In this document: in pieces, positions 1-42,765 of the stretch | Layout of the letters: every line of letters starts with the position of its first letter | Position numbering within the stretch: position 1 is the first letter of the stretch | Source: Escherichia phage K1ind2 | Length of the DNA stretch: 42,765 bases | Sequence record: NC_041898.1 | Reading direction: 5' to 3' (one strand) | Translations under genes and position numbers: made by a program | The notes under the pieces: generated by a model | Told to the model about the DNA's origin: nothing | Database searches by the model: none | The model's input: the letters and a program-made list of their open reading frames with translations, nothing else

Positions 1-1251
1 ATGAGTATTCAGCTATCAGCCCCTCAGGCGCTGTTCCTGAACTGCGATAACAAATACAAGGCCTATGTCGGCGGCTTCGGCAGCGGTAAGACGTTTGTAG
101 GCTGTCTGGACCTGCTTACGTTCATGCTTAAGCACCCCGGTACGCGCCTCGGCTACTTCGGCCCGACATACCCGGCTATCCGCGACATCTTCTACCCTAC
201 GTTTGAAGAGGCGGCTAACCTCCTGGGCCTCGATGTTCTGGTTAAATCTGGTGACAAAGAGGTCGTCGTTACGCGGGGCAAGACAGTAATTGGGACTGTA
301 ATCTGCCGCTCGATGGATAACCCAGGCTCTATCGTCGGCTTCAAAATCGCGGCTGCGGTCGTCGATGAGTTGGATGTACTGAGCCGCGAGAAAGCGGAAC
401 TGGCGTGGAACAAAATCGTTGCCCGTATGCGTCTGGTTATCCCTGGTGTAATTAACCACATCTCCGTTACCACGACACCGGAGGGGTTCAAGTTCGTATA
501 CGCCAAATTCAAAGAGAACCCGACGCCGAGTTACTCGATGGTCCAGGCCTCGACTCACGAGAACGCGAGATTCCTGCCGCCGGATTACATCAGCTCGCTG
601 ACAGAGACTTACCCTGCGCAGTTGATTAACGCGTATCTGAACGGCGAGTTCGTCAACCTTACTTCTGGCAGTGTCTACTACGCCTACGACCGACGAAAGC
701 ACCGCAGCAAAGAGACAATTCAACCTGGCGACACTCTGTACATCGGGCAGGACTTCAACGTTACGAAGAACGCCAGCGCCGTGTATGTGCAACGTAAAGA
801 CGGCTGGCACGCGGTGGCAGAACTGAAAGGTCTGTTTGACACGCCAGACACCGTGCGAGTAATTACTGAGAAGTGGAAGTCGCAAGGCCACCGCATCGTC
901 GTTTACCCCGACGCCAGCGGCAAGAACCGCAAAACCAACTCGGCGTCAATCTCTGATATTGCATTACTCCAGCAGGCCGGGTTCGATGTGCGGGCTAAAT
1001 CTGCAAACCCACCAGTTAAAGACCGTGTTTTAGCCGTGAATACCGCACTGGAAAAAGGTAAGCTGTGGGTTAACGACCACTTATGCCCGGAGATAGCCAA
1101 GACGCTGGAGCAACAGGCGTACGACGACAACGGAGAGCCAGCTAAAGACGGCATCATTGACCATATGGCGGATGCGCTTGGCTATCCTGTAGTTTACGAG
1201 ATGCCGGTGGTTAAACCAGTAATCAACATCCCGGTGACTTTCGCACTTTAA
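1..1251 (+). CDS. Terminase large subunit
   Basis: 416 aa ORF starting at window base 1; Walker A-like GGFGSGKT near N-terminus; followed directly by portal-sized ORF. Start may lie at or upstream of the window edge. Confidence 0.85.
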   Translation: MSIQLSAPQALFLNCDNKYKAYVGGFGSGKTFVGCLDLLTFMLKHPGTRLGYFGPTYPAIRDIFYPTFEEAANLLGLDVLVKSGDKEVVVTRGKTVIGTVICRSMDNPGSIVGFKIAAAVVDELDVLSREKAELAWNKIVARMRLVIPGVINHISVTTTPEGFKFVYAKFKENPTPSYSMVQASTHENARFLPPDYISSLTETYPAQLINAYLNGEFVNLTSGSVYYAYDRRKHRSKETIQPGDTLYIGQDFNVTKNASAVYVQRKDGWHAVAELKGLFDTPDTVRVITEKWKSQGHRIVVYPDASGKNRKTNSASISDIALLQQAGFDVRAKSANPPVKDRVLAVNTALEKGKLWVNDHLCPEIAKTLEQQAYDDNGEPAKDGIIDHMADALGYPVVYEMPVVKPVINIPVTFAL

Positions 1252-1263
1252 GAGGATTATTCA

Positions 1264-2745
1264 ATGTTAACTATGAACGGTCAGAATCAGGGTGTTAAGA
1301 CAAAACACCGGGAATGGCTGCATCACTTCGATAAATGGCAGAAGGTGCGCCACGCACTGGAGGGTGACCTTATCCGCTATCTGCGAAACGTCGGGAAGAA
1401 CGAGCCGGACCCAACTTATGCAGCCCAGCGCCAGGAAGAATACGAGAACGGCGCTATCTGCTACAATTTCACCAAGCGTACCCTGTCGGGTATGGTTGGC
1501 TCGGTAATGCGAAAAGACCCGGAGCAGATTATTCCACGTGAACTGGAATACCTGTTACGCAATGCCGATGGCTCGGGTGTCGGCCTGTGGCAGCACGCGC
1601 AGGATACGCTGATGGAGATTGACTCGGTGGGTCGTGGCGGTTTACTGGTGGATGCGCCGGAGACAGCGGCAGCGACGGCAGCCGAACAGAACGCCGGATT
1701 ATTAAACCCGGTCATCGCATTCTATACCGCAGAGAACATCATCAACTGGCGACTCACTCGCGTAGGCTCTGTTAACCGCGTTACGATGGTAGTGCTGCGT
1801 GAGGTATGGGAATATTCAGAACCTGGAGCCGAGTTTGAAACCAAGTTTGGGGAACAATACCGCGTTCTCGACTTGATTGACGGGCGCTACCGTCAGCGCA
1901 TATACCGATTCGATGCGGAAGGCGGCGCGCAAGACGAAGTAATAGAAATCTTCCCGGAACTGGGCGAACAGTTGCGCGGTAAAATCCCGTTCACGTTCAT
2001 CGGGGCCAGCAACAACGACGCGACGGTTGATGACGCGCCTTTGCTGCCGTTAGCTGAGCTTAATATCGGGCATTTTCGCAACAGCGCAGACAATGAGGAA
2101 TCTAGCTTCGTTGTAGGCCAGCCCACTCTGTTCATCGCCCCCGGTGAGAACATGAGCATGGTGCAATGGAAAGAGGCCAACCCCCACGGCGTACGTATGG
2201 GTTCACGTTCGGGCCACAATATCGGCTACGGCGGCAACGCGTTTCTGGTCCAGGCGGGAGAGAATAACCTCGCCAAACAGAACATGTTGGATAAAGAGAA
2301 TCAGGCAATCCAGATTGGTGCACAGCTTATCACGCCTACGCAGCAAATCACCGCCGAATCCGCTCGCCTGCAACGTGCTGCCGATACGTCCGTAATGACA
2401 ACCATTGCGCGTAACGTAAGCATGGCGTACACCGAAGCGTTGCGTTGGGTGGCTGCGATGCTGGGTCTACGCGAAGGAACGGAAATTGAGTTCAAGCTGA
2501 ATATGGAATTCTTCCTGCAACCAATGACCGCTCAGGACCGTGCGCAGTGGATGGCAGACATTAATGCCAGTTTACTACCGGCAACTGCTTACTACGCCGC
2601 GTTGCGTAAGGCTGGGGTAACTGACTGGACTGACGAGGAGATTACAACGGCTATTGAGGATGCACCTGCGCCGTTAGGCGCTGTTACTCAGGTAACTGGC
2701 GAGATTCCGCAGTCGGCGCAACAGCAGGATGCCACCCAGCAGTAA
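1264..2745 (+). CDS. Portal protein (putative)
   Basis: 493 aa ORF immediately downstream of terminase; size and position typical of portal; followed by hairpin terminator. Confidence 0.7.
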   Translation: MLTMNGQNQGVKTKHREWLHHFDKWQKVRHALEGDLIRYLRNVGKNEPDPTYAAQRQEEYENGAICYNFTKRTLSGMVGSVMRKDPEQIIPRELEYLLRNADGSGVGLWQHAQDTLMEIDSVGRGGLLVDAPETAAATAAEQNAGLLNPVIAFYTAENIINWRLTRVGSVNRVTMVVLREVWEYSEPGAEFETKFGEQYRVLDLIDGRYRQRIYRFDAEGGAQDEVIEIFPELGEQLRGKIPFTFIGASNNDATVDDAPLLPLAELNIGHFRNSADNEESSFVVGQPTLFIAPGENMSMVQWKEANPHGVRMGSRSGHNIGYGGNAFLVQAGENNLAKQNMLDKENQAIQIGAQLITPTQQITAESARLQRAADTSVMTTIARNVSMAYTEALRWVAAMLGLREGTEIEFKLNMEFFLQPMTAQDRAQWMADINASLLPATAYYAALRKAGVTDWTDEEITTAIEDAPAPLGAVTQVTGEIPQSAQQQDATQQ

Positions 2746-2755
2746 GTCCGCATAT

Positions 2756-2775
2756 AGCCCCGAAAGGGGCTTTCT
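2756..2775 (+). terminator. Rho-independent terminator-like hairpin
   Basis: agccccgaaaggggct stem-loop followed by T-rich tract; same hairpin sequence recurs at 4325-4345. Confidence 0.55.
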
Positions 2776-2781
2776 TATAGT

Positions 2782-3858
2782 ATGCTATTAACTTTAGCGC
2801 CACAGGGTTTATCTATGAGCTTACTTACATCGCTAATCAGCCACCAGATATGGCTGCAACGCACCGCATCCGGCGAAGTGAAAGACCTCGCGCCGTTCAT
2901 TAAGGAAATGCGGGACGAAATCAAACAGCAGGTGCTGCTATTCGGTGACGACGGGCGTAGCACCGCGCGACTGAATAAACTGTTACGCGACCTGGAAGAA
3001 GCACTGGCAGGACTTACAGGTGACTGGCGAACAAAGCTGACAGAAGACCTTAAGGAACTGGCAGCGTATGAGGCGGAGTGGAACGTAAAAACGCTGACGA
3101 CTAACGTCAACGCGGAATTTGTTACACCTACCGCCGAACAGGTGTGGGCCGCTGCCGAGTTTCAGCCCTTATCGTTAAGCGACAAACCTGTTGATTTCAC
3201 TAAGCTGATGTCAGGCTGGGGTGAAACCGAAGTCGCGCGCCTGGTAACGGGTGTTAAGATGGGCTTTGTACAAGGTCAAACCACGCGGCAGATTGTTAAG
3301 AATGTTGTTGGTGCCGGTGGGCTAACTGACATATCTGAGCGCACCGCGGCTACCGTCATCCGCACCGCGCTGTCTCACGTGTCCAACGAAGCCCGTAACG
3401 AGACGTACCGCCAGAACGACGACATCATCGAGAAGTACGAGTGGGTGTCAACGCTTGACAGCCGCACCAGTACGATTTGCAGGGTCAGAGACGGAATGAC
3501 GTGGGGAATCGGTAAAGGTCCGATGCCCCCCGCCCATCCTAACTGTCGAAGTACCACGGCCCCTGTAATCAGTTCCGAGTTCGACTTCCTCGATAAAGGC
3601 GCAAAACGCGCGGCTAAAGGCGCATACGGCGGTACTCAGGTAAGCGCGGACACCACTTATTACGAGTTCCTGAAACAACAGCCTGCATGGTTTCAGGACC
3701 AGGCGCTCGGCCCTGTTCGCGGTAAGATTTTCCGTAACAGCGGTATATCGCCGGAAGAGTTTCGCGTAATATCTGTAGATGGTTTCGGGAATCCGCTCAC
3801 GCTTAAACAGATGGCGGAACTCGATAAACGTGTTGCTGATTATCTGAAAGGGGATTAA
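2782..3858 (+). CDS. Head morphogenesis / minor head protein (putative)
   Basis: 358 aa ORF after portal, the position usually occupied by an SPP1 gp7 / Mu F-like protein; assignment by synteny only. Confidence 0.5.
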   Translation: MLLTLAPQGLSMSLLTSLISHQIWLQRTASGEVKDLAPFIKEMRDEIKQQVLLFGDDGRSTARLNKLLRDLEEALAGLTGDWRTKLTEDLKELAAYEAEWNVKTLTTNVNAEFVTPTAEQVWAAAEFQPLSLSDKPVDFTKLMSGWGETEVARLVTGVKMGFVQGQTTRQIVKNVVGAGGLTDISERTAATVIRTALSHVSNEARNETYRQNDDIIEKYEWVSTLDSRTSTICRVRDGMTWGIGKGPMPPAHPNCRSTTAPVISSEFDFLDKGAKRAAKGAYGGTQVSADTTYYEFLKQQPAWFQDQALGPVRGKIFRNSGISPEEFRVISVDGFGNPLTLKQMAELDKRVADYLKGD

Positions 3859-4319
3859 TGATGGGCTTTTTCAAAGTAACTGATGTACCGTCACGTCGCG
3901 TAGTCCAGTACGCCCGCGTGTCTGGCTCTGGTGAGAACGTGGTGTTTATTGATGATGAAAGTGTACTCGGTACACCCGAAGACGATATGCCGTTTGCAGA
4001 TAAAACCGGTATTGCGTTACCCGCGGCGGGCATGCTTTATGAAATTCCGTATCTGGCGGATGCAGGTGACGTGTATTTCTCGGTGCAACCGAAAGACACC
4101 GAGCTGGTCGACGGTAGCGCCACCATCACCGTCGAAGTTAAGGCGGGTAAAGCGCCGTGTGTACTGACCTGGTACAAAGACGGCAAGGAAGTGGTAAACG
4201 CCCCAGAAGAGGCTTTGTCTCTGACGGTTAATGCTGTCGGTGAATACTTCGTTAGAGTCACCGATGCCGATGGGGTAGAGGCCGTCAGTAAAGCGGCGAA
4301 GGTTACTAAGCCAGAATAA
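3858..4319 (+). CDS. Hypothetical structural protein with C-terminal Ig-like domain
   Basis: 153 aa; start overlaps previous stop (TAATG); C-terminal LTWYKDGKEV...GEYFVRVTDADG resembles Ig-like (Big_2-type) domains; motif also seen in ORF 7320-7670. Confidence 0.5.
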   Translation: MMGFFKVTDVPSRRVVQYARVSGSGENVVFIDDESVLGTPEDDMPFADKTGIALPAAGMLYEIPYLADAGDVYFSVQPKDTELVDGSATITVEVKAGKAPCVLTWYKDGKEVVNAPEEALSLTVNAVGEYFVRVTDADGVEAVSKAAKVTKPE

Positions 4320-4324
4320 ACTGA

Positions 4325-4345
4325 AGCCCCGAAAGGGGCTTTTTA
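4325..4345 (+). terminator. Rho-independent terminator
   Basis: gccccgaaaggggc hairpin followed by TTTTT. Confidence 0.6.
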
Positions 4346-4614
4346 GTGCCTGTGATTATTACAGTTATTCCACTCAATTGTAAATGTTGGAATAAACTAT
4401 TCGAATAGTCGACTTTTCACCAAAAATGTGCTAAGCTCCACCTGAGCTTGTGAAGTATGAACAAGCGACCGCGGCGCGGCAGGTAACGGAGCCGGACGTT
4501 AAGTCCGAGTGTAGTTACGCTGACGCGTTCGGAAGGGCCATACTCTATTGCTTGTGTAAAAAGTAACTGGTTTACTGAGATTACGCCGTTTCTATGTTTA
4601 AATGATAAGTACTA

Positions 4615-4643
4615 GCGCCCCGCTTTAAGGCGGGGCTTTACTT
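4615..4643 (+). terminator. Terminator-like hairpin upstream of spanin genes
   Basis: gcgccccgc-ttta-aggcggggc stem-loop followed by T-rich run, about 20 nt before the Rz-like RBS (aaagggggaaacATG). Confidence 0.4.
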
Positions 4644-4661
4644 ATCGAGAAAGGGGGAAAC

Positions 4662-5048
4662 ATGAATCTTAAAGCAACTGTCGTAGCGGGAGCATGTTTC
4701 ATCATCCTGACTTACGCACACGGCATCTACCAGTATCGCATCGGCTGGAACGAAGGCCGGGCCAATCTCGTTTCACAGCAACAGCAGAAAGCACAGGCTG
4801 AGTTAGCGAAGAAAACACAACGGCAGCAGCAGGATGAATCAAAGGCCGCGGCTGCTGACAGCGAAGGCAAGACGAAATCAGAGGTGATTACCCGTGAAGT
4901 CGTTAAGTACATTAAAACGCCTGGTCGCAGCGTGTGCACTTTTGACCCTGAGCGCGTGCAGCTCAAGTCCCGCGCCGTCGCAAACGCCAATTCCATCCCC
5001 GGATATGACGATGATGCAGCCGCCGTGCAAACTGGCCCCGCCAAGTAG
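4662..5048 (+). CDS. i-spanin (Rz-like)
   Basis: 128 aa; N-terminal transmembrane segment (VVAGACFIILTYAHGIY) followed by Q/K/E-rich predicted coiled coil; embedded +1-frame lipoprotein ORF - the classic Rz/Rz1 overlapped architecture. Confidence 0.7.
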   Translation: MNLKATVVAGACFIILTYAHGIYQYRIGWNEGRANLVSQQQQKAQAELAKKTQRQQQDESKAAAADSEGKTKSEVITREVVKYIKTPGRSVCTFDPERVQLKSRAVANANSIPGYDDDAAAVQTGPAK

Positions 5049-5157
5049 CGACGCCGACGAGGATTTAGCTATCGACGTTCAGAATGCCGAATGTGTACGG
5101 CAACTGAGACTGAAAGTGTTCATGTTGCAGGATTACGTGAGGAATATTCTGGAATAG
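4894..5157 (+). CDS. o-spanin (Rz1-like outer membrane lipoprotein)
   Basis: 87 aa ORF starting inside the Rz-like gene in another frame and extending past its stop; signal peptide with lipobox LTLSAC; proline-rich mature region (SPAPSQTPIPSP...MQPPC). Confidence 0.7.
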   Translation: MKSLSTLKRLVAACALLTLSACSSSPAPSQTPIPSPDMTMMQPPCKLAPPSSDADEDLAIDVQNAECVRQLRLKVFMLQDYVRNILE

Positions 5158-5239
5158 TTGCCTTGCATGTTGGAATAATTTATTCTTGACATGTAAATCC
5201 GGGTGGCCCGGATTCCAACGTCCAGGGGACATACTGACT

Positions 5240-5941
5240 ATGAATCGTTTTTTACATTATCCGTTCCAGGAAGAAGCTGGGGCAGAAGATAAAGCCGGTG
5301 GCGGTGATGCGCCGAAAATGTTCACCGCGGAAGAAGTTCAGGCGCTGATTGAGAAAGAAGTTGCCGGGCTTAAGGCCAATCAGGAAGCATTACTGGCGGA
5401 GAAGAAAGAAGCCGCCCGTAAAGCAAGAGATGCCGAAGAAGAACGGCAGCGCGCGCACCAGGAGGCGTTAAAAGCCGCTGGTAAGATGGACGAGTTCGAA
5501 AAGACGATTCGTAGCCAGTATGACCCGGTGTTAGCCGAGAAAGATGGTCGCATCTCTAAAATGGCAGAGCGCATCCTCGGTAGCGAACGTAAAGCGGTGT
5601 TAGGCTCTTTCGCAGGTGACTTTATTACCCCGGAAGCAGTGGACATTCTTGCACCGTTCGTTAAGACTGAGTTCGAAGGCGATGATGTGGTTACTAAGTT
5701 TGTCGGCGCAGATGGCAACGTAATCACGACTGACCCGGAACAGTTCCGCAAATACCTGCGCGAACACAAAGCGTTTTCGCATTTGATTAAAGCAAATGCA
5801 GCTTCCGGCGGCGGGGCTTCCGGTGGCAAAGGCGGCGGGGCCGCACCAGCGTTTAAAGACATGAGTGAAGCGGAGCGTTTAGCTCTGTATAAATCGAACC
5901 CTGCCGAATTTGAACGGCAACTTAAAGCCCTGAGGAAATAA
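5240..5941 (+). CDS. Scaffolding protein (putative)
   Basis: ORF track gives 5186-5941 with a TTG start; ATG at 5240 has a GGGGA SD-like sequence upstream and is preferred. Alpha-helical, charged, E/K/A-rich protein immediately upstream of the major capsid gene. Confidence 0.5.
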   Translation: MNRFLHYPFQEEAGAEDKAGGGDAPKMFTAEEVQALIEKEVAGLKANQEALLAEKKEAARKARDAEEERQRAHQEALKAAGKMDEFEKTIRSQYDPVLAEKDGRISKMAERILGSERKAVLGSFAGDFITPEAVDILAPFVKTEFEGDDVVTKFVGADGNVITTDPEQFRKYLREHKAFSHLIKANAASGGGASGGKGGGAAPAFKDMSEAERLALYKSNPAEFERQLKALRK

Positions 5942-5943
5942 TA

Positions 5944-6993
5944 ATGGCAATTACCACTATCGGCGATATCGTAACTGGCAACATCCCGGTCCTGGCGTCT
6001 TATATGACCGAGGACCCGGTGGAAAAAACCGCGTTCTTCCAGTCCGGTATTCTGACCCCGACTCCGTACGCCGCAGAGATTGCTCGTGGTCCGTCCAACA
6101 TCGCCAACATTCCTTTCTGGAAAGCGATTGATACTTCTATCGAGCCTAATTACTCGAACGACGTATATCAGGACATCGCTACCCCGCGTAATGTGCAAAC
6201 CGGTGAGATGATGGCCCGCGTTGCGTACCTGAACGAAGGTTTTGGCCAGGCGGACCTGACTGTCGAACTGACCAGTCAGAATCCGCTGCAATCCGTAGCG
6301 TCCCGTCTGGATAACTTCTGGCAGCGTCAGGCACAACGCCGTCTGATTGCTACCGCGCTCGGTCTGTACAACGACAACGTAGCCGCTACCGATGCTTACC
6401 ACGAGCAGAATGACATGGTAATCGACGTGTCCGCTACTCTGGGCTTCGACTCCGGCGCGTTCATCGACGCTACCCAGACTATGGGCGATGCGCTGATGGC
6501 CAACGGCGGTGAAGTGCTGGGCGCTATCGCGATGCACAGCTTCGTGTACGCTCAGGCGCGTAAGCAGCAGCTTATCGATTTCATCAAAGATGCCGACAAC
6601 AACACCATGTTTGCCACCTACCAGGGCTACCGTGTGATTGTTGACGACAGCATGACCGTAGTAGGTACTGGCTCCAGCCGTAAGTTCATCTCCATCATCT
6701 TCGGCAACGGCGCTATTGGTTATGGTGAAGGCAATCCGTCCAATCCGCTGGAATACGAGCGCGAAGCGTCCCGCGGCAACGGCGGTGGCGTCGAAACCTT
6801 GTGGACCCGTAAGACCTGGTTGCTGCATCCGCTGGGCTACAGCTTCACCAGCACAGTAATCACTGGTAACGGTACTGAAACCGTAGCCCGCTCTGCTTCC
6901 TGGCAGGACCTGGCGAACGCCTCCAACTGGAACCGCGTTGTTGACCGTAAGCATGTACCGATTGCCTTCCTGGTAACTGGTGTGGGTGCTTAA
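5944..6993 (+). CDS. Major capsid protein (putative)
   Basis: 349 aa; GAGGAAA SD before ATG; directly follows scaffold-like gene; followed by strong hairpin terminator. Confidence 0.7.
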   Translation: MAITTIGDIVTGNIPVLASYMTEDPVEKTAFFQSGILTPTPYAAEIARGPSNIANIPFWKAIDTSIEPNYSNDVYQDIATPRNVQTGEMMARVAYLNEGFGQADLTVELTSQNPLQSVASRLDNFWQRQAQRRLIATALGLYNDNVAATDAYHEQNDMVIDVSATLGFDSGAFIDATQTMGDALMANGGEVLGAIAMHSFVYAQARKQQLIDFIKDADNNTMFATYQGYRVIVDDSMTVVGTGSSRKFISIIFGNGAIGYGEGNPSNPLEYEREASRGNGGGVETLWTRKTWLLHPLGYSFTSTVITGNGTETVARSASWQDLANASNWNRVVDRKHVPIAFLVTGVGA

Positions 6994-7008
6994 GGTTAAG
7001 TTATAATC

Positions 7009-7034
7009 GAGAGGGACTTCGGTCCCTCTTTTCA
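7009..7034 (+). terminator. Rho-independent terminator after capsid gene
   Basis: gagggac-ttcg-gtccctc hairpin followed by TTTTC. Confidence 0.7.
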
Positions 7035-7052
7035 TTTACTAAGAGGTAAATT

Positions 7053-7307
7053 ATGGCTAAGACCGGAAAGGGCTTACCGCGCAGCCTTGAGAACACCGAT
7101 TTCAGCAATGTTGTGCCAGAAGCAACAGCAGAAACCGCTGGGCTGGTTAAGAAAGGCGCTGCGGTAACGAACATCGGATCACAGACCGTTACTGGCGGAG
7201 ACGCCGCTGCCGTGGCTACGTCCGCGCAGACCGCGGTTAACGCAGTAGGCACTAAATTGAACGCACTTCTGGCGCAACTCCGCGCTGCTGGCGTAATTGA
7301 ATCGTAA
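7053..7307 (+). CDS. Hypothetical protein (head-associated by position)
   Basis: 84 aa ORF with RBS-like aagaggtaaattATG; A/T/G-rich small protein. Confidence 0.4.
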   Translation: MAKTGKGLPRSLENTDFSNVVPEATAETAGLVKKGAAVTNIGSQTVTGGDAAAVATSAQTAVNAVGTKLNALLAQLRAAGVIES

Positions 7308-7319
7308 AGGAGATTTAGC

Positions 7320-7670
7320 ATGGTTGATGTAATCAAGCGTCGCACCACCGGTGTAACTGACGACGGTCCGGCTGACGGTCAACTGGAAATCGACATGGTG
7401 AACATTTCACCTGCGTCTTTTTCTACCGCGCTGGCCGCCACTACGGCAGTAACCGCCGGGCAGACTATGACCCTGACCGTAGCCGTTACTGGTGGTCTGG
7501 CCCCGTACTCCTACCAGTGGTACAAAGATAACAACGCTATCGCTGGCGCAAACGCTGCTTCTTATGCGAAGGCGTCCACTACTACCGCAGATTCAGGCAC
7601 GTATAAAGTGGTTGTTCACGATGTGTATGGTAATATTATCTCCAGCAGCACTGTAGCAACTGTGTCTTAA
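7320..7670 (+). CDS. Ig-like domain protein (possible capsid decoration)
   Basis: 116 aa; QTMTLTVAVTGGLAPYSYQWYKDNNAIAG...SGTYKVVV pattern typical of Ig-like/Big domains; followed by hairpin ggccc-ttcg-gggcc. Confidence 0.5.
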   Translation: MVDVIKRRTTGVTDDGPADGQLEIDMVNISPASFSTALAATTAVTAGQTMTLTVAVTGGLAPYSYQWYKDNNAIAGANAASYAKASTTTADSGTYKVVVHDVYGNIISSSTVATVS

Positions 7671-7706
7671 TACAACGGCCCTTCGGGGCCGTAATAAGGA
7701 AAGGTC

Positions 7707-7886
7707 ATGGCAGATAATTATGTAATCCGCGAAAAGTACACCCACGTTGATATGGTTGATGGTCAGGTGATGCCCGTGCGCGGTGTTGTAGATGCGGATG
7801 AGCTTGTGGCAACGCAACCAGATAACGAAGAAGCGCACAACAACGGCGGTGGGACTAAACGTCGTCGCCGTAAGTCTGAGGAATAA
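7707..7886 (+). CDS. Small hypothetical protein (59 aa)
   Basis: Hand-found ORF below the 60 aa track threshold; AAGGAAAGG SD before ATG 7707; fills the gap between neighbouring genes; basic C-terminus KRRRRKSEE. Confidence 0.4.
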   Translation: MADNYVIREKYTHVDMVDGQVMPVRGVVDADELVATQPDNEEAHNNGGGTKRRRRKSEE

Positions 7887-7889
7887 TTT

Positions 7890-8402
7890 ATGCCGCTAAT
7901 CGTGGAAACGGGTGAAATCGTCCCTAATGCCGACAGTTACATTAGCCTGGCTGACGCCCGCGCGTTAGCGGCTAATTATGGTCTTGAGTTACCTGTCGAC
8001 GATACCGCCGCAGAGGTGGCCCTGCGAAATGGTGCTACATACGTCGGCCTGTCTGAACCTCAGATGTGCGGTCGCCGTGTGTCAGCAGAGCAGTCGCTGG
8101 CGTACCCGCGCACAGGGGTGACTCTGAACGGCTTCCCTGTGGCGAACAATGTAATCCCTAAGCAGGTAATTCTCGCACAGGTAATCGCCGCGGTAACATA
8201 CGGCGCAGGCACAGAGGTGCGTGCCAACTCGGACGGGCGTTCAGTACAGACTGAGCGCGTAGAGGGCGCAGTAACCGTCACCTATTTCAACAACGGCAGT
8301 TCTGGCGCTACTACATCAATCACCGCAGCCGATGATGCATTGCGCCCGCTTCTTTGCGGAGGCCTTAACAATGGCTTCTCGTTTAACGTGTACCGGGGTT
8401 AA
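7890..8402 (+). CDS. Hypothetical head-tail connector region protein
   Basis: 170 aa ORF, tightly packed in the structural operon; function by position only. Confidence 0.45.
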   Translation: MPLIVETGEIVPNADSYISLADARALAANYGLELPVDDTAAEVALRNGATYVGLSEPQMCGRRVSAEQSLAYPRTGVTLNGFPVANNVIPKQVILAQVIAAVTYGAGTEVRANSDGRSVQTERVEGAVTVTYFNNGSSGATTSITAADDALRPLLCGGLNNGFSFNVYRG

Positions 8403-8404
8403 AA

Positions 8405-9019
8405 ATGGCGAAGACTAAAACAGAGATATTTACGCTAATCGGGTCTGAATTGCCGGATAACACAACCGGGCTAATCACCCCTGAGAAGTTACGCGGTGTT
8501 CTCACTCAAATGGCTGACTCGCCTATTTATGCCAACCCTGGCGTGAAAGAGGTTGAGGTGCTACGTGCGGCATCTACTGTCGTTCAGGCTCCGTCCGCGG
8601 TCGATACCGCGTTGCAACTAACCTTCGGTGCAGCGCAGGGTAGTGCCTCTGACCCTGTCATGATTAATGCCGCGGGTCTGGTAACTTTCAATACCGCGGG
8701 CAACTATGCCGTTCGCATTAAGCTACAGGCTGGGAGAACCGGAGCCAGCGGCACGTCTATCTTGTTGTCACGCATTCTGGTAAACGGCGCTCAGTACGGC
8801 TCGCCGGCAGCTACGAAACTGGTTAGCGCGGAAACTACCATCCCTATTGAATCCCGTGTAGTTATTAACCCAACCGCCGGACAAACATTTGCCGTTCAGA
8901 TTATGCGAGACAGCGCTGGGACAAACTTCGGCGGCGTATATCCGCGGGCCGCAACAGTGACCGCATGGGGTACAGCACCTTCGGCATTACTGGTTATCTC
9001 GAGACTGGAGGCCGCGTAA
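8405..9019 (+). CDS. Hypothetical structural protein
   Basis: 204 aa ORF starting 3 nt after previous stop. Confidence 0.45.
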   Translation: MAKTKTEIFTLIGSELPDNTTGLITPEKLRGVLTQMADSPIYANPGVKEVEVLRAASTVVQAPSAVDTALQLTFGAAQGSASDPVMINAAGLVTFNTAGNYAVRIKLQAGRTGASGTSILLSRILVNGAQYGSPAATKLVSAETTIPIESRVVINPTAGQTFAVQIMRDSAGTNFGGVYPRAATVTAWGTAPSALLVISRLEAA

Positions 9020-9378
9020 TGAGCACCGCCTTTAGTAAACGTATGCAGGGCGTGGGTACACGCCTGCTAGCCAAATTCGGCAGCACGGTATCTCTGGTTC
9101 GCGCTGGCTCGAAAGTGTGGGATGAAGTTCTCGGCGAATACATCTGGTCAGATGATGAAGTGCTGCCGCTGAAAGCCGTACCCGTTCCGGTTAACTCGGG
9201 CTTGGTTAACGGCACAACCATTCAGGCGGGAGACATGATTGTTAAAGCCGATTGCAGCGTCGTTCCTAAGATGGAAGACAAGGTGCAATTCGGCGGCGAG
9301 CAGTGGTCGGTAGTAGCCATTGAGAAGAAGATGGTTAACGATGACGTTGTGGCTTACTTCATTCAGGTGAGAAAATGA
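9019..9378 (+). CDS. Hypothetical head-tail joining protein
   Basis: ORF track 8965-9378; in-frame ATG at 9019 with GGAGG SD and TAATG overlap with upstream stop is preferred (119 aa). Confidence 0.45.
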   Translation: MSTAFSKRMQGVGTRLLAKFGSTVSLVRAGSKVWDEVLGEYIWSDDEVLPLKAVPVPVNSGLVNGTTIQAGDMIVKADCSVVPKMEDKVQFGGEQWSVVAIEKKMVNDDVVAYFIQVRK

Positions 9379-9770
9379 GTTTCGCGCTCGATGTCTCTAA
9401 GTTCGTGGAAAAGGCGAAGAAGAACCCTGAGAAGGTGATGCGTCAGGTGTCTATCAAGCTGTTTTCCGCTATCATAAAGGCGAGTCCGGTAGACACGGGC
9501 CGCTTTCGTATGAACTGGATGGCATCTGGCGGTACTCCTGCTTCCGGGATTACGGACGCTACGGATAAATCAGGAAACACAGCAACCGGAAACGCTACGA
9601 GTTTCGTGCTGAAAGCCGCTGACTGGCATGAGTTCACGCTGACAAATAATCTGCCGTATGCGCAACGGCTGGAGTATGGTTGGTCGCAACAGGCGCCAGC
9701 CGGGGTTGTCAGGACTAATGTGTCTCGCTTCCAGCAACTCATTAACGAAGAAGCCAACAAGGTGAAATGA
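9375..9770 (+). CDS. Hypothetical neck / tail completion protein
   Basis: 131 aa; ATGA overlap with upstream gene; position between capsid and major tail genes. Confidence 0.45.
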   Translation: MSFALDVSKFVEKAKKNPEKVMRQVSIKLFSAIIKASPVDTGRFRMNWMASGGTPASGITDATDKSGNTATGNATSFVLKAADWHEFTLTNNLPYAQRLEYGWSQQAPAGVVRTNVSRFQQLINEEANKVK

Positions 9771-10183
9771 TGGGCTACTTTGAGGACTTAACAAAAGCGT
9801 TCGATGTTCCGCTGGTAGCCTTCGGAACCGCCAACGGCATCAAGGTCGCGCTTGAAAACATCGACGCGCCGACGTCAACCGATACGCCATATCTGGCAAG
9901 TTACATGTTACTTGCGGATACGGAACAGGCGGATTTGTTCTTCACGGAACAACGCGCCGGTGTTTATCAGGTAGACATTAACTACGCATCGGTGAAAGGT
10001 AGCGCGCCAATCAATAAAATGGCAGACTTACTTAACACGGCGTTTAAAGCAGGTAAGTCATTTTCACGTAACGACATCTGCGCCGAGGTTCAATCGGTTA
10101 GCCTGGGGCCGCTGATTGTAGAAAACGGATGGGCCAAACGACCATTGTCAATTAACTTTATTGCATTCACCAAGAGGCTGTGA
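9767..10183 (+). CDS. Hypothetical tail terminator-like protein
   Basis: 138 aa; ATGA overlaps on both sides; lies immediately upstream of the major tail gene. Confidence 0.45.
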   Translation: MMGYFEDLTKAFDVPLVAFGTANGIKVALENIDAPTSTDTPYLASYMLLADTEQADLFFTEQRAGVYQVDINYASVKGSAPINKMADLLNTAFKAGKSFSRNDICAEVQSVSLGPLIVENGWAKRPLSINFIAFTKRL

Positions 10184-11352
10184 ATATGGCTACAACTCCT
10201 TTTAAGGGCGCGAATACCGCGCAATTCTATGTGGCGGAAGTCACCCCGGGCGTAACACCGACTAACCCGGTCTGGTCACCGTTGCGTAACACTGGCGGTG
10301 TTCCTGCTATCACCCGCGACACGCTGACCTCCAACGAACTGGACGGCAGCCGTGAAACTACATCCATCCGCACCGGTAACAAACAGGTTAGCGGTGAATA
10401 CGCGATCGAGCTTAGCTCGAAAAGCCAGGATGACTGGCTGGCTGGTGCTTTAGGCTCTACGTGGCAATCCGGTGTTTCCCTGTCCAGTCTGTCGATTACC
10501 GTCGCACCCGCAGGCAAGACGTTCACACGCGCTACCGGCAGTTTTATCACTGACGGAGTTGGGGTAGGCGACCTGATTGCATTTACCGATTTAACAGGCG
10601 ATAACGCAAAACCATTTATTGTTACTGCAGTAACGGCTACGGTTGTTACTGGTGCGGGCATCCAACACACCCTGACCACCGAGACAAAAACTAGTAAGGC
10701 TAAAACCGGCGACACGCTGGAAACCGGTAACACGTGTAAGACGTTCTCTATCCTTACCTGGTACAAAGGCCAGTGCGGCGGTACTGACGCGTACACGTTA
10801 ACCAAAGGCGTGGAAGTTTCTGGTTTTACCATCGAACAGGCTGTTAACGCGATGGTAACTGGCAGCTTCCCATTCATCGGTCGCAGTCAGGAGATTCTCA
10901 CTACGCCGCCGACCGGTTCCAACTTCTCATCTGTTACTTTTGGTGATGAGCCGTTCTCTTCGGTTGACGTTTCCGTGTTCGATGGCTCTACGCCGTTGCG
11001 TTGTGATAGCCTTACCATCACCAACGACAACAGCGCGTCCGCACAGTTCGAACTCGGCAACACTAACGTAGCGTTTGTGGAGCGTAGCCGAGCAGCTAAC
11101 ACCTTCTCCATCTCCGGTAAGCTGTACGACATGGCGATGATTCAGAAGTTTATCAACGAGCAGCAGGTGGAGATTAACTCTATTCTGGCGGGGGTAAACG
11201 GGGCTATGTCTTTCAGTTTGAAACGTGCAGAACTTACGGCGGTTACACCTGAGATTGGAGGACCTGAGTCAATCACTCAGTCTATTGAAGGCCAGGCTAC
11301 TGGCAACCAGTACCAGTCGTCTATTGTTATTCAGCGTATCACATACGCATAA
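10180..11352 (+). CDS. Major tail protein (putative)
   Basis: 390 aa; last large gene before the chaperone/tape-measure block; followed by a strong bidirectional terminator. Confidence 0.6.
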   Translation: MNMATTPFKGANTAQFYVAEVTPGVTPTNPVWSPLRNTGGVPAITRDTLTSNELDGSRETTSIRTGNKQVSGEYAIELSSKSQDDWLAGALGSTWQSGVSLSSLSITVAPAGKTFTRATGSFITDGVGVGDLIAFTDLTGDNAKPFIVTAVTATVVTGAGIQHTLTTETKTSKAKTGDTLETGNTCKTFSILTWYKGQCGGTDAYTLTKGVEVSGFTIEQAVNAMVTGSFPFIGRSQEILTTPPTGSNFSSVTFGDEPFSSVDVSVFDGSTPLRCDSLTITNDNSASAQFELGNTNVAFVERSRAANTFSISGKLYDMAMIQKFINEQQVEINSILAGVNGAMSFSLKRAELTAVTPEIGGPESITQSIEGQATGNQYQSSIVIQRITYA

Positions 11353-11357
11353 AACTA

Positions 11358-11380
11358 AGGCCCCGTTTGGGGCCTTTTTC
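11358..11380. terminator. Bidirectional terminator between convergent transcription units
   Basis: aaggcccc-gtttg-gggcctt hairpin with T-run on plus strand; lies between the plus-strand major tail gene and the minus-strand kinase gene; near-identical element at 24008-24031. Confidence 0.65.
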
Positions 11381-11935
11381 TTACAAACCTAATCTTAAAG
11401 CAATGCCTATAGCGTTCGATTTAACGTAACCCGGTATGATGTAGGTGTCATAATCTTTTACACCATCAATATCGTACAGGTAACCGCGGCTGTCCCCTTC
11501 AAACGTATGGCCGTCTCTGTGCAAGCGGACGATTCTCACATCATGCCCTGCGGCAACGATAGGGGCTACTTCGCTGGCGAACCCGCCATCAGACACCACA
11601 AAAACTTCGTCGCCGTCGGGCAAGTTTCCGGAAAGATACTTACCGAAATAATCATCACCGAATACCGGTTTAATGAATTGCTCGGAAATGGCAATCATGA
11701 ACTGACGCCGAGACAACCCGTTAAGGAAACCCTCTGGCTTTTCTTTCCGCGCCCGGTCGTCGTAGCCGTCGAGAAACTCGCGGTAAGCATCCTGGCCTAA
11801 CGCAGCCATAGCAATATTGAACATCGGATTCTTGAAACTGGCGACACCCTTCGCAAAGCCCATTTCTACCAGCGCCCTAGCAAGTGTGTCTTTCCCGCAG
11901 CCCGCAGGACCATTAAGAATAATTACCTTAGCCAT
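11381..11935 (-). CDS. P-loop kinase (dNMP kinase / polynucleotide kinase-like)
   Basis: 184 aa; Walker A GPAGCGKDT at residues 9-17; small nucleotide-kinase size; start overlaps stop of upstream HAD gene (TAATG). Confidence 0.6.
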   Translation of the reverse strand: MAKVIILNGPAGCGKDTLARALVEMGFAKGVASFKNPMFNIAMAALGQDAYREFLDGYDDRARKEKPEGFLNGLSRRQFMIAISEQFIKPVFGDDYFGKYLSGNLPDGDEVFVVSDGGFASEVAPIVAAGHDVRIVRLHRDGHTFEGDSRGYLYDIDGVKDYDTYIIPGYVKSNAIGIALRLGL

Positions 11936-12420
11936 TATTTATCACTCCCATGTGGTTTTAAGTGTGTAGAGTTCCCGTTACAGTCGTATTCAGTAACTGC
12001 GTGAGTGGTTATGCCGAGTTCGCGGAAATGCTTTATTACCGCTGGAGAGTCGTCGAATGCACACAAGATTCTCTCCGGCCCAATAGCACGCAACACCTCT
12101 TCTTTAATTACGATGTCTTTTCTGTTGTCGTGTTTGCTGCGCATGATTAACTGATAAAATTCGACGCGGTGGCGCTGCAACCACATTCTGGTTTCTTTTT
12201 CCGCGTCATCACTACGGCCTGTTAAGATAATAACGGCATAGCGACGATTAAGGGCGTTACACAGTTCGATGTTATCTTTAATGGGTGCATCGTCTTTGCA
12301 CGCCATGTTAAATGGTTTCCACGCCCAGGTTTCGCCGTAGTTATCTTTCGGCAGCAGGTGTAAACGATGAGTACCATCTGCCAATGTCCCGTCTAAATCG
12401 AAAATCACAATATCTTTCAT
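11935..12420 (-). CDS. HAD-superfamily phosphatase (PNK-type 3'-phosphatase-like)
   Basis: 161 aa; N-terminal DxDGT motif (IVIFDLDGTLADG), later ILTGRS and FDDS motifs in the order expected for HAD phosphatases; resembles my recollection of the T4 Pnk phosphatase domain. Confidence 0.7.
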   Translation of the reverse strand: MKDIVIFDLDGTLADGTHRLHLLPKDNYGETWAWKPFNMACKDDAPIKDNIELCNALNRRYAVIILTGRSDDAEKETRMWLQRHRVEFYQLIMRSKHDNRKDIVIKEEVLRAIGPERILCAFDDSPAVIKHFRELGITTHAVTEYDCNGNSTHLKPHGSDK

Positions 12421-13547
12421 CCAAGCATCTCCGGTGAAATAGTTAAACGTGCGACCTCGCCATATTCGGCGCTATAAGTAATTACGTTTGCACTGCGGCC
12501 CGACATCCATCCGCCGCGCGAGGCGTAGGCGTCTTTAGCCGCCAGGGTGCGGTGTTGTTCAACAATCATGTTACGGCTTTCTACAATCTTCTGATGGTGC
12601 AGGTGTCCTATATGGGCGTAGCTGTAAACACTCTCGCCGAACGCTTTGCGGAACTTGGCGATCATAACCGGTTCGATAGCATCGAAGCGTGCTTTATGGC
12701 CGTGGTGAAAGAACAGCGTAGTTTTGCCGTGTTGCACCATCTTGTAAACATCCGGCGACGTATCGACGAACACACGCGGCTCATTGTCGTACAGCGTACT
12801 AAACATCTCAGCTAACCAAATCATTCCGCTTTCGTCGTGGTTACCTTGCACAATAAGCAAGCGAACATTTTTATGCTTAACAAGGGCCATATCAACGACA
12901 CGGCGGACCATACGAATCATGTAGCGGACCAGTTTCTGATAGCGCGTGTCCGCATCGAGAACATGACCACTTGCCGGTGTAACGGCGTCCAGGCTATCGA
13001 AGTGCGCAAGGTCGCCGAGCAGATTAATAACTCCTGTTCCTGCATCCGGCGCTTTCTTAAACGCGGCATCGAACCAACGAGAGAACAGGTCTTCCGCGAT
13101 TTTCATATCCCAGTCGTCGCCGCTCTCGTCAGCCCATGCCAGCATACCGAGGTGAAAATCAGATACCGTGTAAAGATTGAGTAGCTTGCCGTCGCGTTTG
13201 GCGCGTGCTGCTTTAACAGGGGCGACTGGCGTAATCTCTGATTTCATTCCTTCGATTACGGCTTTCATCAACTCGACCTGACGTTCAGCATCGGTGTCTG
13301 TCTTAACCCATTGCAACTTAGTGTTGCCGAACTCGTCCACCAGCGACGACGTTCCTTTAATCTTGTAGCCGTCCGGCACAAGGTGACTAACGTCGCGCCC
13401 GTGGCCTACGCCTTTCTTAGCCAGCTTCGCTTTACGGATACGGATAACGCGGTCAGAGATGCCGTATTTACGAGCTATATCGATATTCTTCATCCCGGCG
13501 TTCAATTCTTCCTGCAACTGTTCGTCGGTTATTTTCTTCTGGGCCAT
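12417..13547 (-). CDS. Calcineurin-like metallophosphoesterase (SbcD/Mre11-like motifs) with N-terminal HTH-like domain
   Basis: 376 aa; N-terminal about 45 aa HTH-like (NIDIARKYGISDRVIRIR); metallophosphoesterase motifs in canonical order: SDFHLG, GDLAHFD, GNHDE, HHGH, GHLHH. No SbcC/Rad50-like partner in window. Confidence 0.7.
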   Translation of the reverse strand: MAQKKITDEQLQEELNAGMKNIDIARKYGISDRVIRIRKAKLAKKGVGHGRDVSHLVPDGYKIKGTSSLVDEFGNTKLQWVKTDTDAERQVELMKAVIEGMKSEITPVAPVKAARAKRDGKLLNLYTVSDFHLGMLAWADESGDDWDMKIAEDLFSRWFDAAFKKAPDAGTGVINLLGDLAHFDSLDAVTPASGHVLDADTRYQKLVRYMIRMVRRVVDMALVKHKNVRLLIVQGNHDESGMIWLAEMFSTLYDNEPRVFVDTSPDVYKMVQHGKTTLFFHHGHKARFDAIEPVMIAKFRKAFGESVYSYAHIGHLHHQKIVESRNMIVEQHRTLAAKDAYASRGGWMSGRSANVITYSAEYGEVARLTISPEMLG

Positions 13548-13585
13548 ACTTACTTCCTCGTGTTTAGGATTTGTCCTATACTAGC

Positions 13586-13777
13586 TCACTTCTCGTTAAC
13601 ATTCGAGTTGCACGCCCAGATTAAAATAAAGACCCACGGCAGCAGCGCCCAGCCAAGAAACAGATTAGCCATGAATATCGCTAACTTCGCTTTATGGTTA
13701 CGGAAGTACGCAACCAGGAAAGGCGCAAAATAAACGAGAAGTGCAAACAGAATTAAGGAAACTGGTAAACTTGACAT
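13586..13777 (-). CDS. Small inner-membrane protein (superinfection-immunity Imm-like)
   Basis: ORF track 13586-13792; second ATG (13777) has GGAGGG SD and is preferred (63 aa). Two predicted TM helices; YFAPFLVAYFRNHKAKLAIFMANLFLGWALLPW resembles the Imm_superinfect family signature as I recall it. Confidence 0.55.
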   Translation of the reverse strand: MSSLPVSLILFALLVYFAPFLVAYFRNHKAKLAIFMANLFLGWALLPWVFILIWACNSNVNEK

Positions 13778-13807
13778 TTTAAATCCCTCCATTGTTGGTG
13801 TAAGTGA

Positions 13808-13836
13808 ATAGTACCCTATTATATTGGGGTGTGCAA
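13808..13836 (-). promoter_or_regulatory. Sigma70-type promoter (TTGCAC-N17-TACTAT) driving the minus-strand island
   Basis: Minus-strand TTGCAC (plus 13831-13836), 17-nt spacer, TACTAT (plus 13808-13813); 35 of 37 nt identical to the plus-strand promoter at 36087-36123. Confidence 0.6.
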
Positions 13837-13944
13837 GTAATGTGATAGAATAATTTTGCGCCTAGTGTCGCACACGAAAAGCGGGTGGTTCCCGTCTGGC
13901 GCATTTATCGTTAACCTGTAACCTCTTAACCAAAGGATTAAAGA

Positions 13945-14361
13945 ATGAAACTTTCTGATTTTTATTTCGAAGAGAAAGCACTGGCGGGCAAGAAGATGCC
14001 GATTCTCCTGCCGAATGGCGAAGACTCCGGTGAGTGGCTTAACGTTGTAAATCCAGATGCGGATGCCGCCGTTAAAGCGGGGCGTGCTTTCATTATTGCG
14101 TACCGCCGCGGGCTGGCACGTTTTGAAGAACTGGAAAAAGCTGCCAAAGACTCTGGTGATTATACTGAATATAACCTGGCGGTTAACGAACTGGCAGAAG
14201 ACCTCAACCGGCAACTTGCGGCAGAAGTAGTAAACGGCTGGAGCTTTGACGAGCCTTTCTCTAAGGAAGCGTTTAGCAAATTGCTCGACCAATTCAAGGC
14301 ATTAGGTACACAGGTGGCGGCGTTCCATAACGCCGAGCGTAAAGCATTACAGGAAAAGTAG
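13945..14361 (+). CDS. Tail assembly chaperone (G-like)
   Basis: 138 aa acidic protein immediately upstream of the tape measure gene; overlapping -1 frame ORF downstream. Confidence 0.6.
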   Translation: MKLSDFYFEEKALAGKKMPILLPNGEDSGEWLNVVNPDADAAVKAGRAFIIAYRRGLARFEELEKAAKDSGDYTEYNLAVNELAEDLNRQLAAEVVNGWSFDEPFSKEAFSKLLDQFKALGTQVAAFHNAERKALQEK

Positions 14362-14726
14362 ACGCGCTGTACAGGTTCGCCACCTACGAGTTTGTGGATA
14401 AGCATAAAATCAGAGAGTTTGATTCTATCGCCGACGGACACGAACAGGCGCTTATCGCGATGGGTGTAATCGATAAGAAAAAACGTGCAGCGCGACGGGG
14501 TGGGCCAGAATGCCCGCCCCTTTTTATATCCACCTTTGAGACGTATTGCGACATTAAGTTTACGCGACACGTGCGCGAGGACGCTGTAGTATTGTTTGCA
14601 AGAGAATCTGTTACGTGGCAAGACCTGAAAGCCTATCTCGATGTTACGCAAAAACAGCTTAGCCTGTTCGAGATAGACATTATCATGGGCTTAGAAGCAA
14701 TCTTTGAAGGTAGAAATCATGGCTGA
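14343..14726 (+). CDS. Tail assembly chaperone -1 frameshift extension (GT-like)
   Basis: The -1 frame opens at 14343 (after TAA at 14340-14342) and overlaps the last 6 codons of the G-like ORF; candidate slip at GGAAAAG (14352-14358) just before the G stop; extension ends at 14726, overlapping the tape measure start. Confidence 0.5.
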   Translation, partial: SITGKVDALYRFATYEFVDKHKIREFDSIADGHEQALIAMGVIDKKKRAARRGGPECPPLFISTFETYCDIKFTRHVREDAVVLFARESVTWQDLKAYLDVTQKQLSLFEIDIIMGLEAIFEGRNHG

Positions 14727-16992
14727 TACCGCTAGCTTGATAGTACGAGTATCATCGACCGGCGTCGATAAAACCACATCACAACTGAACGGGCTTACCA
14801 AGGCGGCGGGGGCCGCCGCCGCCGCCGTTGTCAGTCTGGAAACCGCTAAGCAGGTGTTCAGCGCGCTGGTGGATTCCCAGCGAAACTTCGATAAGCTGAA
14901 CTCCGGCCTCATCACGATGACCGGGAGCGCCGAGAACGCGGCTAAGGCTTTCAGCGTACTGCAACAGTTCGCAAAAGAGACCCCGTACGGTCTCAATCAG
15001 GCGGTAGAGGGGTTTACCAAGCTCGTTGCGCTCGGTCTGAACCCCAGCAAAGAGGCGTTAATCTCCTACGGCAACACCGCGGCGGCTATGGGTAAAGACC
15101 TTAATCAGATGATTGAGGCAGTTGCCGACGCCAGTACATTTGAATTTGAGCGCTTAAAAGAGTTCGGCATCAAGTCGTCGCAACAGGCAGATACAGTTTC
15201 GTTCACGTTCCGCGGTGTAACGACCACGGTTAAGAAGAACTCCGAAGAGATTCAGAAATACCTCCTGAATATCGGCAACACCGATTTTGCCGGGGCGATG
15301 GAGACGCGCTCTAAGACGCTAGACGGCCAGTTATCGAGCCTCGCCGACTCCTTCGACGGTCTTGTTCTTGCGGTGGCGCAGTCTGGTTTTGGCGACGCCG
15401 TAGGTGAGCAAGCGGCCACAGCGGAAGACGCTATCACGGCGCTTACCGACGCCATCGCGTCTAATGAGATAGCCGCCACGCTCCAGGATTGGGTGGCGCT
15501 GTTCAATGAGTCATTCAAGTTTATTTCCGACGCCTTGAATGACCTGGCATTCGATACCGAGGACAAATCCGTTGATATGTCTGACTCGCTGGGGACTATA
15601 CCGGATGCCATCCGTGAGTGGTTGCCGGACATCCAGCAGACATTTCACGAGGTTATTGCGTGGTTCCAGCGCATCGACGATTACGCTGTAGCGTTAGGGC
15701 AGACCCTTGCCGACGTGTTTGACCCGAGCAAAACGGCGGCGCTAACATTTAAAAACCTGACCGCAGAGGCCGACGCCGCGTACGCCGCTAGCATAAAACG
15801 CGCAGAGGCAGAATCACAGGCCATTACCAACAGGTCTAAGCAGCGTAAGAAAGAAATTGAGGAACAGCGCAAGCAGTACGACGAGCGCAAGAAGCAAGAA
15901 ATTGACTTAGCCAGTCTTGTTAATAAAAAGGGCGGAACTGGCGGGGCAGGAAACACCGACGATAAAGCGGCAAAAGCCGCCGCCAAGAAAGCAGAACAAT
16001 TGCGGAATCAGGCGCAGGATTACCTCGACACTTTGGCTCGCCAGAACAACGATGAGTTAAAGGCTATCGACGCGCAGGAACAGCAGAAACTGGCTAAGGC
16101 AAAAGAGTTCTACAGCCAGGGCGCGCTGTCGCTGAAAGAATACGAACAGGCTAAAACAGCTATCGTCCTCGAAGCCGGGCAAAAACGGCAAGATGAACTG
16201 GATAAACGCCAGAAAGAAGCCCAGGAAAAGCAGCAGAAAGGCGACGACTTCATGGCTCAGATTATGGGCCAGAATGCCACTGAGCTTGAGCTTCTAGACA
16301 TCCAGGAACAGCAGAAACTGGCGGTCGCGGATAAGTACCGTGAGCAGGGGCTTATTAGTGAGACGCAGTATCAGGCCGCGCTTAACGCCATCAACGAGCA
16401 ATACGCAACCAAACGTGCCGATGCAACGGCAACGGCCTTTGGTAACATGGCCTCAAACATCGGGTCTGCGTTGGGTGAGGCTTCTGGCGCGTACAAGGCA
16501 TTCGCTATCGTACAGGCCACTATAGCCACGTACACCGCAGCTATTGAGGCGTACAAGTCAACGGCGGCTATCCCTGTAGTTGGCCCGTTCCTGGCCCCTG
16601 TAGCCGCTGCCGCTGCCGTTGGTGCAGGTATGGCGCAGGTTTCCGCTATCCGGTCCGCGCGTGAACAGGGTGGACAGTTATCCGCAGGGCAGGCTTCCAC
16701 CATCGCAGAACGCGGTAAACCAGAAGTTATTATGCCAGCTGGCGCATCTCGTGTTCGCACCGCGCAGCAGATGAAAGAGATTATGGGACAAAACGGGTCT
16801 TCTTCCGGCCCGTCTAATGTTACTATCGTAAACAACACGAGTTCTCAAATCGGCAACGTATCTACTGAGCAAGATGATGAAGGCCGTCTGCGTATCATCA
16901 TAGAAGAGCAAGTTGCTGCATCTTTGCAGAACAGCAACAGTAAGATTAGCAAGGCCCGCAAAGCCACAAGAAATGCGCCGGGGTTTAAATAA
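14719..16992 (+). CDS. Tail tape measure protein
   Basis: ORF track 14704-16992 (TTG); ATG 14719 preferred. About 760 aa, A/Q/E/K-rich and alpha-helical, located after the chaperone pair. Confidence 0.8.
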   Translation: MADTASLIVRVSSTGVDKTTSQLNGLTKAAGAAAAAVVSLETAKQVFSALVDSQRNFDKLNSGLITMTGSAENAAKAFSVLQQFAKETPYGLNQAVEGFTKLVALGLNPSKEALISYGNTAAAMGKDLNQMIEAVADASTFEFERLKEFGIKSSQQADTVSFTFRGVTTTVKKNSEEIQKYLLNIGNTDFAGAMETRSKTLDGQLSSLADSFDGLVLAVAQSGFGDAVGEQAATAEDAITALTDAIASNEIAATLQDWVALFNESFKFISDALNDLAFDTEDKSVDMSDSLGTIPDAIREWLPDIQQTFHEVIAWFQRIDDYAVALGQTLADVFDPSKTAALTFKNLTAEADAAYAASIKRAEAESQAITNRSKQRKKEIEEQRKQYDERKKQEIDLASLVNKKGGTGGAGNTDDKAAKAAAKKAEQLRNQAQDYLDTLARQNNDELKAIDAQEQQKLAKAKEFYSQGALSLKEYEQAKTAIVLEAGQKRQDELDKRQKEAQEKQQKGDDFMAQIMGQNATELELLDIQEQQKLAVADKYREQGLISETQYQAALNAINEQYATKRADATATAFGNMASNIGSALGEASGAYKAFAIVQATIATYTAAIEAYKSTAAIPVVGPFLAPVAAAAAVGAGMAQVSAIRSAREQGGQLSAGQASTIAERGKPEVIMPAGASRVRTAQQMKEIMGQNGSSSGPSNVTIVNNTSSQIGNVSTEQDDEGRLRIIIEEQVAASLQNSNSKISKARKATRNAPGFK

Positions 16993-18392
16993 TGAGCGAC
17001 TTATATTTCCCACGTAGCCTTAAGCCAATTGTATCGAAAGGCTACTCAATGACCAGACGTAACAACGTCTGGAGTGTAGATTTAGCCGGTGGCGGGGTGC
17101 GTCAGGGACGTGACACGTATTACGACGTGTTCCATGTTAGCGTAACCCTGATTACATCCGCAATGGGGCGACAGGCGTTTCTGTCGTTCCTTGAGAAAGT
17201 CGACGGTGGTGCGTCAAGTTTCTGGATGGCACACGACTTTGGCATGGGTATCGAGGATTATCAGGTAACCATTACGTCCACCATCGCCGAGTCCACAGAA
17301 GACGGCATTAACTGGACGATTACTTTCACGGCAACCGCCGAGAAATCACCGTTCCAGGACCTTGAGAACCAGTGCCTGATTAACAATCTTCCGGATTTGT
17401 ACGGCTGTTACGGGGATTGTCTGGGTAGTTTCCTGAAAATATACGCGAACTACGAGACGACGTTCCCGCGCATCTGGAGCAATGAAGGGCCTGCAGGATA
17501 CCCGCCGATTAACCTTCTGGCGTCGACTCTTGATAGCCGCATTGTGTATGACGGGCCGCAGGTTTATTACATCAACCGAAACGGCAATCTTGTGCAATCA
17601 GCCGCAAATGAATGGCCCCTTACGTTTATTGACGGGGTTGCTGTCGGGCGTGTGCCACCGGAGGTATCAGTAACTAACAGATTCCTATATTCAAGCAATT
17701 TCTCTTCGTCAAACTGGAACAAAGGTTTGGTGAGTGTATCAGTATCCGAAACAGGTGTTTTAACAGCCGCAGGCACGTACGACGTAACTGCTACCGCCAC
17801 AAGCGGTAACCACCTAATAAACCAGACTGTAGATGTTAGCGTTGGTGTTGGAGACATGGTTACTTTTAGTTTCTTCGCAAAAGCAAACGGATACAATTTC
17901 ATACGGATGTACGTGCGAGAACTTCCTACAGCATTAGGCTCAGCAGTTGTGGATTTGCGGGATGGTAGCATTTATTCCGGCCCAGGCGGTACAGATGTAA
18001 CCGACGTAGGCGGAGGGTGGTTCCGGATATCGGAGACAATCACCGCAACAGAAGATAAAACAATGAGCATACGGATGGACGCATGGATATATTCAGACGG
18101 AGTTACCGGGACCTTTGCGGGGGATGGCGTTTCAGGGATTAAATTATCCGCGGCTACCGTAGAGGTAAACCAAAATACAACATCCCCGGTAATAACCGAT
18201 GCCGTTGTTGCCACCCGCACGACAGCATCCGCGAAAGTAACCATGAACGGTGCAACAAGCATCGACATTACCTATTCAGACAGCTCTGTGGTAAACGTCC
18301 CGGCAGTTAATGGTTACGCTACCATCCCGCAAGCGGATTCTGCGTGGGGTAGTAAATACATCAATCGTATTGATTTTAATGTGGACGGTTAA
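16992..18392 (+). CDS. Minor tail protein (distal tail protein-like, putative)
   Basis: 466 aa ORF whose start overlaps the tape-measure stop; position equivalent to lambda M / Dit. Confidence 0.5.
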   Translation: MSDLYFPRSLKPIVSKGYSMTRRNNVWSVDLAGGGVRQGRDTYYDVFHVSVTLITSAMGRQAFLSFLEKVDGGASSFWMAHDFGMGIEDYQVTITSTIAESTEDGINWTITFTATAEKSPFQDLENQCLINNLPDLYGCYGDCLGSFLKIYANYETTFPRIWSNEGPAGYPPINLLASTLDSRIVYDGPQVYYINRNGNLVQSAANEWPLTFIDGVAVGRVPPEVSVTNRFLYSSNFSSSNWNKGLVSVSVSETGVLTAAGTYDVTATATSGNHLINQTVDVSVGVGDMVTFSFFAKANGYNFIRMYVRELPTALGSAVVDLRDGSIYSGPGGTDVTDVGGGWFRISETITATEDKTMSIRMDAWIYSDGVTGTFAGDGVSGIKLSAATVEVNQNTTSPVITDAVVATRTTASAKVTMNGATSIDITYSDSSVVNVPAVNGYATIPQADSAWGSKYINRIDFNVDG

Positions 18393-18395
18393 CTT

Positions 18396-18911
18396 ATGAG
18401 CCAAGAATCAGTAGAAGCAGCCTATCGCCGTAAGCTGGCCTCAAATCCCGACGGCGAGATGGACTACATCACGTTGCAAATCAGCCACCCGTTGCTGTCA
18501 AAGACGTATTATCTTGTGCGCGGGCTGCAGGAACTTACAGCAACACTGGAGACCGGCGAAACAATCACGTTCGAACCCACCCCGATGGAGGCGTCGGGGG
18601 CCGCTAACAACAGTGATATGGACCAGACGACGACGTTTACTCTACCGGATATTCTCAATCAACTGGACGATGAGATGGATAAAATCCCGATGAGCAATAC
18701 CGAGTTGCCGAAATTTGTCTTCCGCCGTTACGTCAGCACCGACCTGTCTTACCCGGCTGACGGCCCGGTCGTGTACGAGTTGCAGGCCATTAACCAGGAG
18801 AAGGGAGAGTTTTCTGCGGACGTCGGTACACCTATGCTGAACCAACGAAGCACTGGTATACTGATGACACCTAAAGAGATACCGTTATTACGCGGCCTGT
18901 TGACCACATGA
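18396..18911 (+). CDS. Minor tail protein (putative)
   Basis: 171 aa ORF in the post-tape-measure tail tip cluster. Confidence 0.45.
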   Translation: MSQESVEAAYRRKLASNPDGEMDYITLQISHPLLSKTYYLVRGLQELTATLETGETITFEPTPMEASGAANNSDMDQTTTFTLPDILNQLDDEMDKIPMSNTELPKFVFRRYVSTDLSYPADGPVVYELQAINQEKGEFSADVGTPMLNQRSTGILMTPKEIPLLRGLLTT

Positions 18912-19273
18912 ATATTAACGACTACACGGGCATACCTTACGACTTTCGCAAACGCAATTGCTGGCATCACGTGCGCATTGTCCGCGCGGATGCAGGGTTA
19001 GAAACCCCTGCGTTCGACGTTACAAGCCCTACGGCAATTAACGAAGCGTTTGACGAAGGCCACCGTGACACGAAGGGGCTTACAAAAATTGATAAGCCTG
19101 AAAACTTCTGCGCGGTGCTTATGGGTTATCGCCGCGGGGGTCGTATCGTGTGGCATGCGGGAGTTTACTTCGACGGGATGGTGAGTCATTGCGAGCTTGC
19201 ATCCCGCCAGGTACGGCTTGACAGGCTGGCGGACCTCAGAGACACGTACACGGAGATTGAATTTTGGCGATAA
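18908..19273 (+). CDS. Tail assembly protein (lambda K-like, putative)
   Basis: 121 aa; conserved Cys/His (NCWHHV...H) compatible with an NlpC/P60-type fold; position upstream of the J-like gene. Confidence 0.45.
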   Translation: MNINDYTGIPYDFRKRNCWHHVRIVRADAGLETPAFDVTSPTAINEAFDEGHRDTKGLTKIDKPENFCAVLMGYRRGGRIVWHAGVYFDGMVSHCELASRQVRLDRLADLRDTYTEIEFWR

Positions 19274-21819
19274 TCCTGCACTACTCGCGAAACGCTGATG
19301 GCGCTTTCGACCGTACAAAACACGTCGGGATGCCGATGGAGTTTGTTGTTAGCCGTATTCCGGACGGCGTGCCGGTGCGCGTCTACCTCGGCGAGATTGG
19401 CGATGATACTGATGTAACCGACGACTTCGATGCGCTTAAAGACGAAGACGCCGTGTACCACATTATTGAGGGAGCTGGTAGCGGGGCGCTTGGCGCCGTT
19501 AGTAAGGTGTTTGGTTTTATCCTTAAGCCAATCGCTAAGTTGTTCGGCCTGAACATGTCTGCAAACGCCAACTACACGGCGACTAATAACCAGACAACAT
19601 CGCCAAATAACAGCCTTACCGACCGCTCAAACAAGCCGCGTCCTTACGAGCGCTCTTATGACATCTGCGGGACTGTACAGACAATCCCTAACGACCTTAT
19701 GCAGACGTATAAGGCGTTCAACTCCACGGGTGCTTTGCTGGAGTATTCGTATTATGACGCTGGGCGCGGGCATCTGCATATCGAGGCTGATGGCGTCACA
19801 GAGGGCGACACCCTGATAAGCGACATCACAGGTTCCTCTGTTGCCATATACGCGCCGTATACGTCACCGAACAACACCACATCTCCGCAACTACAAATCG
19901 GCGACATCATTGACCAGAAACTCTATGTGACATACTCCAACGACGACGTTGACGGTATTGTACTAAAAGCGCCAAACGACATTGGGGCCAACCCAAGCGC
20001 TGATGGTACCGCAAAACGTATTTCAAACACCGGCTACATCTATGACCCGTCAGGGGACTCTGCTTTTTCTGAGTTTCTTAGCGTCGGTGATGTGGCAGTG
20101 CTGAGCAACTTTGACGTTGCTGATGTCACTAACCTGAACGGCTCGTTTGAGGTTTTATACGTCGACGACTTCGAAGTAAGATTAGCGGTAAACGGTGCGT
20201 CTAACTGGGCGGCGTTGACCAGCGGGCAGACGTACACGTTAACAGAGCGTTCAGATACGTTTATGGGCCCGAGCAACACCTATGACGTATCCCTTACCGA
20301 CTGGTATTACATGGTGCGCGGAGAAGTTGACCGAGTACTTGCTAACGTTGCCGGGCAGAACGGCCTCTACAAATACGACGGCGGCTATAATCGCACCAGC
20401 GTAACGGTAGAACTCCAGTACCAGATGATTGACTCTCGGCGCAACCCATTGAGCGATATTTACACAGTACAGGCTACAATTACCGGTAATAGCACGGATT
20501 ACGTCGGTACGTCTATCTACGGGCAATTGCCTACTGCATCGCGTTTCCGCGCCCGTATGCGCCGTATAACGAATTTTGATAAGGACTACAACGGTACAGT
20601 AAGCGACGAGATAACCTTCATCAACCTGTACGGGCAGTCGCTGGACACAACCCCACACTACGGCAACCGAACTACCGTGCATTGCGCACGTAAACAGACG
20701 CCGCGTGCCGCCAGTATCGACAACCCAGAACTGCGCATGATTGCGACCGAGATGTGCTACAAATATCTGGGTAATGGGGTATTCGACCCAGTAATGACGC
20801 CTAATACACAGGCGGTGCAGTCGCTAATCAGACTGGCGCGTGACCCGGCGGTTGGTAATCTGGAGCTGACAACGGCAAACATGGACAAGTTACTCGCCGT
20901 GCAGGAAGAGATTGAATCTTATTTTGGCAGCGAATTAGCCGGGCAATTCTGCTACACGTTCGACGACTACGACACCACGATGCAGGACATCGTTCAGACT
21001 ATAGCGGAAGCCGTGTTCTGTACTGCGTACCGTAAAGGCGCGGATATCATGCTGCGATTCGACCGTCCGGTTGCGGGGCCTGAAATGGTGTTCACCCACC
21101 GCAGCAAAACTACCGGTACAGAGAAATGGACCCGCACGTTCAACGATTCGACAACCTACGATAGCCTGTCGTTCTCGTACATCGACCCGGATACTAATGT
21201 ACAGGAAACGATTTATATCCCGGAAGAACTCGGCGCAAATACTGAGGAATACGAATCTAAGGGCGTGCGCAATTATCAGCAAGCGTACTGGCTGGCGTGG
21301 CGTCGCTACCAGCGCAATGCGTTAAGTAAAGTTGTCGTAGAGTTCGAAGCTACCGAAGAGGGGGCACTAGCTACACCGGGCGGCGTAATCAGTGTCGTTA
21401 AAGGCTCGCGTATCGCCCCGCAGGATGGCTATGTTGTTGCCGTTAATGGGCTTACGCTGACGCTGTCGCAGCCTGTTACGTTTACCGCGGGCGATGACCA
21501 CTCCATCATCCTCAAGAAGCGCGACGGCTCTGTACAGAGTATCTCTGTGGTCGAAGGAAGCCACGACCGCGAGGTGATTATGCTATCGGCGCCGGAGGAA
21601 GCAATCTACACGGGGAATAGCGCGCTAAAAACTGAGTTTTCATTCGGCAACGAAGCAAGGCATAATGCACAGAAGATAGTTGTTTCTTCAATCGACCCTG
21701 GCGACGACCGCACGGTCAAGATTACTGGCTACAACTATGACGACGGATTCTACAAATACGACGGCGTCGCGCCATACGGCAGCGGTTTCTCCGACGGATT
21801 CAGCAATGGTTTTAATTAA
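19264..21819 (+). CDS. Tail tip / central tail fiber protein (host specificity J-like, putative)
   Basis: 851 aa ORF (track start is TTG at 19264; ATG at 19330 is an alternative); largest tail gene after the tape measure. Confidence 0.55.
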   Translation: MAIILHYSRNADGAFDRTKHVGMPMEFVVSRIPDGVPVRVYLGEIGDDTDVTDDFDALKDEDAVYHIIEGAGSGALGAVSKVFGFILKPIAKLFGLNMSANANYTATNNQTTSPNNSLTDRSNKPRPYERSYDICGTVQTIPNDLMQTYKAFNSTGALLEYSYYDAGRGHLHIEADGVTEGDTLISDITGSSVAIYAPYTSPNNTTSPQLQIGDIIDQKLYVTYSNDDVDGIVLKAPNDIGANPSADGTAKRISNTGYIYDPSGDSAFSEFLSVGDVAVLSNFDVADVTNLNGSFEVLYVDDFEVRLAVNGASNWAALTSGQTYTLTERSDTFMGPSNTYDVSLTDWYYMVRGEVDRVLANVAGQNGLYKYDGGYNRTSVTVELQYQMIDSRRNPLSDIYTVQATITGNSTDYVGTSIYGQLPTASRFRARMRRITNFDKDYNGTVSDEITFINLYGQSLDTTPHYGNRTTVHCARKQTPRAASIDNPELRMIATEMCYKYLGNGVFDPVMTPNTQAVQSLIRLARDPAVGNLELTTANMDKLLAVQEEIESYFGSELAGQFCYTFDDYDTTMQDIVQTIAEAVFCTAYRKGADIMLRFDRPVAGPEMVFTHRSKTTGTEKWTRTFNDSTTYDSLSFSYIDPDTNVQETIYIPEELGANTEEYESKGVRNYQQAYWLAWRRYQRNALSKVVVEFEATEEGALATPGGVISVVKGSRIAPQDGYVVAVNGLTLTLSQPVTFTAGDDHSIILKKRDGSVQSISVVEGSHDREVIMLSAPEEAIYTGNSALKTEFSFGNEARHNAQKIVVSSIDPGDDRTVKITGYNYDDGFYKYDGVAPYGSGFSDGFSNGFN

Positions 21820-21831
21820 AGAGGACTCTAT

Positions 21832-23997
21832 ATGTCAAGCGGATGCGGTGACGTTTTAAGCCTGGCGGATTTACAGACCGCCAAGAAACACCAGATTTTC
21901 GAAGCTGAGGTTATTACCGGTAAATCCGGCGGGGTTGTTGGTGGTGCCGATATTGATTACGCGACCAATCAGGTTACAGGGCAGACGCAGAAGACACTCC
22001 CTGCGGTTCTTAAAAGCATTGGTTTTGCCGTGGCTGATTTTAATTTCGATTCTGGAGGTACTCTTGCATCTGGGGACGAGAACAAGATAGTACTCTGGCC
22101 GTTGCCGGGGGGCGATGGTCAGTACTACTCCTGGACTGGTGCGTATCCTAAGATTGTTCCCGCATCCTCGTCCCCGACAACAGGATGGAAACTTATAGAC
22201 GGCTCTGCATTACGAATCGACCTGTCAGAATTTAGTGGGGCTTCTCTGGTTGGGTACTCTTACGACGGTAGCCTAAGCACCACAAAAAGAACGGTTGCTG
22301 ATAAATTAGATGATATGGTCAGCCTGTGGGATTTTCATTGTGACTCATCCGGGGATGTAATTCAGCCTGGGGTTAGCGTTGACAGTCGTCAGTATCTGCA
22401 AGCAGCTATAGACTACCTTAACGCAAACGGCGGTGGCACACTACATATACCGGAAGGTACATGGTATCTGAATAGCGTTAGCACAGGACCTGTATCGGGT
22501 CATAGTGGCCTAATACAATTGAAAAGCAATGTAAGTATTAAGCTAGACGGTACTATTAAAGTAGGGTCTGCTTTGGCCTCCTCGTCATTTCAGGTGTTTG
22601 TAGGATTTGATAATGGCGACCCCGCAAGCTCCGGTAATCTCAATAATTGCCATATTTACGGCAACGGTACGATAGACTTTGGTGGTTATGACTTTGGGGC
22701 GACATCACAGTTACGCAACGGTATCGCTTTTGGTCGCAGCTACAACTGCTCAGTAACCGGTATTACTTTCCAGAACGGTGATGTTACTTGGGGTGTTACC
22801 CTTGGCTGGAATGGGTATGGGTCTGATTGCAAGGTATCTAACTGTAAGTTTATTAATTTGATACAGAGTGCTAACAACGCGGACCACAGTACCGTATATG
22901 TTAACTGTCCTTTCAGTGGTGTAGATAACTGCATATTCCGTGCGGTGAGTTCAAGGGCGCAAGTTATAGCGTGTTCAGTGGAGCTACACCAACATGATAC
23001 CTGGTACAGAGATTCAATTATCTCCGGATACACACGCGGCTGTTATGTGGCTCTGCATGGGGCAGAATCCGCAGGAGCGGGTACATACCTGTACAATGCT
23101 GTTGTGTCAGGGGTAATTGGTGATATTTCCGGGCAAGCAGTAATTTTAGCCGCGGGTCCGGATTCAACAGCCACCACCCACATTAACGGTGTGTCTATCG
23201 AGAACTGTAGATTTACCGCCGGTAGTCAGGCGGGTATGTGCAGCTTCATAGACTTCTTCCAAGATAGTAACTCGAACTCTAGCCAGTACCTCATTAACCA
23301 TGTAACGGTTAAAGGGTGCAGCTTCATTGTAGACCGTAGCCGGTCTCTGTCTGCGGCAATAACCTTAAACGGTAGTATCCAGGGCATTATTTTTCAGAAT
23401 AATTTCTTTGATGTTAAGCAGGCAATGGTGTCGGAACTGCCTGATGGTCGTACCGTACAATTGAAGAGGTTCAACTGGGATAGCAGTAACATCATTGGCG
23501 ACGATAATACCGGAACCCGTACCGCATTAAATCTGTTTGAGACTCTTCGCGTTTCGAGCATGACAAGATGTAATATAAGTATTCGTATGCGGCATCCAAG
23601 TTCGGAACTGTATAGCTTCATGTATTTCAGGCCGAATGCTACAACATTCAGCGACTGTACCTTTGAGGTATTGCCATATAATTGGTCTTGCACATCCGGT
23701 AATCCTATATTTTTTGACAGTACAGGCGCCCCGGCGTCTGGAATGCGCGTCAGGTTTCCTAAACAAATTTCGTTCACATTGTCAGCCGGGAGTAACGCCC
23801 AACGTGCAACGGGTGGTTCTTCGTACTCTTGGGTGGCCCGGGCGGACGCTCTTGACCGTCGCGGTATTTCTGGACAATTTGATGCCCCTTCATCGTATGC
23901 GGGATCGAGTAACGGGCAGTTGGTAGGTCTAGGCTGGCAGCTTGACGGCGTACAACATACGTATGACCATAACGTTCTTTTGCAAAGTTTTACCTGA
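21832..23997 (+). CDS. Tailspike / receptor-binding depolymerase with parallel beta-helix
   Basis: 721 aa; repeated beta-helix rung signatures (NCHIYGNGTIDFGG, NCSVTGITFQNG, NCKFINL, NCIFRAV, NCRFTAG, GCSFIVD), as in pectate-lyase-like phage depolymerases; last gene of the structural operon. Confidence 0.7.
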   Translation: MSSGCGDVLSLADLQTAKKHQIFEAEVITGKSGGVVGGADIDYATNQVTGQTQKTLPAVLKSIGFAVADFNFDSGGTLASGDENKIVLWPLPGGDGQYYSWTGAYPKIVPASSSPTTGWKLIDGSALRIDLSEFSGASLVGYSYDGSLSTTKRTVADKLDDMVSLWDFHCDSSGDVIQPGVSVDSRQYLQAAIDYLNANGGGTLHIPEGTWYLNSVSTGPVSGHSGLIQLKSNVSIKLDGTIKVGSALASSSFQVFVGFDNGDPASSGNLNNCHIYGNGTIDFGGYDFGATSQLRNGIAFGRSYNCSVTGITFQNGDVTWGVTLGWNGYGSDCKVSNCKFINLIQSANNADHSTVYVNCPFSGVDNCIFRAVSSRAQVIACSVELHQHDTWYRDSIISGYTRGCYVALHGAESAGAGTYLYNAVVSGVIGDISGQAVILAAGPDSTATTHINGVSIENCRFTAGSQAGMCSFIDFFQDSNSNSSQYLINHVTVKGCSFIVDRSRSLSAAITLNGSIQGIIFQNNFFDVKQAMVSELPDGRTVQLKRFNWDSSNIIGDDNTGTRTALNLFETLRVSSMTRCNISIRMRHPSSELYSFMYFRPNATTFSDCTFEVLPYNWSCTSGNPIFFDSTGAPASGMRVRFPKQISFTLSAGSNAQRATGGSSYSWVARADALDRRGISGQFDAPSSYAGSSNGQLVGLGWQLDGVQHTYDHNVLLQSFT

Positions 23998-24007
23998 CAA
24001 ATAAAAC

Positions 24008-24031
24008 TAAGGCCCCAAACGGGGCCTTTTC
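24008..24031. terminator. Bidirectional terminator between tailspike and minus-strand replication module
   Basis: aaggcccc-aaacg-gggcctt hairpin with flanking T-runs; near copy of the terminator at 11358-11380. Confidence 0.65.
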
Positions 24032-24032
24032 T

Positions 24033-24170
24033 CTACTCTTCTGATAACTTCTCCAGTACAAACGCCAGTTGCGCATTAGCAGCGTCTCTTTGCTGCCGTA
24101 GTCGTAGAACCTCTTCCTCGAGTTCCTTGATACGTTTTTGCAATGCTGGAATGGGGGCTATGATGTTCAT
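24033..24170 (-). CDS. Small hypothetical coiled-coil protein (45 aa)
   Basis: Hand-found ORF below the track threshold; ATG overlaps stop of upstream ORF (ATGA); heptad-like ELEEEVLRLRQQ sequence. Confidence 0.3.
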   Translation of the reverse strand: MNIIAPIPALQKRIKELEEEVLRLRQQRDAANAQLAFVLEKLSEE

Positions 24171-24352
24171 TTCTTACCTTCGCTTTTCTTGAAACTGCGC
24201 TTTATATCCGGCAGCGTGTAGCACCGTGATTTTTCGTATTTACCGTCCGAGCTTACCAAAACAAAGCTGTTGCCGTCTTTTGATATGTACTCGATGGCGA
24301 AAATATTAAATGAATGTACGCTGTATATTTCATCGCCAACATTAAGTTTCAT
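24167..24352 (-). CDS. Hypothetical protein
   Basis: 61 aa; ATGA overlap with helicase stop. Confidence 0.4.
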   Translation of the reverse strand: MKLNVGDEIYSVHSFNIFAIEYISKDGNSFVLVSSDGKYEKSRCYTLPDIKRSFKKSEGKK

Positions 24353-25773
24353 TTCTTACCTCGTCTCTTCATGTAATTAAGCAATTCTTCCTGGACCGAT
24401 TTTTTCTCGTCGGTGCGCGCGGCAACAACCTCGTCCAGCGTGTCTTTAGCAACGATGTGATACAGGAACACCGGTCGCTCGTGCCCCGCCTGTTTCTGGC
24501 GGACCGGGCCTATTCGCTCGACAACCTGCAAATAGTGTTCAAGATTCCAGCCTTGCGAAATAAACGCCAGATGATGCCCGCCGTCCTGTAAATTCAAACC
24601 ATGCCCGGCTGACGCAGGATGCACGCATAAGATTTCGATTTCCCCGCGGTTCCACGCTTCCATCTGCTTATTGCCCTTAGCGCCTTTGGCGAACGCCTGT
24701 GCTTGTGGGAATCGCTTAAGGATACGCTCCAGTTCGTGCTTAAACTGATAGGCTACCAGTAACGGTGCGCCCTGTAACTCCTCAACAATGGACTCAAGCG
24801 CATCCAGTTTCGTATCGTGCACTTTCTCCCAGTCTTTCGTTGCTTCGCCGTCTGGCCCGGATACATACACGGCACCGGATGCAATCTGCAGGCACTTCGA
24901 CGTCTTCGCAGCAGCGTTAGCCGCTTCAACTTCCCCGCTCTCCAGTTCCGCGAATAACTTTTCCTCCATATCGATGTACGCCTGACGCGCCTTCTTCGGC
25001 AGGTCGATTTCAACCGGTACAATAATCGGCGCTTCGCAACCAAACCACTCGGCGGCGTCAATCGTGAGACTAATGTCTTTCATCTTCTGATGAATCTCAT
25101 TATCCGCACCCGGTCGTGCGTGATACTCCCGCGCCATCGCGGATTTCCCTTTCTGTACCGAGTTAAACCAGCGGTCTGTGAATGCCGTGTACGAAGAACC
25201 AAGGCGCTCGCCAGCGTCGATAAACCAGTTCTGCCCCCACAAGTCCTTGAGGCCGTTCGGCGACGGTGTGCCTGTCAGGTTAATGAAACGCTTAACCTTT
25301 CCGAACGCCACTTTGCTTAGCGCCTTAGCCCGTTTGCTTCCTCCAGAACGGCTACGGAAAGATTTCAGCTTCGTGCTCTCATCAGCAACGATAACCGTAA
25401 AAGGCCAGTCGTCTTTGCCGTAGTAGTCAATCAGCCACTCGATAACTTCGTAGTTTGTGCACACCACGTTAGCATCTGACTCCAGCGCCGCGATACGGCG
25501 CTTCTCTGAACCGGTTGCGTCTACGACACTCAGACAGGGGAAGTTCCAACGTGCCTGTTCCGCGGGCCACGTACCTGACGCAACACGTAAAGGAGCCAGA
25601 ATTAACACTCGGTCGTCGTCATTAAGTTGCCCATTACGGAACAGTCGATTGAGAACCCACAACGTTGACCCCGACTTACCGCTGCCCATGCTCGCCCAGA
25701 TATTGCAGCGATGGTGCCGCAGCATGAACGAAGTCATGAGCTTCTGGTATTCGCGCCTTTGAAACTTACTCAT
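24349..25773 (-). CDS. SNF2-family (superfamily 2) DNA helicase
   Basis: 474 aa; Walker A ASMGSGKSGST; DEST-type Walker B (VIVADESTKLK); C-terminal helicase domain motifs. Confidence 0.8.
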   Translation of the reverse strand: MSKFQRREYQKLMTSFMLRHHRCNIWASMGSGKSGSTLWVLNRLFRNGQLNDDDRVLILAPLRVASGTWPAEQARWNFPCLSVVDATGSEKRRIAALESDANVVCTNYEVIEWLIDYYGKDDWPFTVIVADESTKLKSFRSRSGGSKRAKALSKVAFGKVKRFINLTGTPSPNGLKDLWGQNWFIDAGERLGSSYTAFTDRWFNSVQKGKSAMAREYHARPGADNEIHQKMKDISLTIDAAEWFGCEAPIIVPVEIDLPKKARQAYIDMEEKLFAELESGEVEAANAAAKTSKCLQIASGAVYVSGPDGEATKDWEKVHDTKLDALESIVEELQGAPLLVAYQFKHELERILKRFPQAQAFAKGAKGNKQMEAWNRGEIEILCVHPASAGHGLNLQDGGHHLAFISQGWNLEHYLQVVERIGPVRQKQAGHERPVFLYHIVAKDTLDEVVAARTDEKKSVQEELLNYMKRRGKK

Positions 25774-26695
25774 TTACCGCCCCCATGAATGCCTTTATAA
25801 ATTCAGCGGCTACTTGCGGGACGATGGCATTGCCATAACCGCGCAATCGTCCCACTCTGGCGGGTATCCCATTAGCCAGCGGGAATGTGCCGGGTTCAAC
25901 TGGCCTGAATTTTCCATCACGGCATCCGAGCCAGTCAGTATCTGACCAGAAGCCGTGATGCGGATTGGTTGTGTTATTTTCAGACCCTGCTCCGTCGAGT
26001 AGTCCAGCCTGTCGAATGTCCTGTCCTTCCCGTCCTTGCGAATCACTGTCTCTCCGCTCCCCCTGTAGTCGTTCGCTGTCGGTGTAGGCCAAGCCGCCAT
26101 CGCAGCGGCCCATCCCAGTTTGTTCGGTTTCGTCCTGCCGTCTGTGCTGCGCATGTTCACGTCGTTTGTTATCAGTGATACCGCCGGTGTGGGCCAGTCT
26201 GTGAGCGCCGAAGAACAGTCTGTCGCGTTTGTGCGGTGCGCCGACGCTACAAGCTGGGAGTACGGCAAACCCGACGGCGTAGTCTTCTCCTTCCAGGTGA
26301 GTTTGTAAATCGCACATCCACGATTTTGCAATTGCTGGCGCAACCTGCTCCCCAAAGAGGACTGGAGGTCGGCACTCGCTGATAAGGTCGAGGAACACAG
26401 GTGCGAGGTGTCTCGGGTCGAACTGTCCGAGTTGCTTTCCCGCCGCGCTAAACGGTTGGCAAGGCGGGCTTCCCGTCCAGAGAGGCGCATCTTCCGGAAC
26501 TCCCGCAAGTCTGAGCGCGAGAGGCCAGCCGCCGATACCCGCGAAAAAATGACACTGGGTGAACCCGTCAAGGTCTTCTGGCTTAACTTCGGTAATGCTT
26601 CTTTCATCTACAACTCCAAAAGGTATGTGACCCTGTTTTATCAACTCACGCAGCCACGCGGCTGCGCCTTTATCCCATTCATTGTAATAGTTCAT
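25766..26695 (-). CDS. DNA cytosine-C5 methyltransferase-like protein (frame anomaly in middle)
   Basis: 309 aa; motif I FAGIGG, motif IV GSPPCQPFSAAGK, ENV-like FGEQV, motif VIII APHKRDRLFFG, C-terminal motif X GNAIVPQVAA. Central 100 aa are low-complexity, while an overlapping same-strand ORF (25810-26607) reads a protein-like segment ending in a motif IX-like LNPAHSRWLMGYP. Confidence 0.65.
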   Translation of the reverse strand: MNYYNEWDKGAAAWLRELIKQGHIPFGVVDERSITEVKPEDLDGFTQCHFFAGIGGWPLALRLAGVPEDAPLWTGSPPCQPFSAAGKQLGQFDPRHLAPVFLDLISECRPPVLFGEQVAPAIAKSWMCDLQTHLEGEDYAVGFAVLPACSVGAPHKRDRLFFGAHRLAHTGGITDNKRREHAQHRRQDETEQTGMGRCDGGLAYTDSERLQGERRDSDSQGREGQDIRQAGLLDGAGSENNTTNPHHGFWSDTDWLGCRDGKFRPVEPGTFPLANGIPARVGRLRGYGNAIVPQVAAEFIKAFMGAVNE

Positions 26696-26883
26696 TTCGC
26701 CACCAGAACTAACTCTTTACGCCCGAACGCCGTAACGTTACCGGTTACATCTTCGATAACCAGTTTACCGTTCGACTCGACGAACACCGTATCAACGGCA
26801 ACAGGTTGACGTGTCTTAACGTTGAAAATCATGTCACCCGGTACGATGTCACGTGCTGGTTTGCGGTCATATTCGTGTTTCAT
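26692..26883 (-). CDS. Hypothetical protein
   Basis: 63 aa; first gene downstream of minus-strand promoter copy at 26917-26945. Confidence 0.4.
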   Translation of the reverse strand: MKHEYDRKPARDIVPGDMIFNVKTRQPVAVDTVFVESNGKLVIEDVTGNVTAFGRKELVLVAK

Positions 26884-26913
26884 TTCTCAATTCCTTATAT
26901 TGTTGGTGTAGGA

Positions 26914-27198
26914 CTAACTATAATAGCTAGCTATTAGGTCGTCAACCTGTTTAAACGAACCAACGACAAAAACATTCGCACCACGTTTACGCATCCGCTC
27001 ATGTTCCCGTAGCTGGTGCGGGTCTGGCTTCGTGTTCTCGTCTTTCTTAACCTCGACGAACCAGACTATGCCGCCGGGGAGAATTACCAGCAGGTCTGGG
27101 GCGCCGGAACGCCCCTCGTAGGAGAGTTTGCGAACGAGGCCGCCAAGGGCCTCGAATCGGTCTTTTGCGTATTTCTGTACGCGGCCCTCTTTAGTCAT
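26914..27198 (-). CDS. VRR-NUC domain nuclease (PD-(D/E)xK)
   Basis: ORF track 26914-27213; ATG at 27198 (ATGA overlap with upstream small ORF) preferred. Motif GAPDLLVILPGGIVWFVEVKK matches the D...E-x-K core of VRR-NUC proteins. Confidence 0.6.
   Translation of the reverse strand: MTKEGRVQKYAKDRFEALGGLVRKLSYEGRSGAPDLLVILPGGIVWFVEVKKDENTKPDPHQLREHERMRKRGANVFVVGSFKQVDDLIASYYS
26917..26945 (-). promoter_or_regulatory. Sigma70-type promoter (TTGACG-N17-TATAGT), copy 1 of 3
   Basis: Minus-strand -35 TTGACG (plus 26940-26945), 17-nt spacer, -10 TATAGT (plus 26917-26922); about 31-bp element conserved with 30471-30499 and 32569-32597. Confidence 0.6.
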
Positions 27199-27347
27199 GA
27201 GCGTAGATCCCAAGTAAGGAAAGCCCCTCCTAGAACGGCGACACCGACAAACTTAAAGAACAGGCCGTAACAGAACATCGCGGCTATTCCCGCACCGAGT
27301 AACAGCGCGAGCATGGTTACTATCGTCCAAAATACAAACATTGTCAT
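27195..27347 (-). CDS. Small membrane peptide (50 aa)
   Basis: Hand-found; hydrophobic (FVFWTIVTMLALLLGAGIAAMFCYGLFF); ATGA overlaps at both ends. Confidence 0.3.
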   Translation of the reverse strand: MTMFVFWTIVTMLALLLGAGIAAMFCYGLFFKFVGVAVLGGAFLTWDLRS

Positions 27348-27433
27348 AACACGCACCCCTCCCGTTTTGTATGCTCAATACCGCAGCGCGGGCAGATTCG
27401 GCAGTCTTCTTCATAGAACCAGTAAATTTTCAT
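27344..27433 (-). CDS. Small Cys-rich peptide (29 aa)
   Basis: Hand-found; DCRICPRCG...EGC; ATGA overlaps on both sides. Very short, so weak. Confidence 0.2.
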   Translation of the reverse strand: MKIYWFYEEDCRICPRCGIEHTKREGCVL

Positions 27434-27561
27434 TCCAGCACCCACAGATAAATTGCAACTAACATACACAATACGGCGACCATCATGCCGTATTGCCCCT
27501 CATGACAGTAGACACCCGCGGCGAATCCCGCCAGTACCGCGATAATCAGTTTACTTAGCAT
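27430..27561 (-). CDS. Small membrane peptide (43 aa)
   Basis: Hand-found; hydrophobic; ATG overlaps the 3' end of the DNA polymerase gene. Confidence 0.3.
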   Translation of the reverse strand: MLSKLIIAVLAGFAAGVYCHEGQYGMMVAVLCMLVAIYLWVLE

Positions 27562-29731
27562 AACGCTTCATCTCCGCACCTTCTGCTACAAGAGGGAACC
27601 CCTCAGCCCATTCCGGTAATTCGCACATCAACCGCTCAAGCTCTGCAACATTGTATTCTGGTAAATCTGGTGTCTCGCAGATAATCTCATCGTGTACGTG
27701 AAGCACAATCGGATAGCCGTTTGCTTCTACGTTAAGCAGCGCATTAGCCAACAAATCACGGCACAGCGCCTGAGTGCAGTTTTCCACGAGTTTACCGGAA
27801 TATGTGTACTGGAAGCCCCACTGCCGTGTTAACTGGTTTTCGCCCTGGTACTTGATGCGGACGTTAGTGGACACCTTCCCGTCTTCGTCTGTCTCTTTCG
27901 ACACGCTTAACCCGACACCTGGATAAGACATAACGCGGCCCGACGGCAACGTCATGCGCAACCACCAACCGGCGACTTTGTTGCCGTTGTTATCTGTCTC
28001 TACGTTACGCGAAAACTTAACGCCGCGAGGCCCTGCAGTGAACTCTTTACCTGGATTGCGGATAGCTGCCATAGCTGCGTCTTCAATATCCCGCCAGAAA
28101 GCTACTGTTTCAGGGTGAGACTCCCGCCACATACGCTTGATGGCGTCGCATGTACGCCACACTTTCTTGTCCAGAATATATGATGGTCGGTCATCTTTTT
28201 CACCGGGACGTGGCGGTCTCTTGGCTTCCTGAATACGCGCCCACTCATACCCACGCGCGGTAGCGGCCCAGATGTGGTCGGGGAAAGTCCCGTCCATTGT
28301 TTTTGCCATATCAACAAGGTCAAGGCCGAGGTTCTTGGCGAACTGTACGAATGCGCCGACACCACCCGCGTAGCCAAGTCCCAGTTCGCATGCCTTACCA
28401 ATCTGGCGTAAGTCTTTACGTTCTTTCTTAATGTAATCCGGCTCCATACCGAACATCTTACCCGCGGTTACGCAGTAAATATCCAGTCCGGCACGGAACG
28501 TATCTAGCGCGGTTTCTTCCCCCGCCAGCCACGCAAGCCCGCGGCCTTCGACGTTAGAGTAATCGGCAACGACAAACTTATGTCCGGCTTCCGGGATAAT
28601 GCAGCTGCGAACCGTAGATGCCGTTAGCTTGGCTACATCAAAACGGCGATGTGCTCGGCCCTTAAGTAATGCTGAAATACCTTTATCCAGTTCATCATCG
28701 TGATAGTACCCACGCGCCAGGTTCTGCGGCTGGAAGCCTTTACCCGCAAATCGTAACGTACGTTTAGCTCCACCATACTGGATGCAACCGCGACGGCGGT
28801 CGTCAGACGAGCGGCCTAACAGCAGCGGGTTATATTTCGTTGACGCAGTGGATGCCGCCCCGAGGCGCATTTCTATAATCGTGCGGGCGTCGTCCGGTAA
28901 ATCATCGTCAGCAAGCAGGTCGTTAAGCGTAGACTTCTGCGCGTTGTGGATGCGATGCGCAGGCGCCAGTTCACGCAGAATCGGCAGGAAGTCCTTACCT
29001 GTAAGCGAGCCGCCGTATTTACGTTGGGCTTCTTCCTGTAACTGTGCCTTGTGTTTCTCCACAGCTTCAATTGCGGCTTCCGCCAGCGCAACGTCGACCT
29101 TAAACCCGCGGTCGTTAATTAACTGGTCCAGTTCCAGTACACGGTCTTCGAACTCGGAGTTACCCCAACGCGGCAACTTATGGAACACTTCACGCATCGC
29201 GGTGATGTCGCTAACGGCGTACTTGATGAACAGCGCCCACTCATCCGGGTGCGTTTCAGCAGTGTAGCGGCGAATTTTGTAGTTCTTCGGCGTCGGTTTA
29301 GAGAAACGCTGAATAAGCGCTTTGCCTCGTTTGTCTTTCGCGTTGTCTGCAGACACGCCAAGCACTTCGCACAATGCGTCGAGTGAACCCGGCAGCGCGT
29401 GACGAAACGCCCAAATCATCGTATCAATGGTGTTGCTTACGGGAATATCAAAACCCCAGCAGTGCTTCATGATGAGTCTGTCGAACATTGAGCCGTTGTG
29501 CCACACCATCTTAATACGGCTGTTTGGTTTCACCAGACGGCGTAACGCGCGGTGCAAATCCCCCGGCATGTCGCTGCCGTCGGTGCAGTCCCATACCTGT
29601 ACATGCTCGTCGTCAAAAGCATATGTGCAGATAAGCACTTCGGTGGTTGGGTGTTCGGCGTAAGCGTAGGAACCAACTTTCTTCAAATCGGCTTCGGAGA
29701 ATGTTTCAAAGTCTAAGAACAGGTAACTCAT
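27551..29731 (-). CDS. DNA polymerase I-type (family A) with N-terminal 3'-5' exonuclease domain
   Basis: 726 aa; N-terminal LFLDFETFS exonuclease motif; C-terminal family A motif C (VLHVHDEIICE). Confidence 0.9.
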   Translation of the reverse strand: MSYLFLDFETFSEADLKKVGSYAYAEHPTTEVLICTYAFDDEHVQVWDCTDGSDMPGDLHRALRRLVKPNSRIKMVWHNGSMFDRLIMKHCWGFDIPVSNTIDTMIWAFRHALPGSLDALCEVLGVSADNAKDKRGKALIQRFSKPTPKNYKIRRYTAETHPDEWALFIKYAVSDITAMREVFHKLPRWGNSEFEDRVLELDQLINDRGFKVDVALAEAAIEAVEKHKAQLQEEAQRKYGGSLTGKDFLPILRELAPAHRIHNAQKSTLNDLLADDDLPDDARTIIEMRLGAASTASTKYNPLLLGRSSDDRRRGCIQYGGAKRTLRFAGKGFQPQNLARGYYHDDELDKGISALLKGRAHRRFDVAKLTASTVRSCIIPEAGHKFVVADYSNVEGRGLAWLAGEETALDTFRAGLDIYCVTAGKMFGMEPDYIKKERKDLRQIGKACELGLGYAGGVGAFVQFAKNLGLDLVDMAKTMDGTFPDHIWAATARGYEWARIQEAKRPPRPGEKDDRPSYILDKKVWRTCDAIKRMWRESHPETVAFWRDIEDAAMAAIRNPGKEFTAGPRGVKFSRNVETDNNGNKVAGWWLRMTLPSGRVMSYPGVGLSVSKETDEDGKVSTNVRIKYQGENQLTRQWGFQYTYSGKLVENCTQALCRDLLANALLNVEANGYPIVLHVHDEIICETPDLPEYNVAELERLMCELPEWAEGFPLVAEGAEMKRYAK

Positions 29732-29744
29732 TATTTTCGACCCT

Positions 29745-29771
29745 TAGTAAAAAGGCCCAATGAAGGGCCTT
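29745..29771 (-). terminator. Terminator/attenuator hairpin between SSB-like gene and polymerase gene
   Basis: Minus-strand reading aaggcccttcattgggcctt followed by TTTTT. Confidence 0.5.
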
Positions 29772-29790
29772 AGTTAAATTGATTCAGATA

Positions 29791-30417
29791 TTAACGGCGA
29801 CGACGTTCGCGGCGCGGTGCTTCATCCTCTTCATCGTCTTCAAGGTCATCGACGCTTGCGGCTACTTTAGAACCGCCAAACGCTTTACCTTCACCAACGT
29901 ATTTAATAGCCAGCAGGTTAACGCCGAGGACTTTGTATTTCTGGCTGAACCAGATTTCAACGCTTACGTTAGCGACGCAGCCGCTGTAAACCTGTTCACC
30001 TTCAATCTGTTCGCCGTCTACATTGAAGTCCTGTTCTACCTGAGTCTCGCCTTTTTTAGAGGTTACAATCAGTGGCTGTTTCTGTGCCTTCGCCTTGAAG
30101 TAGAAGCCTTCCGGGAAGTCTTCAAACGGATTGTCGCGCTCGGCAATGTCTTTAATCGCACATTTATCCATGTGCTTACCTTCGCCGTAGTTTGACTTCA
30201 TCCACTTCTCAGCGGCAGCTGCGCCCAACGCTTCTTCAACCACAGCGTAAACGGTGTCGTAGAGCGCGTCGATTTGTGCGTGGTCAGACGGCAGGATGAT
30301 AGTCGCGCTGTACTGGCCTTTAGTGATTGAGCCATCATCGTTTTCACGGTCTTTTTCGCGTTCGAATACGTTAACCCATGCAGTGTTTACTTTACGCAGA
30401 TTCAGTTTAATACCCAT
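29791..30417 (-). CDS. Single-stranded DNA-binding protein (T7 gp2.5 / DUF2815-like, putative)
   Basis: 208 aa; acidic C-terminal tail (DDLEDDEEDEA) then basic end; position next to polymerase and Cas4-like nuclease. Confidence 0.5.
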   Translation of the reverse strand: MGIKLNLRKVNTAWVNVFEREKDRENDDGSITKGQYSATIILPSDHAQIDALYDTVYAVVEEALGAAAAEKWMKSNYGEGKHMDKCAIKDIAERDNPFEDFPEGFYFKAKAQKQPLIVTSKKGETQVEQDFNVDGEQIEGEQVYSGCVANVSVEIWFSQKYKVLGVNLLAIKYVGEGKAFGGSKVAASVDDLEDDEEDEAPRRERRRR

Positions 30418-30470
30418 CGTGATTTCTCGCTTTTCAGTTTACTCCGGGAACTGCCCGGCCAGTGATTAGA

Positions 30471-30499
30471 ACTATAATAGCTAACTATTCAGGTGTCAA
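30471..30499 (-). promoter_or_regulatory. Sigma70-type promoter (TTGACA-N17-TATAGT), copy 2 of 3
   Basis: Minus-strand -35 TTGACA (plus 30494-30499), 17-nt spacer, -10 TATAGT (plus 30471-30476). Confidence 0.6.
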
Positions 30500-30503
30500 C
30501 ACT

Positions 30504-31769
30504 TTATTCCAAATCTTCTTCACTAACCTGATTCCACTCAGGACGTTTGTCGTCTGCCGTTGCGACACATGGTGCGCCTGGCTTACGGGTAATAAACGGC
30601 TCAAGCGCTGCCATCTCATCCGCAGAAAGAACTTTTGCTGCCTCCGTAGGGGACATCAATACCTCTTTTTTGAGAATGTCGCCGTGTGACACTTCAATCG
30701 CATCGGCATCTTTCCACGCACGATTACCCGGGCGGCCTTCTACCAGTTTGTACCCTGGCACTTTCTTACCTGAATGCAATGTGGCGGACATCGCTTTCTC
30801 AACCTTGTCGATGTGCTGGCGCAACAGCGGCAACTTCTCATACTCAACTACGAGTTGCTCCGTCGTCAGTTCCAGCACAAAGTCGTCTTCAAGTTCTTCC
30901 GCCAGTACAGAATTAACCGTCTTTGTACGCGCGGCACACTGTTCAGAGAACCGGCACCACTGGCAACCATCGACCGACGGTTTAAAGTCCGACGCTTTCA
31001 GGTTCTTCTTTCCACGGAAATAAGCATCAAGCGCTAACAGTGCCCGTTTCTGTGCGAACTTAGCGAACAGTTCCAGACCTTCGACCGAGATGTCCCACTC
31101 TGACGCACCCCCCGCGTACGGCTGGAAGATGACCAGGCGCACTACTGTGATGTTATAACGTCTCTTGAGTCGGCGATAAACACCGAGAGCGTAAAGCATA
31201 AGCTGCTTGTTTTCTTTCGCTTCAACACGATGCCGTCCAGTTTTAAGGTCGCCAATAATGAGCATGTGCTCGTCGGTGTTCGCCAGTTCCTGAACGGCAA
31301 CAATGTCGGCGGTTCCGAATGTCTCAACGCCTTCGTAGCCTGGATGCAATACCTCAGTAAGATTGACACGCATCTCGAGTTTGGCGTAAGTCGCTACATC
31401 GATAACAGCTTTGCAGTGGTCGGTGTACTTGCGCACCTGCTCAATCATGTCAGCCGTAATCAGTACCGCGCCTTTCATCGGGCTGCTTAGCGCCTTAATC
31501 TGGCCTTTACCCTCATCCAGCACGTAAGCACCTACTTCGCGCTCTAACGGCAACGCAGTGCCTTTGATGTACTGGTTTAAGTGCATCTCAGCTATGGTGT
31601 GCATAGCCGTCCCTAATACGGCGGCTTTACCTGACGTGTTAGGAATATCTTTTTCACAGGCCAGTGATGCACTGCACGCCAGCCACTTTTTAGCACCAGA
31701 CGGCGACAGTAAGGCGTGCACATCGTTATTGCCGCCGCGTTCCTTTAAAATCATACCCTGCTCTCCCAC
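30504..31769 (-). CDS. PD-(D/E)xK nuclease with Cas4-like cysteine cluster (DUF2800-like exonuclease)
   Basis: 421 aa; GTADIVAV and IIGDLKTG (D...D-x-K core), QLMLYAL (QxxxY), C-terminal CQWCRFSEQC plus an N-terminal Cys, as in Cas4/RecB-family nucleases. Confidence 0.7.
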   Translation of the reverse strand: MGEQGMILKERGGNNDVHALLSPSGAKKWLACSASLACEKDIPNTSGKAAVLGTAMHTIAEMHLNQYIKGTALPLEREVGAYVLDEGKGQIKALSSPMKGAVLITADMIEQVRKYTDHCKAVIDVATYAKLEMRVNLTEVLHPGYEGVETFGTADIVAVQELANTDEHMLIIGDLKTGRHRVEAKENKQLMLYALGVYRRLKRRYNITVVRLVIFQPYAGGASEWDISVEGLELFAKFAQKRALLALDAYFRGKKNLKASDFKPSVDGCQWCRFSEQCAARTKTVNSVLAEELEDDFVLELTTEQLVVEYEKLPLLRQHIDKVEKAMSATLHSGKKVPGYKLVEGRPGNRAWKDADAIEVSHGDILKKEVLMSPTEAAKVLSADEMAALEPFITRKPGAPCVATADDKRPEWNQVSEEDLE

Positions 31770-32023
31770 TGGTCAATTAAATGTCGTGTCTGGTGATGGC
31801 AATGCATGACCCACCCGTACATCGACTCGAAGACATAAAAGTCAGGTTTGGCGAAAGTCGTGCGCTTAATCTGCGACACGTGACGGCCTATATCTTTAGG
31901 CCGTGGTACTTTTCCTAAGTACGCCATCTCTTCCATCTGGTGCGAGCCAGACGGCGCACGTAACAGCCATAGCGCCTCTGTGTTATCCCGCCGGTCAACG
32001 GCGCGGTATAGTTGGTAAATCAT
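31751..32023 (-). CDS. Hypothetical protein
   Basis: 90 aa; overlaps start of nuclease gene by 19 nt; contains CHHQTRH. Confidence 0.4.
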   Translation of the reverse strand: MIYQLYRAVDRRDNTEALWLLRAPSGSHQMEEMAYLGKVPRPKDIGRHVSQIKRTTFAKPDFYVFESMYGWVMHCHHQTRHLIDQWESRV

Positions 32024-32066
32024 AATCCCGACCCTCGGTTAAAGCGGCCCGAAGGCCGCGGGATAG

Positions 32067-32537
32067 TTATTCTTCTTCGAAATACTTGTTCTTGATTGCT
32101 GTCAGGCGCTCCAGATACTCAGCCAGGTCTTCGTCTTTAATCGCTGCAATCTTCATCTTCTTTCCGGTAAACTCTTCCAGCAGTTCGTCAGAATCGTCGC
32201 ACGCGGCATCGCTTGGGCCTTCGTTAATCGCATCGTCGATAGCCTGAATCTGGTCGCGCAGAGACTGGTAATCGACTTCTTCTTTCTCTTCTTCCGGCTC
32301 TGGCGTTGGCTCCTCTACTTTAGCTTTACGCGGCTTGCGCTTCGGCTTCTCTTCTTCTGCTGGTTTAGTGTCAATGGTGTCTTCACCTTCTACCGGGATT
32401 TCTTTCGTTACTTCTTTCACAACAGTAGGCTCTATTGTTGCAGTTTTGGCAACGACAACTTGTTTCGCACTGTTCGCAGCAATCAGTTCATGTGCAACTA
32501 CGAAACGTTCCAGTAATACTAAGAATTTCTCTAACAT
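32067..32537 (-). CDS. Hypothetical acidic early protein
   Basis: 156 aa; GAGGAG SD before ATG; highly acidic/lysine-rich middle; first gene downstream of promoter copy 3. Confidence 0.45.
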   Translation of the reverse strand: MLEKFLVLLERFVVAHELIAANSAKQVVVAKTATIEPTVVKEVTKEIPVEGEDTIDTKPAEEEKPKRKPRKAKVEEPTPEPEEEKEEVDYQSLRDQIQAIDDAINEGPSDAACDDSDELLEEFTGKKMKIAAIKDEDLAEYLERLTAIKNKYFEEE

Positions 32538-32568
32538 TATTTATTCTCCTCTCGTTTGGTATGGTCTA

Positions 32569-32597
32569 ACTATAATAGCGAACTATTCACTTGTCAA
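32569..32597 (-). promoter_or_regulatory. Sigma70-type promoter (TTGACA-N17-TATAGT), copy 3 of 3
   Basis: Minus-strand -35 TTGACA (plus 32592-32597), 17-nt spacer, -10 TATAGT (plus 32569-32574). Confidence 0.6.
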
Positions 32598-32661
32598 CGG
32601 GCTTTTCTAAAATAATTAATATGGTACTATTCACATATCAACTGACTAAGGAGTAATTGAC

Positions 32662-32877
32662 ATGCAACCATCTGAACTAGGCATCCGTGTAGAACAGCGC
32701 CGTAAAGAACTCGGTATTTCCCAGCGCAGTCTGGCTGTCCTGGCCGGCGTTTCCCAGGGTGCAATTAACCAGCTTGCACTCGGGGTAACGCGGGACGTCC
32801 GCCCAGCAACACTGTTTAAACTGGCGGAAGTGCTAGAGGTAGATGCCAAGTGGCTGGCGTTCGGTGAAGGGGCTTAA
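32662..32877 (+). CDS. XRE-family helix-turn-helix transcriptional regulator (Cro/CI-like)
   Basis: 71 aa; HTH signature LGISQRSLAVLAGVSQGAINQLALG; AAGGAG SD 8 nt before ATG; lone plus-strand gene inside the minus-strand module, divergent from promoter copy 3. Confidence 0.75.
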   Translation: MQPSELGIRVEQRRKELGISQRSLAVLAGVSQGAINQLALGVTRDVRPATLFKLAEVLEVDAKWLAFGEGA

Positions 32878-32894
32878 CGCCCCTTTCTTTTTAC

Positions 32895-35162
32895 CTATTC
32901 CAAATCTTCCTCGGTCACTGTAAGCATTTCATTCGGTTCGTATATTGTCTTCGGAATCTTGTTGTCCGTTATTCGGGTATTCAATCTGTAACGGCCCGGG
33001 ATTATCTGATTGTTTTCGTCCGTACCAGGTACAAGATACCCCGCCTCAACCATTTTCTTAATCTTTCCGCGTTCTATGGCTTCTTTGGAGTTGAACGCCT
33101 TCGCGTTGGGGTCAGACTGTGCGAGCTTATTTGCCGCGGCTACCGTGATACCTTCGTTGCCGTTGTAGGTTCCTTCCGCCAGTTCAAACGCCGCCAGTAT
33201 CGTGGCTTCCGAACTGTTGACGGCGTTCTCCATGGTTCTACGTACGTTTTCTTTACCTTCCTTAGTCAGTCCTTCTTCCCGCTCTTTCTCCTCGTCGGTC
33301 TTGAACGGTTCGAAGCCCCACGGCATAAGCACAAGCGCTTTGTGCGGCTCAGGCAGGTCGAGGTTAACGGTTGTGCCGTATTCCTCTGTGCTACCGAGGA
33401 ACTCAACCGCGCGGTATTCTTTCGGTGGCGGGGCTTCGCGGAACTGTACCGACTCAAGCACCATACCAACCGTCTTCTGTTGCGGCCCATGCTTAAATTT
33501 AGAGTGGTATACATTTATCTGACGGTCTGTCGCGCGTTCGATTGTCAGCTCCACATCGACGCCAGCGTACAGCGCACCACTACCTCGGGCTTTCTTTCCG
33601 CCCTTCGGTGTATGGTGTACAACGCCTACCGCAGCTTTAGTCGCGTCACGTACTTCTTTCAGGATGGCGATAACCTTACCCATGCCGATTGCCGTTGATG
33701 AACTGTTCTCGTCGAACTTATCAATCGTCAGGGCTAGCGTCTGGTTGAGGGTGTCGAACGCAACCATGCCGATGGGTTCGTCACCCGCAGTTTCACGCAT
33801 CAACTTAATCAGGCTTTTCAGTTTTCCGACTTCGCCCATGTCGATGACATGTACATAATCTTTACCTTCCTCGCTATACTTAGCTGCGAGCGCATCGATA
33901 CGGGTGCGTGTAGCTGCGCCGCCCTCACCGTCGATATAAAAATGGTGGCAACGCTGCGTATCTGCCCCCGCAAACCGGTATCCGGCGGCGCTCAGGTACA
34001 TCATCCCCAGCGTATAGAACGATTTGTACGTGCCGGATTCCCCGACAATATCCCAGATACAATCTGACGGCATGTACCCTTCAACGACGAAATCCGCCTT
34101 TACCGGTTCCGGTAACTCGTCATCCTCTGAGTCCTCATCATCTTCCAGGTCGTCGAGGCTGCATGAAACAGATTCACGTGCACCCCATCCGATGGCCTCT
34201 GCGACTTCACTGAACGGCAGCCCCGTCGCATCGCACGCATACTTCCACACCTCTTTCGGTGACATGCCTTCGGTCGCCGTAATGTCAGTGTCGTGAATCA
34301 TGGTTACGTTCGGCGCCTCATATCCCTCTCGCGGGAAGCACAGCAGGAAGTCATCCGGGCGCGGCGTCGGGTCGCTGTAGTTTTCTGCGTGTTCTGGCGT
34401 AGCTGGCATCTTAAGGCCTCGTGGCGTCATGATACCGCCATACTCGAACGCCAGTGCCTCGAACGCGTCGGTAAACGCGGTGCGCAGTTCTTCCGGTATC
34501 TGGTAATCCGATGCGCTGCTAACGTCAACGGCGGGGATGCCTTCCAGTAACTCGTCCGGGTCAATCAGGTCGTTGCGGCGTGACCAGATAACGGTAGAGC
34601 CAACCGGAGGCAGGTACATCGGTTGCGAAAGAGTGAACCCGCTGCGGTCAGCACCCATGCTTTTGAAGAAGTGTTCCAGCAATCCATGGCGAACACGGAT
34701 GATGTCACCACCTTCGACCGGACGGGCCAGCGGCATGACGACGCGAAAGCGCGGGGACTCGTCGGTATGTGATGCCGTGGTATAGATACACAGGCCCCGG
34801 CGGCTGCGTTTAACTAAGCGCACCGCTTCCTGATACTCTTCTGGTGTTGCGCTGTCGAAGTCCAGATACGCCAGCGACGATTTGCTTACAGACGCGTCAC
34901 AGCGATAGAAAAAGCCTTTACGCGCTTGCTTAAAGTCGGCGGTTTCCGGGTCTTTTACAGTGCTGTGCGTCGAGTCGCACGCGGCGGTGATATAACCGGG
35001 CGCGGTCTTCGGGTTAATTCCGTCACGGACAGCATCGAGTGGCTGGATTAACTCTTTCAGGTCGTCCAGTGTTGCCGTGTGTGTGGTTCTGACGTTTATA
35101 TCCTTTTTCTCAGCCCGCGCGTTGCGACGCGACCACGAGTAGGATAAAATTACATCGGACAT
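32895..35162 (-). CDS. Primase-polymerase / helicase fusion protein (AEP-like N-terminus, RecA-like ATPase C-terminus)
   Basis: 755 aa; N-terminal LAYLDFDSA (DxD) and TASHTDE consistent with an AEP/prim-pol domain; central Walker A GESGTYKS and Walker B-like VAFDTL. Confidence 0.65.
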   Translation of the reverse strand: MSDVILSYSWSRRNARAEKKDINVRTTHTATLDDLKELIQPLDAVRDGINPKTAPGYITAACDSTHSTVKDPETADFKQARKGFFYRCDASVSKSSLAYLDFDSATPEEYQEAVRLVKRSRRGLCIYTTASHTDESPRFRVVMPLARPVEGGDIIRVRHGLLEHFFKSMGADRSGFTLSQPMYLPPVGSTVIWSRRNDLIDPDELLEGIPAVDVSSASDYQIPEELRTAFTDAFEALAFEYGGIMTPRGLKMPATPEHAENYSDPTPRPDDFLLCFPREGYEAPNVTMIHDTDITATEGMSPKEVWKYACDATGLPFSEVAEAIGWGARESVSCSLDDLEDDEDSEDDELPEPVKADFVVEGYMPSDCIWDIVGESGTYKSFYTLGMMYLSAAGYRFAGADTQRCHHFYIDGEGGAATRTRIDALAAKYSEEGKDYVHVIDMGEVGKLKSLIKLMRETAGDEPIGMVAFDTLNQTLALTIDKFDENSSSTAIGMGKVIAILKEVRDATKAAVGVVHHTPKGGKKARGSGALYAGVDVELTIERATDRQINVYHSKFKHGPQQKTVGMVLESVQFREAPPPKEYRAVEFLGSTEEYGTTVNLDLPEPHKALVLMPWGFEPFKTDEEKEREEGLTKEGKENVRRTMENAVNSSEATILAAFELAEGTYNGNEGITVAAANKLAQSDPNAKAFNSKEAIERGKIKKMVEAGYLVPGTDENNQIIPGRYRLNTRITDNKIPKTIYEPNEMLTVTEEDLE

Positions 35163-35220
35163 GTTATATTTCCTTCAGCAAGTAATTTGGCCTCGGCGTT
35201 CACCGCGTCGGGGCTTTCTT

Positions 35221-35496
35221 TTATTCCAGGTCGCGGGAGATATTACCCTCGGGCACCAACACTTTTCCAATACTTCTCGCTTTCTCTGTAATAGGCGTCG
35301 CTCTTGTTGCCCGATAAAACTTTCCTTTATTAAGAATCTCACCATGTCGCTCGAGCACATCTAAAGCATGTTTGATCGGGTTTACACCGTAATTATCCAA
35401 CCGGTATCTCCGAAGCCCGTCTACCGTAAAAGCGCCGTTCGCTTCGGTCAGTCTGCGTGCACACATTAATATGTGTTTCTGGAATTTAGTTAGCAT
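35221..35496 (-). CDS. Hypothetical protein
   Basis: ORF track 35221-35541; internal ATG at 35496 with GGAGAA SD preferred (91 aa). Confidence 0.4.
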   Translation of the reverse strand: MLTKFQKHILMCARRLTEANGAFTVDGLRRYRLDNYGVNPIKHALDVLERHGEILNKGKFYRATRATPITEKARSIGKVLVPEGNISRDLE

Positions 35497-35665
35497 CTTT
35501 AACGTTCTCCTTAATCCACGCCTCCACAGTAGCGCGGTCAAAGGTACCTGGCTGACGGTAGCCGTTGATAACGCGGCAACACTCCGGGAACTTTCCTGAC
35601 CGAAGCCAGCGATTAAGAGTCATAGGGGAAACCCCGATTAAGTCTGCTACTTCTTTCTGTGTCAT
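35486..35665 (-). CDS. Small HTH DNA-binding protein (AlpA/excisionase-like)
   Basis: ORF track 35486-35695; ATG at 35665 with GAGAGGG SD preferred. TQKEVADLIGVSPMTLNRWLRSGKFPE is a typical AlpA/MerR-type HTH. Confidence 0.6.
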   Translation of the reverse strand: MTQKEVADLIGVSPMTLNRWLRSGKFPECCRVINGYRQPGTFDRATVEAWIKENVKDAN

Positions 35666-35736
35666 TTTACACGCCCTCTCTATCAAGTGAAACAACTATA
35701 ACACCTACAATAGACAAACACAACCTATTGACAAAA

Positions 35737-35765
35737 TAAAATGTAGCTGTAAAATCAACGTATCG
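35737..35765 (+). promoter_or_regulatory. Candidate sigma70 promoter (TTGACA-N16-TAAAAT) in long intergenic region
   Basis: TTGACA at 35737-35742, 16-nt spacer, TAAAAT; about 380 nt upstream of the first plus-strand early gene. Confidence 0.4.
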
Positions 35766-36086
35766 AATGGCTTTAGTTAAGAATTACTTAGAAACAATAT
35801 TCTTAAGTCTCGGGTACTTAAAGCCCCGCCATAAAGCGGGGCGCTAAATAGTACTCTTGGTAACGTTAGTATCTAAGTTTCCTCAAAGTAACAGCAAGTG
35901 GCAAGAAAGCCCCCGTCTATTTAAATTTTACCCTCCTTCATAAGACACTGATAATTAAAAGTTTCTATAGTTGCCGTAAACGTGGAAGAGAGTACTTCAC
36001 TTCGCTGGGGTGGGCTAACGCCCACCCACTGCGTTGCGTACTCTTTTAAGAAACGAAAGAATCACAACGGCAACGTAACTATTCTC

Positions 36087-36115
36087 TTGCACACCCCAAC
36101 ATAATAGGATACTAT
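36087..36115 (+). promoter_or_regulatory. Sigma70-type early promoter (TTGCAC-N17-TACTAT)
   Basis: -35 TTGCAC 36087-36092, 17-nt spacer, -10 TACTAT 36110-36115; about 35 nt upstream of ATG 36150; near-identical copies at 13808-13836 (minus) and 37387-37415. Confidence 0.65.
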
Positions 36116-36149
36116 TCACTTATCGAGACGAGACAGAGGAGTGAGGGTT

Positions 36150-36347
36150 ATGTTTAAGAATGGTCAGTTGGTTAAATACTCCGACGATAAACACGGCATA
36201 ATTGAATTAAAATCTGCTTTATTTCCAGGAAAGTACGTAGTTACCGTGCAAAATGTGAGAGGAGTAAATTCACAAATATACGTAGCAGAGGAGAACTTAA
36301 AACTCATCGGCAACAATTTTAAATTTAAAGGGGGGAGGGTGAAGTGA
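36150..36347 (+). CDS. Hypothetical early protein
   Basis: ORF track 36141-36347 (GTG); ATG 36150 with GGAGTGAGGG SD preferred (65 aa). Confidence 0.45.
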   Translation: MFKNGQLVKYSDDKHGIIELKSALFPGKYVVTVQNVRGVNSQIYVAEENLKLIGNNFKFKGGRVK

Positions 36348-36547
36348 TGGAAGAATTATTTGAAGAACTGAAACATCATGATTTCGAGGAAATATATTTC
36401 GTAGCTGAACGCTACGAGGTGCATCTGGCGGACGGTATAACGGTTATTACATCTACCAGCGAGCGAATGTTAAATAGCTTACGAGCAATACGAACGGCAT
36501 CGAATCATGATGCTTGTGCCGACGACGCTGAGGGAGGTTGCCGTTAA
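36344..36547 (+). CDS. Hypothetical early protein
   Basis: 67 aa; ATGA overlap with upstream gene; acidic. Confidence 0.45.
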   Translation: MMEELFEELKHHDFEEIYFVAERYEVHLADGITVITSTSERMLNSLRAIRTASNHDACADDAEGGCR

Positions 36548-36726
36548 TGCGAATCCGTATAACTGACCGCAGGCTTGTCCGTATAACTGACCGCAGGCTT
36601 ATAGATTTCGGTATCTCGGTAGGTGATGTTTTTCCGGCGTTCAGCATCAACCATTATGGTTTTATGATTGAGTACAAAGGGTCGTTATTGTTCGTGTATC
36701 GGGATGAATGTGAGGTTCTGGTATGA
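36547..36726 (+). CDS. Hypothetical early protein containing an in-frame 8-codon tandem duplication
   Basis: ORF track 36538-36726 (TTG); ATG 36547 with GAGGGAGG SD preferred (59 aa); encodes RITDRRLVRITDRRLI from the 24-bp DNA tandem repeat. Confidence 0.4.
   Translation: MRIRITDRRLVRITDRRLIDFGISVGDVFPAFSINHYGFMIEYKGSLLFVYRDECEVLV
36554..36601. repeat. 24-bp tandem direct repeat, 2 copies
   Basis: tccgtataactgaccgcaggcttg followed by tccgtataactgaccgcaggctta (47 of 48 positions identical). Confidence 0.9.
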
Positions 36727-36872
36727 GAGAAGCATTTGAACGGTGGGCTGTGGTCGAGGGTCTGCCGGTTAACAAGGGTTCAAAGAAAGAGTACCTGAAC
36801 GTTAAGACGCGTCTCGCGTGGCGGGCGTGGAAAGCTGGTGTGCAATCCTTGATTGAAAGAGGTGTGAGGTAT
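36723..36872 (+). CDS. Small hypothetical protein (49 aa)
   Basis: Hand-found; start overlaps upstream stop, stop overlaps downstream ATG; W/R-rich basic protein. Confidence 0.35.
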
Positions 36873-37071
36873 GGGTGAGTGGATTAAGTGTAGTGAGATG
36901 CTGCCAGGTAATGGGTATACGGATAAAGAGTTCCTGGTGTATGAAACGTTAAATAACGCAGTTCAGCACGATTATTACATAGTTCCTGATGACGGGAGAA
37001 AGCCTTTCTGGAATCACTACGATAAGTACGTGACGCACTGGATGCCGTTACCCGAGCCGCCAGAAGTGTGA
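36871..37071 (+). CDS. DUF551-like protein
   Basis: 66 aa; WIKCSEMLP...VTHWMPLPEPPE matches the conserved pattern of phage DUF551 proteins as I recall it. Confidence 0.55.
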   Translation: MGEWIKCSEMLPGNGYTDKEFLVYETLNNAVQHDYYIVPDDGRKPFWNHYDKYVTHWMPLPEPPEV

Positions 37072-37205
37072 TGTTCAATAGTTTGGGATTTTACTGAGTG
37101 ACTTACGCTGCTACACCGCAGCGTACAACTTTAACTTAGTGTCGTCAAAAGGCGACACTTTCATCAAACGCAACAATCGAAGCGACTATTGCAGGAGATG
37201 CAACA

Positions 37206-37379
37206 ATGATTACTAAAGAACAGGCTGAACGACTAATAACGTTAATCGACACGATGATTGACGTAAAAACCGATTTAGCAACGGCAACAGAGGAATCCGC
37301 TACCTGGTCGCTTGAAGAAAGAGAAGCAGAAGCGGAAAGGGAGTTACTGGCATTCATCGACTCCATAACACACCAATAA
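37206..37379 (+). CDS. Small hypothetical acidic protein (57 aa)
   Basis: Hand-found; AGGAG SD 9 nt before ATG; preceded by two stem-loops (37110-37170). Confidence 0.35.
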   Translation: MITKEQAERLITLIDTMIDVKTDLATATEESATWSLEEREAEAERELLAFIDSITHQ

Positions 37380-37386
37380 AATTTAC

Positions 37387-37415
37387 TTGCACACTAAGAT
37401 AGAATAGGCTACTAT
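37387..37415 (+). promoter_or_regulatory. Sigma70-type early promoter (TTGCAC-N17-TACTAT)
   Basis: -35 TTGCAC 37387-37392, 17-nt spacer, -10 TACTAT 37410-37415; same family as 36087-36115. Confidence 0.6.
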
Positions 37416-37445
37416 TCATTTACACAAGCGAGAGGAGAGACAGAG

Positions 37446-37580
37446 ATGGGCTGGTACGGTAGCTGGACTTTAGGCGAACTGGTAGACGCTTACGAAATAA
37501 TTAGTAGCACTTCGGTGTGTGACGGCGACACTAAATCGCTGCTAGTCGTGGTGGATGCGAAAAGGGGTGAAGCTGATGAG
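37446..37580 (+). CDS. Small hypothetical protein (44 aa)
   Basis: Hand-found; AGGAGAGA SD upstream; first ORF after promoter; overlaps next gene start. Confidence 0.3.
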
Positions 37581-38121
37581 TAACAAAAACGAAATATTCG
37601 AGTACCTGATCGACCAGCTACGGCAGCAGGTAAATAACAGCCGGAGCGAAGACCTGGCGCATGAGGTGCAGTCACTTAAGAATCAGTTACGTGATGCGTC
37701 GGCGCAGATTAAGGAGTTGCGGGAAGACAACATTAAGAAATCTGAGCACATATCGCACCTGACAGGGCAAGTTAAGGAGTTGCGTCTGGCATTGGCCGAG
37801 GCTACTGGTGACGTGGAGGCATACAAACTTATCCGCAAAGGTGCGTACGGTTCGGAGCAATCTGGTTGCCGAAAAGAAGATACGCAGGAATGTGACCACA
37901 ATTGGATTATCGCTCCAGGATTGTTTATTGCCGAAGGCCACAAGGACAACGTGCCCGGTAGCCTGTTTTGCTGCGAATGCGGCAAGCGTGAGTGGGACGG
38001 ACTTGAGTATGGGGCGACAGCCTGTACACAGGAGTGCAAACACAGTTTCTATTATGTAATAACAGATGGCTCCGCGCCGTTCGGTACGAAAGTATGTAAA
38101 ACGTGTGGGGAATACTTCTGA
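37576..38121 (+). CDS. Hypothetical protein with N-terminal coiled coil and C-terminal Cys-rich (zinc-binding-like) region
   Basis: ORF track 37555-38121; ATG 37576 with AAAAGGGG SD preferred. Heptad-rich N-terminus; C-terminus has multiple CxxC pairs (CCECGK, CKTCGEYF). Confidence 0.5.
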   Translation: MSNKNEIFEYLIDQLRQQVNNSRSEDLAHEVQSLKNQLRDASAQIKELREDNIKKSEHISHLTGQVKELRLALAEATGDVEAYKLIRKGAYGSEQSGCRKEDTQECDHNWIIAPGLFIAEGHKDNVPGSLFCCECGKREWDGLEYGATACTQECKHSFYYVITDGSAPFGTKVCKTCGEYF

Positions 38122-38324
38122 TGACCAGCATCTTATTTATCTGGGTACTGTCGGCGGGCCAGATGCAACTAGCGGCATCGGAAACGTTTTATTCGATGGA
38201 GGCGTGCCAGTCAGCGGCACGCGCCGCAGAGAACGCGCACTTTCTGTTTCAGGGTGACAAGCCCAACGATTCAGAGGTACGCGCTATCTGCTCACCTAAG
38301 CGACTTGGTAAACAGGAGAAATAA
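38121..38324 (+). CDS. Small secreted/membrane protein (putative)
   Basis: ORF track 38103-38324; ATG 38121 overlapping upstream stop preferred (67 aa). N-terminal hydrophobic signal-like segment MTSILFIWVLSAG. Confidence 0.4.
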   Translation: MTSILFIWVLSAGQMQLAASETFYSMEACQSAARAAENAHFLFQGDKPNDSEVRAICSPKRLGKQEK

Positions 38325-38617
38325 TGTCGTTAGCAACTGACATCCTGAAACGAAGCGGCCTTGCGCCGCTGTCGCCGAGAGCGAATACGCGTATACACAA
38401 GCGCCGCCGTAATGCACTGTACCCCGAGATTCAGGCCAGACGCAAAGCGGTCCGCGCCTGTGGATTCCAGAACGGGAAGGCTGTGAATCTCGGTGAGTTT
38501 AAAACACAGGAACGCGCAGCAATCGCTAATCGGCTATTTAATTACTGGAAATCGTTGGGATACGATGATATTCCGACGAAACCGCAGAGACGCCAATACA
38601 TCTGGAGACATAAATAA
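38324..38617 (+). CDS. Hypothetical basic protein
   Basis: 97 aa; R/K-rich; overlaps upstream stop. Confidence 0.45.
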   Translation: MSLATDILKRSGLAPLSPRANTRIHKRRRNALYPEIQARRKAVRACGFQNGKAVNLGEFKTQERAAIANRLFNYWKSLGYDDIPTKPQRRQYIWRHK

Positions 38618-38692
38618 ACAACTATTAGGATAATTCCTACCCGTGGTATCCTCCAGTTACTGCATACTTAATACGCACCTGGAGGATTCATC

Positions 38693-39001
38693 TTGGATAA
38701 ATTTACTGAAACAGTGACGGGGTGGCTTCTCGCTGCCGCACTGGTCGGTGGATTGGTCGGGCTAAGACAACATAAAAAGTCTATATCCGGGCCGATTGAC
38801 GGACTGGTATTTCTTCTCACCGGCTTCGCGTGTGCTATTTTCGGTGCACCTCTTGCCGCTCAATGGTTCGGTATTACCGGTGAGCGCGAGATAGCTGGCC
38901 TCGGATTCATCATTGCCATTCTCTGGATGCCTATCTATTCCCGCCTTTCTGGCATCGTATCGGGCAGCGATATTGCCCGCCCAGGAGGACCGCATGACTG
39001 A
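38693..39001 (+). CDS. Holin (putative, three transmembrane segments)
   Basis: 102 aa; TTG start 6 nt after a GGAGGA SD; three hydrophobic segments and charged C-terminus; located two genes upstream of the endolysin. Confidence 0.5.
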   Translation: MDKFTETVTGWLLAAALVGGLVGLRQHKKSISGPIDGLVFLLTGFACAIFGAPLAAQWFGITGEREIAGLGFIIAILWMPIYSRLSGIVSGSDIARPGGPHD

Positions 39002-39266
39002 GCTATTCTGGTTTGTCGTAATGCTGGCAATGGGCGCTTCGTCCCTGTTCAACGTGTATAATGAACGCGTGGACGACGGGCTGTTCGGGCGTGTTCTCTA
39101 TATCCTGACTGCTATCGTCTGTGCCGCCGGATGTATTCACCTGTTACAGGGCAGCATGTCGCCTACGCTGCCTGAGACATTAATCACATTAGTCGCGCTG
39201 CGCCAGATTCGCCAGGCGTGGCTGTCATACGGAGGGCATAAGCGTGTCTCGAAATATTTCAGATAA
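38994..39266 (+). CDS. Second small membrane protein of lysis cassette (holin/antiholin-like)
   Basis: ORF track 38913-39266; ATG 38994 with AGGAGG SD preferred (90 aa); two hydrophobic segments; overlaps endolysin start. Confidence 0.45.
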   Translation: MTELFWFVVMLAMGASSLFNVYNERVDDGLFGRVLYILTAIVCAAGCIHLLQGSMSPTLPETLITLVALRQIRQAWLSYGGHKRVSKYFR

Positions 39267-39729
39267 TGGATTGCATTTCTGTGCCGCGTTCGAGGGATTC
39301 CGCGGAACTGCGTATCGCGCTACGCCGAACGAGAAGTACCTGACTATTGGTTATGGTCACTACGGGCCAGACGTAACACCAGGTAAGACCATCACGCCAG
39401 GGCAAGGCCTCCTGTTACTGAATCGTGATATGGCTAAGGCTGTAGCTGCGGTTGACGCAGCAGCACACCACTCCCTGACACAGGCGCAGTTTGATGCAGT
39501 GTGCGACCTGGTCTATAACGCAGGTGCTGGCGTGATTGCGTCTACTACGGGCACAGGCAAGGCACTGCGTTCTGGTGATACTGCAACACTGCGGGCTAAG
39601 CTGGCGCTGTTCATCAACCAGAACGGCAAACCACTACTTGGCCTGCGTCGCCGTACAGCCGGGCGTCTGGCGCTGTTCGACGGTAAACCGTGGCAAGAGG
39701 CTGAGGCTATTGGGAGGGCTGTTAAATGA
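39244..39729 (+). CDS. Endolysin, lysozyme-like (glycoside hydrolase family 24-type)
   Basis: 161 aa; N-terminal FEGFRGTAY...TIGYGH resembles the catalytic Glu/Asp/Thr region of T4 E / lambda R-type lysozymes. Confidence 0.75.
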   Translation: MSRNISDNGLHFCAAFEGFRGTAYRATPNEKYLTIGYGHYGPDVTPGKTITPGQGLLLLNRDMAKAVAAVDAAAHHSLTQAQFDAVCDLVYNAGAGVIASTTGTGKALRSGDTATLRAKLALFINQNGKPLLGLRRRTAGRLALFDGKPWQEAEAIGRAVK

Positions 39730-39856
39730 TGGACGAATACGAAGGCGTTTAGTAAACTTATCCATACGCTGCTTGTGCTTGCATACTAAGCCCCGGTAAA
39801 CCCGAAGCAGCAGCCCAAGCGGTGGAGACTGCGTAGGGTTCAGGGGCTTATGACCG

Positions 39857-39888
39857 AAACCCGGACCGCGAATCCGGGTTTTATTTTA
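39857..39888 (+). terminator. Rho-independent terminator
   Basis: aaacccgg-accgcgaat-ccgggttt hairpin followed by TATTTT. Confidence 0.65.
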
Positions 39889-39962
39889 CCAATTGACACC
39901 TGAGACTAATCCGACGATACTTAAATCACCTCCTGTTCCATCCCTCTGCTCTCCAGTTTTAT

Positions 39963-39994
39963 CCCGGCCCTGACCCAGCCGGGATTTTTTTTAT
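39963..39994 (+). terminator. Rho-independent terminator
   Basis: cccggc-cctgaccca-gccggg hairpin followed by a run of 8 T. Confidence 0.7.
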
Positions 39995-40014
39995 CTGTTT
40001 TCTGTAATGACTAG

Positions 40015-40043
40015 TTGACTATTACCTTAGACCCTATTATATT
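40015..40043 (+). promoter_or_regulatory. Candidate sigma70 promoter (TTGACT-N17-TATATT)
   Basis: TTGACT 40015-40020, 17-nt spacer, TATATT 40038-40043; about 35 nt upstream of ATG 40077. Confidence 0.5.
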
Positions 40044-40076
40044 TACTCCATCGACAACGAGAACGGAGTAGAGAAG

Positions 40077-40154
40077 ATGAGTAACTTTCATAATGAGCAT
40101 GTGATGCAGTTCTACCGCAATAATCTGAAAGCTAAAGGGGTGTTTGGAAAATGA
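40077..40154 (+). CDS. Small hypothetical protein (25 aa)
   Basis: Hand-found; GGAG SD; stop overlaps next ATG (ATGA). Very short. Confidence 0.25.
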
Positions 40155-40300
40155 AAATCACAGACATCGAAGCATTCAAAGACGCACAACTGATGGCACG
40201 CATCGCCGTTAGTAACCTGAGCAACAGCATTCCAGCGGACGCGTTCTGGTTCGCTGCGATGCAGACACTTAAAGCAGCTTACGCAGGAGAGAAGAAATGA
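40151..40300 (+). CDS. Small hypothetical protein (49 aa)
   Basis: Hand-found; ATGA overlaps at both ends. Confidence 0.35.
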
Positions 40301-40455
40301 GCGAGTCAGAAGGAAATATCACGACACCATCCGCCGGGAAGAAAGTCAACCGCACCCCGTTCCCGACACGAGAGGAACTGATGAAACGTAACAGTTTCCC
40401 TGGGCCGGACAAGAACAAGTATCTTAATCGCATGTGGGGAGAGCGTAAAGAATGA
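40297..40455 (+). CDS. Small hypothetical protein (52 aa)
   Basis: Hand-found; AGGAGAG SD upstream; ATGA overlaps. Confidence 0.35.
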   Translation: MSESEGNITTPSAGKKVNRTPFPTREELMKRNSFPGPDKNKYLNRMWGERKE

Positions 40456-40697
40456 CTGACCGCGAATACGAAAAGATGATGGTTGAGGCCGTTAACGGCG
40501 GCGCAGACATTAGCCATGTGATGCACGTCCTGAATACTAAAATCGCTGTAGCTGAGCAAATGGTTGAGTCGCTTTATGAGACGCGCCGTGAACTGATTAA
40601 CCGCTTCAACCTGAACAAGTGCGAACATGAGTTCGACTACAATCCGAAGGATATGTGCGGGCAGTGTATTAAATGCGGGGTACAGCGTCATGCCTAA
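40452..40697 (+). CDS. Small protein with C-terminal zinc-ribbon-like motif
   Basis: 81 aa; C-terminal CEHEF...CGQCIKCG; paralogous in architecture to the next gene. Confidence 0.5.
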   Translation: MTDREYEKMMVEAVNGGADISHVMHVLNTKIAVAEQMVESLYETRRELINRFNLNKCEHEFDYNPKDMCGQCIKCGVQRHA

Positions 40698-40938
40698 AAT
40701 CACAATCGCATCGCTCGAGCGCCGTATTCTGGTGCTTGAGTCGGAGAAACAGACGCTAGGCTGGCAACTGTCGATTAACGGTGAGTACCAGTTAGCCGCA
40801 TTTAAGGTTCTTCTCATGTTGTTGAGAGGAGAAGAGGAAAAGATGAACGCCTGCGAGCATGATTACCGCCTGCATTTAGTTGATGGGGTGCATCGAGTCA
40901 CATGCTTAAAATGCGGTAAAGCGTATGGAGTCGCCTAA
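40690..40938 (+). CDS. Small protein with C-terminal zinc-ribbon-like motif (paralog of previous)
   Basis: ORF track 40627-40938; ATG 40690 overlapping upstream stop preferred (82 aa); C-terminal CEHDY...CLKCG. Confidence 0.45.
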   Translation: MPKITIASLERRILVLESEKQTLGWQLSINGEYQLAAFKVLLMLLRGEEEKMNACEHDYRLHLVDGVHRVTCLKCGKAYGVA

Positions 40939-41107
40939 ACCAGTAGTAATTGATGGTGTCCTGTGGAAACCCTACTCGGTTAACCATATCGACGCCGACG
41001 GGAAGAAGTTTAGTTTCTACATTTTTGCAATTAGCCGTGAGCACGCCGCCTGTGTGGTCGACGATATACGAGAAACGGCGTGGCTCGGTGATGAGATAGT
41101 GGGGTGA
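40925..41107 (+). CDS. Hypothetical protein
   Basis: 60 aa ORF overlapping upstream gene end. Confidence 0.4.
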   Translation: MESPKPVVIDGVLWKPYSVNHIDADGKKFSFYIFAISREHAACVVDDIRETAWLGDEIVG

Positions 41108-41111
41108 GAGT

Positions 41112-41342
41112 ATGTTTCACGAACTGAAGATATTACCTGATCATTTTGAGCCTGTTATGGCGGGAATCAAGCTGGCGGAACTTCGATTAAACGACCGCGA
41201 CTTTAAGGAATATGACACTCTGTGCCTGCGAGAATACGAAAACGGTGGGTACACAGGCCGTATCGTTTACCGCCGCATCATTCATGTTGCGGACGTAGGG
41301 GCTTACCTACCAGGGTACGTGCTATTAAGTATGGAGGGTTGA
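41112..41342 (+). CDS. ASCH/PUA-like small protein (DUF3850-like)
   Basis: 76 aa; HELKILPDHFEPVMAGIKLAELRLNDRDFKEYDTLCLREY matches the conserved N-terminal pattern of DUF3850/ASCH-like phage proteins as I recall it. Confidence 0.5.
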   Translation: MFHELKILPDHFEPVMAGIKLAELRLNDRDFKEYDTLCLREYENGGYTGRIVYRRIIHVADVGAYLPGYVLLSMEG

Positions 41343-41344
41343 GT

Positions 41345-41437
41345 ATGAGTCTTGAGGTGGTTATTGGCCTTGTCGCAGCAGGTTATTTTATCGGCGTATT
41401 GATTGGGTTTATGTGGGGTAGAGACAGTGTTCAGTGA
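41345..41437 (+). CDS. Small hydrophobic peptide (30 aa)
   Basis: Hand-found; GGAGGG SD before ATG; single hydrophobic helix (VVIGLVAAGYFIGVLIGFMW). Confidence 0.3.
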   Translation: MSLEVVIGLVAAGYFIGVLIGFMWGRDSVQ

Positions 41438-41597
41438 CATTAATGCGGCAATCGAAGAAGCAATCTGGCGTCGCTACAACGGTGAGCAACAACGGCACTT
41501 CTGCCTGGTGCAACGCGGAAACATGATTGCTGTGGTACAGGACCGTGATAATAAATATCCGAATGCGATGTGGACAACGAGGAATTTCTTAGGATGA
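41403..41597 (+). CDS. Hypothetical protein
   Basis: 64 aa by track (TTG start); true start may be the GTG at 41427. Confidence 0.35.
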   Translation: MGLCGVETVFSDINAAIEEAIWRRYNGEQQRHFCLVQRGNMIAVVQDRDNKYPNAMWTTRNFLG

Positions 41598-41830
41598 TTA
41601 CCAGCATTCCGAACCTGATTAAAGAATTTGGCACGATGGCGGAGACATGCCGACAAACCGGCATCAACGAAATGACGATTGCGAAGTACAGCAAAGACGT
41701 CGATTGTGAACGCCATGTAATTTATAACAATCGTCTGATGACGCACGTTAAGACAAGCCCGGTGTTATTCACGCGCCGGGGTATTACTAAAACAGAGCAA
41801 CGTATTGCTAAAGAGGAGAGTGGGGAATGA
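41570..41830 (+). CDS. Hypothetical protein (possible HTH)
   Basis: 86 aa (alternative ATG at 41594); basic C-terminus. Confidence 0.4.
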   Translation: MDNEEFLRMITSIPNLIKEFGTMAETCRQTGINEMTIAKYSKDVDCERHVIYNNRLMTHVKTSPVLFTRRGITKTEQRIAKEESGE

Positions 41831-41985
41831 TTAGTATTCTGGAGTTCATCGACAACCAAGTTTGGTACGAGCCAGAGTTAAATAAGTATTCAGTTAATGG
41901 GAAAATATTTCGGCGCAAAGGCCAGGCAGAGCGTTACGCAGCTAAACTATACCGCCAGCTTGTCAAGGATGGTTTCTTCAAATGA
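41827..41985 (+). CDS. Small hypothetical protein (52 aa)
   Basis: Hand-found; ATGA overlap with upstream stop. Confidence 0.35.
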   Translation: MISILEFIDNQVWYEPELNKYSVNGKIFRRKGQAERYAAKLYRQLVKDGFFK

Positions 41986-42012
41986 GACTACTAATCATCC
42001 CTAACGCCTGGG

Positions 42013-42056
42013 CCATTCCCGTAGCTAACGACCATTCCCGTAGCTAACGACCATTA
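42013..42056. repeat. 19-bp tandem direct repeat (2 full copies plus partial third)
   Basis: ccattcccgtagctaacga at 42013-42031 and 42032-42050, then ccattacgg. Confidence 0.9.
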
Positions 42057-42105
42057 CGGCGGCGACGGTAAAATAGCACCACGCCACGGCCTATACAACT
42101 GATAC

Positions 42106-42129
42106 AAGCCCTCTACCGAGGGCTTTTCT
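42106..42129 (+). terminator. Rho-independent terminator
   Basis: gccctc-tacc-gagggc hairpin followed by TTTTCT. Confidence 0.65.
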
Positions 42130-42223
42130 GTACATCCCGCCCAATCCCCTTATATAATCCCTTTAGACGCGTAGGGCGCGTCTGATGCGCTCTGATGGTC
42201 AGACGCATATGCAAGGGGATTCT

Positions 42224-42765
42224 ATGAAGCTGAAACTCAAGCAGCCATCGCCAGAGGTGGTGCAAGCTGCACATGAAGAAGCTGTTAGCGCAAACCGCCG
42301 CCGTAAACGACCGCGCGGTAAACAGAGCCTTTATCAATCGTCCCGTAATTCCGCAGCGTTGTGGGACCCGGACTATTGCGACGCGTTAATCGAGTTCTTC
42401 GACCGCACGTCATGGGAACTGGTGCCTACATCTAAGGGTGACGAACGCCCGCTGATTCAGGATAAACCGCCGTCACTGGCCCGCTTTGCCTTACACATCG
42501 GCGTCACTATCCCTATTATTAAGCTATGGCTGCGTGAGATTCCAGCATTCGCAGAAGCCTGGGAGACCGCACAGGCACTGGAAGAGGCATACTTCACTGA
42601 GACGGGGGCCGCGGGCATCTCGGCTACATTTGCTGCCGCTAAGCTGGGCCTCGGCAAAGAGAAACCAGTTGAATCTACTGAAGAGACAGCACCAACTGAG
42701 ATTGTATTCACCGTAGCGGAGCCAGTAGGTAAAATCGTTACCACGAACATGGGTGAGGTAGAGGA
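42224..42765 (+). CDS. Terminase small subunit (putative; 3' end truncated by window)
   Basis: Hand-found ORF open from ATG 42224 (GGGGA SD) to the window end (180 codons, no stop); basic N-terminus then LARFALHIGVTIPIIKLWL; sits where a small subunit gene is expected if the genome is circularly permuted. Confidence 0.55.
   Translation, partial: MKLKLKQPSPEVVQAAHEEAVSANRRRKRPRGKQSLYQSSRNSAALWDPDYCDALIEFFDRTSWELVPTSKGDERPLIQDKPPSLARFALHIGVTIPIIKLWLREIPAFAEAWETAQALEEAYFTETGAAGISATFAAAKLGLGKEKPVESTEETAPTEIVFTVAEPVGKIVTTNMGEVE

Follow-up and report, generated by a model that had tools for sequence, protein, structure and literature searches.

A conserved RNA leader with a putative promoter precedes the overlapped spanin genes among the head genes of Escherichia phage K1ind2

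The overlapped spanin genes of Escherichia phage K1ind2 are located among the head genes and are preceded by a conserved, folded and unannotated RNA leader with its own putative promoter. This leader is the new element of our analysis, as the spanin pair itself has already been annotated and published, along with the family to which it belongs, the overlap of its two genes and their location apart from the holin and endolysin genes. The analyzed window (42,765 nucleotides; NC_041898.1) comprises the whole genome, circular or permuted, of a Kagunavirus with 99.8% identity to phage K1ind1. We consider it likely that the two genes encode a two-component spanin and are the promoter-proximal genes of a late unit that also contains the leader, acting in cis, and the scaffold and major capsid genes.

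The Spanin Pair Belongs to the Jersey Family

The two spanin genes are organized as follows.

4662..5048, + strand: i-spanin gene, 128 aa, Jersey family, predicted type II inner-membrane protein (phrog_2536 'Rz-like spanin', E = 1.8e-56)
4894..5157, + strand: o-spanin gene, 87 aa, predicted outer-membrane lipoprotein precursor (phrog_5672, E = 4.6e-30; phrog_1267, E = 1e-20)

A first-pass annotation of this DNA had described an overlapped i-spanin/o-spanin pair, and it was right: the open reading frames, the transmembrane domain, the lipobox and the PHROG spanin families agree, and every feature that it named was found where it had been placed. Both genes carry a spanin annotation in the GenBank records of phages K1ind1, K1G and Shashou. 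The i-spanin shows 100% identity to that of K1ind1 and 63–68% to those of Jerseyvirus members. Phages K1ind1, K1ind2, K1G and Jersey are listed members of the 'Jersey' family of overlapped two-component spanins, in which the overlap is 155 bp (Kongari et al., 2018; PMC6139136). Both protein sequences and the overlapped architecture place the pair in this family, and the proteins show no difference from it; the 155-bp overlap and the conserved periplasmic cysteines are shared. The rare 'separated' variants of the family (FSL SP-031 type) match locus L037 and phage St162. The spanin function of the Jersey family is a bioinformatic prediction, and no experimental test of it was found in the literature. 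The pair is Rz/Rz1-like in predicted function, yet falls outside the Pfam Rz/Rz1 families by sequence: neither protein matched any Pfam family at E ≤ 0.01, and the NCBIfam model NF038368 (P2_Rz1) scored 14.9 bits (E = 0.022), below its curated cutoff of 27 bits.

The i-spanin has an ATG start with the SD sequence GGGGG 6 nt upstream. Its N-terminus contains K4 and then the hydrophobic residues 5–23 (ATVVAGACFIILTYAHGIY; Kyte-Doolittle 19-residue mean 1.59), followed by a hydrophilic remainder of 104 aa with one periplasmic cysteine (Cys92), which corresponds to a single N-terminal transmembrane domain in the N-in topology of a type II protein. The o-spanin has a GTG start and is read in the +1 frame relative to the i-spanin. 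The lipoprotein signal on which the earlier claim for this embedded frame hinged is present by pattern rules: the signal peptide (MKSLSTLKRLVAACALLTLSA/C) has K/R in the n-region and ends in the lipobox LSAC with Cys22, and the +2 residue is Ser and not the inner-membrane retention residue Asp, in agreement with a lipoprotein. Both the PROSITE-type lipobox pattern and the rule of Kongari et al. fitted the o-spanin. Jerseyvirus relatives carry LSGC or LNGC as lipobox. The mature o-spanin is a proline-rich protein of 66 aa with two further cysteines in the motifs PPCK and AEC. These two, the lipobox cysteine and Cys92 of the i-spanin are all kept across Kagunavirus and Jerseyvirus, and both spanins have periplasmic cysteines available for intermolecular disulfides. 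No other credible o-spanin was found in a genome-wide lipobox scan.

The genes overlap by 155 nt and the o-spanin runs 109 nt past the i-spanin stop. Diversity at the three codon positions amounts to 0.108/0.084/0.232 in the i-spanin-only region and 0.084/0.033/0.242 in the o-spanin-only region, indicating purifying selection on each gene in its own frame. It is scarcely credible that the embedded frame is open by chance and that only the 128-aa protein is made, despite the GTG start, the missing Pfam match and the fact that substitutions inside the overlap follow the i-spanin frame. Such a chance frame would have to be intact in 47 of the 47 related loci tested, show a third-position excess past the overlap (0.242 vs 0.084 and 0.033), keep its lipobox cysteine and two more cysteines across genera and match the two PHROG o-spanin families with the E-values given above. 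In addition, its homologue in St162 and L037 is a separate, non-embedded gene.

The Spanin Genes Are Located Among the Head Genes

The neighboring head genes and the other lysis genes are located as follows.

3858-4319: Hoc-like/Ig-like head decoration gene, upstream neighbor of the spanin locus
5240-5941, + strand: scaffold gene (phrog_206), with an alternative annotated TTG start at 5186
5944-6993, + strand: major capsid gene, in the same orientation as the spanin genes
38693-39001, + strand: holin (PHROG and Pfam matches of the lysis genes: phrog_2359, phrog_2508, PF00959)
38994-39266, + strand: second holin/antiholin
39244-39729, + strand: endolysin (PF00959, E = 3.9e-27)

The spanin genes are thus found, as had been proposed, between head-morphogenesis and scaffold genes (3858-4319 and 5240-5941). 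The first-pass annotation had further placed them far from the holin and endolysin genes. They are indeed separate from that cassette (38693..39729), as was already stated in print in a genome announcement, but not distant from it: across the genome origin, only 7.7 kb separate the endolysin stop from the i-spanin start downstream of it, and both genes are on the same strand.

Comparison with related phages recovered the same placement. Spanin genes between head-morphogenesis and scaffold genes were found in 492 phage records when DNA was compared and in 660 when proteins were; about 500 Guernseyvirinae records and Dhillonvirus show this order, and individual examples are St162, VLCpiS11a, Otaku and the Dhillonvirus McMelon. 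The slot is an old syntenic feature common to Guernseyvirinae and Dhillonvirus, and a placement among head genes is ordinary for this lineage. Promoter P1 and the leader, both described below, are a Guernseyvirinae addition. The 1995 record X87092 of phage MB78 spans the same locus.

Transcription Signals Around the Spanin Genes

Four signals frame the putative unit.

4324..4345, + strand: intrinsic terminator T1 after the Hoc-like gene, stem AAGCCCC-GAAA-GGGGCTT (4324-4341), then TTTTT
4384..4402, + strand: first copy of a 19-nt direct repeat, ATGTTGGAATAAACTATTC, shortly before promoter P1
4409..4437, + strand: putative promoter P1, sigma-70 extended -10 (TCGACT, 17 bp, TGcTAAGCT)
7009..7042, + strand: terminator T3 after the major capsid gene, GAGAGGGAC-TTCG-GTCCCTCTT, then TTCATTTACT

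Two hairpins had been read as terminators upstream of the spanin genes. The first, at 4324-4341, stands as T1 with its U-tract; it was flagged by the terminator scan in the minus strand listing, and its + strand tail is TTTTTAG. The second, at 4617-4636, turned out to be the apex of a conserved RNA helix (see below). The activity of promoter P1 is suggested by its conserved match to the consensus. Relatives have TTGACT, an invariant 17-bp spacer and TGnTA(A/C)GCT; Kagunavirus and Jerseyvirus agree in both hexamers, in the TG and in the spacing, but not in the letters of the spacer or at the 'n'. The -35 hexamer of K1ind2 is TCGACT, a T-to-C change from the TTGACT of nearly all relatives, and it lies inside a copy of a genome-wide AATAG-N5-CTATT palindrome. 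The 19-nt repeat occurs just twice in the window, at 4384 and 5167, and was dropped as a candidate general phage promoter on that count. Both copies occupy the same offsets in most Kagunavirus loci; they may represent either a site for a shared regulator or the relic of a duplication.

Downstream of the spanin genes, T3 is the first terminator, and the Shashou record annotates a terminator there. The scan of the window returned no + strand terminator-like site between 4637 and 7008, and there is no terminator between the o-spanin stop and T3 in the window or in the Jerseyvirus locus L043, which has equivalents of T1 (2687-2707) and T3 (5359-5376). Transcripts from promoter P1 should therefore continue into the scaffold and major capsid genes. 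No transcript maps for Jerseyvirus or Guernseyvirinae were found in the literature.

These signals bear on the earlier proposal of an independently transcribed unit with its own timing. The conserved promoter signal behind T1 upholds the independent start, but the unit is not closed downstream, given that no terminator precedes T3. A self-contained, separately timed unit that extends from its own promoter to the next one is thus rather improbable. Besides the conservation of promoter P1, it can draw on the separated pair of the St162 type, a closed unit with a bidirectional terminator and an opposite-strand gene on its downstream side. Neither K1ind2 nor Jerseyvirus has such a terminator after the spanin genes, however, and the i-spanin gene of Dhillonvirus, which has no promoter of its own, begins in an overlap (GTGA) with the stop of the head-morphogenesis gene before it. 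This overlap is consistent with translational coupling and suggests that the pair is expressed late in the ordinary way, together with the head genes. The sequence carries no information on timing, and that part of the proposal is unsupported.

A Conserved Structured RNA Leader

Between promoter P1 and the i-spanin gene we found a folded leader with the following parts.

4444..4661, + strand: structured RNA leader, about 220 nt (fold energy, covariance model, covariation)
4446-4466, + strand: leader hairpin P1
4469-4532, + strand: leader hairpin P2, long and irregular
4533-4553, + strand: conserved single-stranded stretch, GAAGGGCC...UAUUGCUU
4554-4586, + strand: leader hairpin P3, in Kagunavirus only
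4603-4647, + strand: composite leader hairpin P4, with a GC-rich tip at 4617-4636

The leader folds with an MFE of -82 kcal/mol (z = -3.87), and covariance model R1 places it upstream of the i-spanin gene in 48 of 48 loci. In the alignment, 98.2% of cells are paired and 22 pairs are changed on both sides; the covariation score is 0.204, compared to 0.009-0.044 with slid partners, and was reached by none of 500 shuffles. RNAalifold run on the same alignment placed 40 of its 41 pairs inside the given structure, corresponding to hairpins P1 and P2 and the core of P4; it did not recover the outer leader helix across genera. A search against Rfam 15 gave nothing at the gathering threshold anywhere in the window and only chance-level hits within 4300-5260 (E ≥ 2.2), while tRNA and tmRNA searches of the window found nothing. 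No RNA annotation is given for the leader in 179 phage records, and several GenBank records mis-annotate it as a small 'hypothetical protein'. We rejected this coding assignment: of 39 distinct leaders, only 3 keep the 38-aa open reading frame at 4450-4566 intact; it is reduced to a frame-shifted 19-aa version in most Kagunavirus leaders and has no start codon in Jerseyvirus.

The hairpin at 4617-4636, taken earlier for a second terminator, forms the tip of a long RNA helix that is conserved; its U-tract is weak here and absent in Jerseyvirus. It was flagged as terminator-like in the window, where its tail (TTTACTTATC) contains only three consecutive U. In Jerseyvirus the P4 tail is CTTAGCGTAT and the site was not flagged. 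The tail forms one strand of the conserved, covarying lower helix and pairs with the upstream A-rich strand.

Two other readings of the leader were weighed. The stretch 4444-4650 could be a free-standing small RNA gene of ~200 nt that ends at P4 and acts on host or phage transcripts, with the spanins expressed only by read-through or upstream transcription. The succession of a promoter, a structured RNA and a GC hairpin flagged as terminator-like would suit such a gene, as would the two conserved single-stranded segments within 4533-4553, a possible seed, and the exchange of the leader type independently of the spanin type in the mosaic genomes L035, L036 and L049. We nevertheless regard it as unlikely. 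The Jerseyvirus hairpin is followed by CUUAGCGUAU, which is not terminator-like, and the three consecutive U of K1ind2 are paired within the conserved helix. Pairing of the single strand with other phage mRNAs was rejected, since the best complementary target in the phage genome (-24.4 kcal/mol) was no better than the shuffled controls (-24 to -30). Moreover, as T1 is strong, the spanin genes would have no evident promoter if there were no read-through from promoter P1, and the same would apply to the scaffold and capsid genes unless the candidate scaffold promoter is real.

In lambda, transcription from the late promoter first yields a short terminated RNA, and the lysis genes and then the head genes follow downstream. 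Promoter P1, the leader and P4 might similarly work as a switch by antitermination or attenuation, of the lambda pR'-6S RNA-tR' or HK022 put kind, in which the polymerase halts at P4 unless a phage factor or the nascent leader modifies it, gating the spanin and head genes until late. The likeness in layout extends to the order of the elements: a promoter, a structured transcript of ~200 nt, a GC hairpin, lysis genes and head genes. A second, weaker match to the leader model (36063-35798, minus strand, 31 bits) at the start of the leftward early operon would recall paired elements such as putL/putR, but nearly all of it comes from a near-identical GC hairpin, and the remainder aligns poorly. 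No Q-like or other antiterminator was found among the nine small ORF products scanned at 37.5-42 kb, whose sole recognized PHROG function is an ASCH-type 'RNA-binding protein'. With a U-tract that is weak here and not conserved, and no sequence or Rfam relation to the lambda leader, we consider a switch of this kind very improbable.

The most likely role is that of a 5' untranslated leader acting on its own transcript. Phage St162 has an unrelated, strongly folded leader at the same place (z = -5.71). It is tentatively conceivable that 4444-4661 is a new phage-specific regulatory RNA acting in cis, with analogous leaders at the same place across Guernseyvirinae. We also considered that the leader hides the ribosome binding site of the i-spanin gene; this effect is weak and not conserved, and was kept as a weak possibility only. 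In Kagunavirus the unpaired probability of the SD sequence is 0.40-0.45 with the leader and 0.66-0.85 without it, whereas in Jerseyvirus it is 0.60-0.72, essentially open.

A Conserved Element Upstream of the Scaffold Gene

A second region of interest was delimited by alignment of relatives.

5141..5239, + strand: candidate conserved regulatory element before the scaffold gene

It contains GGAATA repeats, copy 2 of the 19-nt repeat (5167-5185), a candidate extended -10 (TGgAATAAT at 5171-5179), TTGACA at 5186-5191, the hairpin AUCCGGG-UGG-CCCGGAU at 5197-5213 and the SD sequence CAGGGGA. The first-pass annotation had recognized a promoter-like element downstream of the spanin genes. As a sigma-70 -35 hexamer TTGACA was rejected, for it has no -10 partner at 16-18 bp and reads TTGTTA in Jerseyvirus; a scaffold promoter probably does exist within a conserved 80-nt element, with hexamers that are not assignable. 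This is probable because St162 keeps the element directly 5' of its scaffold gene, behind the terminator and the opposite-strand gene. The hairpin at 5197-5213 recurs with a covarying stem base in VLCpiS11a, Otaku and the Dhillonvirus McMelon. Located in the scaffold 5' UTR from Guernseyvirinae to Dhillonvirus, it is possibly a translational operator for autoregulation of the scaffold gene.

Comparison With Known Spanin Systems

The pair resembles lambda Rz/Rz1 in combining a type II inner-membrane protein with an outer-membrane lipoprotein in the +1 frame, in its periplasmic cysteines and in its presumed role in the last lysis step. In contrast, lambda Rz1 is fully embedded whereas the o-spanin of K1ind2 extends beyond the i-spanin stop, and the lambda pair ends the S-R-Rz/Rz1 cassette whereas the K1ind2 pair is found among head genes. 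With P2 LysB/LysC it shares an overlapped, not embedded, organization and the faint, below-cutoff signal to the P2_Rz1 (LysC) model; homology to P2 LysC is not established by such a signal. The P2 pair adjoins its holin and endolysin genes, from which the K1ind2 pair is separate. A precedent for spanin genes that do not adjoin the holin and endolysin genes is given by T4 pseT.3/pseT.2 (PMC6139136), which are separated genes outside the head cluster, while those of K1ind2 are overlapped and among head genes. An upstream promoter or leader is not discussed for the Jersey family in that study.

Proposed Organization of the Late Unit and Its Implications

We infer that promoter P1 is used, that the spanin genes are co-transcribed with head genes and that the leader is functional. 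The unit would then comprise promoter P1 (4409-4437), the leader of ~220 nt, the i- and o-spanin genes, the scaffold gene, the major capsid gene and T3 (7009-7030), and the probable second promoter before the scaffold gene would raise the output of head proteins. As a 5' UTR, the leader may set the level of the spanin message through mRNA stability, processing or partial attenuation at P4. As P4 was flagged as terminator-like in K1ind2, some or most transcripts from promoter P1 might stop before the spanin genes. The i-spanin would be anchored in the inner membrane through its N-terminal helix and the o-spanin, as a lipoprotein, would be targeted to the outer membrane. On the model of lambda Rz/Rz1, both would join via their periplasmic C-termini into a complex restrained by the peptidoglycan mesh. 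Once the holin has triggered and the endolysin has degraded the wall, this complex would complete lysis by fusing the inner membrane with the outer one. Loss of a two-component spanin characteristically causes a lysis defect, with spherical cells, when divalent cations are present.

Spanin genes can occur outside a lysis cassette, and in this lineage they travel with the head module, which is relevant to automated annotation and to the engineering of therapeutic Kagunavirus and Jerseyvirus phages. Both the leader and the scaffold hairpin are cheap to test in widely used K1 and Salmonella therapy phages. If the leader acts as proposed, processing, attenuation or stabilization at P4 would determine the level of spanin expression or its onset, and perhaps those of the scaffold and capsid too, a layer of lysis gene control that has not been described for spanins. 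The leader and the hairpin could show how these phages, which lack an RNA polymerase of their own, set very different outputs of spanins and capsid protein within one transcription unit.

Identity of the spanin pair

The spanin pair is real, ordinary for its lineage and already published. The phage K1ind2 sequence is a complete genome with the large terminase gene at its start, and the 951 bases around the pair are 99.8% identical to those of Escherichia phage K1ind1 (Kagunavirus, Guernseyvirinae). Searches with this segment hit 347 phage records (megablast) or 492 (blastn); almost all belong to Kagunavirus and Jerseyvirus phages infecting E. coli and Salmonella.

4662-5048 (+), i-spanin gene: 128 aa, with a 19-residue hydrophobic stretch after Lys4
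4894-5157 (+), o-spanin gene: 87 aa, +1 frame, GTG start preceded by GAGGTGA

The overlapped two-component pair of the first-pass annotation was recovered as described, with both genes sharing 155 nt. The proposed lipoprotein signal of the embedded gene is also present: its signal peptide (MKSLSTLKRLVAACALLTLSA) ends directly before the lipobox Cys22, with Ser at +2, leaving a mature protein of 66 aa that is rich in proline and contains two more cysteines. A lipobox scan of all six frames revealed no second credible o-spanin candidate. The 87-aa frame is open in all 47 related loci, and Jerseyvirus o-spanins conserve the lipobox Cys (LSGC or LNGC) and both other cysteines. Diversity by codon position has a third-position excess in the i-spanin-only part (0.232 vs 0.108 and 0.084) and in the o-spanin-only part (0.242 vs 0.084 and 0.033). 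The i-spanin frame dominates in the overlap, as expected since the other frame encodes signal peptide and linker.

Both proteins fall into ‘Rz-like spanin’ families of PHROGs (E = 1.8e-56 and 4.6e-30). Neither matched a Pfam family and the NCBIfam P2 LysC model scored 14.9 bits, below its cutoff of 27; by sequence, the pair therefore belongs to neither the lambda nor the P2 families. Judged by its sequence, it is a member of the Jersey family that is predicted to work like lambda Rz/Rz1, the likeness lying in the working and not in sequence-family membership. Kongari et al. (2018; PMC6139136) defined this ‘Jersey’ family of the overlapped class, named K1ind1, K1ind2, K1G and others as members, reported the 155-bp overlap and discussed rare separated variants. 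Both genes are annotated as spanins in the K1ind1, K1G and Shashou records, the last naming i-spanin and o-spanin and mentioning the lipobox.

Position in the head module

The location among head genes held up in the synteny comparison: all relatives examined have a MuF-like head-morphogenesis gene on one side of the pair and the scaffold gene on the other. Many phages have an additional Ig-like decoration gene between the head-morphogenesis gene and the spanins. The position is shared by the distant Guernseyvirinae St162, Klebsiella phage VLCpiS11a and Serratia phage Otaku. A tblastn search with the i-spanin reached 660 phage records, with Dhillonvirus as the most distant; in Dhillonvirus McMelon the pair again separates head-morphogenesis and scaffold genes, and the i-spanin start codon shares bases with the stop codon of the gene before it (GTGA), leaving no intergenic region. 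The shared position in Guernseyvirinae and Dhillonvirus thus indicates that the head-module location is old, while the intergenic region before the pair is specific to Guernseyvirinae.

The holin, second holin/antiholin and PF00959 endolysin genes (38693-39729) are indeed separate from the spanins, but calling them far away was an overstatement: the endolysin stop lies 7.7 kb upstream of the i-spanin gene across the genome origin, on the same strand. Such a separation has been described in a genome announcement, other genome papers concurring in passing, and in T4, the textbook example, the spanin genes are likewise not linked to those for holin and endolysin (PMC6139136).

Three IMG/VR loci (L035, L036, L049) have a mosaic junction at the i-spanin start (around locus position 3001): before it, promoter and leader share about 95% identity with K1ind2, but the spanins, downstream spacer and scaffold gene are Jerseyvirus-like (only 74-82% identity). 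In some Kagunavirus genomes (L008, L013, L026, L028, L031, L032) a module has been swapped exactly at the scaffold start codon: the spanin pair and the upstream element are nearly unchanged, but the scaffold gene behind them is unrelated (N-terminus MSEEVKDE...; its first 700 nt share about 60% DNA identity).

Upstream transcription signals

4324-4341 + TTTTT (+), canonical terminator T1 after the decoration gene (sequence, terminator scan)
4409-4437, promoter-like element P1
4444-4661, RNA leader upstream of the i-spanin gene

A dedicated upstream promoter is supported by P1, which reads TTGACT, 17 bp, TGnTAAGCT in nearly all relatives and T(A/T)GACT, 17 bp, TGnTACGCT in Jerseyvirus. Hexamers, TG and spacing are constant and the spacer sequence and ‘n’ vary, which is the footprint to be expected of an extended -10 sigma-70 promoter. 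The -35 hexamer (4409-4414) is TCGACT in K1ind2 and K1ind1 and TTGACT in every other Kagunavirus leader examined, which may weaken P1 in this lineage.

Other elements surround P1. A leftward promoter-like site (4355-4384, -; TTTACA-18-TGtAATAAT, 10/12 matches, with TG) diverges from it and is conserved in Jerseyvirus (L043 2721-2750); in K1ind2 the T1 hairpin, which is bidirectional, would lie directly in the path of its transcripts. Two direct copies of a 19-nt repeat (ATGTTGGAATAAnnTATTC; 4384-4402 and 5167-5185), the only ones in the genome, bracket the promoter-leader-spanin module. TTGAC(T/A) follows both, at +6 after the first copy and at 0 after the second; the repeat may mark either a shared regulator site or a past duplication of the promoter region. 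The quasi-palindrome AATAG-N5-CTATT occurs in intergenic promoter regions (24 matches vs 8.1 expected; 2775-2789, 4403-4417, 5152-5166, 13806-13827, 26921-26935, 30475-30489, 32573-32632, 36096-36117, 37402-37416, 40009-40023). It overlaps the -10 of early promoters (TTGCAC-17-TACTAT); the copies at P1 and 40015 contain the -35 TTGACT. Its counterpart in Kagunavirus fBC-Eco01 is the PHIRE motif tgAATAGTa-ccTATTat-T, which was attributed to a ‘phage RNA polymerase’ promoter (PMC9825357). No RNA polymerase gene was seen in the K1ind2 genome, and a regulator operator is the more likely role. In Klebsiella phage VLCpiS11a, the same position upstream of the spanins (L053 1340-1600) holds a different operator-like set: ACTCGCAAAATTTTGCGAGT, a 20-bp palindrome without mismatches, together with several additional TTTGCGAG repeats.

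A conserved structured leader

The 218-nt leader, from the presumed start (about 4444) to the i-spanin ATG, folds at -82 kcal/mol (z = -3.87 vs shuffles). A covariance model of 22 Kagunavirus sequences matched upstream of the i-spanin gene in 48/48 Kagunavirus, Jerseyvirus and MB78 loci, with 55-69 bits in Jerseyvirus at only about 62% identity. Paired cells make up 98.2% of the resulting alignment, and both sides vary in 22 of the 67 pairs. The covariation score of 0.204 (vs 0.009-0.044 with slid partners) was reached in none of 500 shuffles, and at several pairs L017, L029 and the Jerseyvirus clade changed independently, giving three or four pair types. As the alignment had been fitted to the model, RNAalifold was additionally run on it and placed 40 of its 41 predicted pairs inside the given structure, recovering three helices:

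4446-4466, 5' hairpin
4469-4532, long hairpin
4603-4647, 3' composite hairpin (core)

Two hairpin terminators had been proposed upstream of the spanins. T1 is canonical, whereas the second (4617-4636) proved to be the tip of the 3' composite hairpin, part of a larger conserved RNA helix. Its tail has three U in K1ind2; Jerseyvirus has CUUAGCGUAU instead, and the scan called no terminator there. The tail also pairs with an upstream strand, and compensatory changes keep the pairing (GAUAAGUA/UACUUAUC vs AUAUACG/CGUAUA).

The leader had no Rfam match, and a protein gene was rejected, the annotated 38-aa ORF not being conserved. Kagunavirus-type leaders with at least 90% identity occur in 179 phage records, and the sampled ones annotate nothing or a ‘hypothetical protein’ there. 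St162 has an unrelated, even more strongly folded leader (z = -5.71), and Otaku has a hairpin like the long hairpin followed by the shared CAUUCGGAA motif. The divergent early promoter region contains a second, weak model match (35798-36063, -; 31 bits). This match owes its score to a near-identical hairpin (UAGCGCCCCGCUUUAUGGCGGGGCUUUA; 35818-35850) with a similar lower stem, and the 291-nt stretch around it (35780-36070) has a fold z of -4.29.

Predicted transcription into the scaffold and capsid genes

The terminator scan found no terminator-like site after the spanins before 7009-7030, 3' of the major capsid gene, and likewise none between the spanins and the post-capsid site in Jerseyvirus L043. 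In K1ind2, transcripts entering the spanin genes should therefore continue into the scaffold and capsid genes. An independently transcribed unit thus stands as far as its upstream promoter is concerned, but it is not closed, and a timing of its own is not supported. A closed spanin unit does exist in some relatives, as shown by St162, where the spanins are followed by a bidirectional terminator and a gene on the opposite strand.

The o-spanin/scaffold spacer (82 nt) is highly conserved, and St162 keeps the same element directly before the scaffold gene despite its terminator and opposite-strand gene, which makes a scaffold promoter within it probable. TTGACA (5186), the basis of the suggested downstream promoter, was rejected as its -35, having no -10 partner and reading TTGTTA in Jerseyvirus. 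The best candidate, a tentative one, is the extended -10 TGgAATAAT (5171-5179).

The scaffold 5' untranslated region also contains a hairpin (5197-5213; C(C/G)GGG-UGG-CCC(G/C)G) whose stem base covaries (AU / ACA:UGU / AG:CU / GAG:CUC) and which lies about 25 nt upstream of the SD sequence CAGGGG. It is kept in Kagunavirus, Jerseyvirus, Klebsiella and Serratia Guernseyvirinae and even Dhillonvirus (L043; about 2548-2565 in L052, 2506-2524 in L053, 2457-2473 in L054 and 4666-4682 in L055). It could act as a translational operator, by analogy with P22 scaffold autoregulation, or as a 5' stabiliser. Within the scaffold gene, K1ind2 conserves the heptamer GTTTAAA (5851-5857), which matches a site that the MB78 record X87092 (1995) annotates as ‘ribosomal frame shifting’ (p26/p28).

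Possible role of the leader

Occlusion of the i-spanin ribosome-binding site by the leader is weak and not conserved. The leader might be a free-standing small RNA; no phage target stands out for its single-stranded segment. It might also be an antitermination switch; no antiterminator was recognised among nine small ORF products scanned between 37.5 and 42 kb. Mosaic genomes join a Kagunavirus-type leader to Jerseyvirus-like spanins, so the leader is independent of pairing with the coding sequence. Our preferred reading is a 5' untranslated region that acts in cis, affecting the stability or processing of its mRNA or causing partial attenuation at the long helix of the 3' composite hairpin. 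The leader is worth a short experimental look.

Follow-up and report, generated by a model that had tools for sequence, protein, structure and literature searches.

A mosaic four-gene island in the tail operon of a Kagunavirus, with a possible role in DNA-precursor salvage or DNA-end processing

The window, by which we mean the whole stretch of 42,765 nucleotides analysed here, is 100% identical to GU196281.1, the record of phage K1ind3 (Kagunavirus, Guernseyvirinae), in which the four genes discussed below are already annotated as ORF18-21. All four are on the minus strand. At one end they converge on the plus-strand major tail gene (10180-11352), and at the other they diverge from the tail chaperone gene (13945-14361). 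The original prediction, made from the letters only, had placed four minus-strand genes between these two tail genes, and the four ORFs are present at the coordinates that it gave. The island and the elements related to it are:

11357-11380, both strands: bidirectional intrinsic terminator, AAGGCCCCGTTTGGGGCCTT (11357-11376) plus T-runs, with a stem conserved in relatives
11381-11935, minus strand: P-loop kinase, ORF18, 184 aa (phrog_139, fold match to 1DEK)
11935-12420, minus strand: stand-alone Pnkp-type HAD, predicted 3'-phosphatase, ORF19, 161 aa (HAD_PNKP, phrog_415)
12417-13547, minus strand: HTH-metallophosphoesterase (MPE), ORF20, 376 aa (phrog_704, invariant motifs)
13586-13777, minus strand: Imm-like small membrane protein, ORF21, 63 aa, first gene of the unit (Imm_superinfect, phrog_1039)
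13808-13836, minus strand: island promoter, TTGCAC-N17-TACTAT
36087-36115, plus strand: second copy of the same promoter class, heading a string of small ORFs from the ATG at 36150 to about 37071
37387-37415, plus strand: third copy of the class, heading the ORFs that start at 37446 and 37555

The ATG of the Imm-like gene at 13777 is preceded by GGAGG; the mechanical ORF list puts the start 5 codons upstream, at 13792. The MPE stop and the HAD start overlap as ATGA (12417-12420), and the HAD stop and the kinase start as TAATG (around 11935). Both overlaps were read directly from the sequence, and they bear out the proposed translational coupling of the last three genes. The four domain calls made earlier (Imm-like, HTH-MPE, Pnkp-type HAD, and P-loop kinase) likewise proved correct.

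The island is bounded on both sides, as had been proposed. At its left end, AAGGCCCCGTTTGGGGCCTT carries T-runs on both strands; K1H, Bas74, and Jerseyvirus Ent1 all keep the stem, and sequence homology breaks off directly after it. This terminator ends both the major-tail-gene and the island transcripts and marks where the variable cargo begins on the left. At the other end, TTGCAC-N17-TACTAT matches only 7 of the 12 sigma-70 consensus positions, and a promoter scanner preferred the overlapping ATCACA-N17-TATAAT. Nevertheless, two results argue for the promoter as proposed: its hexamers are invariant across five phages, Ent1 among them (TTGCAT-N17-TATTAT there), and the pattern is found 5 times in the window where 0.47 would be expected, a count that none of 100 shuffles reached. 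The three near-identical copies carry an extended motif, CTTGCACAC...AATAGG.TACTATTCAYTTA, and each plus-strand copy stands at the start of a rightward gene string in the control region by the replication genes. Equivalents of these two copies are found in K1ind1, and Ent1 has an element similar to that at 36087-36115. We also observed an int-alpA-like RNA motif adjoining the island promoter. The three-copy promoter class and the adjacent motif are new in the present analysis.

These sequence features support separate transcription of the island, from a conserved promoter to a conserved terminator of its own. Its early transcription is plausible. The sole expression time-course comes from Kagunavirus K1B4, which carries the same island. 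There, Imm was classed with DNA polymerase and methylases, apart from the structural genes, in a class that the authors name 'late', with a peak at 110 min or later and a latent period of 30 min. This timing evidence for early expression of the island is ambiguous.

The Imm-like protein is small, has two hydrophobic segments, and matches both Imm_superinfect (PF14373; 50.1 bits against a cut-off of 27.9, E 2.4e-13) and phrog_1039 (2e-23). A tblastn search with it finds the imm genes of the T-even phages JS10 and VR5 at 42-45% identity. A close known counterpart is T4 Imm (superinfection immunity), and the island protein is presumed to block the DNA of superinfecting phages. T4 Imm has about 83 aa, whereas the island protein has 63 aa and its gene sits in the tail operon of a siphovirus.

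The second protein begins with a sigma-70-r4/GerE-like HTH, picked up by several HTH models, followed by a small beta region and a divergent MPE domain. It matches phrog_704 at 2.8e-167 and scores below the Pfam cut-offs (21.3 bits against 27 for Metallophos, 19.1 against 21.5 for Metallophos_2); it represents a divergent family that Pfam does not capture. The family is found in 2,042 phage records, forms 4,629 clusters at 50% identity, and is near-universal in Guernseyvirinae, Drexlerviridae, and Dhillonvirus. In 62 diverse homologs (31-49% identity), the motifs DxH, GD, GNH, H, and GHxH are all invariant (D130, H132, G178, D179, N236, H237, H282, G314, H317). Its near-threshold relatives in the MPE superfamily are DNA nucleases only, namely the 6NVO Nuclease MPE and SbcD/Mre11 (PDB E 0.45-1.9, with SbcD/Mre11 at 1-2), and hhalign against T4 gp47 gave a weak alignment (E 0.002, probability 14%, 182 in-register columns). 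The DxHLG, GD, GNHD, and GHxH set is shared with Mre11/SbcD (T4 gp47, E. coli SbcD) and with the P. putida Nuclease MPE, a likeness that is not statistically secure. Unlike these nucleases, the island MPE has the N-terminal HTH, the beta region, and a conserved C-terminal TLAAxDAYAxRGG...GE.R, and the gene lists of K1ind1 and K1ind3 contain no SbcC/Rad50-type ATPase partner. We consider the protein probably a Mn-dependent DNA nuclease or phosphodiesterase. As the nuclease affinity is not significant and the structure model has a pLDDT of 43, it could alternatively be a phosphatase or a cyclic-nucleotide phosphodiesterase. Assignment to the lambda-phosphatase/bacterial Pnkp type was rejected. 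The Clostridium thermocellum Pnkp and lambda phosphatase belong to the same binuclear metallophosphoesterase superfamily, and Pnkp joins a kinase to an MPE, but they carry GDxxDRG and GNHE where the island protein, which has no ligase domain, reads GDLAHFD and GNHDES. Alignment with lambda NinI by hhalign gave a probability of 0.9% over 60 out-of-register columns.

The HAD protein matches Pfam HAD_PNKP (72.1 bits against a cut-off of 27.6, E 6.7e-20) and phrog_415 (8e-67), with Pnkp1 (4XRP) and T4 Pnkp (1LTQ) as PDB matches. It contains the DxDxT nucleophile motif (D8-L-D10-G-T12), and in the 1LTQ/5UJ0 alignments D8, D10, T12, R19, and T67 fall on T4 D165, D167, T169, R176, and S211, and R69, D102, K106, D123, and D124 on T4 R213, D254, K258, D277, and D278. 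Judged by these alignments, every phosphatase catalytic residue in the C-terminal HAD domain of T4 Pnkp/PseT is kept. RB69 PseT residues 154-297 match phrog_415 as well, and the island HAD matches phrog_505 only at profile positions 162-292. A bifunctional T4-type Pnkp was excluded, as the 161 aa span the phosphatase domain only, without the N-terminal 5'-kinase, and 'polynucleotide kinase', as databases label it, is the wrong name for a protein that lacks a kinase domain. T4 Pnkp fuses its 5'-kinase to the phosphatase, whereas the island HAD stands alone beside a kinase of a different family and, in the near-identical K1ind1, no RNA ligase partner is annotated.

For that kinase, the match is to phrog_139 (8.7e-46, profile positions 82-241), into which T4 gp1 also falls (1.8e-65, positions 83-261). 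The AF2 model is of high quality (pLDDT 93), and its best PDB match in Foldseek is 1DEK, the T4 dNMP kinase (E 1.2e-5), with TM-scores of 0.66 and 0.52 and 18% identity in the structural alignment; an animal phosphomevalonate kinase is the second-best fold match. The P-loop reads GCGKDT, compared with SGKDT in gp1 and GKST in Pnkp. T4 Pnkp was not found among the top 50 Foldseek matches, there was no match to phrog_505 or phrog_2071, both of which are matched by RB69 PseT, and in hhalign only the P-loop aligns with the Pnkp kinase. By PHROG, fold, and the GKD P-loop, the protein does not belong with the Pnkp-type polynucleotide 5'-kinases, and because of the same three features we predict a dNMP kinase. 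By sequence, the protein is a member of the T4 gp1 dNMP-kinase family, although it is shorter (184 aa against 241 aa for gp1).

Comparison with relatives revealed that the island consists of three separately varying parts: Imm, HTH-MPE, and the HAD and kinase pair. Imm is replaced in K1H independently of the rest, and the pair, present in about 50 of 381 related records, gives way to a different gene in Bas74 and Jerseyvirus. This exchange between close relatives does not agree with the self-contained four-gene system that had been envisaged. The presence of the pair is the minority state within Guernseyvirinae, and since most relatives are viable without it, it is at best a fitness accessory. 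The interval from the major-tail terminator to the tail chaperone is a recombination hot spot, with an HNH endonuclease, a Rha/Ant-like regulator, or a 76-aa protein as cargo elsewhere.

The translationally coupled order MPE, HAD, kinase recurs across three families. In Webervirus it follows a DNA methyltransferase gene, in podovirus Era103 it lies between endonuclease VII and DNA ligase, and a T1-like contig carries it as well. In SP6-like podoviruses, a non-homologous MPE (phrog_221) sits in the same slot, followed by HAD, kinase, and ligase. A distant 74-kb contig, L021, encodes in turn a DNA polymerase, a dCMP deaminase, an HTH-MPE homolog (29% identity, E 3e-37), a nucleoside-2-deoxyribosyltransferase-like enzyme, the kinase, and a DNA ligase, and the linkage of MPE to kinase thus persists at 29% and 39% identity, respectively. 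The combination had been thought undescribed. In fact, the MPE-HAD-kinase order is annotated in many records and was noted for Drexlerviridae in 2026 (PMC13164509): the exonuclease gene is persistent in 508 of 522 genomes, its most frequent followers are PNK and dNMP kinase, and for this order the authors suggest a role in supplying nucleotides. The three genes are homologous to those of the island and stand in the same order. The Drexlerviridae trio precedes the lysis cassette, whereas that of K1ind3 is inverted inside the tail operon, with Imm ahead and its own promoter and terminator. The island is a mix of already-annotated phage genes, most likely with roles in the metabolism of DNA precursors or DNA ends and in superinfection exclusion, and is not a new RNA-repair system.

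What, then, might these genes do? We see an even chance that MPE, HAD, and kinase work in DNA-precursor salvage or DNA-end processing, with Imm serving superinfection exclusion; in this scheme the enzymatic activities, substrates, and timing are all inferred. The island would be one independently transcribed unit, built from three separable pieces at a recombination hot spot. The Imm-like membrane protein would stop the DNA of superinfecting phages, and the HTH-MPE, binding DNA through its HTH, would act as a metal-dependent nuclease or phosphodiesterase that cuts DNA, probably that of the host. The HAD and kinase would form an optional two-gene nucleotide module, in which the HAD strips 3'-phosphates from ends or from 3'-nucleotides, letting breakdown to 5'-dNMPs go on, and the kinase turns dNMPs into dNDPs for phage DNA synthesis. 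Nucleotide salvage had been one of the options offered at the outset, and with a gp1-type kinase, and DNA-metabolism genes as neighbours in other phages, it fits the evidence best. The need for a 3'-phosphatase in salvage is not obvious, which counts against it.

A less probable reading, which still deserves weight, is that the genes have no joint function and are unrelated cargo under a convenient promoter at a hot spot, the HTH-MPE having a role of its own (a regulatory phosphatase or phosphodiesterase, or the timing of lysis or packaging) and the HAD and kinase being nucleotide-metabolism morons. The MPE is often found without the pair, beside lysis or terminase genes, which could mean that its core role has nothing to do with theirs. 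It stands by itself in Jerseyvirus, in Dhillonvirus (flanked by endolysin and terminase), and in phages of Rhodobacter and Vibrio (following lysis genes and preceding head genes), and in 508 of 522 Drexlerviridae it belongs to the persistent exonuclease-holin-endolysin-spanin block (PMC13164509). The varied cargo of the hot spot is also in keeping with such a collection. What speaks for a shared task is the recurrence of the coupled order across three families, the non-homologous MPE taking the same slot in podoviruses, and the MPE-kinase linkage kept at low identity.

It is unlikely that the three enzymes heal the ends of the phage's own DNA, a scheme in which the MPE would trim, the HAD would convert 3'-phosphate to 3'-OH, the kinase would restore the 5'-phosphate, and a ligase (host LigA here, the adjacent phage enzyme in podoviruses) would close the nicks or breaks that host nucleases leave. 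The module lies directly upstream of an ATP-dependent DNA ligase in Era103, Aer_P220, and PM93, such a ligase is one gene away in L021, and in podoviruses the module comes after exonuclease and endonuclease VII. The HAD is of Pnkp type, and PMC7826289 describes a P. putida MPE nuclease, encoded in a repair operon, that gives 3'-phosphate ends. Against this, the kinase is of gp1 type by PHROG, fold, and P-loop, and in L021 the place of the HAD is taken by the deoxyribosyltransferase-like enzyme, which would act on nucleotides and not on DNA ends, with the neighbouring dCMP deaminase suggesting nucleotide pools.

The RNA version of end healing, in which the HAD would remove 2',3'-cyclic or 3'-phosphates, the kinase would phosphorylate 5'-OH RNA, and the MPE would serve as cyclic phosphodiesterase in repairing tRNAs cut by anticodon nucleases, is very improbable: a genuine Pnkp-type phosphatase that keeps the full T4 catalytic set, a kinase fold class that includes polynucleotide kinases, and the combination of kinase and MPE phosphatase in bacterial Pnkp (PMC2190708 and PMC3675462) are outweighed by a kinase that groups with T4 gp1 and not with the Pnkp domain (phrog_505/2071), an MPE without the GDxxDRG/GNHE signature, neighbours in other phages that are DNA-metabolism genes including DNA ligase, a lack of matches of any of the four proteins to PADLOC defence-system models, and a lack of ligases of any kind in the K1ind1 RefSeq annotation or positions 1-35,696 of the K1ind3 record. 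The T4 Pnk/bacterial Pnkp end-healing toolkit, to which the enzymes had first been likened, is not supported for the island.

As for the salvage or end-processing reading, host DNA is degraded in T1 and TLS infection by enzymes that PMC11447400 calls unidentified. One could speculate, with considerable doubt, that HTH-MPE, 3'-phosphatase, and gp1-type kinase form a dedicated three-enzyme pathway of Guernseyvirinae, Drexlerviridae, and some podoviruses. The HTH-MPE might then be the long-sought host-DNA nuclease of T1-like phages, leaving 3'-phosphate products that need the HAD before the kinase can recycle them, or the pathway might heal phage DNA nicked by host defences; the phage-specific promoter/operator class would co-regulate it with early host-takeover genes.

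By itself, the island is ordinary, one more case in which annotated accessory genes have gathered at a mosaic hot spot. Its use lies in drawing attention to a very large uncharacterised family, the HTH-metallophosphoesterases, which persist as core genes in T1-like, Jersey-like, and Dhillon-like siphoviruses, including some under study for phage therapy. Natural variants offer ready-made isogenic-like comparisons for the HAD and kinase pair (K1ind3 and Bas74) and for Imm (K1ind3 and K1H), and the three-copy promoter class, together with the int-alpA-like RNA motif, gives a handle on Kagunavirus gene regulation. If the HTH-MPE does dismantle host DNA or process DNA ends, this would close a gap in the T1/TLS literature.

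The four minus-strand genes of the island are all in the ORF list, between the plus-strand major tail gene (end 11352) and the tail chaperone gene (start 13945), and their ATGA and TAATG overlaps are evident from the sequence itself. The 5-kb stretch around them matches Escherichia phage K1ind3 (GU196281.1; Kagunavirus, Guernseyvirinae) at 100% identity; there they are deposited as ORF18-21 (GU196281.1 coordinate minus 696 gives the window coordinate). The features are as follows.

11381-11935, minus strand: P-loop kinase (ORF list)
11935-12420, minus strand: HAD phosphatase (ORF list)
12417-13547, minus strand: metallophosphoesterase (MPE) with an N-terminal HTH (ORF list)
13586-13777, minus strand: Imm-like membrane protein (ORF list); GGAGG precedes the ATG at 13777
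11357-11376, both strands: bidirectional terminator hairpin AAGGCCCCGTTTGGGGCCTT (terminator scan)
13836-13808, minus strand: island-type promoter, copy 1 (pattern match)
36087-36115, plus strand: island-type promoter, copy 2 (pattern match)
37387-37415, plus strand: island-type promoter, copy 3 (pattern match)

Base composition dips only mildly in GC across the island and thus gives no clear foreign signature. At 14497-14520 (+), where the tail-chaperone gene is extended by frameshifting, there is a strong hairpin resembling a terminator (GGGGTGGGCCAGAATGCCCGCCCC, then TTTTT) with 9 pairs, of which 8 are G-C.

Comparison of the junction between major tail gene and chaperone in related phages revealed a variable, mosaic island, collinear over at least 80% of the 5-kb region in 22 of the 381 matching records. 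Bas74 retains Imm and MPE and carries a 76-aa gene where HAD and kinase would be; K1H retains MPE, HAD and kinase and has an unrelated 108-aa gene in the place of Imm; the locus of the Jerseyvirus Ent1 reads Imm, MPE, HNH endonuclease, gp21 and a Rha/Ant-like regulator. The terminator hairpin, called on each strand as originally predicted, is kept in all three, and homology among K1ind3, K1H, Bas74 and Ent1 stops exactly there. From these swaps and breaks, we conclude that the island is a hot spot in which the MPE is constant, Imm nearly so, and the distal cargo swappable. The view of a self-contained four-gene cassette is not supported, with Imm exchanged in K1H and HAD plus kinase in Bas74.

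The 76-aa gene of Bas74 (L002:2883-3113) is 91% identical to Ent1 gp21 (L020:13546-13776), across Kagunavirus and Jerseyvirus, whereas the adjoining MPEs of K1ind3 and Ent1 are only 55% identical, which suggests recent exchange or very strong constraint. Its product matches several PHROGs of about 240 aa and unknown function, at their C-terminal ends only. It was rejected as a remnant of a longer kinase, resembling neither the K1ind3 kinase nor the two long homologs compared. The 20-nt hairpin AAGGCCCCGTTTGGGGCCTT is reused, identical, at a second convergent junction, tailspike versus helicase (24009-24028, minus strand). In the island copy, relatives differ by a flip of the loop (GTTTG in K1ind3 and K1H, GAAAG in Bas74 and Ent1); recombination inside the palindromic stem would yield this change.

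The predicted promoter, TTGCAC-N17-TACTAT, is a poor match to the sigma-70 consensus, and a promoter scanner favored the overlapping ATCACA-N17-TATAAT. We set the latter aside because its hexamers vary in Ent1, unlike those of the original prediction, whose Ent1 counterpart is TTGCAT-N17-TATTAT; a five-phage alignment is invariant in the blocks CTTGCA and TA.TAT. The pattern occurs five times in the window against 0.47 expected, a count reached in 0 of 100 shuffles, and three of the five matches are near-identical across about 40 nt, spacer included (TTGCACAC...TACTAT). Each copy precedes a gene string, whose RBS and first ATG come about 30 nt downstream. The same three copies are present in K1ind1, and Ent1 has the island copy, with similar elements in the control region and upstream of a DNA-binding gene. 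The original observation is therefore confirmed and its promoter claim strengthened. Stretch 35200-37500, which holds two of the copies, is probably the early control region. It contains many consensus-like sigma-70 promoters on both strands and many small ORFs; its K1ind1 counterpart spans about 2.2 kb without annotated genes.

The island shares its orientation with the replication genes and its promoter type with two control-region units, which supports independent, probably pre-late expression. In the only available time-course, of phage K1B4 with an identical island (genes 042-045), Imm falls in a class that includes DNA polymerase and the methylases but not the structural genes. This class is labeled 'late' because the peak falls at 110 min or later, the latent period being 30 min. 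We treat these data as showing regulation separate from the tail genes, as predicted, and as compatible with either 'early' or 'late'.

The late strand carries an RNA motif resembling int-alpA (Rfam RF02996) in the interval that separates the island promoter from the ATG of the tail chaperone. The full-length match at 13855-13919 (+) reaches 31.8 bits, below the gathering score of 35.8, with an E-value of 6.6e-4 in 3.6 kb and of 0.008 for the window as a whole. Its three-way junction, GCGCCUAG..CGAAAAGCGGG..CCCGUCUGGCGC, agrees with the consensus almost base for base, and the minimum free energy fold reproduces the structure with a z-score of only -0.9. K1H (L003:5516-5580, 31.6 bits) and Bas74 (L002:4549-4616, 27.8 bits) have the motif at the equivalent position, and the hairpin-1 arms in Ent1 carry compensatory changes (GUGU/ACAC to CGGU/ACCG).

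RefSeq relatives name the island genes 'ATP-binding protein', 'polynucleotide kinase', 'DNA repair exonuclease' and 'immunity to superinfection'. NCBIfam and PADLOC searches of the island proteins gave nothing informative. The Imm-like assignment is supported by a Pfam Imm_superinfect match above cut-off and by tblastn, which reached T-even imm genes. The HAD protein is indeed of PNK type (HAD_PNKP, 6.7e-20) and keeps the T4 Pnkp (1LTQ, 5UJ0) residues D165, D167, T169, R176, S211, R213, D254, K258, D277 and D278; as a stand-alone phosphatase domain, it is misnamed 'polynucleotide kinase'.

The MPE scores under the Pfam cut-offs. Nevertheless, the predicted HTH-metallophosphoesterase is well founded: D130, H132, G178, D179, N236, H237, H282, G314 and H317, the catalytic residues among them, are invariant in 62 homologs (31-49% identity), and several HTH models match the N-terminus. 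A Campylobacter phage homolog is without this HTH. The structure model was unusable (pLDDT 43), its input alignment being just 88-99% identical, and a third homolog search, run with the MPE alignment, returned near-identical sequences only. Sequence and profile searches against PDB gave only HTH matches or non-significant nuclease matches, the latter to Nuclease MPE and SbcD/Mre11 in the MPE domain. By hhalign, the family aligned with T4 gp47 in register at all motifs (E 0.002, probability 14%), compared with a probability of 0.9% for lambda phosphatase. Lambda-phosphatase/Pnkp-type enzymes carry a GDxxDRG/GNHE signature, which the island MPE lacks.

The kinase was correctly recognized as a P-loop protein, the only feature Pfam reports, but a polynucleotide kinase it does not appear to be. 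It matches phrog_139 (8.7e-46), as does the dNMP kinase T4 gp1 over the same profile region (1.8e-65), whereas RB69 Pnkp falls in phrog_505/415/2071. The best PDB match of its model (pLDDT 93) is T4 dNMP kinase 1DEK, followed by phosphomevalonate kinases, and T4 Pnkp is absent among the top 50 fold matches. Its P-loop reads GKDT, like that of gp1; Pnkp has GKST. Since hhalign aligned the P-loop alone with both T4 gp1 and RB69 PseT and did not discriminate, we used PHROG membership and fold, and on these grounds place the kinase in the gp1 family, an assignment new here.

All four families are already known and annotated. In the phage collection, the MPE occurs in 2,042 records (290 at 80% identity or above), HAD in 1,912 (55 at that level), the kinase in 1,530 (51) and Imm in 786 (43 at 90% or above, 305 at 60-80%); the MPE family forms 4,629 clusters at 50% identity in a 1.84-billion-protein library. 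The order MPE, HAD, kinase recurs in podovirus Era103, flanked by endonuclease VII and DNA ligase, in Webervirus, where a DNA methyltransferase gene and small ORFs precede it and holin follows, and in a T1-like metagenomic contig, where HAD is called at only 85-88 aa (L023:3675-3932, L024:586-852) and may be truncated or decaying. The MPE is also found on its own, beside lysis, terminase or head genes. In a distant 74-kb metagenomic phage contig (SRR31214410; L021:1787-6202), DNA polymerase stands ahead of dCMP deaminase, an HTH-MPE homolog (29% identity, E 3e-37; phrog_704 3e-80), a DUF4406/nucleoside-2-deoxyribosyltransferase-like gene, a gp1-like kinase (39% identity to the island kinase), an unknown gene and DNA ligase; another enzyme annotated as nucleotide-metabolizing takes the place of HAD. 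SP6-like podoviruses Aer_P220 (L013:2487-3494) and PM93 (L014:2424-3431) have an MPE in the corresponding slot, ahead of (HAD), kinase and DNA ligase. We rejected these as homologs, as they belong to phrog_221 (the Aer_P220 protein, the one scanned, had no Pfam match); this looks like non-orthologous replacement.

The reading best supported, to which we give an even chance, combines Imm-like exclusion with a DNA-binding MPE and an optional HAD and kinase feeding DNA synthesis. The Imm-like protein would exclude superinfecting phages; the MPE would bind DNA and act as a nuclease or phosphodiesterase; the Pnkp-type 3'-phosphatase and gp1-type dNMP kinase, where present, would pass breakdown products or ends into DNA synthesis. 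The analysis shows families, residues, contexts and mosaicism; every activity is inferred. The enzymes may instead heal DNA ends, or the island genes may have no joint function. The RNA-repair form of the predicted end-healing toolkit is weakened by a gp1-type kinase, an MPE that is not of the lambda-phosphatase/Pnkp type, the lack of an annotated ligase in the near-identical K1ind1 genome and genomic contexts of DNA metabolism.

Nor is the combination unprecedented, since the order of the three enzyme genes is already published for Drexlerviridae, where exonuclease-holin-endolysin-spanin persists in 508 of 522 phages, PNK and dNMP kinase most often follow the exonuclease, and nucleotide supply was proposed (PMC13164509). 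The enzymes of T1/TLS host-DNA degradation are described as unidentified (PMC11447400). The new findings are modest: the breakdown of the island into mosaic parts, the placing of its kinase in the gp1 family, a promoter class with three copies, the linkage of MPE and kinase around a variable gene in a distant phage, and an int-alpA-like RNA motif adjoining the island.

Follow-up and report, generated by a model that had tools for sequence, protein, structure and literature searches.

The tailspike of Escherichia phage K1ind2 joins a Kagunavirus anchor to an HK620-type beta-helix predicted to cleave the O18 O-antigen

The window analysed here is a stretch of 42,765 nucleotides from Escherichia phage K1ind2 (NC_041898.1), a K1ind-type Kagunavirus with 97% identity to K1ind1 and K1ind3 over nt 1-20000. 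The tailspike gene (Table 1) follows a tail gene whose stop codon occupies positions 21817-21819, and a GC-rich hairpin starts 12 nt past its own stop codon. The terminator scan calls this hairpin on the - strand alone, with the T-run AGTTTTATTT, and the + strand side carries a weaker T-rich tail, TTCTCTACTCTTC. The genes beyond the hairpin are replication genes on the - strand, convergent with the tail operon. Because the hairpin and then convergent genes come next, the tailspike gene is the final gene of the + strand tail operon, which is where an earlier note on this DNA had placed it, with exactly the same ORF boundaries. No RNA gene is found in the whole window by Rfam at the gathering threshold or by ARAGORN, and the seven promoters predicted around the tailspike gene do not exceed the number expected from shuffling (4.4 +/- 1.8). 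Three antisense ORFs on the - strand within the gene (22740-23033, 23394-23777 and 23527-23766) are taken as chance.

Table 1. Features of the tailspike gene and its flanks (window positions).
Feature	Position	Strand	Basis
Tailspike gene, 721 aa + stop	21832..23997	+	ORF table
Ribosome-binding site AGAGGA, 6 nt 5' of ATG	21820..21825	+	direct sequence reading
Likely bidirectional intrinsic terminator hairpin, AAGGCCCC-AAAC-GGGGCCTT	24009..24028	.	terminator scan and sequence
N-terminal anchor, aa 1-~130, by which Kagunavirus tailspikes bind to the particle	21832..22221	+	BLASTP, PHROG
Right-handed parallel beta-helix body, aa ~131-600 (end approximate), with eight rung motifs and active site	22222..23630	+	phmmer, AF2, Foldseek
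C-terminal beta-sandwich, aa ~600-721 (start approximate)	23632..23994	+	long antiparallel strands in model; HK620 alignment to aa 708
Recombination zone in the beta-helix, aa ~260-330	22610..22830	+	informative-site analysis, sliding nucleotide identity, L007 megablast
Specificity cassette, aa ~330-721, with the catalytic rungs, the distal beta-helix and the C-terminal beta-sandwich	22830..23997	+	identity scans
Codon of Asp351 (HK620 TSP Asp339, EP75 TSP1 Asp384)	22882..22884	+	alignments
Codon of Glu384 (HK620 TSP Glu372, EP75 TSP1 Glu417)	22981..22983	+	alignments
Codon of Phe476 (EP75 TSP1 Phe509; aligns with HK620 Gly, Gly469 counting Met)	23257..23259	+	alignment

Neither the gene nor its chimeric make-up nor the predicted O18 specificity is new, as all three are documented in GenBank (2010) and in Pas et al. 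2023. K1ind3 ORF27 (ADA82474.1, GU196281) is 100% identical over all 2166 nt and the K1ind1 tailspike gene (GU196279 / NC_041897; Bull, Vimr & Molineux 2010) is 98.5% identical over the same length, both at the same genomic position. K1ind3 ORF27 carries the GenBank note 'N-term. similar to 63D and C-term similar to HK620 Tsp', and in Pas et al. 2023 the K1ind1 receptor-binding protein (RBP) is given as specific for O18 through horizontal transfer, its anchor extending to aa 125. The literature covered contains no assay of a K1ind tailspike protein. A protein with 79% identity, EP75 TSP1, was characterised in 2021. The small addition made here is the recombination zone within the beta-helix and two opposite mosaics of it in other phages.

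The N-terminal anchor is shared widely across the genus. BLASTP aligns it with the K1G endosialidase tailspike, with 59 of 60 residues identical in aa 1-60 and about 50% identity in aa 61-139. PHROG 29731 covers aa 1-128 with an E value of 1e-55. The Pfam family Tail_spike_N (PF18668) reaches 23.5 bits, short of its cut-off of 25, and covers aa 95-117 only, and precomputed PF18668 matches occur in many homologues of the tailspike. A model of the anchor domain (pLDDT 73.5) matches the N-terminal domains of CBA120 TSP1/3/4 and G7C gp63.1 (E 5e-5 to 5e-4). K1G, K1H and 63D-type Kagunavirus spikes have the same anchor at the same position in a syntenic genome, whereas their receptor-binding part is wholly other, a 984-aa endosialidase against the K1 capsule. 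The comparison with related phages that the earlier note had proposed thus finds one anchor common across Kagunavirus, the K1G spike included, and this anchor is a genus-wide N-terminal module independent of the receptor-binding domain.

From aa 131 onwards, the protein follows the tailspike of phage HK620. The PDB match is the HK620 tailspike 2VJI (phmmer, E 1.2e-163, aa 131-708 against chain residues 9-588), and tblastn with HK620 gp9 gives 46.8% identity over 99% of the query. An AlphaFold2 monomer model of the tailspike has a pLDDT of 90.4 and a pTM of 0.79, and its best Foldseek matches are 26 HK620 TSP entries with TM scores of 0.92-0.93 and rmsd of 2.5-2.7 A over about 606 columns. The right-handed parallel beta-helix announced by the earlier note is therefore borne out by both the sequence match and the structure prediction. 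In profile searches, the C-terminus matches Pfam HK620_9_C with only 17.2 bits against a cut-off of 27, and hmmscan at E <= 1 reports PF18781, PF18668 and PF22424 only. According to PMC8217332, which cites Barbirz 2008, D339 and E372 are the catalytic residues of the HK620 enzyme. Their counterparts D351 and E384 are each kept in 51 of 52 homologues, and the D351 exception is a PDB mutant-like sequence. The tailspike is most likely an O-antigen endo-N-acetylglucosaminidase, that is, a hydrolase, as judged from the conserved catalytic pair and the homology to HK620.

The rung motif on which the beta-helix had been proposed, [NG]C.[FVI], occurs eight times in the tailspike, with its Cys at residues 273, 306, 338, 359, 367, 404, 459 and 496, against 0.48 +/- 0.68 (maximum 5) in 20,000 composition-preserving shuffles. 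Phe, Val or Ile stands at position +2 of 13 of the 16 Cys residues of the protein. The earlier count of at least six motifs is thus exceeded, but the spacing is regular in part only, with gaps of 33, 32, 21, 8, 37, 55 and 37 residues. When Cys placement relative to the rungs is judged by the DSSP strand register of the AF2 model, six of the eight motif Cys lie directly N-terminal of a short beta-strand, as would be expected of equivalent positions in consecutive rungs. Because homologues have Val, Ala or Asn in place of the motif Cys, N-C-x-F is a structural signature of the rungs and not a functional motif.

The GC content of the tailspike gene is 47.7%, compared with 51.4% for the whole window, 52.4% for the tail operon at 14704-21819 and 53.3% for the downstream genes, and its GC3 of 45.8% is the lowest among the 27 ORFs of at least 150 aa (z = -2.1). 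The gene is thus more AT-rich than the neighbouring tail genes, as claimed before. Windowed calculation shows that 7% of 2166-nt windows are equally AT-rich, the others lying in 34.5-38.4 kb and a few at 39.7-42.2 kb. The composition is split within the gene: aa 131-721 have a low GC content of 47.0%, compared with a genome-like 51.0% for the anchor. A low GC content also marks the tailspike genes with this receptor-binding domain in all carriers examined, namely HK620 (45.2%), the E9 prophage (45.1%) and EP75 (43.7%). The lower GC content of the gene is explained by acquisition of the receptor-binding module by recombination.

Horizontal exchange of the receptor-binding module, the other part of that claim, is supported by the records. 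Of 118 phage records that match the gene, mostly from Kagunavirus, 114 share no more than nt 1 to ~170-180, with 87-94% identity; the gene past the anchor recurs behind P22-like, Kuttervirus and T7-like N-termini. A recombination zone, in which two opposite mosaics change from one parent to the other, lies inside the beta-helix. The segment aa ~260-330 is the most conserved one between HK620-type and K1ind-type spikes (up to 90% protein and 84% nucleotide identity to HK620 gp9 in aa ~260-340, compared with 47% identity overall). Downstream of it, the specificity cassette is 79-99% identical in nucleotides to the P22-like prophage tailspikes of O18 E. coli, with 87-99% in most 30-codon windows, and 66-84% identical to EP75 TSP1. 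Beyond aa ~420, its identity to HK620 falls to about 40% in nucleotides and 15-35% in protein. The P22-like (Lederbergvirus-type) prophage spikes of O18 E. coli (WP_261306811.1 from strain E9; P0002-P0009) share the K1ind2 cassette from aa ~330, whereas their first ~260 residues, comprising the head-binding domain and the first rungs, are 98-100% nucleotide-identical to HK620. Because their proximal part is HK620-identical and their distal part K1ind-like, these spikes are HK620/K1ind mosaics. The metagenomic Kagunavirus L007 has the opposite arrangement to that of E9, K1ind-type proximal and HK620-type distal, and its megablast alignment stops at position 22824.

The closest characterised relative is EP75 TSP1 (gp167) of a Kuttervirus (PMC8217332), with 79.1% identity over aa 131-721; both proteins have the catalytic Asp/Glu pair and a Phe where the branch-glucose pocket is proposed to lie. 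EP75 TSP1 differs in having a Kuttervirus TSP1 anchor and in belonging to a four-spike complex on a myovirus, and its nucleotide identity is only ~70%, so the transfer is not recent. In the experiments of PMC8217332, EP75 TSP1 forms haloes on lawns of E. coli O18A and blocks the adsorption of EP75 there, but is inactive on O18A1, O18B and O18B1. Taken with the kept catalytic pair, the haloes support the earlier proposal of a polysaccharide depolymerase. HK620 gp9 (2VJI; Barbirz et al. 2008), an O18A1 endo-N-acetylglucosaminidase, has the same fold, the same domain order from aa 131 and the D339/E372 pair, but a podovirus P22-type head-binding N-terminus and a distal helix and C-terminal domain that are only 15-35% identical. 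The HK620 TSP cleaves both O18A1 and O18A LPS (PMC6024685), and thus accepts the branched O18A1 antigen that the EP75-type spike does not (PMC8217332). Because the K1 strain DSM10809 is listed as O18A:K1 (PMC6024685), K1 strains are taken here as O18A; no mapping of O18ab/O18ac onto O18A/O18B was found in the accessible part of a review of E. coli O-antigens.

The low identity to HK620 beyond aa ~420 includes part of the sugar-binding groove, and fine specificity can therefore not be read from HK620. The glucose-pocket loop is IGPDNSG in HK620 and FFQDSNS here, with a 4-residue indel in addition. The HK620 Gly aligned to Phe476 lies in a loop beside D470/N471/S472, and the local sequence SFIDFFQDSNS, including the Phe that replaces this Gly, is common to the K1ind2 tailspike and EP75 TSP1. 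PMC8217332 proposes a 'Gly to Phe switch' that closes the pocket for the branch glucose of O18A1, and Phe476 is probably that switch. By analogy with EP75, for which this homology-model argument was made, the variant formed by aa ~330-721 most likely prefers the unbranched O18A repeat of O18:K1 strains.

Host data point to the same antigen. The host given in the K1ind1 and K1ind3 records is E. coli O18:K1:H7. Six of 5426 complete E. coli genomes have the cassette (nt 22800-23997) in a prophage tailspike, with 86-92% nucleotide identity. O18 wzx/wzy genes are present in 69 of the 5426, and five of the six cassette carriers are among those listed. The sixth has O18 glycosyltransferase genes beside gnd with 99.3% identity to UTI89, and O18-type O-antigen genes are thus present in all six.

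The GenBank product name 'tailspike 63D sialidase', borne by the K1ind1, K1ind3 and EP75 records, would make the protein an endosialidase that depolymerises the K1 capsule, and aa 1-139 do resemble the K1G tailspike of the same product name. However, this similarity ends at aa ~139 with no alignment beyond, and the remainder is an HK620-type beta-helix. Neither a beta-propeller nor a stalk nor a C-terminal chaperone domain is detected by Pfam at E <= 1, the depositors liken only the N-terminus to 63D, and the K1ind phages are defined as K1-independent. Since the likeness to K1G stops at aa 139, the sialidase reading is rejected at the level of sequence and fold, and its probability is close to nil. 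A beta-helix polysaccharide lyase, acting by a pectate-lyase mechanism on capsule or exopolysaccharide and sparing LPS, would share the fold class, and remoter Foldseek matches include Acinetobacter phage capsule depolymerases, galacturonidases, and alginate epimerases and lyases. K1ind spikes have also been assigned to PF12708 (PMC11641727), but this assignment is not reproduced: neither PF12708 (Pectate_lyase_3) nor PF13229 (Beta_helix) matches at E <= 1. The PDB pectate lyase 5OLP is matched with an E value of 0.065 over 44 residues only. The established O18 structure, reportedly described by Jann et al. in 1992, has no uronic acid in its repeat for beta-elimination, which counts against a lyase. 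The sole close relatives are the HK620 TSP, an Asp/Glu hydrolase, and EP75 TSP1, the catalytic pair is kept, and in all six genomes the prophage copy goes together with the O18 O-antigen locus. A lyase is thus very improbable, and of the earlier description as pectate-lyase-like the fold class stands, whereas the homologous enzyme is a glycoside hydrolase (endo-N-acetylglucosaminidase) whose substrate is LPS O-antigen and not a capsule.

It is also unlikely, though not to that degree, that the protein is an HK620-family spike with a far diverged distal half that recognises a non-O18 O-serogroup or binds without cutting. The weak identity to HK620 beyond aa ~420, the 4-residue deletion and the other loops around the glucose pocket would be compatible with such a spike, as would close relatives in Salmonella Kuttervirus phages and in a Citrobacter genome. 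However, the distal half is 80-93% protein-identical to EP75 TSP1, which is O18A-active in experiments (PMC8217332); near-identical prophage spikes occur only in O18 E. coli among the 5426 genomes; and the isolation host of the K1ind phages is O18:K1:H7, with the catalytic residues intact.

The K1ind2 tailspike is very probably built from a Kagunavirus anchor and a beta-helix enzyme of the HK620 type, which binds and cleaves the O18 O-antigen of LPS. As receptor-binding protein it would be the single tailspike of this siphovirus, a K1ind-type Kagunavirus that infects E. coli O18:K1:H7 with no need for the K1 capsule. Residues 1-~130 would fix a presumably trimeric spike to the tail tip, and residues ~131-721 would hold the O18 O-antigen in the helix groove. 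The antigen would be hydrolysed via Asp351 and Glu384 by endo-N-acetylglucosaminidase action, and this cutting would let the virion work down to the outer membrane. The receptor-binding module would have been gained by recombination. A further proposal, which we regard as having about an even chance of being right, is that the beta-helix is exchanged in parts as well as whole: aa ~260-330, just N-terminal of the catalytic rungs, would serve as a joint that moves the distal cassette among K1ind siphoviruses, which are virulent, EP75-like myoviruses and P22-like temperate prophages, such that the K1ind/EP75 cassette and the HK620 cassette are the O18A-restricted and the O18A1-tolerant alleles of one enzyme.

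The name 'tailspike 63D sialidase' is wrong for the K1ind tailspike, and this misleading name has spread to EP75 as well; a fitting name is O-antigen-specific tailspike (HK620-like endo-N-acetylglucosaminidase). The near-identical prophage cassette and the breakpoint within the helix provide a natural starting point for engineering spikes that are specific for O18A or for O18A1. An O18-directed spike would, moreover, account for infection of O18:K1:H7 that is independent of the K1 capsule, and this capsule independence is relevant to the long-known poorer performance of K1-independent phages in therapy models.

At the nucleotide level, the tailspike gene shows 100% identity to ORF27 of K1ind3 and 98.5% to the tailspike gene of K1ind1, and backbone nt 1–20000 show 97% identity to both sister phages and about 92% to K1G. 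These identities place the window, as judged from sequence, among the K1ind-type Kagunavirus phages (Guernseyvirinae). The GenBank record of K1ind3 names E. coli O18:K1:H7 as the isolation host of this phage type. The structural region of K1ind3 (GU196281, record positions 1–20696) is about 700 bp longer than its counterpart in the window. Because the spike is 100% but the structural region 97% identical to that of K1ind3, spike and backbone divergence are unequal even among the three K1ind isolates.

Features of the tailspike gene and its borders in the window
Feature	Position	Strand	Remark
Tailspike ORF	21832–23997	+	721 aa
Ribosome-binding site AGAGGA	6 nt upstream of tailspike ORF	+	from sequence
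GC-rich hairpin	24009–24028		starts 12 nt past tailspike stop; T-run on − strand, weaker T-rich tail on + strand

The gene is located directly downstream of the gene for an 851-aa distal tail protein. Because a hairpin follows its stop codon and the genes beyond it (a 61-aa ORF, an SNF2-type helicase and a C5 methylase) are convergent, the tailspike gene closes the tail operon, as the earlier note had placed it. The 61-aa ORF (24167–24352, − strand) has a very low GC content (39.2%) and shares 4 nt with the start of the helicase gene; its counterpart is annotated in K1G (ORF28) and not in K1ind3. The C5 cytosine methylase gene (25766–26695, − strand; 309 aa, Pfam DNA_methylase, E = 2e-16) fully encloses, in another frame, a 265-aa candidate ORF (25810–26607, also − strand) that K1ind3 and K1G annotate as 'putative Mte8-like protein'. 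Pfam gave no match for either ORF.

Residues 131–708 match the tailspike of the P22-like podovirus HK620 (gp9; PDB 2VJI plus some 25 entries of mutants or complexes) with an E value of 1.2e-163 among PDB sequences. An AlphaFold2 model built from 80 homologues (mean pLDDT 90.4) gives TM 0.92–0.93 and rmsd 2.5–2.7 Å when superposed on the tailspike structures of HK620, and the next structural matches are other phage tailspikes, followed by galacturonidases and similar beta-helix enzymes. The model therefore predicts a right-handed parallel beta-helix that is followed by a C-terminal beta-sandwich, in agreement with the beta-helix tailspike proposed from the sequence. HK620 gp9 is an endo-N-acetylglucosaminidase that cuts the O18A1 (and O18A) O-antigen (PMC6024685). 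Asp351 and Glu384 align with its catalytic Asp339 and Glu372, and each is kept in 51 of 52 aligned family members, the exceptions resembling PDB mutant sequences.

The rung motif [NG]C.[FVI], of which the earlier note had seen at least six regularly spaced copies, occurs eight times (Cys 273, 306, 338, 359, 367, 404, 459 and 496) against a shuffled expectation of 0.48 ± 0.68; six or more copies were not reached in any of 20,000 shuffles. Phe, Val or Ile is found at +2 of 13 of the 16 Cys residues. The abundance of the motif therefore stands; its regular spacing holds only in part along the sequence, where the intervals (33, 32, 21, 8, 37, 55 and 37 residues) are roughly regular at most. In the model, a short beta-strand begins right after six of the eight motif Cys, as expected if one position recurs in successive rungs. 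Because the motif Cys alternates with Val, Ala or Asn among the 52 homologues while the hydrophobic residue at +2 is kept, the motif is a signature of packing in the helix core and not a functional motif.

The N-terminus is a genus-specific anchor. It is identical at 59 of the first 60 residues to the 984-aa endosialidase spike of K1G, shows about 50% identity to it over aa 61–139 and does not align with it beyond aa 139. Among 118 matching phage records, 114 align only to the first ~170–180 nt of the gene. A model of aa 1–160 (pLDDT 73.5) matches the N-terminal domains of CBA120 TSP1, TSP3 and TSP4 and of G7C gp63.1 (E about 5e-5), and Pfam Tail_spike_N scores just below threshold. In line with this, the note deposited with K1ind3 ORF27 reads 'N-term. 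similar to 63D and C-term similar to HK620 Tsp'. Only relatives of the anchor are described by the product name 'tailspike 63D sialidase'; neither a Pfam scan nor alignment to the K1G spike detected an endosialidase domain. Proteins devoid of a sialidase domain carry this name in the K1ind1 and K1ind3 records and in Kuttervirus EP75, whose ORF167 (TSP1; EP75 locus L002, 1015–3279) later proved O18A-specific. In a review table, 'the' 63D enzyme is represented by K1G accession ADA82273.1.

Codon-aligned nucleotide comparisons revealed two opposite mosaics. The spike of the E. coli E9 prophage matches HK620 at 98–100% identity as far as aa ~255 and, from aa ~330 on, the window at 87–99% in most stretches. 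The spike of a metagenomic Kagunavirus contig (L007), which shows synteny with the window and about 88% identity to it in aligned parts, is window-like (mostly 82–97%) up to aa ~260–300, 94–100% HK620-like from aa ~300 to ~555, and then carries a third type of C-terminal domain. Both switch within nt ~22610–22830 (aa ~260–330), where K1ind-type and HK620-type genes agree most (76–84% nucleotide identity); past aa ~420, they have 15–35% of residues in common. Elsewhere, this receptor-binding domain is preceded by other N-termini, among them those of Kuttervirus TSP1 and of a T7-like type (PF03906), and this recurrence, together with the mosaics, bears out the suggested horizontal exchange of the receptor-binding module. 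In L007 (ERZ27234733 k141_306414), an HNH endonuclease gene (PF13392; 12360–12851) lies between the tailspike and SNF2 helicase genes, and it is absent there from the window. A mobile nuclease beside the most recombinogenic gene may merit attention.

Computation confirmed that the gene, judged AT-rich by eye, has a GC content of 47.7%, below that of the window (51.4%) and of the tail operon (52.4%), and its GC3 (45.8%) is the lowest of 27 long ORFs. The drop is restricted to aa 131–721 (47.0%; anchor, 51.0%). Since tailspike genes with this domain are AT-rich in every carrier examined (HK620, 45.2%; E9, 45.1%; EP75, 43.7%), the composition fits a cassette in circulation between phages and not one adjusted to the Kagunavirus backbone. 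The most AT-rich region of the window is ~34500–38400 (GC 41.6–46% in 1-kb windows), with many small ORFs and a sharp switch of GC skew at about 36 kb; this is likely to be a divergently transcribed early-gene or regulatory region.

EP75 TSP1 is the closest characterised relative, with 79% identity over aa 131–721 compared with 47% for the HK620 tailspike. In the EP75 study (PMC8217332), TSP1 produces haloes on E. coli O18A strain DSM10809, lowers EP75 adsorption on it and is without activity on O18A1, O18B and O18B1; the authors explain the O18A1 inactivity by a Gly-to-Phe change closing the branch-glucose pocket. The window protein and TSP1 have the local sequence SFIDFFQDSNS in common, and Phe476 aligns with a Gly of HK620 in the loop adjoining D470/N471/S472 of that protein. 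By this alignment, Phe476 would be the published switch residue. The conserved Asp/Glu pair and the O18A activity of TSP1 also favour the polysaccharide depolymerase put forward earlier, as a predicted activity.

The distal cassette (nt 22800–23997) was found in 6 of 5426 complete E. coli genomes at 86–92% nucleotide identity, always within annotated phage tailspikes; in E9, the one carrier examined, the spike belongs to a P22-like prophage and adjoins P22-gp16, Arc and Ant genes. The wzy-wzx segment of UTI89, used as O18 marker in the same collection, was present in 69 genomes (1.3%); the 60 listed out of these 69 matches include five of the six carriers. The sixth, 20AR0354, has two glycosyltransferase genes adjoining gnd that are 99.3% identical to the UTI89 O18 cluster. 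Because all six carriers belong to a serogroup making up 1.3% of the collection, there is strong evidence that the cassette tracks O18. In E9 (L006, 5338–6441) and HK620 (L003, 2945–3755), the O18-type tailspike is immediately followed by a convergent O-antigen polymerase-like or modification gene, which suggests that seroconversion is linked to the spike module in these P22-like elements.

Sequence and fold rule out an endosialidase. The close hydrolase relatives, together with the conserved Asp/Glu pair and the link to O18, make a lyase that acts on a capsule unlikely. A spike for a different serogroup, or a non-catalytic one, is improbable, since it would run against the EP75 results and the O18 prophage test. 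Beyond the observed domain architecture, fold, catalytic pair, modular exchange and link to O18 genomes, we infer that the tailspike is active, trimeric and prefers unbranched O18A. As established for HK620, such an O18 O-antigen tailspike would bind the O-antigen along the helix and hydrolyse it as an endo-N-acetylglucosaminidase, and this cleavage would bring the virion to the membrane. DSM10809, an O18:K1 strain, is listed as O18A (PMC6024685), which fits the K1ind host.

Nothing of substance here is new: annotation from 2010 already covers the gene and its chimeric make-up, the K1ind1 spike has been listed as an O18 RBP gained by horizontal transfer with an anchor end at aa 125 (Pas et al. 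2023), and K1ind spikes are termed endo-N-acetylglucosaminidases in a review-type statement (PMC11641727). The small additions are the in-helix recombination joint with its opposite mosaics, a distal cassette nearly identical to those of O18 E. coli prophages, the EP75-type Phe in common, and a product name, 'sialidase', that is a misnomer and has reached EP75 as well. With LPS as the receptor instead of the capsule, independence from K1 is the natural outcome.

Follow-up and report, generated by a model that had tools for sequence, protein, structure and literature searches.

Introduction

A cytosine-C5 methyltransferase gene of Escherichia phage K1ind2, a Kagunavirus, raises the question whether a single enzyme has been broken across two reading frames or two proteins are read from the same DNA. 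A first-pass annotation of the window (the whole analysed stretch of 42,765 nucleotides, NC_041898.1) had found the catalytic motifs apparently divided between two overlapping ORFs, here called A and B. It proposed either compensating frameshifts around the target-recognition domain, caused by sequencing error, decay or recoding, or an atypical enzyme.

C5-methyltransferases composed of two polypeptides occur naturally. One of them is M.AquI from Agmenellum quadruplicatum, with the recognition sequence CYCGRG (PMC3404938). It shows a single cut in the variable region, with motifs I-VIII on the alpha chain and motifs IX-X on the beta chain, whose gene follows that of alpha. [quoted passage not shown] The beta chain is encoded wholly within the alpha gene in another frame (PMC2836561). 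A +1-frame gene lying wholly inside another on the same strand, with cooperating products, is also known from Rz/Rz1 of phage lambda (PMC9409062).

Layout and annotation of the locus

Both ORFs are located on the minus strand at the positions given by the first-pass annotation (Table 1). Since the start of B lies 88 nt downstream of that of A, B is in the +1 frame of A. In the tetranucleotide ATGA, the start codon of A overlaps with the stop codon of the ORF upstream, the neighbors of the locus are replication genes, and no linked restriction enzyme is found nearby. Both ORFs had previously been annotated in GenBank (GU196281), A as 'putative C-specific methylase' and B as 'putative Mte8-like protein'. 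As a literature term, 'Mte8' was encountered only in a single phage-genomics paper, where this annotation is repeated. The literature searched yielded no description of the nested pair in phages, which does not prove that there is none.

Annotation of the locus is inconsistent among phages, with both ORFs listed in K1ind3 and K1H, only A in Golestan, and only B in cyanophage Cr-LKS3, whose annotation overlooks the actual catalytic gene. Most B proteins bear the label 'hypothetical'.

Table 1. Position of the ORFs, motifs, and dual-coding blocks in the window
Feature	Coordinates	Strand	Description and basis
ORF A (alpha-like subunit)	25766..26695	minus	309 aa; C5-methyltransferase large domain with motifs I, IV, VI, VIII, disordered linker, conserved pre-X block, motif X
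ORF B (beta-like subunit)	25810..26607	minus	265 aa, inside A, +1 frame; GenBank 'putative Mte8-like protein'
A motif I, FFAGIGG, aa 50-56	26528..26548	minus	AdoMet binding; motif comparison including M.HhaI
A motif IV, PPCQPFS, aa 77-83	26447..26467	minus	catalytic Cys79; Pfam, homologue conservation, M.HhaI
A motif VI, FGEQV, aa 114-118	26342..26356	minus	ENV equivalent; Pfam, M.HhaI
A motif VIII, HKRDRLFF, aa 155-162	26210..26233	minus	Pfam, M.HhaI
A linker, aa 166-247	25955..26200	minus	unconserved among homologues, low-complexity, mostly disordered, kept open
A motif X, GNAIVPQVAA, aa 288-297	25805..25834	minus	homologue conservation, AlphaFold2
Shine-Dalgarno-like GGAG	26614..26617	minus	6 nt upstream of the B ATG (26605-26607); from sequence
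B motif-IX-like segment LNPAHSRWLMGYPPEW, aa 237-252	25852..25899	minus	near the C-terminal end of B
Dual-coding block 1	26186..26380	minus	A aa 106-170 (motifs VI-VIII) over B aa 77-141 (helix and beta-hairpin, start of the first WPTP module)
Dual-coding block 2	25817..25954	minus	A aa 248-293 (pre-X block GFW..DW..CRDGK.RPVEPG... and motif X) over B aa 219-264

Conservation of the nested arrangement

The arrangement is not peculiar to K1ind2. B lies in the +1 frame of A in 161 of the 162 loci retrieved via B patterns and in 80/80 of those retrieved via A patterns, and A is intact in 159/162 and 79/80, respectively. Among these 162 and 80 loci, B was not found outside an A gene; the leftover cases are truncated contigs or remnants. 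The B frame is open over a median of about 300 codons, the third frame over about 61. The loci come from phages and prophages, range in G+C content from 0.51 to 0.69, and belong to hosts as different as Enterobacterales, Burkholderiales, Rhodobacterales, Vibrio, cyanobacteria, Desulfovibrio, Verrucomicrobia, and Acidobacteria. Thousands of phages and prophages retain a layout that has so far been known from one studied enzyme, M.EcoHK31I.

Sequencing errors, or gene decay with frameshifts that compensate each other, would explain the look of the single sequence only, and one locus, L148, does contain a 1-nt frame-swapping indel. Against this explanation stand the hundreds of phages and prophages that were sequenced independently and have the identical layout, the indels between relatives, whose lengths are divisible by three in either ORF (K1H is without 105 nt in each), and the purifying selection on both frames. 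It is refuted by the comparative data and retains practically no probability.

The search for single-chain relatives gave one candidate, L148, which was rejected. There, B-like sequence stands in frame with the catalytic motifs owing to the indel mentioned above, which occurs in a metagenome-assembled genome. The weak tblastn matches in EBPR siphovirus 2 and SalP219 proved again to lie in the +1 frame of an annotated methylase.

Selection on both reading frames

Selection was assessed by codon-shuffle tests on 57 non-redundant genes, in which the protein of one frame was fixed and synonymous codons were shuffled. With A fixed, B-frame identity amounts to 0.45 vs a null of 0.24 in block 1 (z 70) and to 0.61 vs 0.31 in block 2 (z 74). 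The reciprocal test gives A-frame identities of 0.51 vs 0.21 (z 103) and 0.69 vs 0.32 (z 75). Flanking control regions exhibit hardly any excess (z 2-4, at the widest 2-7), and conservation of B peaks precisely over the unconserved part of A. Stop codons tell the same for both frames: 3.4 per gene are expected in B (median P(open) 0.008, 57 genes) and 2.85 per gene across the variable middle of A (median P(open) 0.036), where none is observed in the 57 genes. For the window locus alone, with the A protein fixed, 6.2 stops are expected inside B. The second same-strand ORF described in the first-pass annotation is therefore open beyond chance (P(open) 5e-5).

Conservation of a protein does place limits on the +1 frame, as visible in the null B-frame identity of 0.24-0.31 and in the slight excess of the flanks, so that conservation and openness of frame B might be regarded as a passive by-product of conserved A and G+C-rich codon usage. 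In the overlap blocks, however, the observed B-frame identity is roughly double the null value, and an open B frame is expected in about 1% or fewer of the codon-shuffled genes. The peak of B conservation over unconserved A and the short open length of the third frame argue in the same direction. The shuffle tests refute this explanation, to which we assign next to no weight. The locus thus codes for two proteins: its nested ORFs are both open and both under independent purifying selection, and B has a separate start.

In the window, a B-frame TAG directly precedes the B ATG. Among the homologues, an in-frame ATG for B is present at the corresponding place, at A residues 24-45 in 56/57 homologues, and a Shine-Dalgarno core lies upstream of it in 38/57, vs a background of 10%.

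Recoding would offer another way of using two conserved frames. Programmed frameshifting, +1 after motif VIII and then -1 after motif IX, would generate one canonical polypeptide with motifs I-VIII, the target-recognition domain, IX, and X, and the motif order would become canonical. Yet B aa 77-141, which lie over A motifs VI-VIII and are under selection (z 70), would be absent from the fusion, and the fusion would not need the stop-free middle of A that is kept open. None of 54 genes contains a -1 slippery heptamer (X XXY YYZ in the B phase) between motif IX and the stop of B, a shift after IX would leave only about 10 residues from GYP to GNA, and B possesses its own conserved ATG and Shine-Dalgarno sequence. 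Frameshifting is accordingly very improbable. With the nested layout in nearly all loci of both sets, A intact and stop-free, and no slippery site, the compensating frameshifts suggested in the first-pass annotation are not supported, be they attributed to sequencing error, decay, or recoding. Its other option, an atypical enzyme, pointed in the right direction, toward a nested gene pair as in heterodimeric M.EcoHK31I.

The catalytic chain

Motifs I, IV, VI, VIII, and X, which had been recognized earlier in the 309-aa ORF, are all located in the single chain of A and are invariant or nearly so among 41 homologues. The Pfam family PF00145 matches A with 60.9 bits (cut-off 22, E 1.8e-16) over aa 68-169 only, and the match of M.HhaI covers motifs I and IV-VIII. 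A resembles the monomeric enzymes M.HhaI and M.HaeIII (PF00145) in these five motifs and in the predicted fold of the large domain, but, unlike them, it has neither a small domain nor motif IX within the chain. Between motifs VIII and X of A, no target-recognition domain with motif IX was found. The low-complexity center noted before corresponds to the unconserved aa 166-247 and to aa 191-254, which AlphaFold2 predicts to be disordered (pLDDT ~30). Because this middle is unconserved and disordered and the motif-IX-like segment lies in frame B, A is regarded as having the catalytic domain of the family without the full monomeric architecture. Conserved WPTP modules of B are encoded by the linker DNA as well, with WPTP at 26185-26196 and 26080-26091. 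The C-terminal helix of A (aa 293-308), which begins inside motif X, is modelled confidently by AlphaFold2; part of the motif X DNA reads AMPSSRK-stop in the B frame.

A is nevertheless a continuous protein in its relatives as well. The family phrog_363 matches it from end to end (aa 1-308), so the homologues have a like middle segment in one uninterrupted frame. In EBPR siphovirus 2, the A gene contains an intervening intein-like domain inside motif IV, with a 417-aa B nested downstream, and A must consequently be read as one long frame.

The nested chain

B belongs to a large family. It matches phrog_1008 with an E-value of 1.1e-64, has relatives in 244 phage records (tblastn), and is represented by at least 7911 database proteins. 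The first-pass annotation had held that a continuous A frame in homologues with the same low-complexity insert, together with insignificant similarity in frame B, would speak against its proposal; the former is observed (phrog_363), whereas the similarity in frame B is highly significant. B carries a conserved helix-hairpin and a variable number of WPTP modules. Sequence searches of Pfam, NCBIfam, and PDB with B or with a profile of 39 B sequences gave no match. An AlphaFold2 model of B alone (62-sequence alignment) was poor (pLDDT 53), with only aa 75-125 confident, and Foldseek comparison of this model with the PDB returned chance-level matches, e.g. to cyanase (E ~0.1); neither was used as evidence.

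The C-terminal segment LNPAHSRWLMGYPPEW had been noted as resembling motif IX. All of 39 diverse B proteins share its residues L, P, S, R, W, L, G, and W, and the sole hhalign match of the B-family profile to M.HhaI places the segment on residues 272-290, i.e. on motif IX. Taken alone, this match is weak and not statistically significant (E 0.2).

A few loci have B joined to an MT-A70 domain, as confirmed by Pfam, or to HNH-like and Cas4-like domains (judged by eye from the sequence). These fusions hint at a role that is not tied only to A. B might hence be a real separate protein, e.g. DNA-binding, regulatory, or anti-defence, that is not a methyltransferase subunit and shares its DNA with a self-sufficient A for compactness or co-regulation. 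Indeed, neither methyltransferase models nor solved structures match B significantly, and A has a G-x-P segment of its own before motif X, PLANGIP, encoded by the same nucleotides as the motif-IX-like segment of B; if this were a degenerate motif IX, A might be self-sufficient. However, B always lies within an A gene in the loci surveyed (161/162 and 80/80), its invariant C-terminus aligns with motif IX of M.HhaI and nothing else, and A lacks a conserved folded segment at the position expected for the small domain. Furthermore, the one studied enzyme with such a layout needs both chains (PMC2836561). A function of B outside the methyltransferase is therefore considered unlikely, though clearly less so than frameshifting.

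A putative two-subunit methyltransferase

By analogy, the locus probably encodes a two-subunit C5-methyltransferase of the M.EcoHK31I type from the nested genes A and B. A would be translated from its own ATG, and its AdoMet-binding catalytic large domain would be joined by a disordered linker to a small conserved block and the helix of motif X. B would start at the internal GGAG-N6-ATG and comprise 265 aa, or somewhat fewer if an internal start is used. We infer that the two chains assemble into a heterodimeric methyltransferase, that B is needed in catalysis, that it takes part in target recognition, and that the enzyme has an anti-restriction role. Motif IX would come from B, and so, probably, would a large part of the small DNA-recognition domain missing from A. 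Methylation of the phage DNA is proposed to take place during replication, because the replication module harbors the gene, and may protect the DNA from host restriction.

The likeness to M.EcoHK31I, compared by its published description, lies in the layout and in the motifs of the large chain. In both cases, the small-chain ORF lies wholly inside the large-chain ORF on the same strand in another frame, and internal Met codons are usable as alternative small-chain starts. A has the large-chain part of the motif split, and B matches motif IX at the E-value of 0.2 given above. None of the database matches of A and B was named M.EcoHK31I, an enzyme that originates from E. coli HK31 and recognizes YGGCCR. 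Its large chain, in the work of Lee, Kam & Shaw from 1995, is reportedly 309 aa long, as is A, and its small chain 176 aa, vs 265 aa for B. The target-recognition domain of M.EcoHK31I is assigned to the alpha chain, whereas here the conserved folded material between VIII and X is in B. From M.AquI the locus differs in that motif X is on A, in frame with I-VIII, and B is nested; it does not belong to that type. Compared to Rz/Rz1, the overlap is much longer, with about 265 codons, of which about 110 are strongly conserved in both frames across phyla.

A further-reaching possibility, put forward tentatively and with less confidence than the two-subunit enzyme as such, is that B forms the whole small target-recognition domain, with 0-5 WPTP modules. 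B would then be a separable specificity subunit, which in some phages is fused to an MT-A70 adenine methyltransferase or to apparent nuclease domains.

Implications

Recognition of the pair as one two-subunit enzyme would mend the annotation of two protein families with roughly at least 8000 entries each. If B is the whole specificity subunit, the pair would be among the longest and most widespread conserved same-strand overlaps in bacterial viruses, and the assignment of target recognition to the alpha chain of M.EcoHK31I may deserve re-examination. Naturally split methyltransferases are already used as platforms for targeted methylation (PMC2836561), and the A/B family would provide thousands of natural variants for such use. 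The locus also is a natural test case for the upkeep of dual coding, since its two blocks (65 and 46 codons) show strong conservation of both frames over a range that extends from phages of enterobacteria to cyanophages. The K1-specific Kagunaviruses count among the phage therapy candidates; possession of a cytosine methyltransferase by a phage bears on its escape from host restriction.

Organization of the A/B locus

The locus is 100% identical to that of Escherichia phage K1ind3 (GU196281; Kagunavirus, Guernseyvirinae) and is referred to by this name below. It comprises ORF A, which bears the motifs of a cytosine-C5 methyltransferase, and ORF B, which is nested in A. Since B starts 88 nt downstream of the A start, it lies in the +1 frame of A. 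Both ORFs, the motifs of A and the C-terminal segment of B are present as described in the first-pass annotation, and the GenBank entry for K1ind3 already lists A and B. In comparison with K1ind3, 105 nt (35 codons) are absent from K1H, K1ind1, and others; K1H harbors both A and B, each lacking these same 105 nt.

Features of the K1ind3 locus (nucleotide positions refer to the window; B-frame identities and z values are from codon shuffling in a set of 57 homologous genes, with the A proteins held fixed)
Feature	Position	Strand	Details
ORF A	25766-26695	minus	309 aa; GenBank 'putative C-specific methylase'
ORF B	25810-26607	minus	265 aa; GenBank 'putative Mte8-like protein'
A motif I	A aa 50-56		FFAGIGG
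A motif IV	A aa 77-83		PPCQPFS
A motif VI	A aa 114-118		FGEQV
A motif VIII	A aa 155-162		HKRDRLFF
A motif X	A aa 288-297		GNAIVPQVAA
B C-terminal segment	B aa 237-252		LNPAHSRWLMGYPPEW
WPTP modules of B (two)	26185-26196, 26080-26091
Conserved block	A106-170 / B77-141		B-frame identity 0.45, null 0.24; z 70
Conserved block	A248-293 / B219-264		B-frame identity 0.61, null 0.31; z 74
Upstream of B	A1-28		z 4
Downstream of B	A295-308		z 2
B N-terminal part	B aa 1-45		z 7
B N-terminal part	B aa 46-76		z 13
A start/upstream stop	26692-26695		ATGA overlap with a 63-aa ORF
Helicase ORF	24349-25773		begins 8 nt ahead of the A stop (overlap 25766-25773)
Antisense ORF	26408-26809	plus	133 aa
Antisense ORF	25457-25762	plus	101 aa

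The overlaps of A with its neighbors reflect a tight gene packing in the replication module that suggests translational coupling. The two antisense ORFs, located opposite the methyltransferase and helicase genes, are devoid of GenBank annotation, and nothing was found to mark them as genes.

Distribution and conservation of the nested arrangement

A aligns with phrog_363 over its full length (aa 1-308, E 9e-89), and B belongs to a separate PHROG family, phrog_1008 (aa 3-260, E 1e-64). The Pfam match of A to PF00145 is confined to aa 68-169 (E 1.8e-16); B gave no match in Pfam or NCBIfam searches. Among database proteins, at least 8000 resemble A, with PF00145 in all among the matches listed, and at least 7911 resemble B, with a Pfam domain in none among the matches listed. 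By tblastn, B was found in 244 phage records with identities down to ~30%, including phages of Escherichia, Klebsiella, Salmonella, Rhodobacter, Burkholderia, Xanthomonas, Vibrio, and cyanobacteria. Full-length A and full-length B are open in BcepC6B (Burkholderia), RcSalem (Rhodobacter), Fayden (Vibrio), and cyanophage Cr-LKS3, with B in the +1 frame of A every time.

Two sets of homologous loci were surveyed, one of about 160 loci picked from viral and genome collections by peptide patterns of the B frame, the other of 80 loci collected with A-frame N-terminal patterns and thus free of selection bias for B. In the B-pattern set (G+C 0.51-0.69), 161/162 loci have B at +1 relative to the N-terminal frame of A, the N- and C-termini of A share one frame in 161/162, and A is intact in 159/162; the median open length is ~300 codons for B versus ~61 for the third frame. 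All 80 loci of the A-pattern set carry a +1-frame B homologue, and A is intact in 79 of them. No B outside an A gene was found among the surveyed loci; of the two loci without a match to the A N-terminus, one is a contig end and the other a remnant. The sole exception to the frame rule is a metagenome-assembled Burkholderiales contig (L148, 2695-3737), where a 1-nt indel after AAGKRGG swaps the frames, fusing the A N-terminus to B and leaving the remaining A in a separate ORF; this indel probably arose in assembly or by recent mutation. A is also disrupted in loci L158, L167, and L219.

Selection in both frames and the start of B

Selection was assessed on 57 genes whose A products share less than 65% identity with one another. 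When A proteins were held fixed and synonymous codons shuffled, B-frame identity by far exceeded the null in two blocks (see table), and the rise of z along B (7, 13, then 70) places the beginning of conserved B near motif IV of A. The reciprocal shuffle with B fixed yielded z values of 75-103 for A in every conserved block; in the A middle, identity was merely 0.17 versus a null of 0.13. Strong purifying selection acts on both frames in two blocks, 65 and 46 codons long. Stop codons are avoided as well: 3.4 stops per gene are expected in B (median P(open) 0.008; 5e-5 for K1ind3 by itself), and 2.85 in the variable middle of A, where none occurs in 57/57 genes (median P(open) 0.036). Together with the shuffling results, this stop avoidance suggests that ribosomes read through both frames.

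The ATG of B (26605-26607) is preceded by GGAG 6 nt upstream and, immediately, by a B-frame TAG. An in-frame ATG at A residues 24-45 is found in 56 of the 57 genes, and a Shine-Dalgarno core upstream of it in 38/57, versus a background of 10%. The first-pass annotation had explained the split motifs by compensating frameshifts due to sequencing error, gene decay, or recoding, or else by an atypical enzyme. A frameshift fusion after motif VIII would omit the strongly selected B aa 77-141 and leave the open middle of A without a reason, and none of 54 genes showed a -1 slippery heptamer downstream of motif IX and ahead of the B stop. The frameshift, error, and decay readings are rejected; the atypical enzyme was the right option, in the form of a nested gene pair.

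Protein features and comparison with two-chain enzymes

In the AlphaFold2 prediction for A (41 sequences, pLDDT 66), the Rossmann-type large domain (aa 1-170) and the C-terminal helix after motif X (aa 293-308) are confident, and aa 191-254 are disordered. Foldseek aligned it with M.HhaI, M.HaeIII, DNMT1, and DNMT2 over ~188 columns, corresponding to the large domain alone. The best match of this model (25769-26695, minus strand) was 8yf3 (E 1.6e-7), a DNA cytosine C5-carboxymethyltransferase with Cx-SAM, marginally above M.HaeIII and M.HhaI. B alone was modeled poorly (pLDDT 53), confidence being limited to one helix (aa 73-95) and one hairpin (aa 101-123), and a fold search with this model found nothing. 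Invariant across the B family are L237, P239, S242, R243, W244, L245, G247, and W252. When the B profile was compared with M.HhaI, hhalign gave a single match, a weak one (E 0.2), which aligns B235-253 with M.HhaI 272-290, RKLHPRECARVMGYPDSYK, which we take to be motif IX; the first 168 residues of the M.HhaI sequence used agree with a separate M.HhaI alignment. In frame A, the nucleotides of the motif-IX-like segment read PLANGIP, which may be a degenerate motif IX.

M.EcoHK31I is a heterodimeric C5-methyltransferase with motifs I-VIII and X on the alpha and motif IX on the beta polypeptide, both required for activity; beta is encoded wholly within the alpha gene in another frame, and internal Met codons of beta are usable as starts (PMC2836561; PMC3404938). 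The K1ind3 layout agrees on each point, its motif IX being putative and its need for both chains presumed. It differs from M.AquI, the other natural two-chain enzyme, which has motifs IX and X both on the small chain (PMC3404938).

Variant loci

The B proteins of 231 loci carry 0 to 5 W[PVA]TP modules, a number that may be linked to target specificity. Gp44 of EBPR siphovirus 2 (JF412297; L250:295-2790) is an A-type gene in which an intein-like insert of ~400 aa interrupts motif IV at its catalytic Cys (…TGSCP/CFPAGALV…VVHN/CQPFS…). Its B (417 aa, 1514-2767, five WPTP modules) starts inside the 3' end of the insert coding region, so the arrangement fits one long A chain and a separate B chain. 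The B frame of a few loci continues past the A stop into a further domain: an MT-A70 adenine methyltransferase (L021:1959-3434; Pfam E 8e-25, DPPW motif), a domain resembling Cas4/PD-(D/E)XK with a Cys cluster (L106:1552-2385), or one resembling HNH (L174:2333-2914). These extensions could be true fusions or result from lost stop codons.

Conclusions

A and B almost certainly both encode real proteins, and they probably act as a heterodimer. The locus most likely represents a nested pair whose products are the two subunits of a phage-DNA-modifying cytosine-C5 methyltransferase of the EcoHK31I type. The pair has partly been noticed before, as existing annotations and PHROGs attest; no description of it as a phage-wide family was found in the literature searched. 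Its annotation is inconsistent across databases. For the Cylindrospermopsis phage Cr-LKS3 (L007:1179-2093), GenBank gives B alone (1306-2043, 'methyltransferase'), and the A ORF of 304 aa, which bears all catalytic motifs, is missing from the record; other records list A alone, or B as 'hypothetical'. Mis-annotation of the locus is widespread, and its dual-coding conservation is unusual in length, depth, and breadth.

Follow-up and report, generated by a model that had tools for sequence, protein, structure and literature searches.

Promoters with a shared palindrome in the Escherichia phage K1ind2 and a Cro-like protein as their candidate regulator

Leftward promoters of the replication region

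We analysed the whole 42,765-nucleotide stretch of record NC_041898.1 (the window), which belongs to phage K1ind2, a K1ind-type Kagunavirus (Guernseyvirinae). In its replication region, minus-strand open reading frames start at 26883, 30417 and 32537, and each of these leftward starts follows a copy of a 31-bp element, as an earlier sequence-only reading had described. A degenerate search for the 31-mer returned exactly three matches, all on the plus strand; the end coordinates given before were wrong by 1-2 nt, and copy 3 has one mismatch to the consensus given before. None of the dinucleotide shuffles gave a match (0/100), so three copies stand against none expected. The copies, read on the minus strand, are:

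26916-26946, minus strand: copy 1 (A1), -35 TTGACG at 26945-26940 and -10 TATAGT at 26922-26917; palindrome AATAGCTAGCTATT at 26922-26935; downstream gene start at 26883
30470-30500, minus strand: copy 2 (A2), -35 TTGACA at 30499-30494 and -10 TATAGT at 30476-30471; palindrome at 30476-30489
32568-32598, minus strand: copy 3 (A3), -35 TTGACA at 32597-32592 and -10 TATAGT at 32574-32569; palindrome at 32574-32587

All three copies read GTTGAC(A/G)-N17-TATAGTT, in agreement with the near-consensus sigma-70 promoter proposed before. Each -35 hexamer is close to TTGACA, and its TTGAC is invariant in 44 orthologues of copy 2. The -10 hexamer has A at position 2 and T at position 6 and lies at 17-bp spacing in every copy. 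Furthermore, the copies are within the top four sigma-70-like matches between 23.5 and 42.8 kb (score 10-11 out of 12). The start codons of the leftward genes follow 25-47 nt after the predicted starts of transcription and have GGA/GAGG motifs before them. Based on the hexamers, the 17-bp spacing and the place before ribosome-binding sites and start codons, the copies fit strong sigma-70 promoters.

The copies differ in their surroundings. Copy 1 lies within the last ten codons of the minus-strand ORF 26914-27213, where its -10 hexamer abuts the TAG stop. The location at the 3' end of this gene had been recognized correctly. The Pfam match of the ORF to VRR_NUC is sub-threshold (E 0.0015), but in relatives its counterpart carries the annotation VRR-NUC, Holliday junction resolvase or endonuclease. 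Copy 2 is intergenic, with the gene of an Enc34-type ssDNA-binding protein (ATG 30417) 47 nt downstream. Copy 3 is found upstream of a gene for 156 aa (ATG 32537), back to back with the promoter region of a regulator gene that is described below.

It had also been proposed that the copies partition the replication module. No terminators were found beside the copies, and from 35.7 kb to 24.0 kb the final terminator at 24009-24028 is the only one on the minus strand. Thus, the copies appear as internal promoters of one long leftward operon and not as partitions. We also considered a stable RNA element in the copy-2 leader and rejected it, as its CCGGG...CCCGG hairpin is unexceptional (z-score 0.2). 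An Rfam search of the whole window matched no family.

A 14-bp palindrome in different promoters

The spacer of the 31-bp element contains the 14-bp palindrome AATAG-N4-CTATT. The genome has six perfect palindromes of this kind compared to 0.037 expected, and degenerate copies besides. The three perfect palindromes beyond the leftward promoters (class A) lie in promoters of another build (class B), and one degenerate copy marks a possible weaker member; the other degenerate copy is listed with the regulator gene below:

36087-36118, plus strand: class B promoter B1, TTGCAC-N17-TACTAT, with palindrome AATAGGATACTATT at 36103-36116 overlapping the -10; predicted promoter of rightward small genes (ATG 36150)
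37387-37418, plus strand: class B promoter B2, TTGCAC-N17-TACTAT, with palindrome at 37403-37416; predicted promoter of the gene that starts at 37446
13807-13836, minus strand: class B promoter B3, TTGCAC at 13836-13831, N17, TACTAT at 13813-13808, with palindrome at 13807-13820; predicted promoter of a leftward gene block that starts at 13777 within the tail region
40010-40043, plus strand: possible weaker member after the lysis-cassette terminator, TTGACT-N17-TATATT, with a one-mismatch palindrome ACTAGTTGACTATT (40010-40023) over the -35 and a CTATTATATT half-site at the -10

All palindromes, the degenerate ones included, are in promoter-like contexts, and the six perfect ones lie 25-47 nt before start codons. 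They occur on either strand, and their centre falls near -18.5 or near -12.5, which gives two registers relative to the -10: in class A, the dyad lies between -35 and -10, and in class B, it lies over the -10, which with TACTAT matches only four of the six consensus bases. A conserved 31-bp promoter had been described before; we find that the unit under selection is rather the 14-bp palindrome, which is present in seven or more promoter contexts, on either strand and beyond the replication module. A reading of the symmetry in class A as that of a bidirectional promoter was rejected, as the reverse direction has neither a usable -35 nor a gene to serve.

In relatives from Kagunavirus and Jerseyvirus, the elements occupy equivalent positions, so that the absence from close relatives, named before as a refuting case, does not apply. 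The palindrome arms are as strongly conserved as the hexamers (15-44 distinct orthologues per site): they are kept in 14/15, 41/44 and 42/44 orthologues, with 9-10 variants of the centre. The linker to the -35 drifts among orthologues and has even gained one base. That an additional factor binds the spacer had been suggested before, and this pattern of a spacer dyad with conserved arms and a drifting 4-bp centre argues for such a factor on the level of sequence comparison. The Jerseyvirus Ent3 has the same architecture at syntenic sites. In addition, Ent3 has a pair of divergent, overlapping promoters with a dyad in their spacers; one of the pair is the rightward promoter of the tail operon. 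Thus, a simple model in which early genes are shut off and late genes are allowed does not fit all sites. We had considered whether the dyad at 13807, from a position at about -44.5, might activate an extended -10 promoter (TGaTAGAAT) that points rightward. Ent3 does not keep this geometry, and as its dyad is placed within the spacer of the rightward promoter, we dropped such activation as a general mechanism.

A sister lineage has a different motif. The Cornellvirus-like phage St162 has no AATAG-N4-CTATT site. Instead, it has five ATTAG-N4-GTAWT sites (0.15 expected) at syntenic promoters, where this motif is only pseudo-symmetric and was defined post hoc on the St162 genome. Two such sites were found in the partial sequence of Shemara. 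In contrast, 49 Kaguna- or Jersey-type loci contain 167 AATAG-N4-CTATT sites and no ATTAG-N4-GTAWT site. This presence of another motif at syntenic promoters suggests that the binding factor is encoded by the phage. The St162-type promoter pattern is too AT-rich to be specific: most of its 37 matches in IMG/VR are on unrelated contigs.

The motif itself has been reported before, as PHIRE lists in two genome papers (PMC9825357, PMC7203180). For the Kagunavirus fBC-Eco01, the motif tgAATAGTa-ccTATTat-T and seven 'phage RNAP promoters' were given (PMC9825357). For VB_EcoS-Golestan, seven conserved promoter sequences were given, and the table includes equivalents of copy 3, of the fourth, imperfect site (32618-32631, below), and of B1, B2 and B3; among the Golestan entries compared, equivalents of copies 1 and 2 are absent (PMC7203180). 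One of the papers assigns the sites to a phage RNA polymerase, a gene that is not encoded in the genome. The dyad symmetry, the sigma-70 hexamers, the Cro-like gene and the motif of the sister lineage are mentioned in neither paper. The literature searched contained no transcription start, transcriptome, binding or expression data for Guernseyvirinae.

A Cro-like gene beside copy 3 and the possible explanations

Divergent from copy 3, between the helicase-primase gene and a gene without assigned function, lies a small gene that is unannotated in the closest GenBank record (GU196281):

32618-32631, plus strand: imperfect fourth palindrome AATATGGTACTATT, putative autoregulatory operator about 30 nt upstream of the regulator gene
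32662-32877, plus strand: gene of a 71-aa HTH_3 (XRE/Cro-like) protein, candidate operator-binding protein
32866-32886, plus strand: intrinsic terminator of the regulator gene, a hairpin followed by a T run on the plus strand only

The fourth palindrome overlaps an extended -10 (TGgTACTAT, 32622-32630) and is nearly invariant among Kagunavirus relatives. The 71-aa protein matches Pfam HTH_3 with 48.7 bits (cut-off 23, E 8e-13), and its best sequence match in the PDB is 434 Cro (residues 6-68, full length, E 4.5e-7). Its AF2 model has five helices in a lambda-repressor-like fold (pLDDT 80.5). In Foldseek, the predicted structure aligns to 434 Cro with a TM of 0.73 at 40% identity, and the model also resembles C.AhdI, 434 repressor, SinR and P22 c2. 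All of these are dimers on dyad operators.

All three genera have the Cro-like protein, at 93, 51 and 41% identity, the last in St162/Shemara. As motif and regulator occur together within a single monophyletic group of phages, this does not count as independent evidence. Outside this group, little was gained: a word-indexed protein search for homologues returned only proteins of at least 75% identity, and a scan of IMG/VR gave one regulator locus (L098), 36% identical, that has unrelated CGTCAA repeats. Furthermore, recognition helices and operator arms show no simple covariation, as the three helices (SQGAINQ in Kagunavirus, SQSLITH in Jerseyvirus, TQSAISH in the Cornellvirus-like phages) do not divide along the lines of the two operators: the Jerseyvirus helix is nearer to the Cornellvirus-like than to the Kagunavirus helix, yet Jerseyvirus shares its operator with Kagunavirus.

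Taken together, we consider it probable, by a modest measure, that the three copies and their relatives are sigma-70 promoter-operator cassettes that are repressed by the 71-aa Cro-like protein. From the three copies, host sigma-70 RNA polymerase would transcribe three sub-blocks of the replication operon in the leftward direction; in each copy, the operator AATAG-N4-CTATT would be built in between -35 and -10 (about -25 to -12); the same operator would overlap the -10 of the TTGCAC-N17-TACTAT promoters at three other places. The ligand would most likely be a dimer of the 434 Cro-like protein, which could exclude RNA polymerase by covering spacer and -10. In this way, the replication and early gene sets might be turned down in coordination, and the weaker imperfect site before the regulator gene might allow autoregulation. 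Initiation at the sites, binding by this particular protein and the sign and timing of repression are the steps that we infer.

The closest competitor keeps a phage protein on the dyad and lets it act as an activator or dual regulator, or lets a protein other than the Cro-like one bind, for instance a regulator that fires the TTGCAC/TACTAT promoters or coordinates late genes. We regard this as unlikely, though worth keeping in mind: the poor -10 of class B and the Ent3 dyad at the two divergent promoters, one of the tail operon, would suit such a protein, and the comparison of recognition helices is ambiguous. A second early HTH protein, HTH_17, is also encoded at 35486-35695; however, no homologue of it is detectable in St162, which keeps the family of promoter-embedded motifs. 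A site between -35 and -10 with an optimal 17-bp spacer is moreover the classical position for steric repression, and MerR-type activation requires spacers of 19-20 bp. It is less probable still that no extra factor is involved, and that plain sigma-70 promoters arose from a duplicated promoter-leader cassette in which the spacers are alike by descent or as good spacers. Near-consensus hexamers and spacing indeed need no help, and the leaders downstream of the copies are similar too, as expected for duplicated cassettes. However, the arms have been conserved across two genera in which centre and linker diverged, the dyad recurs, with a changed register, in a promoter of another build and is not confined to one strand, and all sites changed together in the St162/Shemara lineage.

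The published PHIRE label implies a phage-specific promoter that is read by a phage-encoded RNA polymerase or by a phage-redirected host polymerase. The seven sites listed for each of fBC-Eco01 and Golestan are in its favour, but PHIRE only finds repeated words, and the annotations of K1ind3, Bas71, Ent3 and St162 contain no RNA polymerase gene. The motif is a dyad that is found in both orientations and in two registers relative to good sigma-70 hexamers. We thus consider this explanation very improbable, and we rejected promoters of a single-subunit phage RNA polymerase, for which an asymmetric motif of fixed orientation and register is missing along with the gene in the four annotated genomes. 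Even harder to sustain is the idea that the phage exploits the site of a host transcription factor. The hosts are closely related enterobacteria, and AT-rich dyads are common as regulator sites; however, the motif tracks the phage lineage and not the host. Jerseyvirus and St162/Shemara both infect Salmonella and yet differ in their motif; Kagunavirus infects E. coli and has the motif of Jerseyvirus. We know of no E. coli regulator consensus that matches the dyad; the nearest, the TrpR operator CTAG-N4-CTAG, differs in contacted bases.

More speculatively, and with considerable doubt, repression by the Cro-like protein could be extended to the whole subfamily Guernseyvirinae of strictly virulent siphophages. 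One 434 Cro-like protein on at least seven single dyad operators might run its temporal programme, with some promoters repressed and the late direction or timing also set at shared or divergent ones such as the tail-operon junction. A new specificity in the Cornellvirus-like lineage might then have arisen by co-evolution of operator and protein.

Among candidates for therapy and biocontrol against E. coli K1 and Salmonella, Kagunavirus and Jerseyvirus phages belong to those isolated most often. With a defined set of strong promoters that share an operator, and with a named candidate for the regulator, their gene timing now has a concrete model that is cheap to test, and the published label 'phage RNA polymerase promoters' is corrected. 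In addition, the AATAG-N4-CTATT and ATTAG-N4-GTAWT variants of operator and regulator could be used as two compact repressible promoters that are orthogonal to each other. As a Cro-type circuit is familiar and an ordinary kind of gene switch, the advance is incremental.

Comparison with known regulatory systems

The controller (C) proteins of restriction-modification systems, small XRE proteins that form dimers, recognize dyads at the promoter of their own gene, and the model of the 71-aa protein has some of its closest folds in C.AhdI and C.BclI. We nevertheless rejected a restriction-modification controller, as the regulator is not adjacent to such genes: it lies about 6 kb from the methylase gene (25766-26695), with no restriction enzyme gene beside it. 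Unlike C-boxes, the K1ind2 sites are spread over many unrelated operons.

Dispersed operator regulons are known from temperate phages, namely the C1 operators of P1, the conserved inverted repeats of phiC31 and the gp71 stoperators of mycobacteriophage L5. In K1ind2, as in these systems, many near-identical sites are scattered, typically inside or just downstream of promoters, for one phage regulator, here a candidate. The known systems maintain lysogeny; the sites of P1 and L5 are asymmetric, and those of L5 block elongation. In contrast, the K1ind2 sites are dyads inside promoters of a phage without a lysogeny module.

There is also a close likeness to the lambdoid phage 434, whose Cro and repressor offer a comparable five-helix regulator of about 70 aa; 434 Cro is the best solved relative of the 71-aa protein. 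The 434 operators are 14 bp long and overlap PR, PL and PRM. Both phages have 14-bp dyads within promoters, as predicted operators in K1ind2, with conserved outer bases and a variable centre, an operator on the side of the regulator's own promoter (putative in K1ind2) and a regulator gene (a candidate in K1ind2) that is divergent from the operon it regulates or would regulate. They differ in the half-site, which is AATA(G) and not ACAA in K1ind2, and in the arrangement of the operators, which are single and dispersed genome-wide over at least seven sites instead of tripartite OR/OL arrays. The group is regarded as virulent, and the annotations of K1ind3, Bas71, Ent3 and St162 list neither an integrase nor a divergent CI-type repressor that carries a C-terminal oligomerisation/cleavage domain. 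On these grounds, and with the operators being single, we rejected a lambdoid immunity region; the K1ind2 circuit may instead function like the Cro arm of such a region.

Three predicted leftward promoters in the replication region

Over the replication region (26000-33500), the window shows 100% identity to Escherichia phage K1ind3 (GU196281; Kagunavirus, Guernseyvirinae), and about 470 records of Escherichia and Salmonella phages match at 60-95% identity. The sequence-only reading had described three copies of a 31-bp leftward promoter in this region, and this observation was confirmed: a degenerate match to the 31-mer occurs at only three sites of the window (class A, copies 1-3), compared to none in shuffled sequence. 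No promoter is annotated in GU196281, the closest record.

26916-46, minus strand: copy 1, GTTGACGACCTAATAGCTAGCTATTATAGTT; the downstream ORF starts at 26883 (minus) and encodes 63 aa
30470-500, minus strand: copy 2, GTTGACACCTGAATAGTTAGCTATTATAGTT; the downstream ORF starts at 30417 (minus) and encodes an Enc34-type ssDNA-binding protein
32568-98, minus strand: copy 3, GTTGACAAGTGAATAGTTCGCTATTATAGTT; the downstream ORF starts at 32537 (minus) and encodes 156 aa of unknown function

As proposed, the copies read as near-consensus sigma-70 promoters (10-11 of 12 consensus positions, 17-bp spacer), each upstream of a minus-strand gene start. Copy 1 indeed lies inside the 3' end of a gene, where it covers the final ten codons of ORF 26914-27213 and its -10 abuts the stop codon. 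When the three copies are aligned, their identity stops just beyond GTTGAC and TATAGTT. The suggestion that the copies partition the replication module had to be dropped, as no terminators separate such units. The sole convincing minus-strand terminator of the module is at 24009-24028, and the hairpin following the helicase-primase gene is accompanied by a T run solely when read on the plus strand. We thus regard copies 1-3 as internal promoters of a long leftward operon; otherwise, the earlier interpretation was largely upheld and sharpened.

The ssDNA-binding protein gene also has a CCGGG-N5/6-CCCGG hairpin in its 5' leader (30440-30458, minus strand), whose sequence is kept at syntenic sites in Kagunavirus, Jerseyvirus (Ent3, L048) and St162 (L101). 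The folding energy of this hairpin is unexceptional (z 0.2); possible roles are those of an autoregulatory element or an RNase site. At the level of the genome, the terminase start is at coordinate 1, and the window as a whole is a complete genome of the K1ind type. Between the head genes and the replication region, K1ind3 is longer by 696 bp (window 3858-4319 versus GU196281 3929-4552); K1ind1 matches the window there at 99.8% (stretch tested 3600-4900), which suggests mosaic exchange among K1ind phages.

A dyad shared by two promoter classes

The 31-bp element contains a 14-bp dyad, AATAG-N4-CTATT. Searching the window with up to two mismatches resulted in 17 strand hits compared to 2.3 expected, and perfect dyads occur six times compared to 0.037 in Markov simulations (13807, 26922, 30476, 32574, 36103 and 37403); the one-mismatch dyads include 32618 and 40010. 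Three of the perfect dyads belong to a different promoter type (class B):

36103, plus strand: CTTGCAC-N17-TACTATTCA, with a ribosome-binding site and ATG (36150) about 30 nt further on
37403, plus strand: the same arrangement, with the ATG at 37446
13807, minus strand: the same layout, ahead of the leftward block starting at 13777

In class B, the dyad lies over the -10 with its centre near -12.5, and in class A it occupies the spacer and reaches the -10, with its centre near -18.5. Such use of one dyad in two registers and two orientations resembles an operator rather than a polymerase recognition sequence.

Conservation of the promoters was assessed by comparing loci from IMG/VR, anchored on the candidate regulator gene (see below) rather than on the motif, to which Bas71 and the Jerseyvirus Ent3 were added. 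Orthologues were aligned site by site (15, 44 and 44 distinct sequences for copies 1, 2 and 3). The left arm AATAG is present in 14/15, 41/44 and 42/44 and the right arm CTATT in 14/15, 43/44 and 34/44 sequences, respectively; the right arm of copy 3 reads CGATT in eight Jerseyvirus sequences. The arms are thus conserved while the 4-bp centre (nine or ten variants per site) and the linker from the -35 to the dyad, variable even in length, drift, a pattern that supports the earlier suggestion that an additional factor binds the spacer. The elements were also expected in close relatives, and this architecture recurs in Ent3 at the syntenic positions 28011, 32221, 34451, 15800 and 37971.

Further dyads and leader features were observed elsewhere. 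A one-mismatch dyad (TATAGTATGCTATT, 2776-2789) directly after the portal-gene terminator overlaps the annotated ATG (2782) of the head morphogenesis gene, whose true start may be the downstream ATG at 2816; PHIRE lists the equivalent in VB_EcoS-Golestan (PMC7203180). An "everted" version (ACTATTCGAATAGT, 4397-4410) follows a terminator upstream of the spanin genes, within about 320 bp (4344-4661) that contain no ORF of at least 70 aa, and is also found in Bas71 near 5222. At Ent3 15790-15830, two divergent promoters, one of which faces the tail operon, overlap fully (TTGACG-17-TATTAA rightward, TTGCAT-17-TATTAT leftward) and have a single dyad in their spacers, so that transcription either way could be under the control of one bound dimer.

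The leader of the tail-assembly-chaperone operon has a conserved structure in which a closing stem GCGCC/GGCGC surrounds two hairpins (window 13858-13905, plus strand; L047:13811-13856; L048:15848-15894; L101:33476-33522). Across these four sequences, which represent three genera, 4 of the 14 predicted pairs are maintained by changes on both sides; the structure has no Rfam match and could function in processing, antitermination or translation. A near-consensus rightward promoter (35728-35755, TTGACA-16-TAAAAT) and the class B promoter with the dyad at 36103 enclose about 330 bp in which several GC-rich hairpins occur. This region (35728-36090) has only one ORF, of 40 aa with a GTG start (35982-36104), matched no Rfam family, and may be a non-coding RNA, origin or packaging region. 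Among the small rightward early genes, a 24-bp sequence is perfectly repeated in tandem (TCCGTATAACTGACCGCAGGCTTG, two copies; 36554-36600, plus strand), which could represent iterons or a recent duplication.

A Cro-like candidate regulator

Divergent from copy 3, an ORF followed by a clean terminator encodes a candidate for the predicted factor:

32662-32877, plus strand: 71-aa protein with an HTH_3 domain (Pfam, 48.7 bits)
32618-31: imperfect dyad AATATGGTACTATT on the regulator's side of the intergenic region, overlapping an extended -10 (TGgTACTAT) and almost invariant among Kagunaviruses

The gene is missing from the annotation of GU196281 and of Bas71, where a short "hypothetical protein" is called on the opposite strand of the equivalent stretch (L047:32649-32861); many relatives annotate it as a repressor or XRE-family regulator. 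The protein matches PHROG families of transcriptional regulators, and the solved protein closest to it in sequence is phage 434 Cro (E 4.5e-7, residues 6-68), which is also 71 aa long. Its AlphaFold model (five helices, pLDDT 80.5) matches C.AhdI, 434 Cro (40% identity), SinR, 434 repressor and P22 c2. As dimers, all of these proteins bind to dyad operators, which in phage 434 have a length of 14 bp.

The exact class A pattern was found in IMG/VR on contigs of 24-45 kb and one 5.8-kb fragment, and 35 of the 36 contigs with the pattern also carry the regulator gene; this co-occurrence reflects common ancestry and is not independent evidence. Evidence on whether a phage or a host factor reads the dyad comes from the Salmonella phages St162 and Shemara, which represent a sister lineage and keep the synteny, with replication genes running leftward and the Cro-like gene divergent from them. 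AATAG-N4-CTATT is entirely absent from St162. Instead, ATTAG-N4-GTAWT, a motif derived on St162 itself, occurs five times compared to 0.15 expected, in both orientations:

copy-3 equivalent: the same layout, TTGCTC-5 nt-motif-ATAGTT
two TTGACA-N17-TAATAT promoters
two further places, 13004 and 25360

One-mismatch versions are present at the copy-1 equivalent and on the promoter side of the regulator gene, and Shemara has two sites in 7 kb. In turn, AATAG-N4-CTATT has 167 sites in 49 Kagunavirus- and Jerseyvirus-type loci (555 kb), and ATTAG-N4-GTAWT has none there. Since Jerseyvirus and St162/Shemara share Salmonella as host, the motif tracks the phage lineage rather than the host. All three genera have the Cro-like protein (93, 51 and 41% identity). 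For the other early DNA-binding protein, an HTH_17 protein (35486-35695), no homologue was detectable in St162. The recognition helices of the Cro-like proteins do not sort simply with the operator types.

Proposed circuit and earlier descriptions

The analysis shows the anatomy of the promoters and its conservation; from these we infer initiation and binding, as well as the sign and timing of regulation, as follows. Host sigma-70 polymerase would start about 7 nt downstream of each TATAGT, and the three promoters would reinforce transcription of three blocks: the 156-aa gene, a 90-aa gene and the DUF2800 nuclease; the ssDNA-binding protein, DNA polymerase and VRR-NUC genes; and the 63-aa gene, methylase and helicase. 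Accumulating Cro-like protein would then fill the dyads and block polymerase at the promoters of both classes, with its own weaker site following later. As the Ent3 dyad lies in the spacer of a promoter facing the tail operon, the regulon may not be simply "early".

The literature searched contained no transcript mapping or regulator study for this phage group. PHIRE reports the motif in fBC-Eco01 as seven "phage RNAP promoters" with the consensus tgAATAGTa-ccTATTat-T (PMC9825357), and in Golestan as seven conserved promoter sequences, including the copy-3 equivalent (PMC7203180). The former label is unsupported, since none of the four annotated genomes (K1ind3, Bas71, Ent3 and St162) encodes an RNA polymerase. 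Reading the dyad as an operator, the Cro-like candidate and the sister lineage's alternative motif appear to be new; the motif itself is already in print, and the proposed circuit would be an instance of a well-known kind.

Follow-up and report, generated by a model that had tools for sequence, protein, structure and literature searches.

Three overlapping micro-genes between the DNA polymerase and VRR-NUC genes of a Guernseyvirinae phage: a conserved Cys/His-rich core gene and two variably present hydrophobic peptides

AcrZ, MgrB, MgtS, KdpF, and CydX are bacterial inner-membrane regulators of 29–49 aa, which act by binding a larger membrane protein. T4 Imm and Sp and HK97 gp15 are phage membrane proteins that are made during infection and function in superinfection exclusion or immunity. 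Phage T7 has genes 5.3–5.9 between those for its polymerase and its exonuclease; several of these small genes act on host functions, and their products are soluble. The three tiny ORFs analyzed here, ORF1, ORF2, and ORF3, lie between a DNA polymerase gene and a VRR-NUC nuclease gene, and are similar to the T7 genes in being packed between replication genes, an analogy of position only with no homology. ORF1 and ORF3 are like the bacterial regulators in size, in consisting mostly of a hydrophobic helix, and in having no enzymatic domain; however, they share no sequence similarity with them, and are phage-encoded and clade-restricted. Similarly, they are small predicted membrane proteins and accessory, as are T4 Imm, Sp, and HK97 gp15, but they have no PHROG or Pfam match to such proteins and lie in a replication operon. 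The closest described counterparts are hypothetical CDSs in related phages, such as Bas70_0041/0040/0039 and Schulenberg_042/041/040, which have the same position, lengths, and overlaps as ORF1–ORF3; no difference was found. Since many relatives already annotate these ORFs as hypothetical proteins, ORF1–ORF3 are, judging by sequence, not new but members of catalogued hypothetical families. The only RNA-seq study of a Kagunavirus, with 57 genes annotated, is too coarse to resolve them, and no functional or expression data on ORF1–ORF3 were found in the literature searched.

The window, that is, the whole 42,765-nucleotide stretch of DNA analyzed, comes from Escherichia phage K1ind2 (NC_041898.1). 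In a sequence search, the region was 100% identical to Escherichia phage K1ind3 (GU196281.1; Kagunavirus, subfamily Guernseyvirinae). According to the sequence and the ORF list, the genes follow one another on the minus strand in the order polymerase, ORF1, ORF2, ORF3, and VRR-NUC, and the features are located as follows.

27551..29731, minus strand: DNA polymerase (family A), upstream member of the chain (GenBank ADA82478.1, "putative DNA polymerase")
27430..27561, minus strand: ORF1, 43 aa, MLSKLIIAVLAGFAAGVYCHEGQYGMMVAVLCMLVAIYLWVLE; phrog_10404
27344..27433, minus strand: ORF2, 29 aa, MKIYWFYEEDCRICPRCGIEHTKREGCVL; phrog_38225
27356..27363, minus strand: predicted Shine-Dalgarno (SD) sequence of ORF3, or of any other gene in its slot, GGGAGGGG, within ORF2 codons R24-E25-G26
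27195..27347, minus strand: ORF3, 50 aa, MTMFVFWTIVTMLALLLGAGIAAMFCYGLFFKFVGVAVLGGAFLTWDLRS; phrog_14925; occupies the variable slot between ORF2 and VRR-NUC
26914..27198, minus strand: VRR-NUC nuclease gene, 94 aa counted from the ATG, downstream member of the chain

The initial annotation had described three minus-strand ORFs of 43, 29, and 50 codons feeding into VRR-NUC, and both the lengths and the overlaps were confirmed. It had also placed the start of ORF1 downstream of the polymerase stop. Instead, ORF1 overlaps the end of the polymerase gene by 11 nt, its ATG lies in this overlap (ATGCTAAGTAA), and the junction is kept across relatives as ATGC[T/C]AAGTAA. The junctions ORF1/ORF2, ORF2/ORF3, and ORF3/VRR-NUC are all ATGA overlaps. 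In relatives, the first of them was ATGA in 52 of 54 loci and GTGA in the other 2, and the remaining two were ATGA or GTGA in nearly all loci. Bas70, a close relative, is annotated with 4-nt overlaps at about 20 of its 82 gene junctions, among them another series of three consecutive ones, and micro-genes of 30–50 codons are common in it. ATGA chaining is the usual packing style of the genome and is not unusual here. The VRR-NUC protein matched the PHROG endonuclease/Holliday junction resolvase annotation (E = 9.5e-34), and is labeled VRR-NUC or resolvase in the annotations of relatives. In the K1ind3 record (GU196281), the polymerase is annotated and is followed by nothing up to a cytosine methylase, so that ORF1, ORF2, ORF3, VRR-NUC, and a 63-aa ORF are all absent from a stretch of about 900 bp.

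Each ORF corresponded to a PHROG family in HMM comparisons. ORF1 matched phrog_10404 (E = 1.2e-31, residues 1–43 of 43), ORF2 matched phrog_38225 (E = 2.5e-22, 5–32 of 36), and ORF3 matched phrog_14925 (E = 4.3e-33, residues 1–50 of 50); all three are families of unknown function. For comparative analysis, 92 loci were gathered, 13 from GenBank matches and 79 from IMG/VR with the neighboring VRR-NUC protein as anchor, and 62 of the 92 were close relatives anchored on VRR-NUC or on DNA similarity. Because the loci were anchored on a neighboring gene, the sample is not skewed to carriers of the micro-ORFs. In the 62 related loci, the called frame was open in 100% of the sequences in which the ORF was full length. 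Each of the other frames, on either strand, contained stops in some sequences, ranging from 10/51 to all of them and reaching at least 37/45 except in two frames. The antisense frame that shares wobble positions gave a low dN/dS ratio, as its geometry predicts, and contained stops in 45/45, 50/51, and 27/27 sequences. An antisense-gene reading was ruled out by this six-frame test.

Selection was estimated as pooled pairwise Nei-Gojobori dN/dS, without phylogenetic correction, on sequences that are at least 75% identical and recombining. On this basis, dN/dS was 0.19 for ORF1 (codon-bootstrap CI 0.10–0.32), 0.076 for ORF2 (0.04–0.18), and 0.18 for ORF3 (0.10–0.27), and 0.8–3.3 in the wrong sense frames of the three ORFs. 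At the same loci, the last 100 codons of the polymerase gave 0.089 and VRR-NUC gave 0.134. Substitutions piled up at third codon positions in the called frame only. In ORF2, codons varied at fixed residues, with all four CGN codons found at R24, all four ACN codons at T22, and TGT and TGC alternating at each Cys. The conservation and Ka/Ks check proposed along with the initial annotation was therefore in favor of coding, with full-length PHROG matches, a called frame that is always open, and dN/dS of 0.08–0.19 in relatives. As to the ORF-breaking indels that the same annotation had named as evidence to the contrary, indels in ORF3 were in-frame deletions of 3 aa and 5 aa, and ORF2 was intact in 62/62 loci; ORF1 showed rare frameshift fusions in metagenome assemblies. 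The frame-specific openness, low dN/dS, codon turnover, and in-frame indels place the constraint on the peptides and not on the DNA or RNA. As far as these comparisons go, each of ORF1–ORF3 is kept open and is under purifying selection on its amino-acid sequence, and the three are very probably real, independently evolving coding genes with a polymerase-to-VRR-NUC organization. The result is clean comparative evidence that phage ORFs of sub-50-codon size are genuine genes.

The distribution of the three genes was determined by tblastn against 50,697 phage records, about 445 of which carry the region. ORF2 was found in about 442 of them, i.e., in essentially every Jerseyvirus and Kagunavirus record. 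By this distribution and its dN/dS, ORF2 is a core gene of the Jerseyvirus/Kagunavirus clade that is as constrained as the polymerase. Its product is polar, and the initial description of the middle ORF as Cys-rich held: there are 4 Cys in 29 aa, including a CPRCG knuckle, and C14, C17, H21, and C27 are near-invariant. C14 and C27 were conserved in 62/62 loci, C17 in 61/62, H21 in 60/62, and C11 in 55/62. C11 was replaced by R or F in 7/62 loci, single variants occurred at C17 or H21, and one C27R variant was present in a database. A putative metal site of the form C-x2-C-x3-H-x5-C (C14, C17, H21, C27) is plausible, and the ligand set is a guess because variants exist at C11, C17, H21, and C27. 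The AlphaFold2 model of ORF2 was unusable (pLDDT 58).

Comparison of ORF2 with known zinc proteins yielded motif-level likeness. Its ICPRCG resembles the CPxCG knuckles of S27ae, archaeal RpoM/TFS, RPA12, and Nop10, with a further conserved His and Cys, but in a PDB profile search the matches to S27ae, RpoM, RPA12, and Nop10 were confined to the motif and not significant (E 1.1–4.7), and ORF2 has one clear knuckle, not two. Against Pfam, the best match was zf_C2H2_ZNF598 (E = 0.22), below the cut-off. When 1.84 billion cluster representatives were searched exhaustively with an HMM of ORF2, no distant homologs were found, and only the ORF2 family was recovered. Five other matches in that search were multi-stretch hits in repetitive Cys-motif proteins and were rejected as homologs.

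The ORF2 peptide might reside in the cytoplasm and fold around a metal ion coordinated by C14, C17, H21, and C27, and it might have a phage-intrinsic role, for example, as a binding partner of nucleic acid or of a replication or regulatory protein. Because ORF2 is found universally and matches the polymerase in constraint, we speculate that such a role through a protein or nucleic-acid partner is the more likely one; the strong constraint in itself is equally compatible with a replication role and with a host-directed role. A more far-reaching reading is that ORF2 is a clade-defining, indispensable 29-residue metal-binding micro-protein that works with or controls replication or recombination, with ORF1 and the slot supplying interchangeable host-tuning membrane peptides. 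We regard this reading as doubtful. If it were true, few conserved phage proteins with a core function would be as small as ORF2.

The other two genes are distributed differently. ORF1 was present in 222 phage records, about half, and in the related loci it was recognizable in 54/62 and full length and open in 51/62. ORF3 was present in 119 records, about a quarter, and in 28/62 loci. ORF1 is universal in Kagunavirus, being found in all Kagunavirus-type records, but many Jerseyviruses have lost it or carry a decayed copy. One large Jerseyvirus group lost ORF1 by an in-frame deletion that fused the first ORF1 residues to ORF2 (MLSKLIIYYF...); in addition to the frameshift fusions, decay was seen as an ACG start in SETP3 and a shortened 33-aa version in ER10. 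The slot between ORF2 and VRR-NUC is a hot-swap site in which ORF3 is one of several alternative cargoes. In relatives, it contained ORF3, nothing, a 165-aa HNH homing endonuclease, an HNH remnant, a 64–67-aa soluble ORF with or without ORF3, or unrelated tiny hydrophobic peptides (25 aa and 23 aa). When the slot is empty, ORF2 ends in ...VDEYA and overlaps VRR-NUC by 11 nt. Homing endonuclease genes were inserted on both sides of the micro-ORF cluster in relatives.

More distant phages, in which the polymerase C-terminus and VRR-NUC are 40–70% identical, carried none of ORF1–ORF3. In them, the polymerase/VRR-NUC junction was occupied by unrelated cargo of between 9 nt and 1.5 kb, and in two it was a gap of only 82 nt. 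Some of this junction cargo consisted of small TM or Cys-rich-plus-TM ORFs. As distant phages with both flanking genes have none of the three, ORF1–ORF3 are lineage-specific additions rather than obligatory partners of the polymerase or nuclease. A word-indexed search of 5.8 billion proteins, in which ORF2 was queried as a 41-aa in-frame extension, found no homologs of ORF1–ORF3 outside the Jerseyvirus/Kagunavirus clade; only relatives at about 75% identity or more were recovered, on 40–45 kb phage contigs. A paralogous relationship between ORF1 and ORF3 was rejected (hhalign probability 0.4%).

The initial annotation had treated the three ORFs as one chain, and the unity this implies did not survive the comparison. 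ORF1, ORF2, and ORF3 were gained and lost independently, with both ORF1 and ORF3 in 26 loci, ORF1 only in 28, ORF3 only in 2, and neither in 6, and with record totals of 222, about 442, and 119. These data also bear on the possibility that the three products form one obligate complex, in which two membrane anchors and a zinc peptide would tether or regulate the replisome (polymerase, VRR-NUC, helicase) at the membrane. Such a complex would fit the position of the ORFs within the replication operon, translationally chained to the polymerase and VRR-NUC, as well as the fixed stoichiometry favored by chained overlaps and a constraint on ORF2 equal to that on the polymerase. However, the presence of ORF1 is independent of that of ORF3, the two are not paralogs, the ORF3 slot may be empty or hold an HNH endonuclease, and all three are missing from distant relatives whose polymerase and VRR-NUC are homologous. 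We consider an obligate complex improbable, although ORF2 by itself might act in the replisome.

ORF1 and ORF3 were strongly hydrophobic, in agreement with the initial annotation, with GRAVY values of 1.55 and 1.60, respectively. Kyte-Doolittle means over 19-residue windows were 1.9–2.3 in both, corresponding to a hydrophobic, helical stretch of bilayer-spanning length. The "single-helix" description given earlier was not supported for either peptide. ORF1 has two hydrophobic segments, residues 1–19 and 24–42, split by the strongly conserved polar loop CHEGQYG, and its N-terminal half and the loop are its most conserved parts. Because the two segments flank a conserved loop, the sequence points to a helical hairpin more than to a single span, and ORF1 is predicted to be an inner-membrane micro-protein. 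ORF3 is hydrophobic over residues 1–46, more than twice a membrane span, with Gly/Ala-rich packing motifs. Its position 32 is always polar yet variable (K/E/Q/R/N), and the 5-aa deletion is tolerated at residues 25–29. AlphaFold2 predicted ORF3 as one continuous helix over residues 2–49 (pLDDT 90.8). The prediction confirms that ORF3 is helical. In this model, the helix would be too long for a simple span, and as a membrane-free monomer the model leaves the choice between a hairpin and a single span undecided.

The products of ORF1 and ORF3 would be helical peptides inserted in the inner membrane of the host. There they might play an accessory, host-directed part, by binding or disturbing either an inner-membrane protein of the host or the membrane as such, and would not belong to the replisome. 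This reading is based on their being dispensable, lineage-specific, and interchangeable with the other tiny hydrophobic peptides of the slot. By analogy, ORF1 and ORF3 may resemble small membrane regulators or exclusion/immunity peptides, and we put this forward tentatively, as a possibility somewhat short of likely. Pfam and PADLOC scans of ORF1–ORF3 gave nothing above threshold, and the weak matches (EMC6, MARVEL, PufX, ZNF598) reflected composition or a short motif. As to known exclusion, immunity, or defense families, ORF1–ORF3 had no PADLOC match and no functional PHROG or Pfam match. The host-takeover or exclusion role suggested in the initial annotation drew no direct support from these comparisons or from the literature searched.

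The size and extreme hydrophobicity of ORF1 and ORF3 would also suit lysis-timing proteins (holin, antiholin, or pinholin-like) or membrane-depolarizing toxins like Hok and TisB. ORF1 has a weak PHROG holin match (phrog_1527, E = 0.31), and the Gly/Ala-rich helix-packing motifs LLLGAGIAA and VLGGA are consistent with oligomerization. However, the ORF1 match is not significant, ORF3 has none, no Pfam holin family was matched, and the charged C-terminal tail typical of holins is absent from both. The clade has a separate cassette with two holins, endolysin, and spanins, which in Bas70 lies about 13 kb away on the other strand, and this location elsewhere in the genome argues against a canonical lysis role. 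Moreover, the ORFs lie in the replication operon with no endolysin adjoining, and each of ORF1 and ORF3 is dispensable in many natural genomes. A lysis or toxin function of either peptide is thus distinctly unlikely, and accessory, host-directed membrane factors are the reading that we prefer for ORF1 and ORF3.

The micro-genes ORF1–ORF3 belong to the leftward replication operon of the phage, a member of the Guernseyvirinae. Promoters or terminators within the cluster showed no excess over shuffled sequence, which suggests that the micro-ORFs share a transcript with the polymerase and VRR-NUC. The best promoter-like site (26945..26917, 10/12 matches) falls at the 3′ end of VRR-NUC; a promoter is annotated there in the Jersey record as well. 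The predicted SD:anti-SD pairing differed among the genes. It was strongest for ORF3, at -10.8 kcal/mol via GGGAGGGG, beyond the 1st percentile of the window background. The pairing of ORF1 was moderate (-6.6 kcal/mol), and those of ORF2 (-3.7 kcal/mol) and VRR-NUC (-4.0 kcal/mol) were near background (median -2.4). The ORF2 codons that contain the ORF3 SD are themselves almost fixed: of 51 unique sequences, all 51 have GAG as codon 25 and 49 have GGG as codon 26.

The initial annotation had proposed translational coupling along the whole chain. In our analysis, coupling is plausible for ORF2 and VRR-NUC, whose predicted SDs are near background, but the claim does not extend to ORF3, which needs no coupling because it has a strong SD of its own. 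In the Jerseyvirus deletion, the start context of ORF1 was left fused to ORF2, which is consistent with ORF2 being without its own initiation site. Ribosomes would travel from the polymerase through ORF1, ORF2, and ORF3 to VRR-NUC. ORF2 and VRR-NUC, given their weak SDs, would start mainly by termination-reinitiation at the ATGA overlaps, and the start of ORF3 would use the strong SD embedded in the end of ORF2. That ORF1–ORF3 are untranslated, and conserved because the DNA or RNA itself is constrained (as a regulatory element, homing-endonuclease target, antisense gene, or coupling spacer from polymerase to VRR-NUC), is highly improbable: the ORFs are very short and were left out of the annotation of K1ind3, the homing endonuclease genes flanking the cluster on both sides in relatives mean that nearby DNA could be a target, and GAGGGG within ORF2 is constrained as an SD, but the third-position bias of substitutions is seen in the called frame only, residues stay fixed while codons turn over, no frame other than the called one is always open (the antisense one having stops in 45/45, 50/51, and 27/27 sequences), and indels are in-frame.

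Taken together, the gene arrangement at this locus is commonplace for a phage, and ORF2 is its one member of some mild interest. Phage genomes encode small hypothetical membrane proteins in abundance, and current understanding is unchanged by the present results. The useful outputs are the annotation fix for K1ind3, whose record lacks five real genes, the recognition of ORF2 as invariant, and an account of the variable slot. Cargo is exchanged at the polymerase/VRR-NUC junction, a hot-spot at which membrane peptides, homing endonucleases, and other small ORFs are swapped, and natural isolates with and without ORF3 are available, for example, in the BASEL collection. For experimental work on these phages, the gene to choose is ORF2, which is invariant, rather than those of the membrane peptides.

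Two genes close to the micro-ORF cluster were absent from the GenBank record of phage K1ind3, and both are annotated in relatives. A promoter-like site, the best sigma-70-like match of the region (10/12), lies within the 3' end of the first and upstream of the second.
26914..27198, minus strand, VRR-NUC nuclease gene
26692..26883, minus strand, conserved 63-aa ORF
26917..26945, minus strand, sigma-70-like site (TTGACG, 17 nt, TATAGT)
The record of phage Jersey carries an annotated promoter at the same place. In one relative, KMB36, the 63-aa ORF is named "putative copper transporting ATPase," a name based on a sub-threshold Pfam E1-E2_ATPase match (E = 0.0073, 16.3 bits vs. a cut-off of 28.1).

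In the methylase region, GenBank annotates a "C-specific methylase" and an "Mte8-like" gene, two long ORFs whose frames differ and which overlap completely.
25766..26695, minus strand, 309-aa ORF
25810..26607, minus strand, 265-aa ORF
In the 309-aa product, the Pfam DNA_methylase match is limited to residues 68-169, and the middle part is low-complexity in appearance. The overlapping frame contains repeated WPTP motifs and had no Pfam match. The length of the methylase gene varies among relatives, from 684 to 930 nt. The overlapping pair could reflect a frameshift, an insertion or overprinting.

Several automated names of the micro-ORF peptides were misleading, such as "3-hydroxyanthranilate 3,4-dioxygenase" for ORF2 and "PufX" for ORF3; such names were found in the database entries P0006 and P0057, in the related-phage locus L002 (MZ997838) and in OQ442786. 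In phage ULINTec2, ORF3 is tagged "putative nuclease" and the adjoining real VRR-NUC gene is tagged "hypothetical," a pattern suggestive of an off-by-one transfer. In addition, contigs of approximately 2-43 kb with homologs of ORF1 were found in NCBI assemblies labeled as E. coli or Salmonella enterica (entries P0129, P0155, P0157, P0159, P0179, and P0189). The probable reason is co-assembly of phage contigs with bacterial isolates.

The slot after ORF2 had other occupants among the loci collected from related phages (L-numbers, with locus coordinates).
L023 1924-2001, L067 (same slot) and L040 1930-2001, tiny hydrophobic ORFs
L006 1473-1667, and L010, L022, L033, and L017 (same slot), soluble ORF of 64-67 aa
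Two sequences were found for the tiny hydrophobic ORFs, one of 25 aa, MTMLTTIMIIVAVFLGVAVLSKVTD, and one of 23 aa, MITIIAVLVALLLGAAIFSRIIG. Both start with the same ATGA overlap, and they may be truncated or diverged variants of ORF3, or independent membrane peptides. In about 10 of the 62 loci, with or without ORF3, ORF2 is followed by a 187-nt insert occupied by the soluble ORF (MSNKPFSKKLAALVDMPEWEF...CAGCTHKGVYY...); the only Pfam match of this ORF was a sub-threshold one to the A2L zinc ribbon.

Homing-type endonuclease genes were inserted on both flanks of the cluster in relatives.
L007 1470-1967, L009 1474-1971, L012 1358-1855, L013 816-1511, and L037 1265-1780, homing-type endonuclease genes beside the cluster
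At one position, an HNH gene lies immediately 3' of ORF2; at the other, an endonuclease VII or HNH gene lies between the polymerase gene and ORF1, and with this insert the ...AK* / ATGCCAAGTAA junction was reproduced. Some relatives also carry inteins in the polymerase and helicase genes.

Across loci L001-L061, the identity of the C-terminal 108 aa of the polymerase to K1ind3 was bimodal, at about 70-80% or 95-100%, and did not follow the identity of the adjoining micro-ORFs or VRR-NUC. This pattern indicates that recombination breakpoints lie close to the 3' end of the gene for the polymerase. In distant relatives, the polymerase/VRR-NUC junction holds unrelated small ORFs.
L089 1796-2005, L078 1503-1763, L086 686-1023, and L081 1765-2004, unrelated small ORFs
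In one example, a TM helix follows a Cys-rich N-terminus (CNCNCNQGRxCP); other examples are pairs of hydrophobic peptides, 45 and 67 aa in length. Small membrane proteins appear to recur at the polymerase/VRR-NUC junction.
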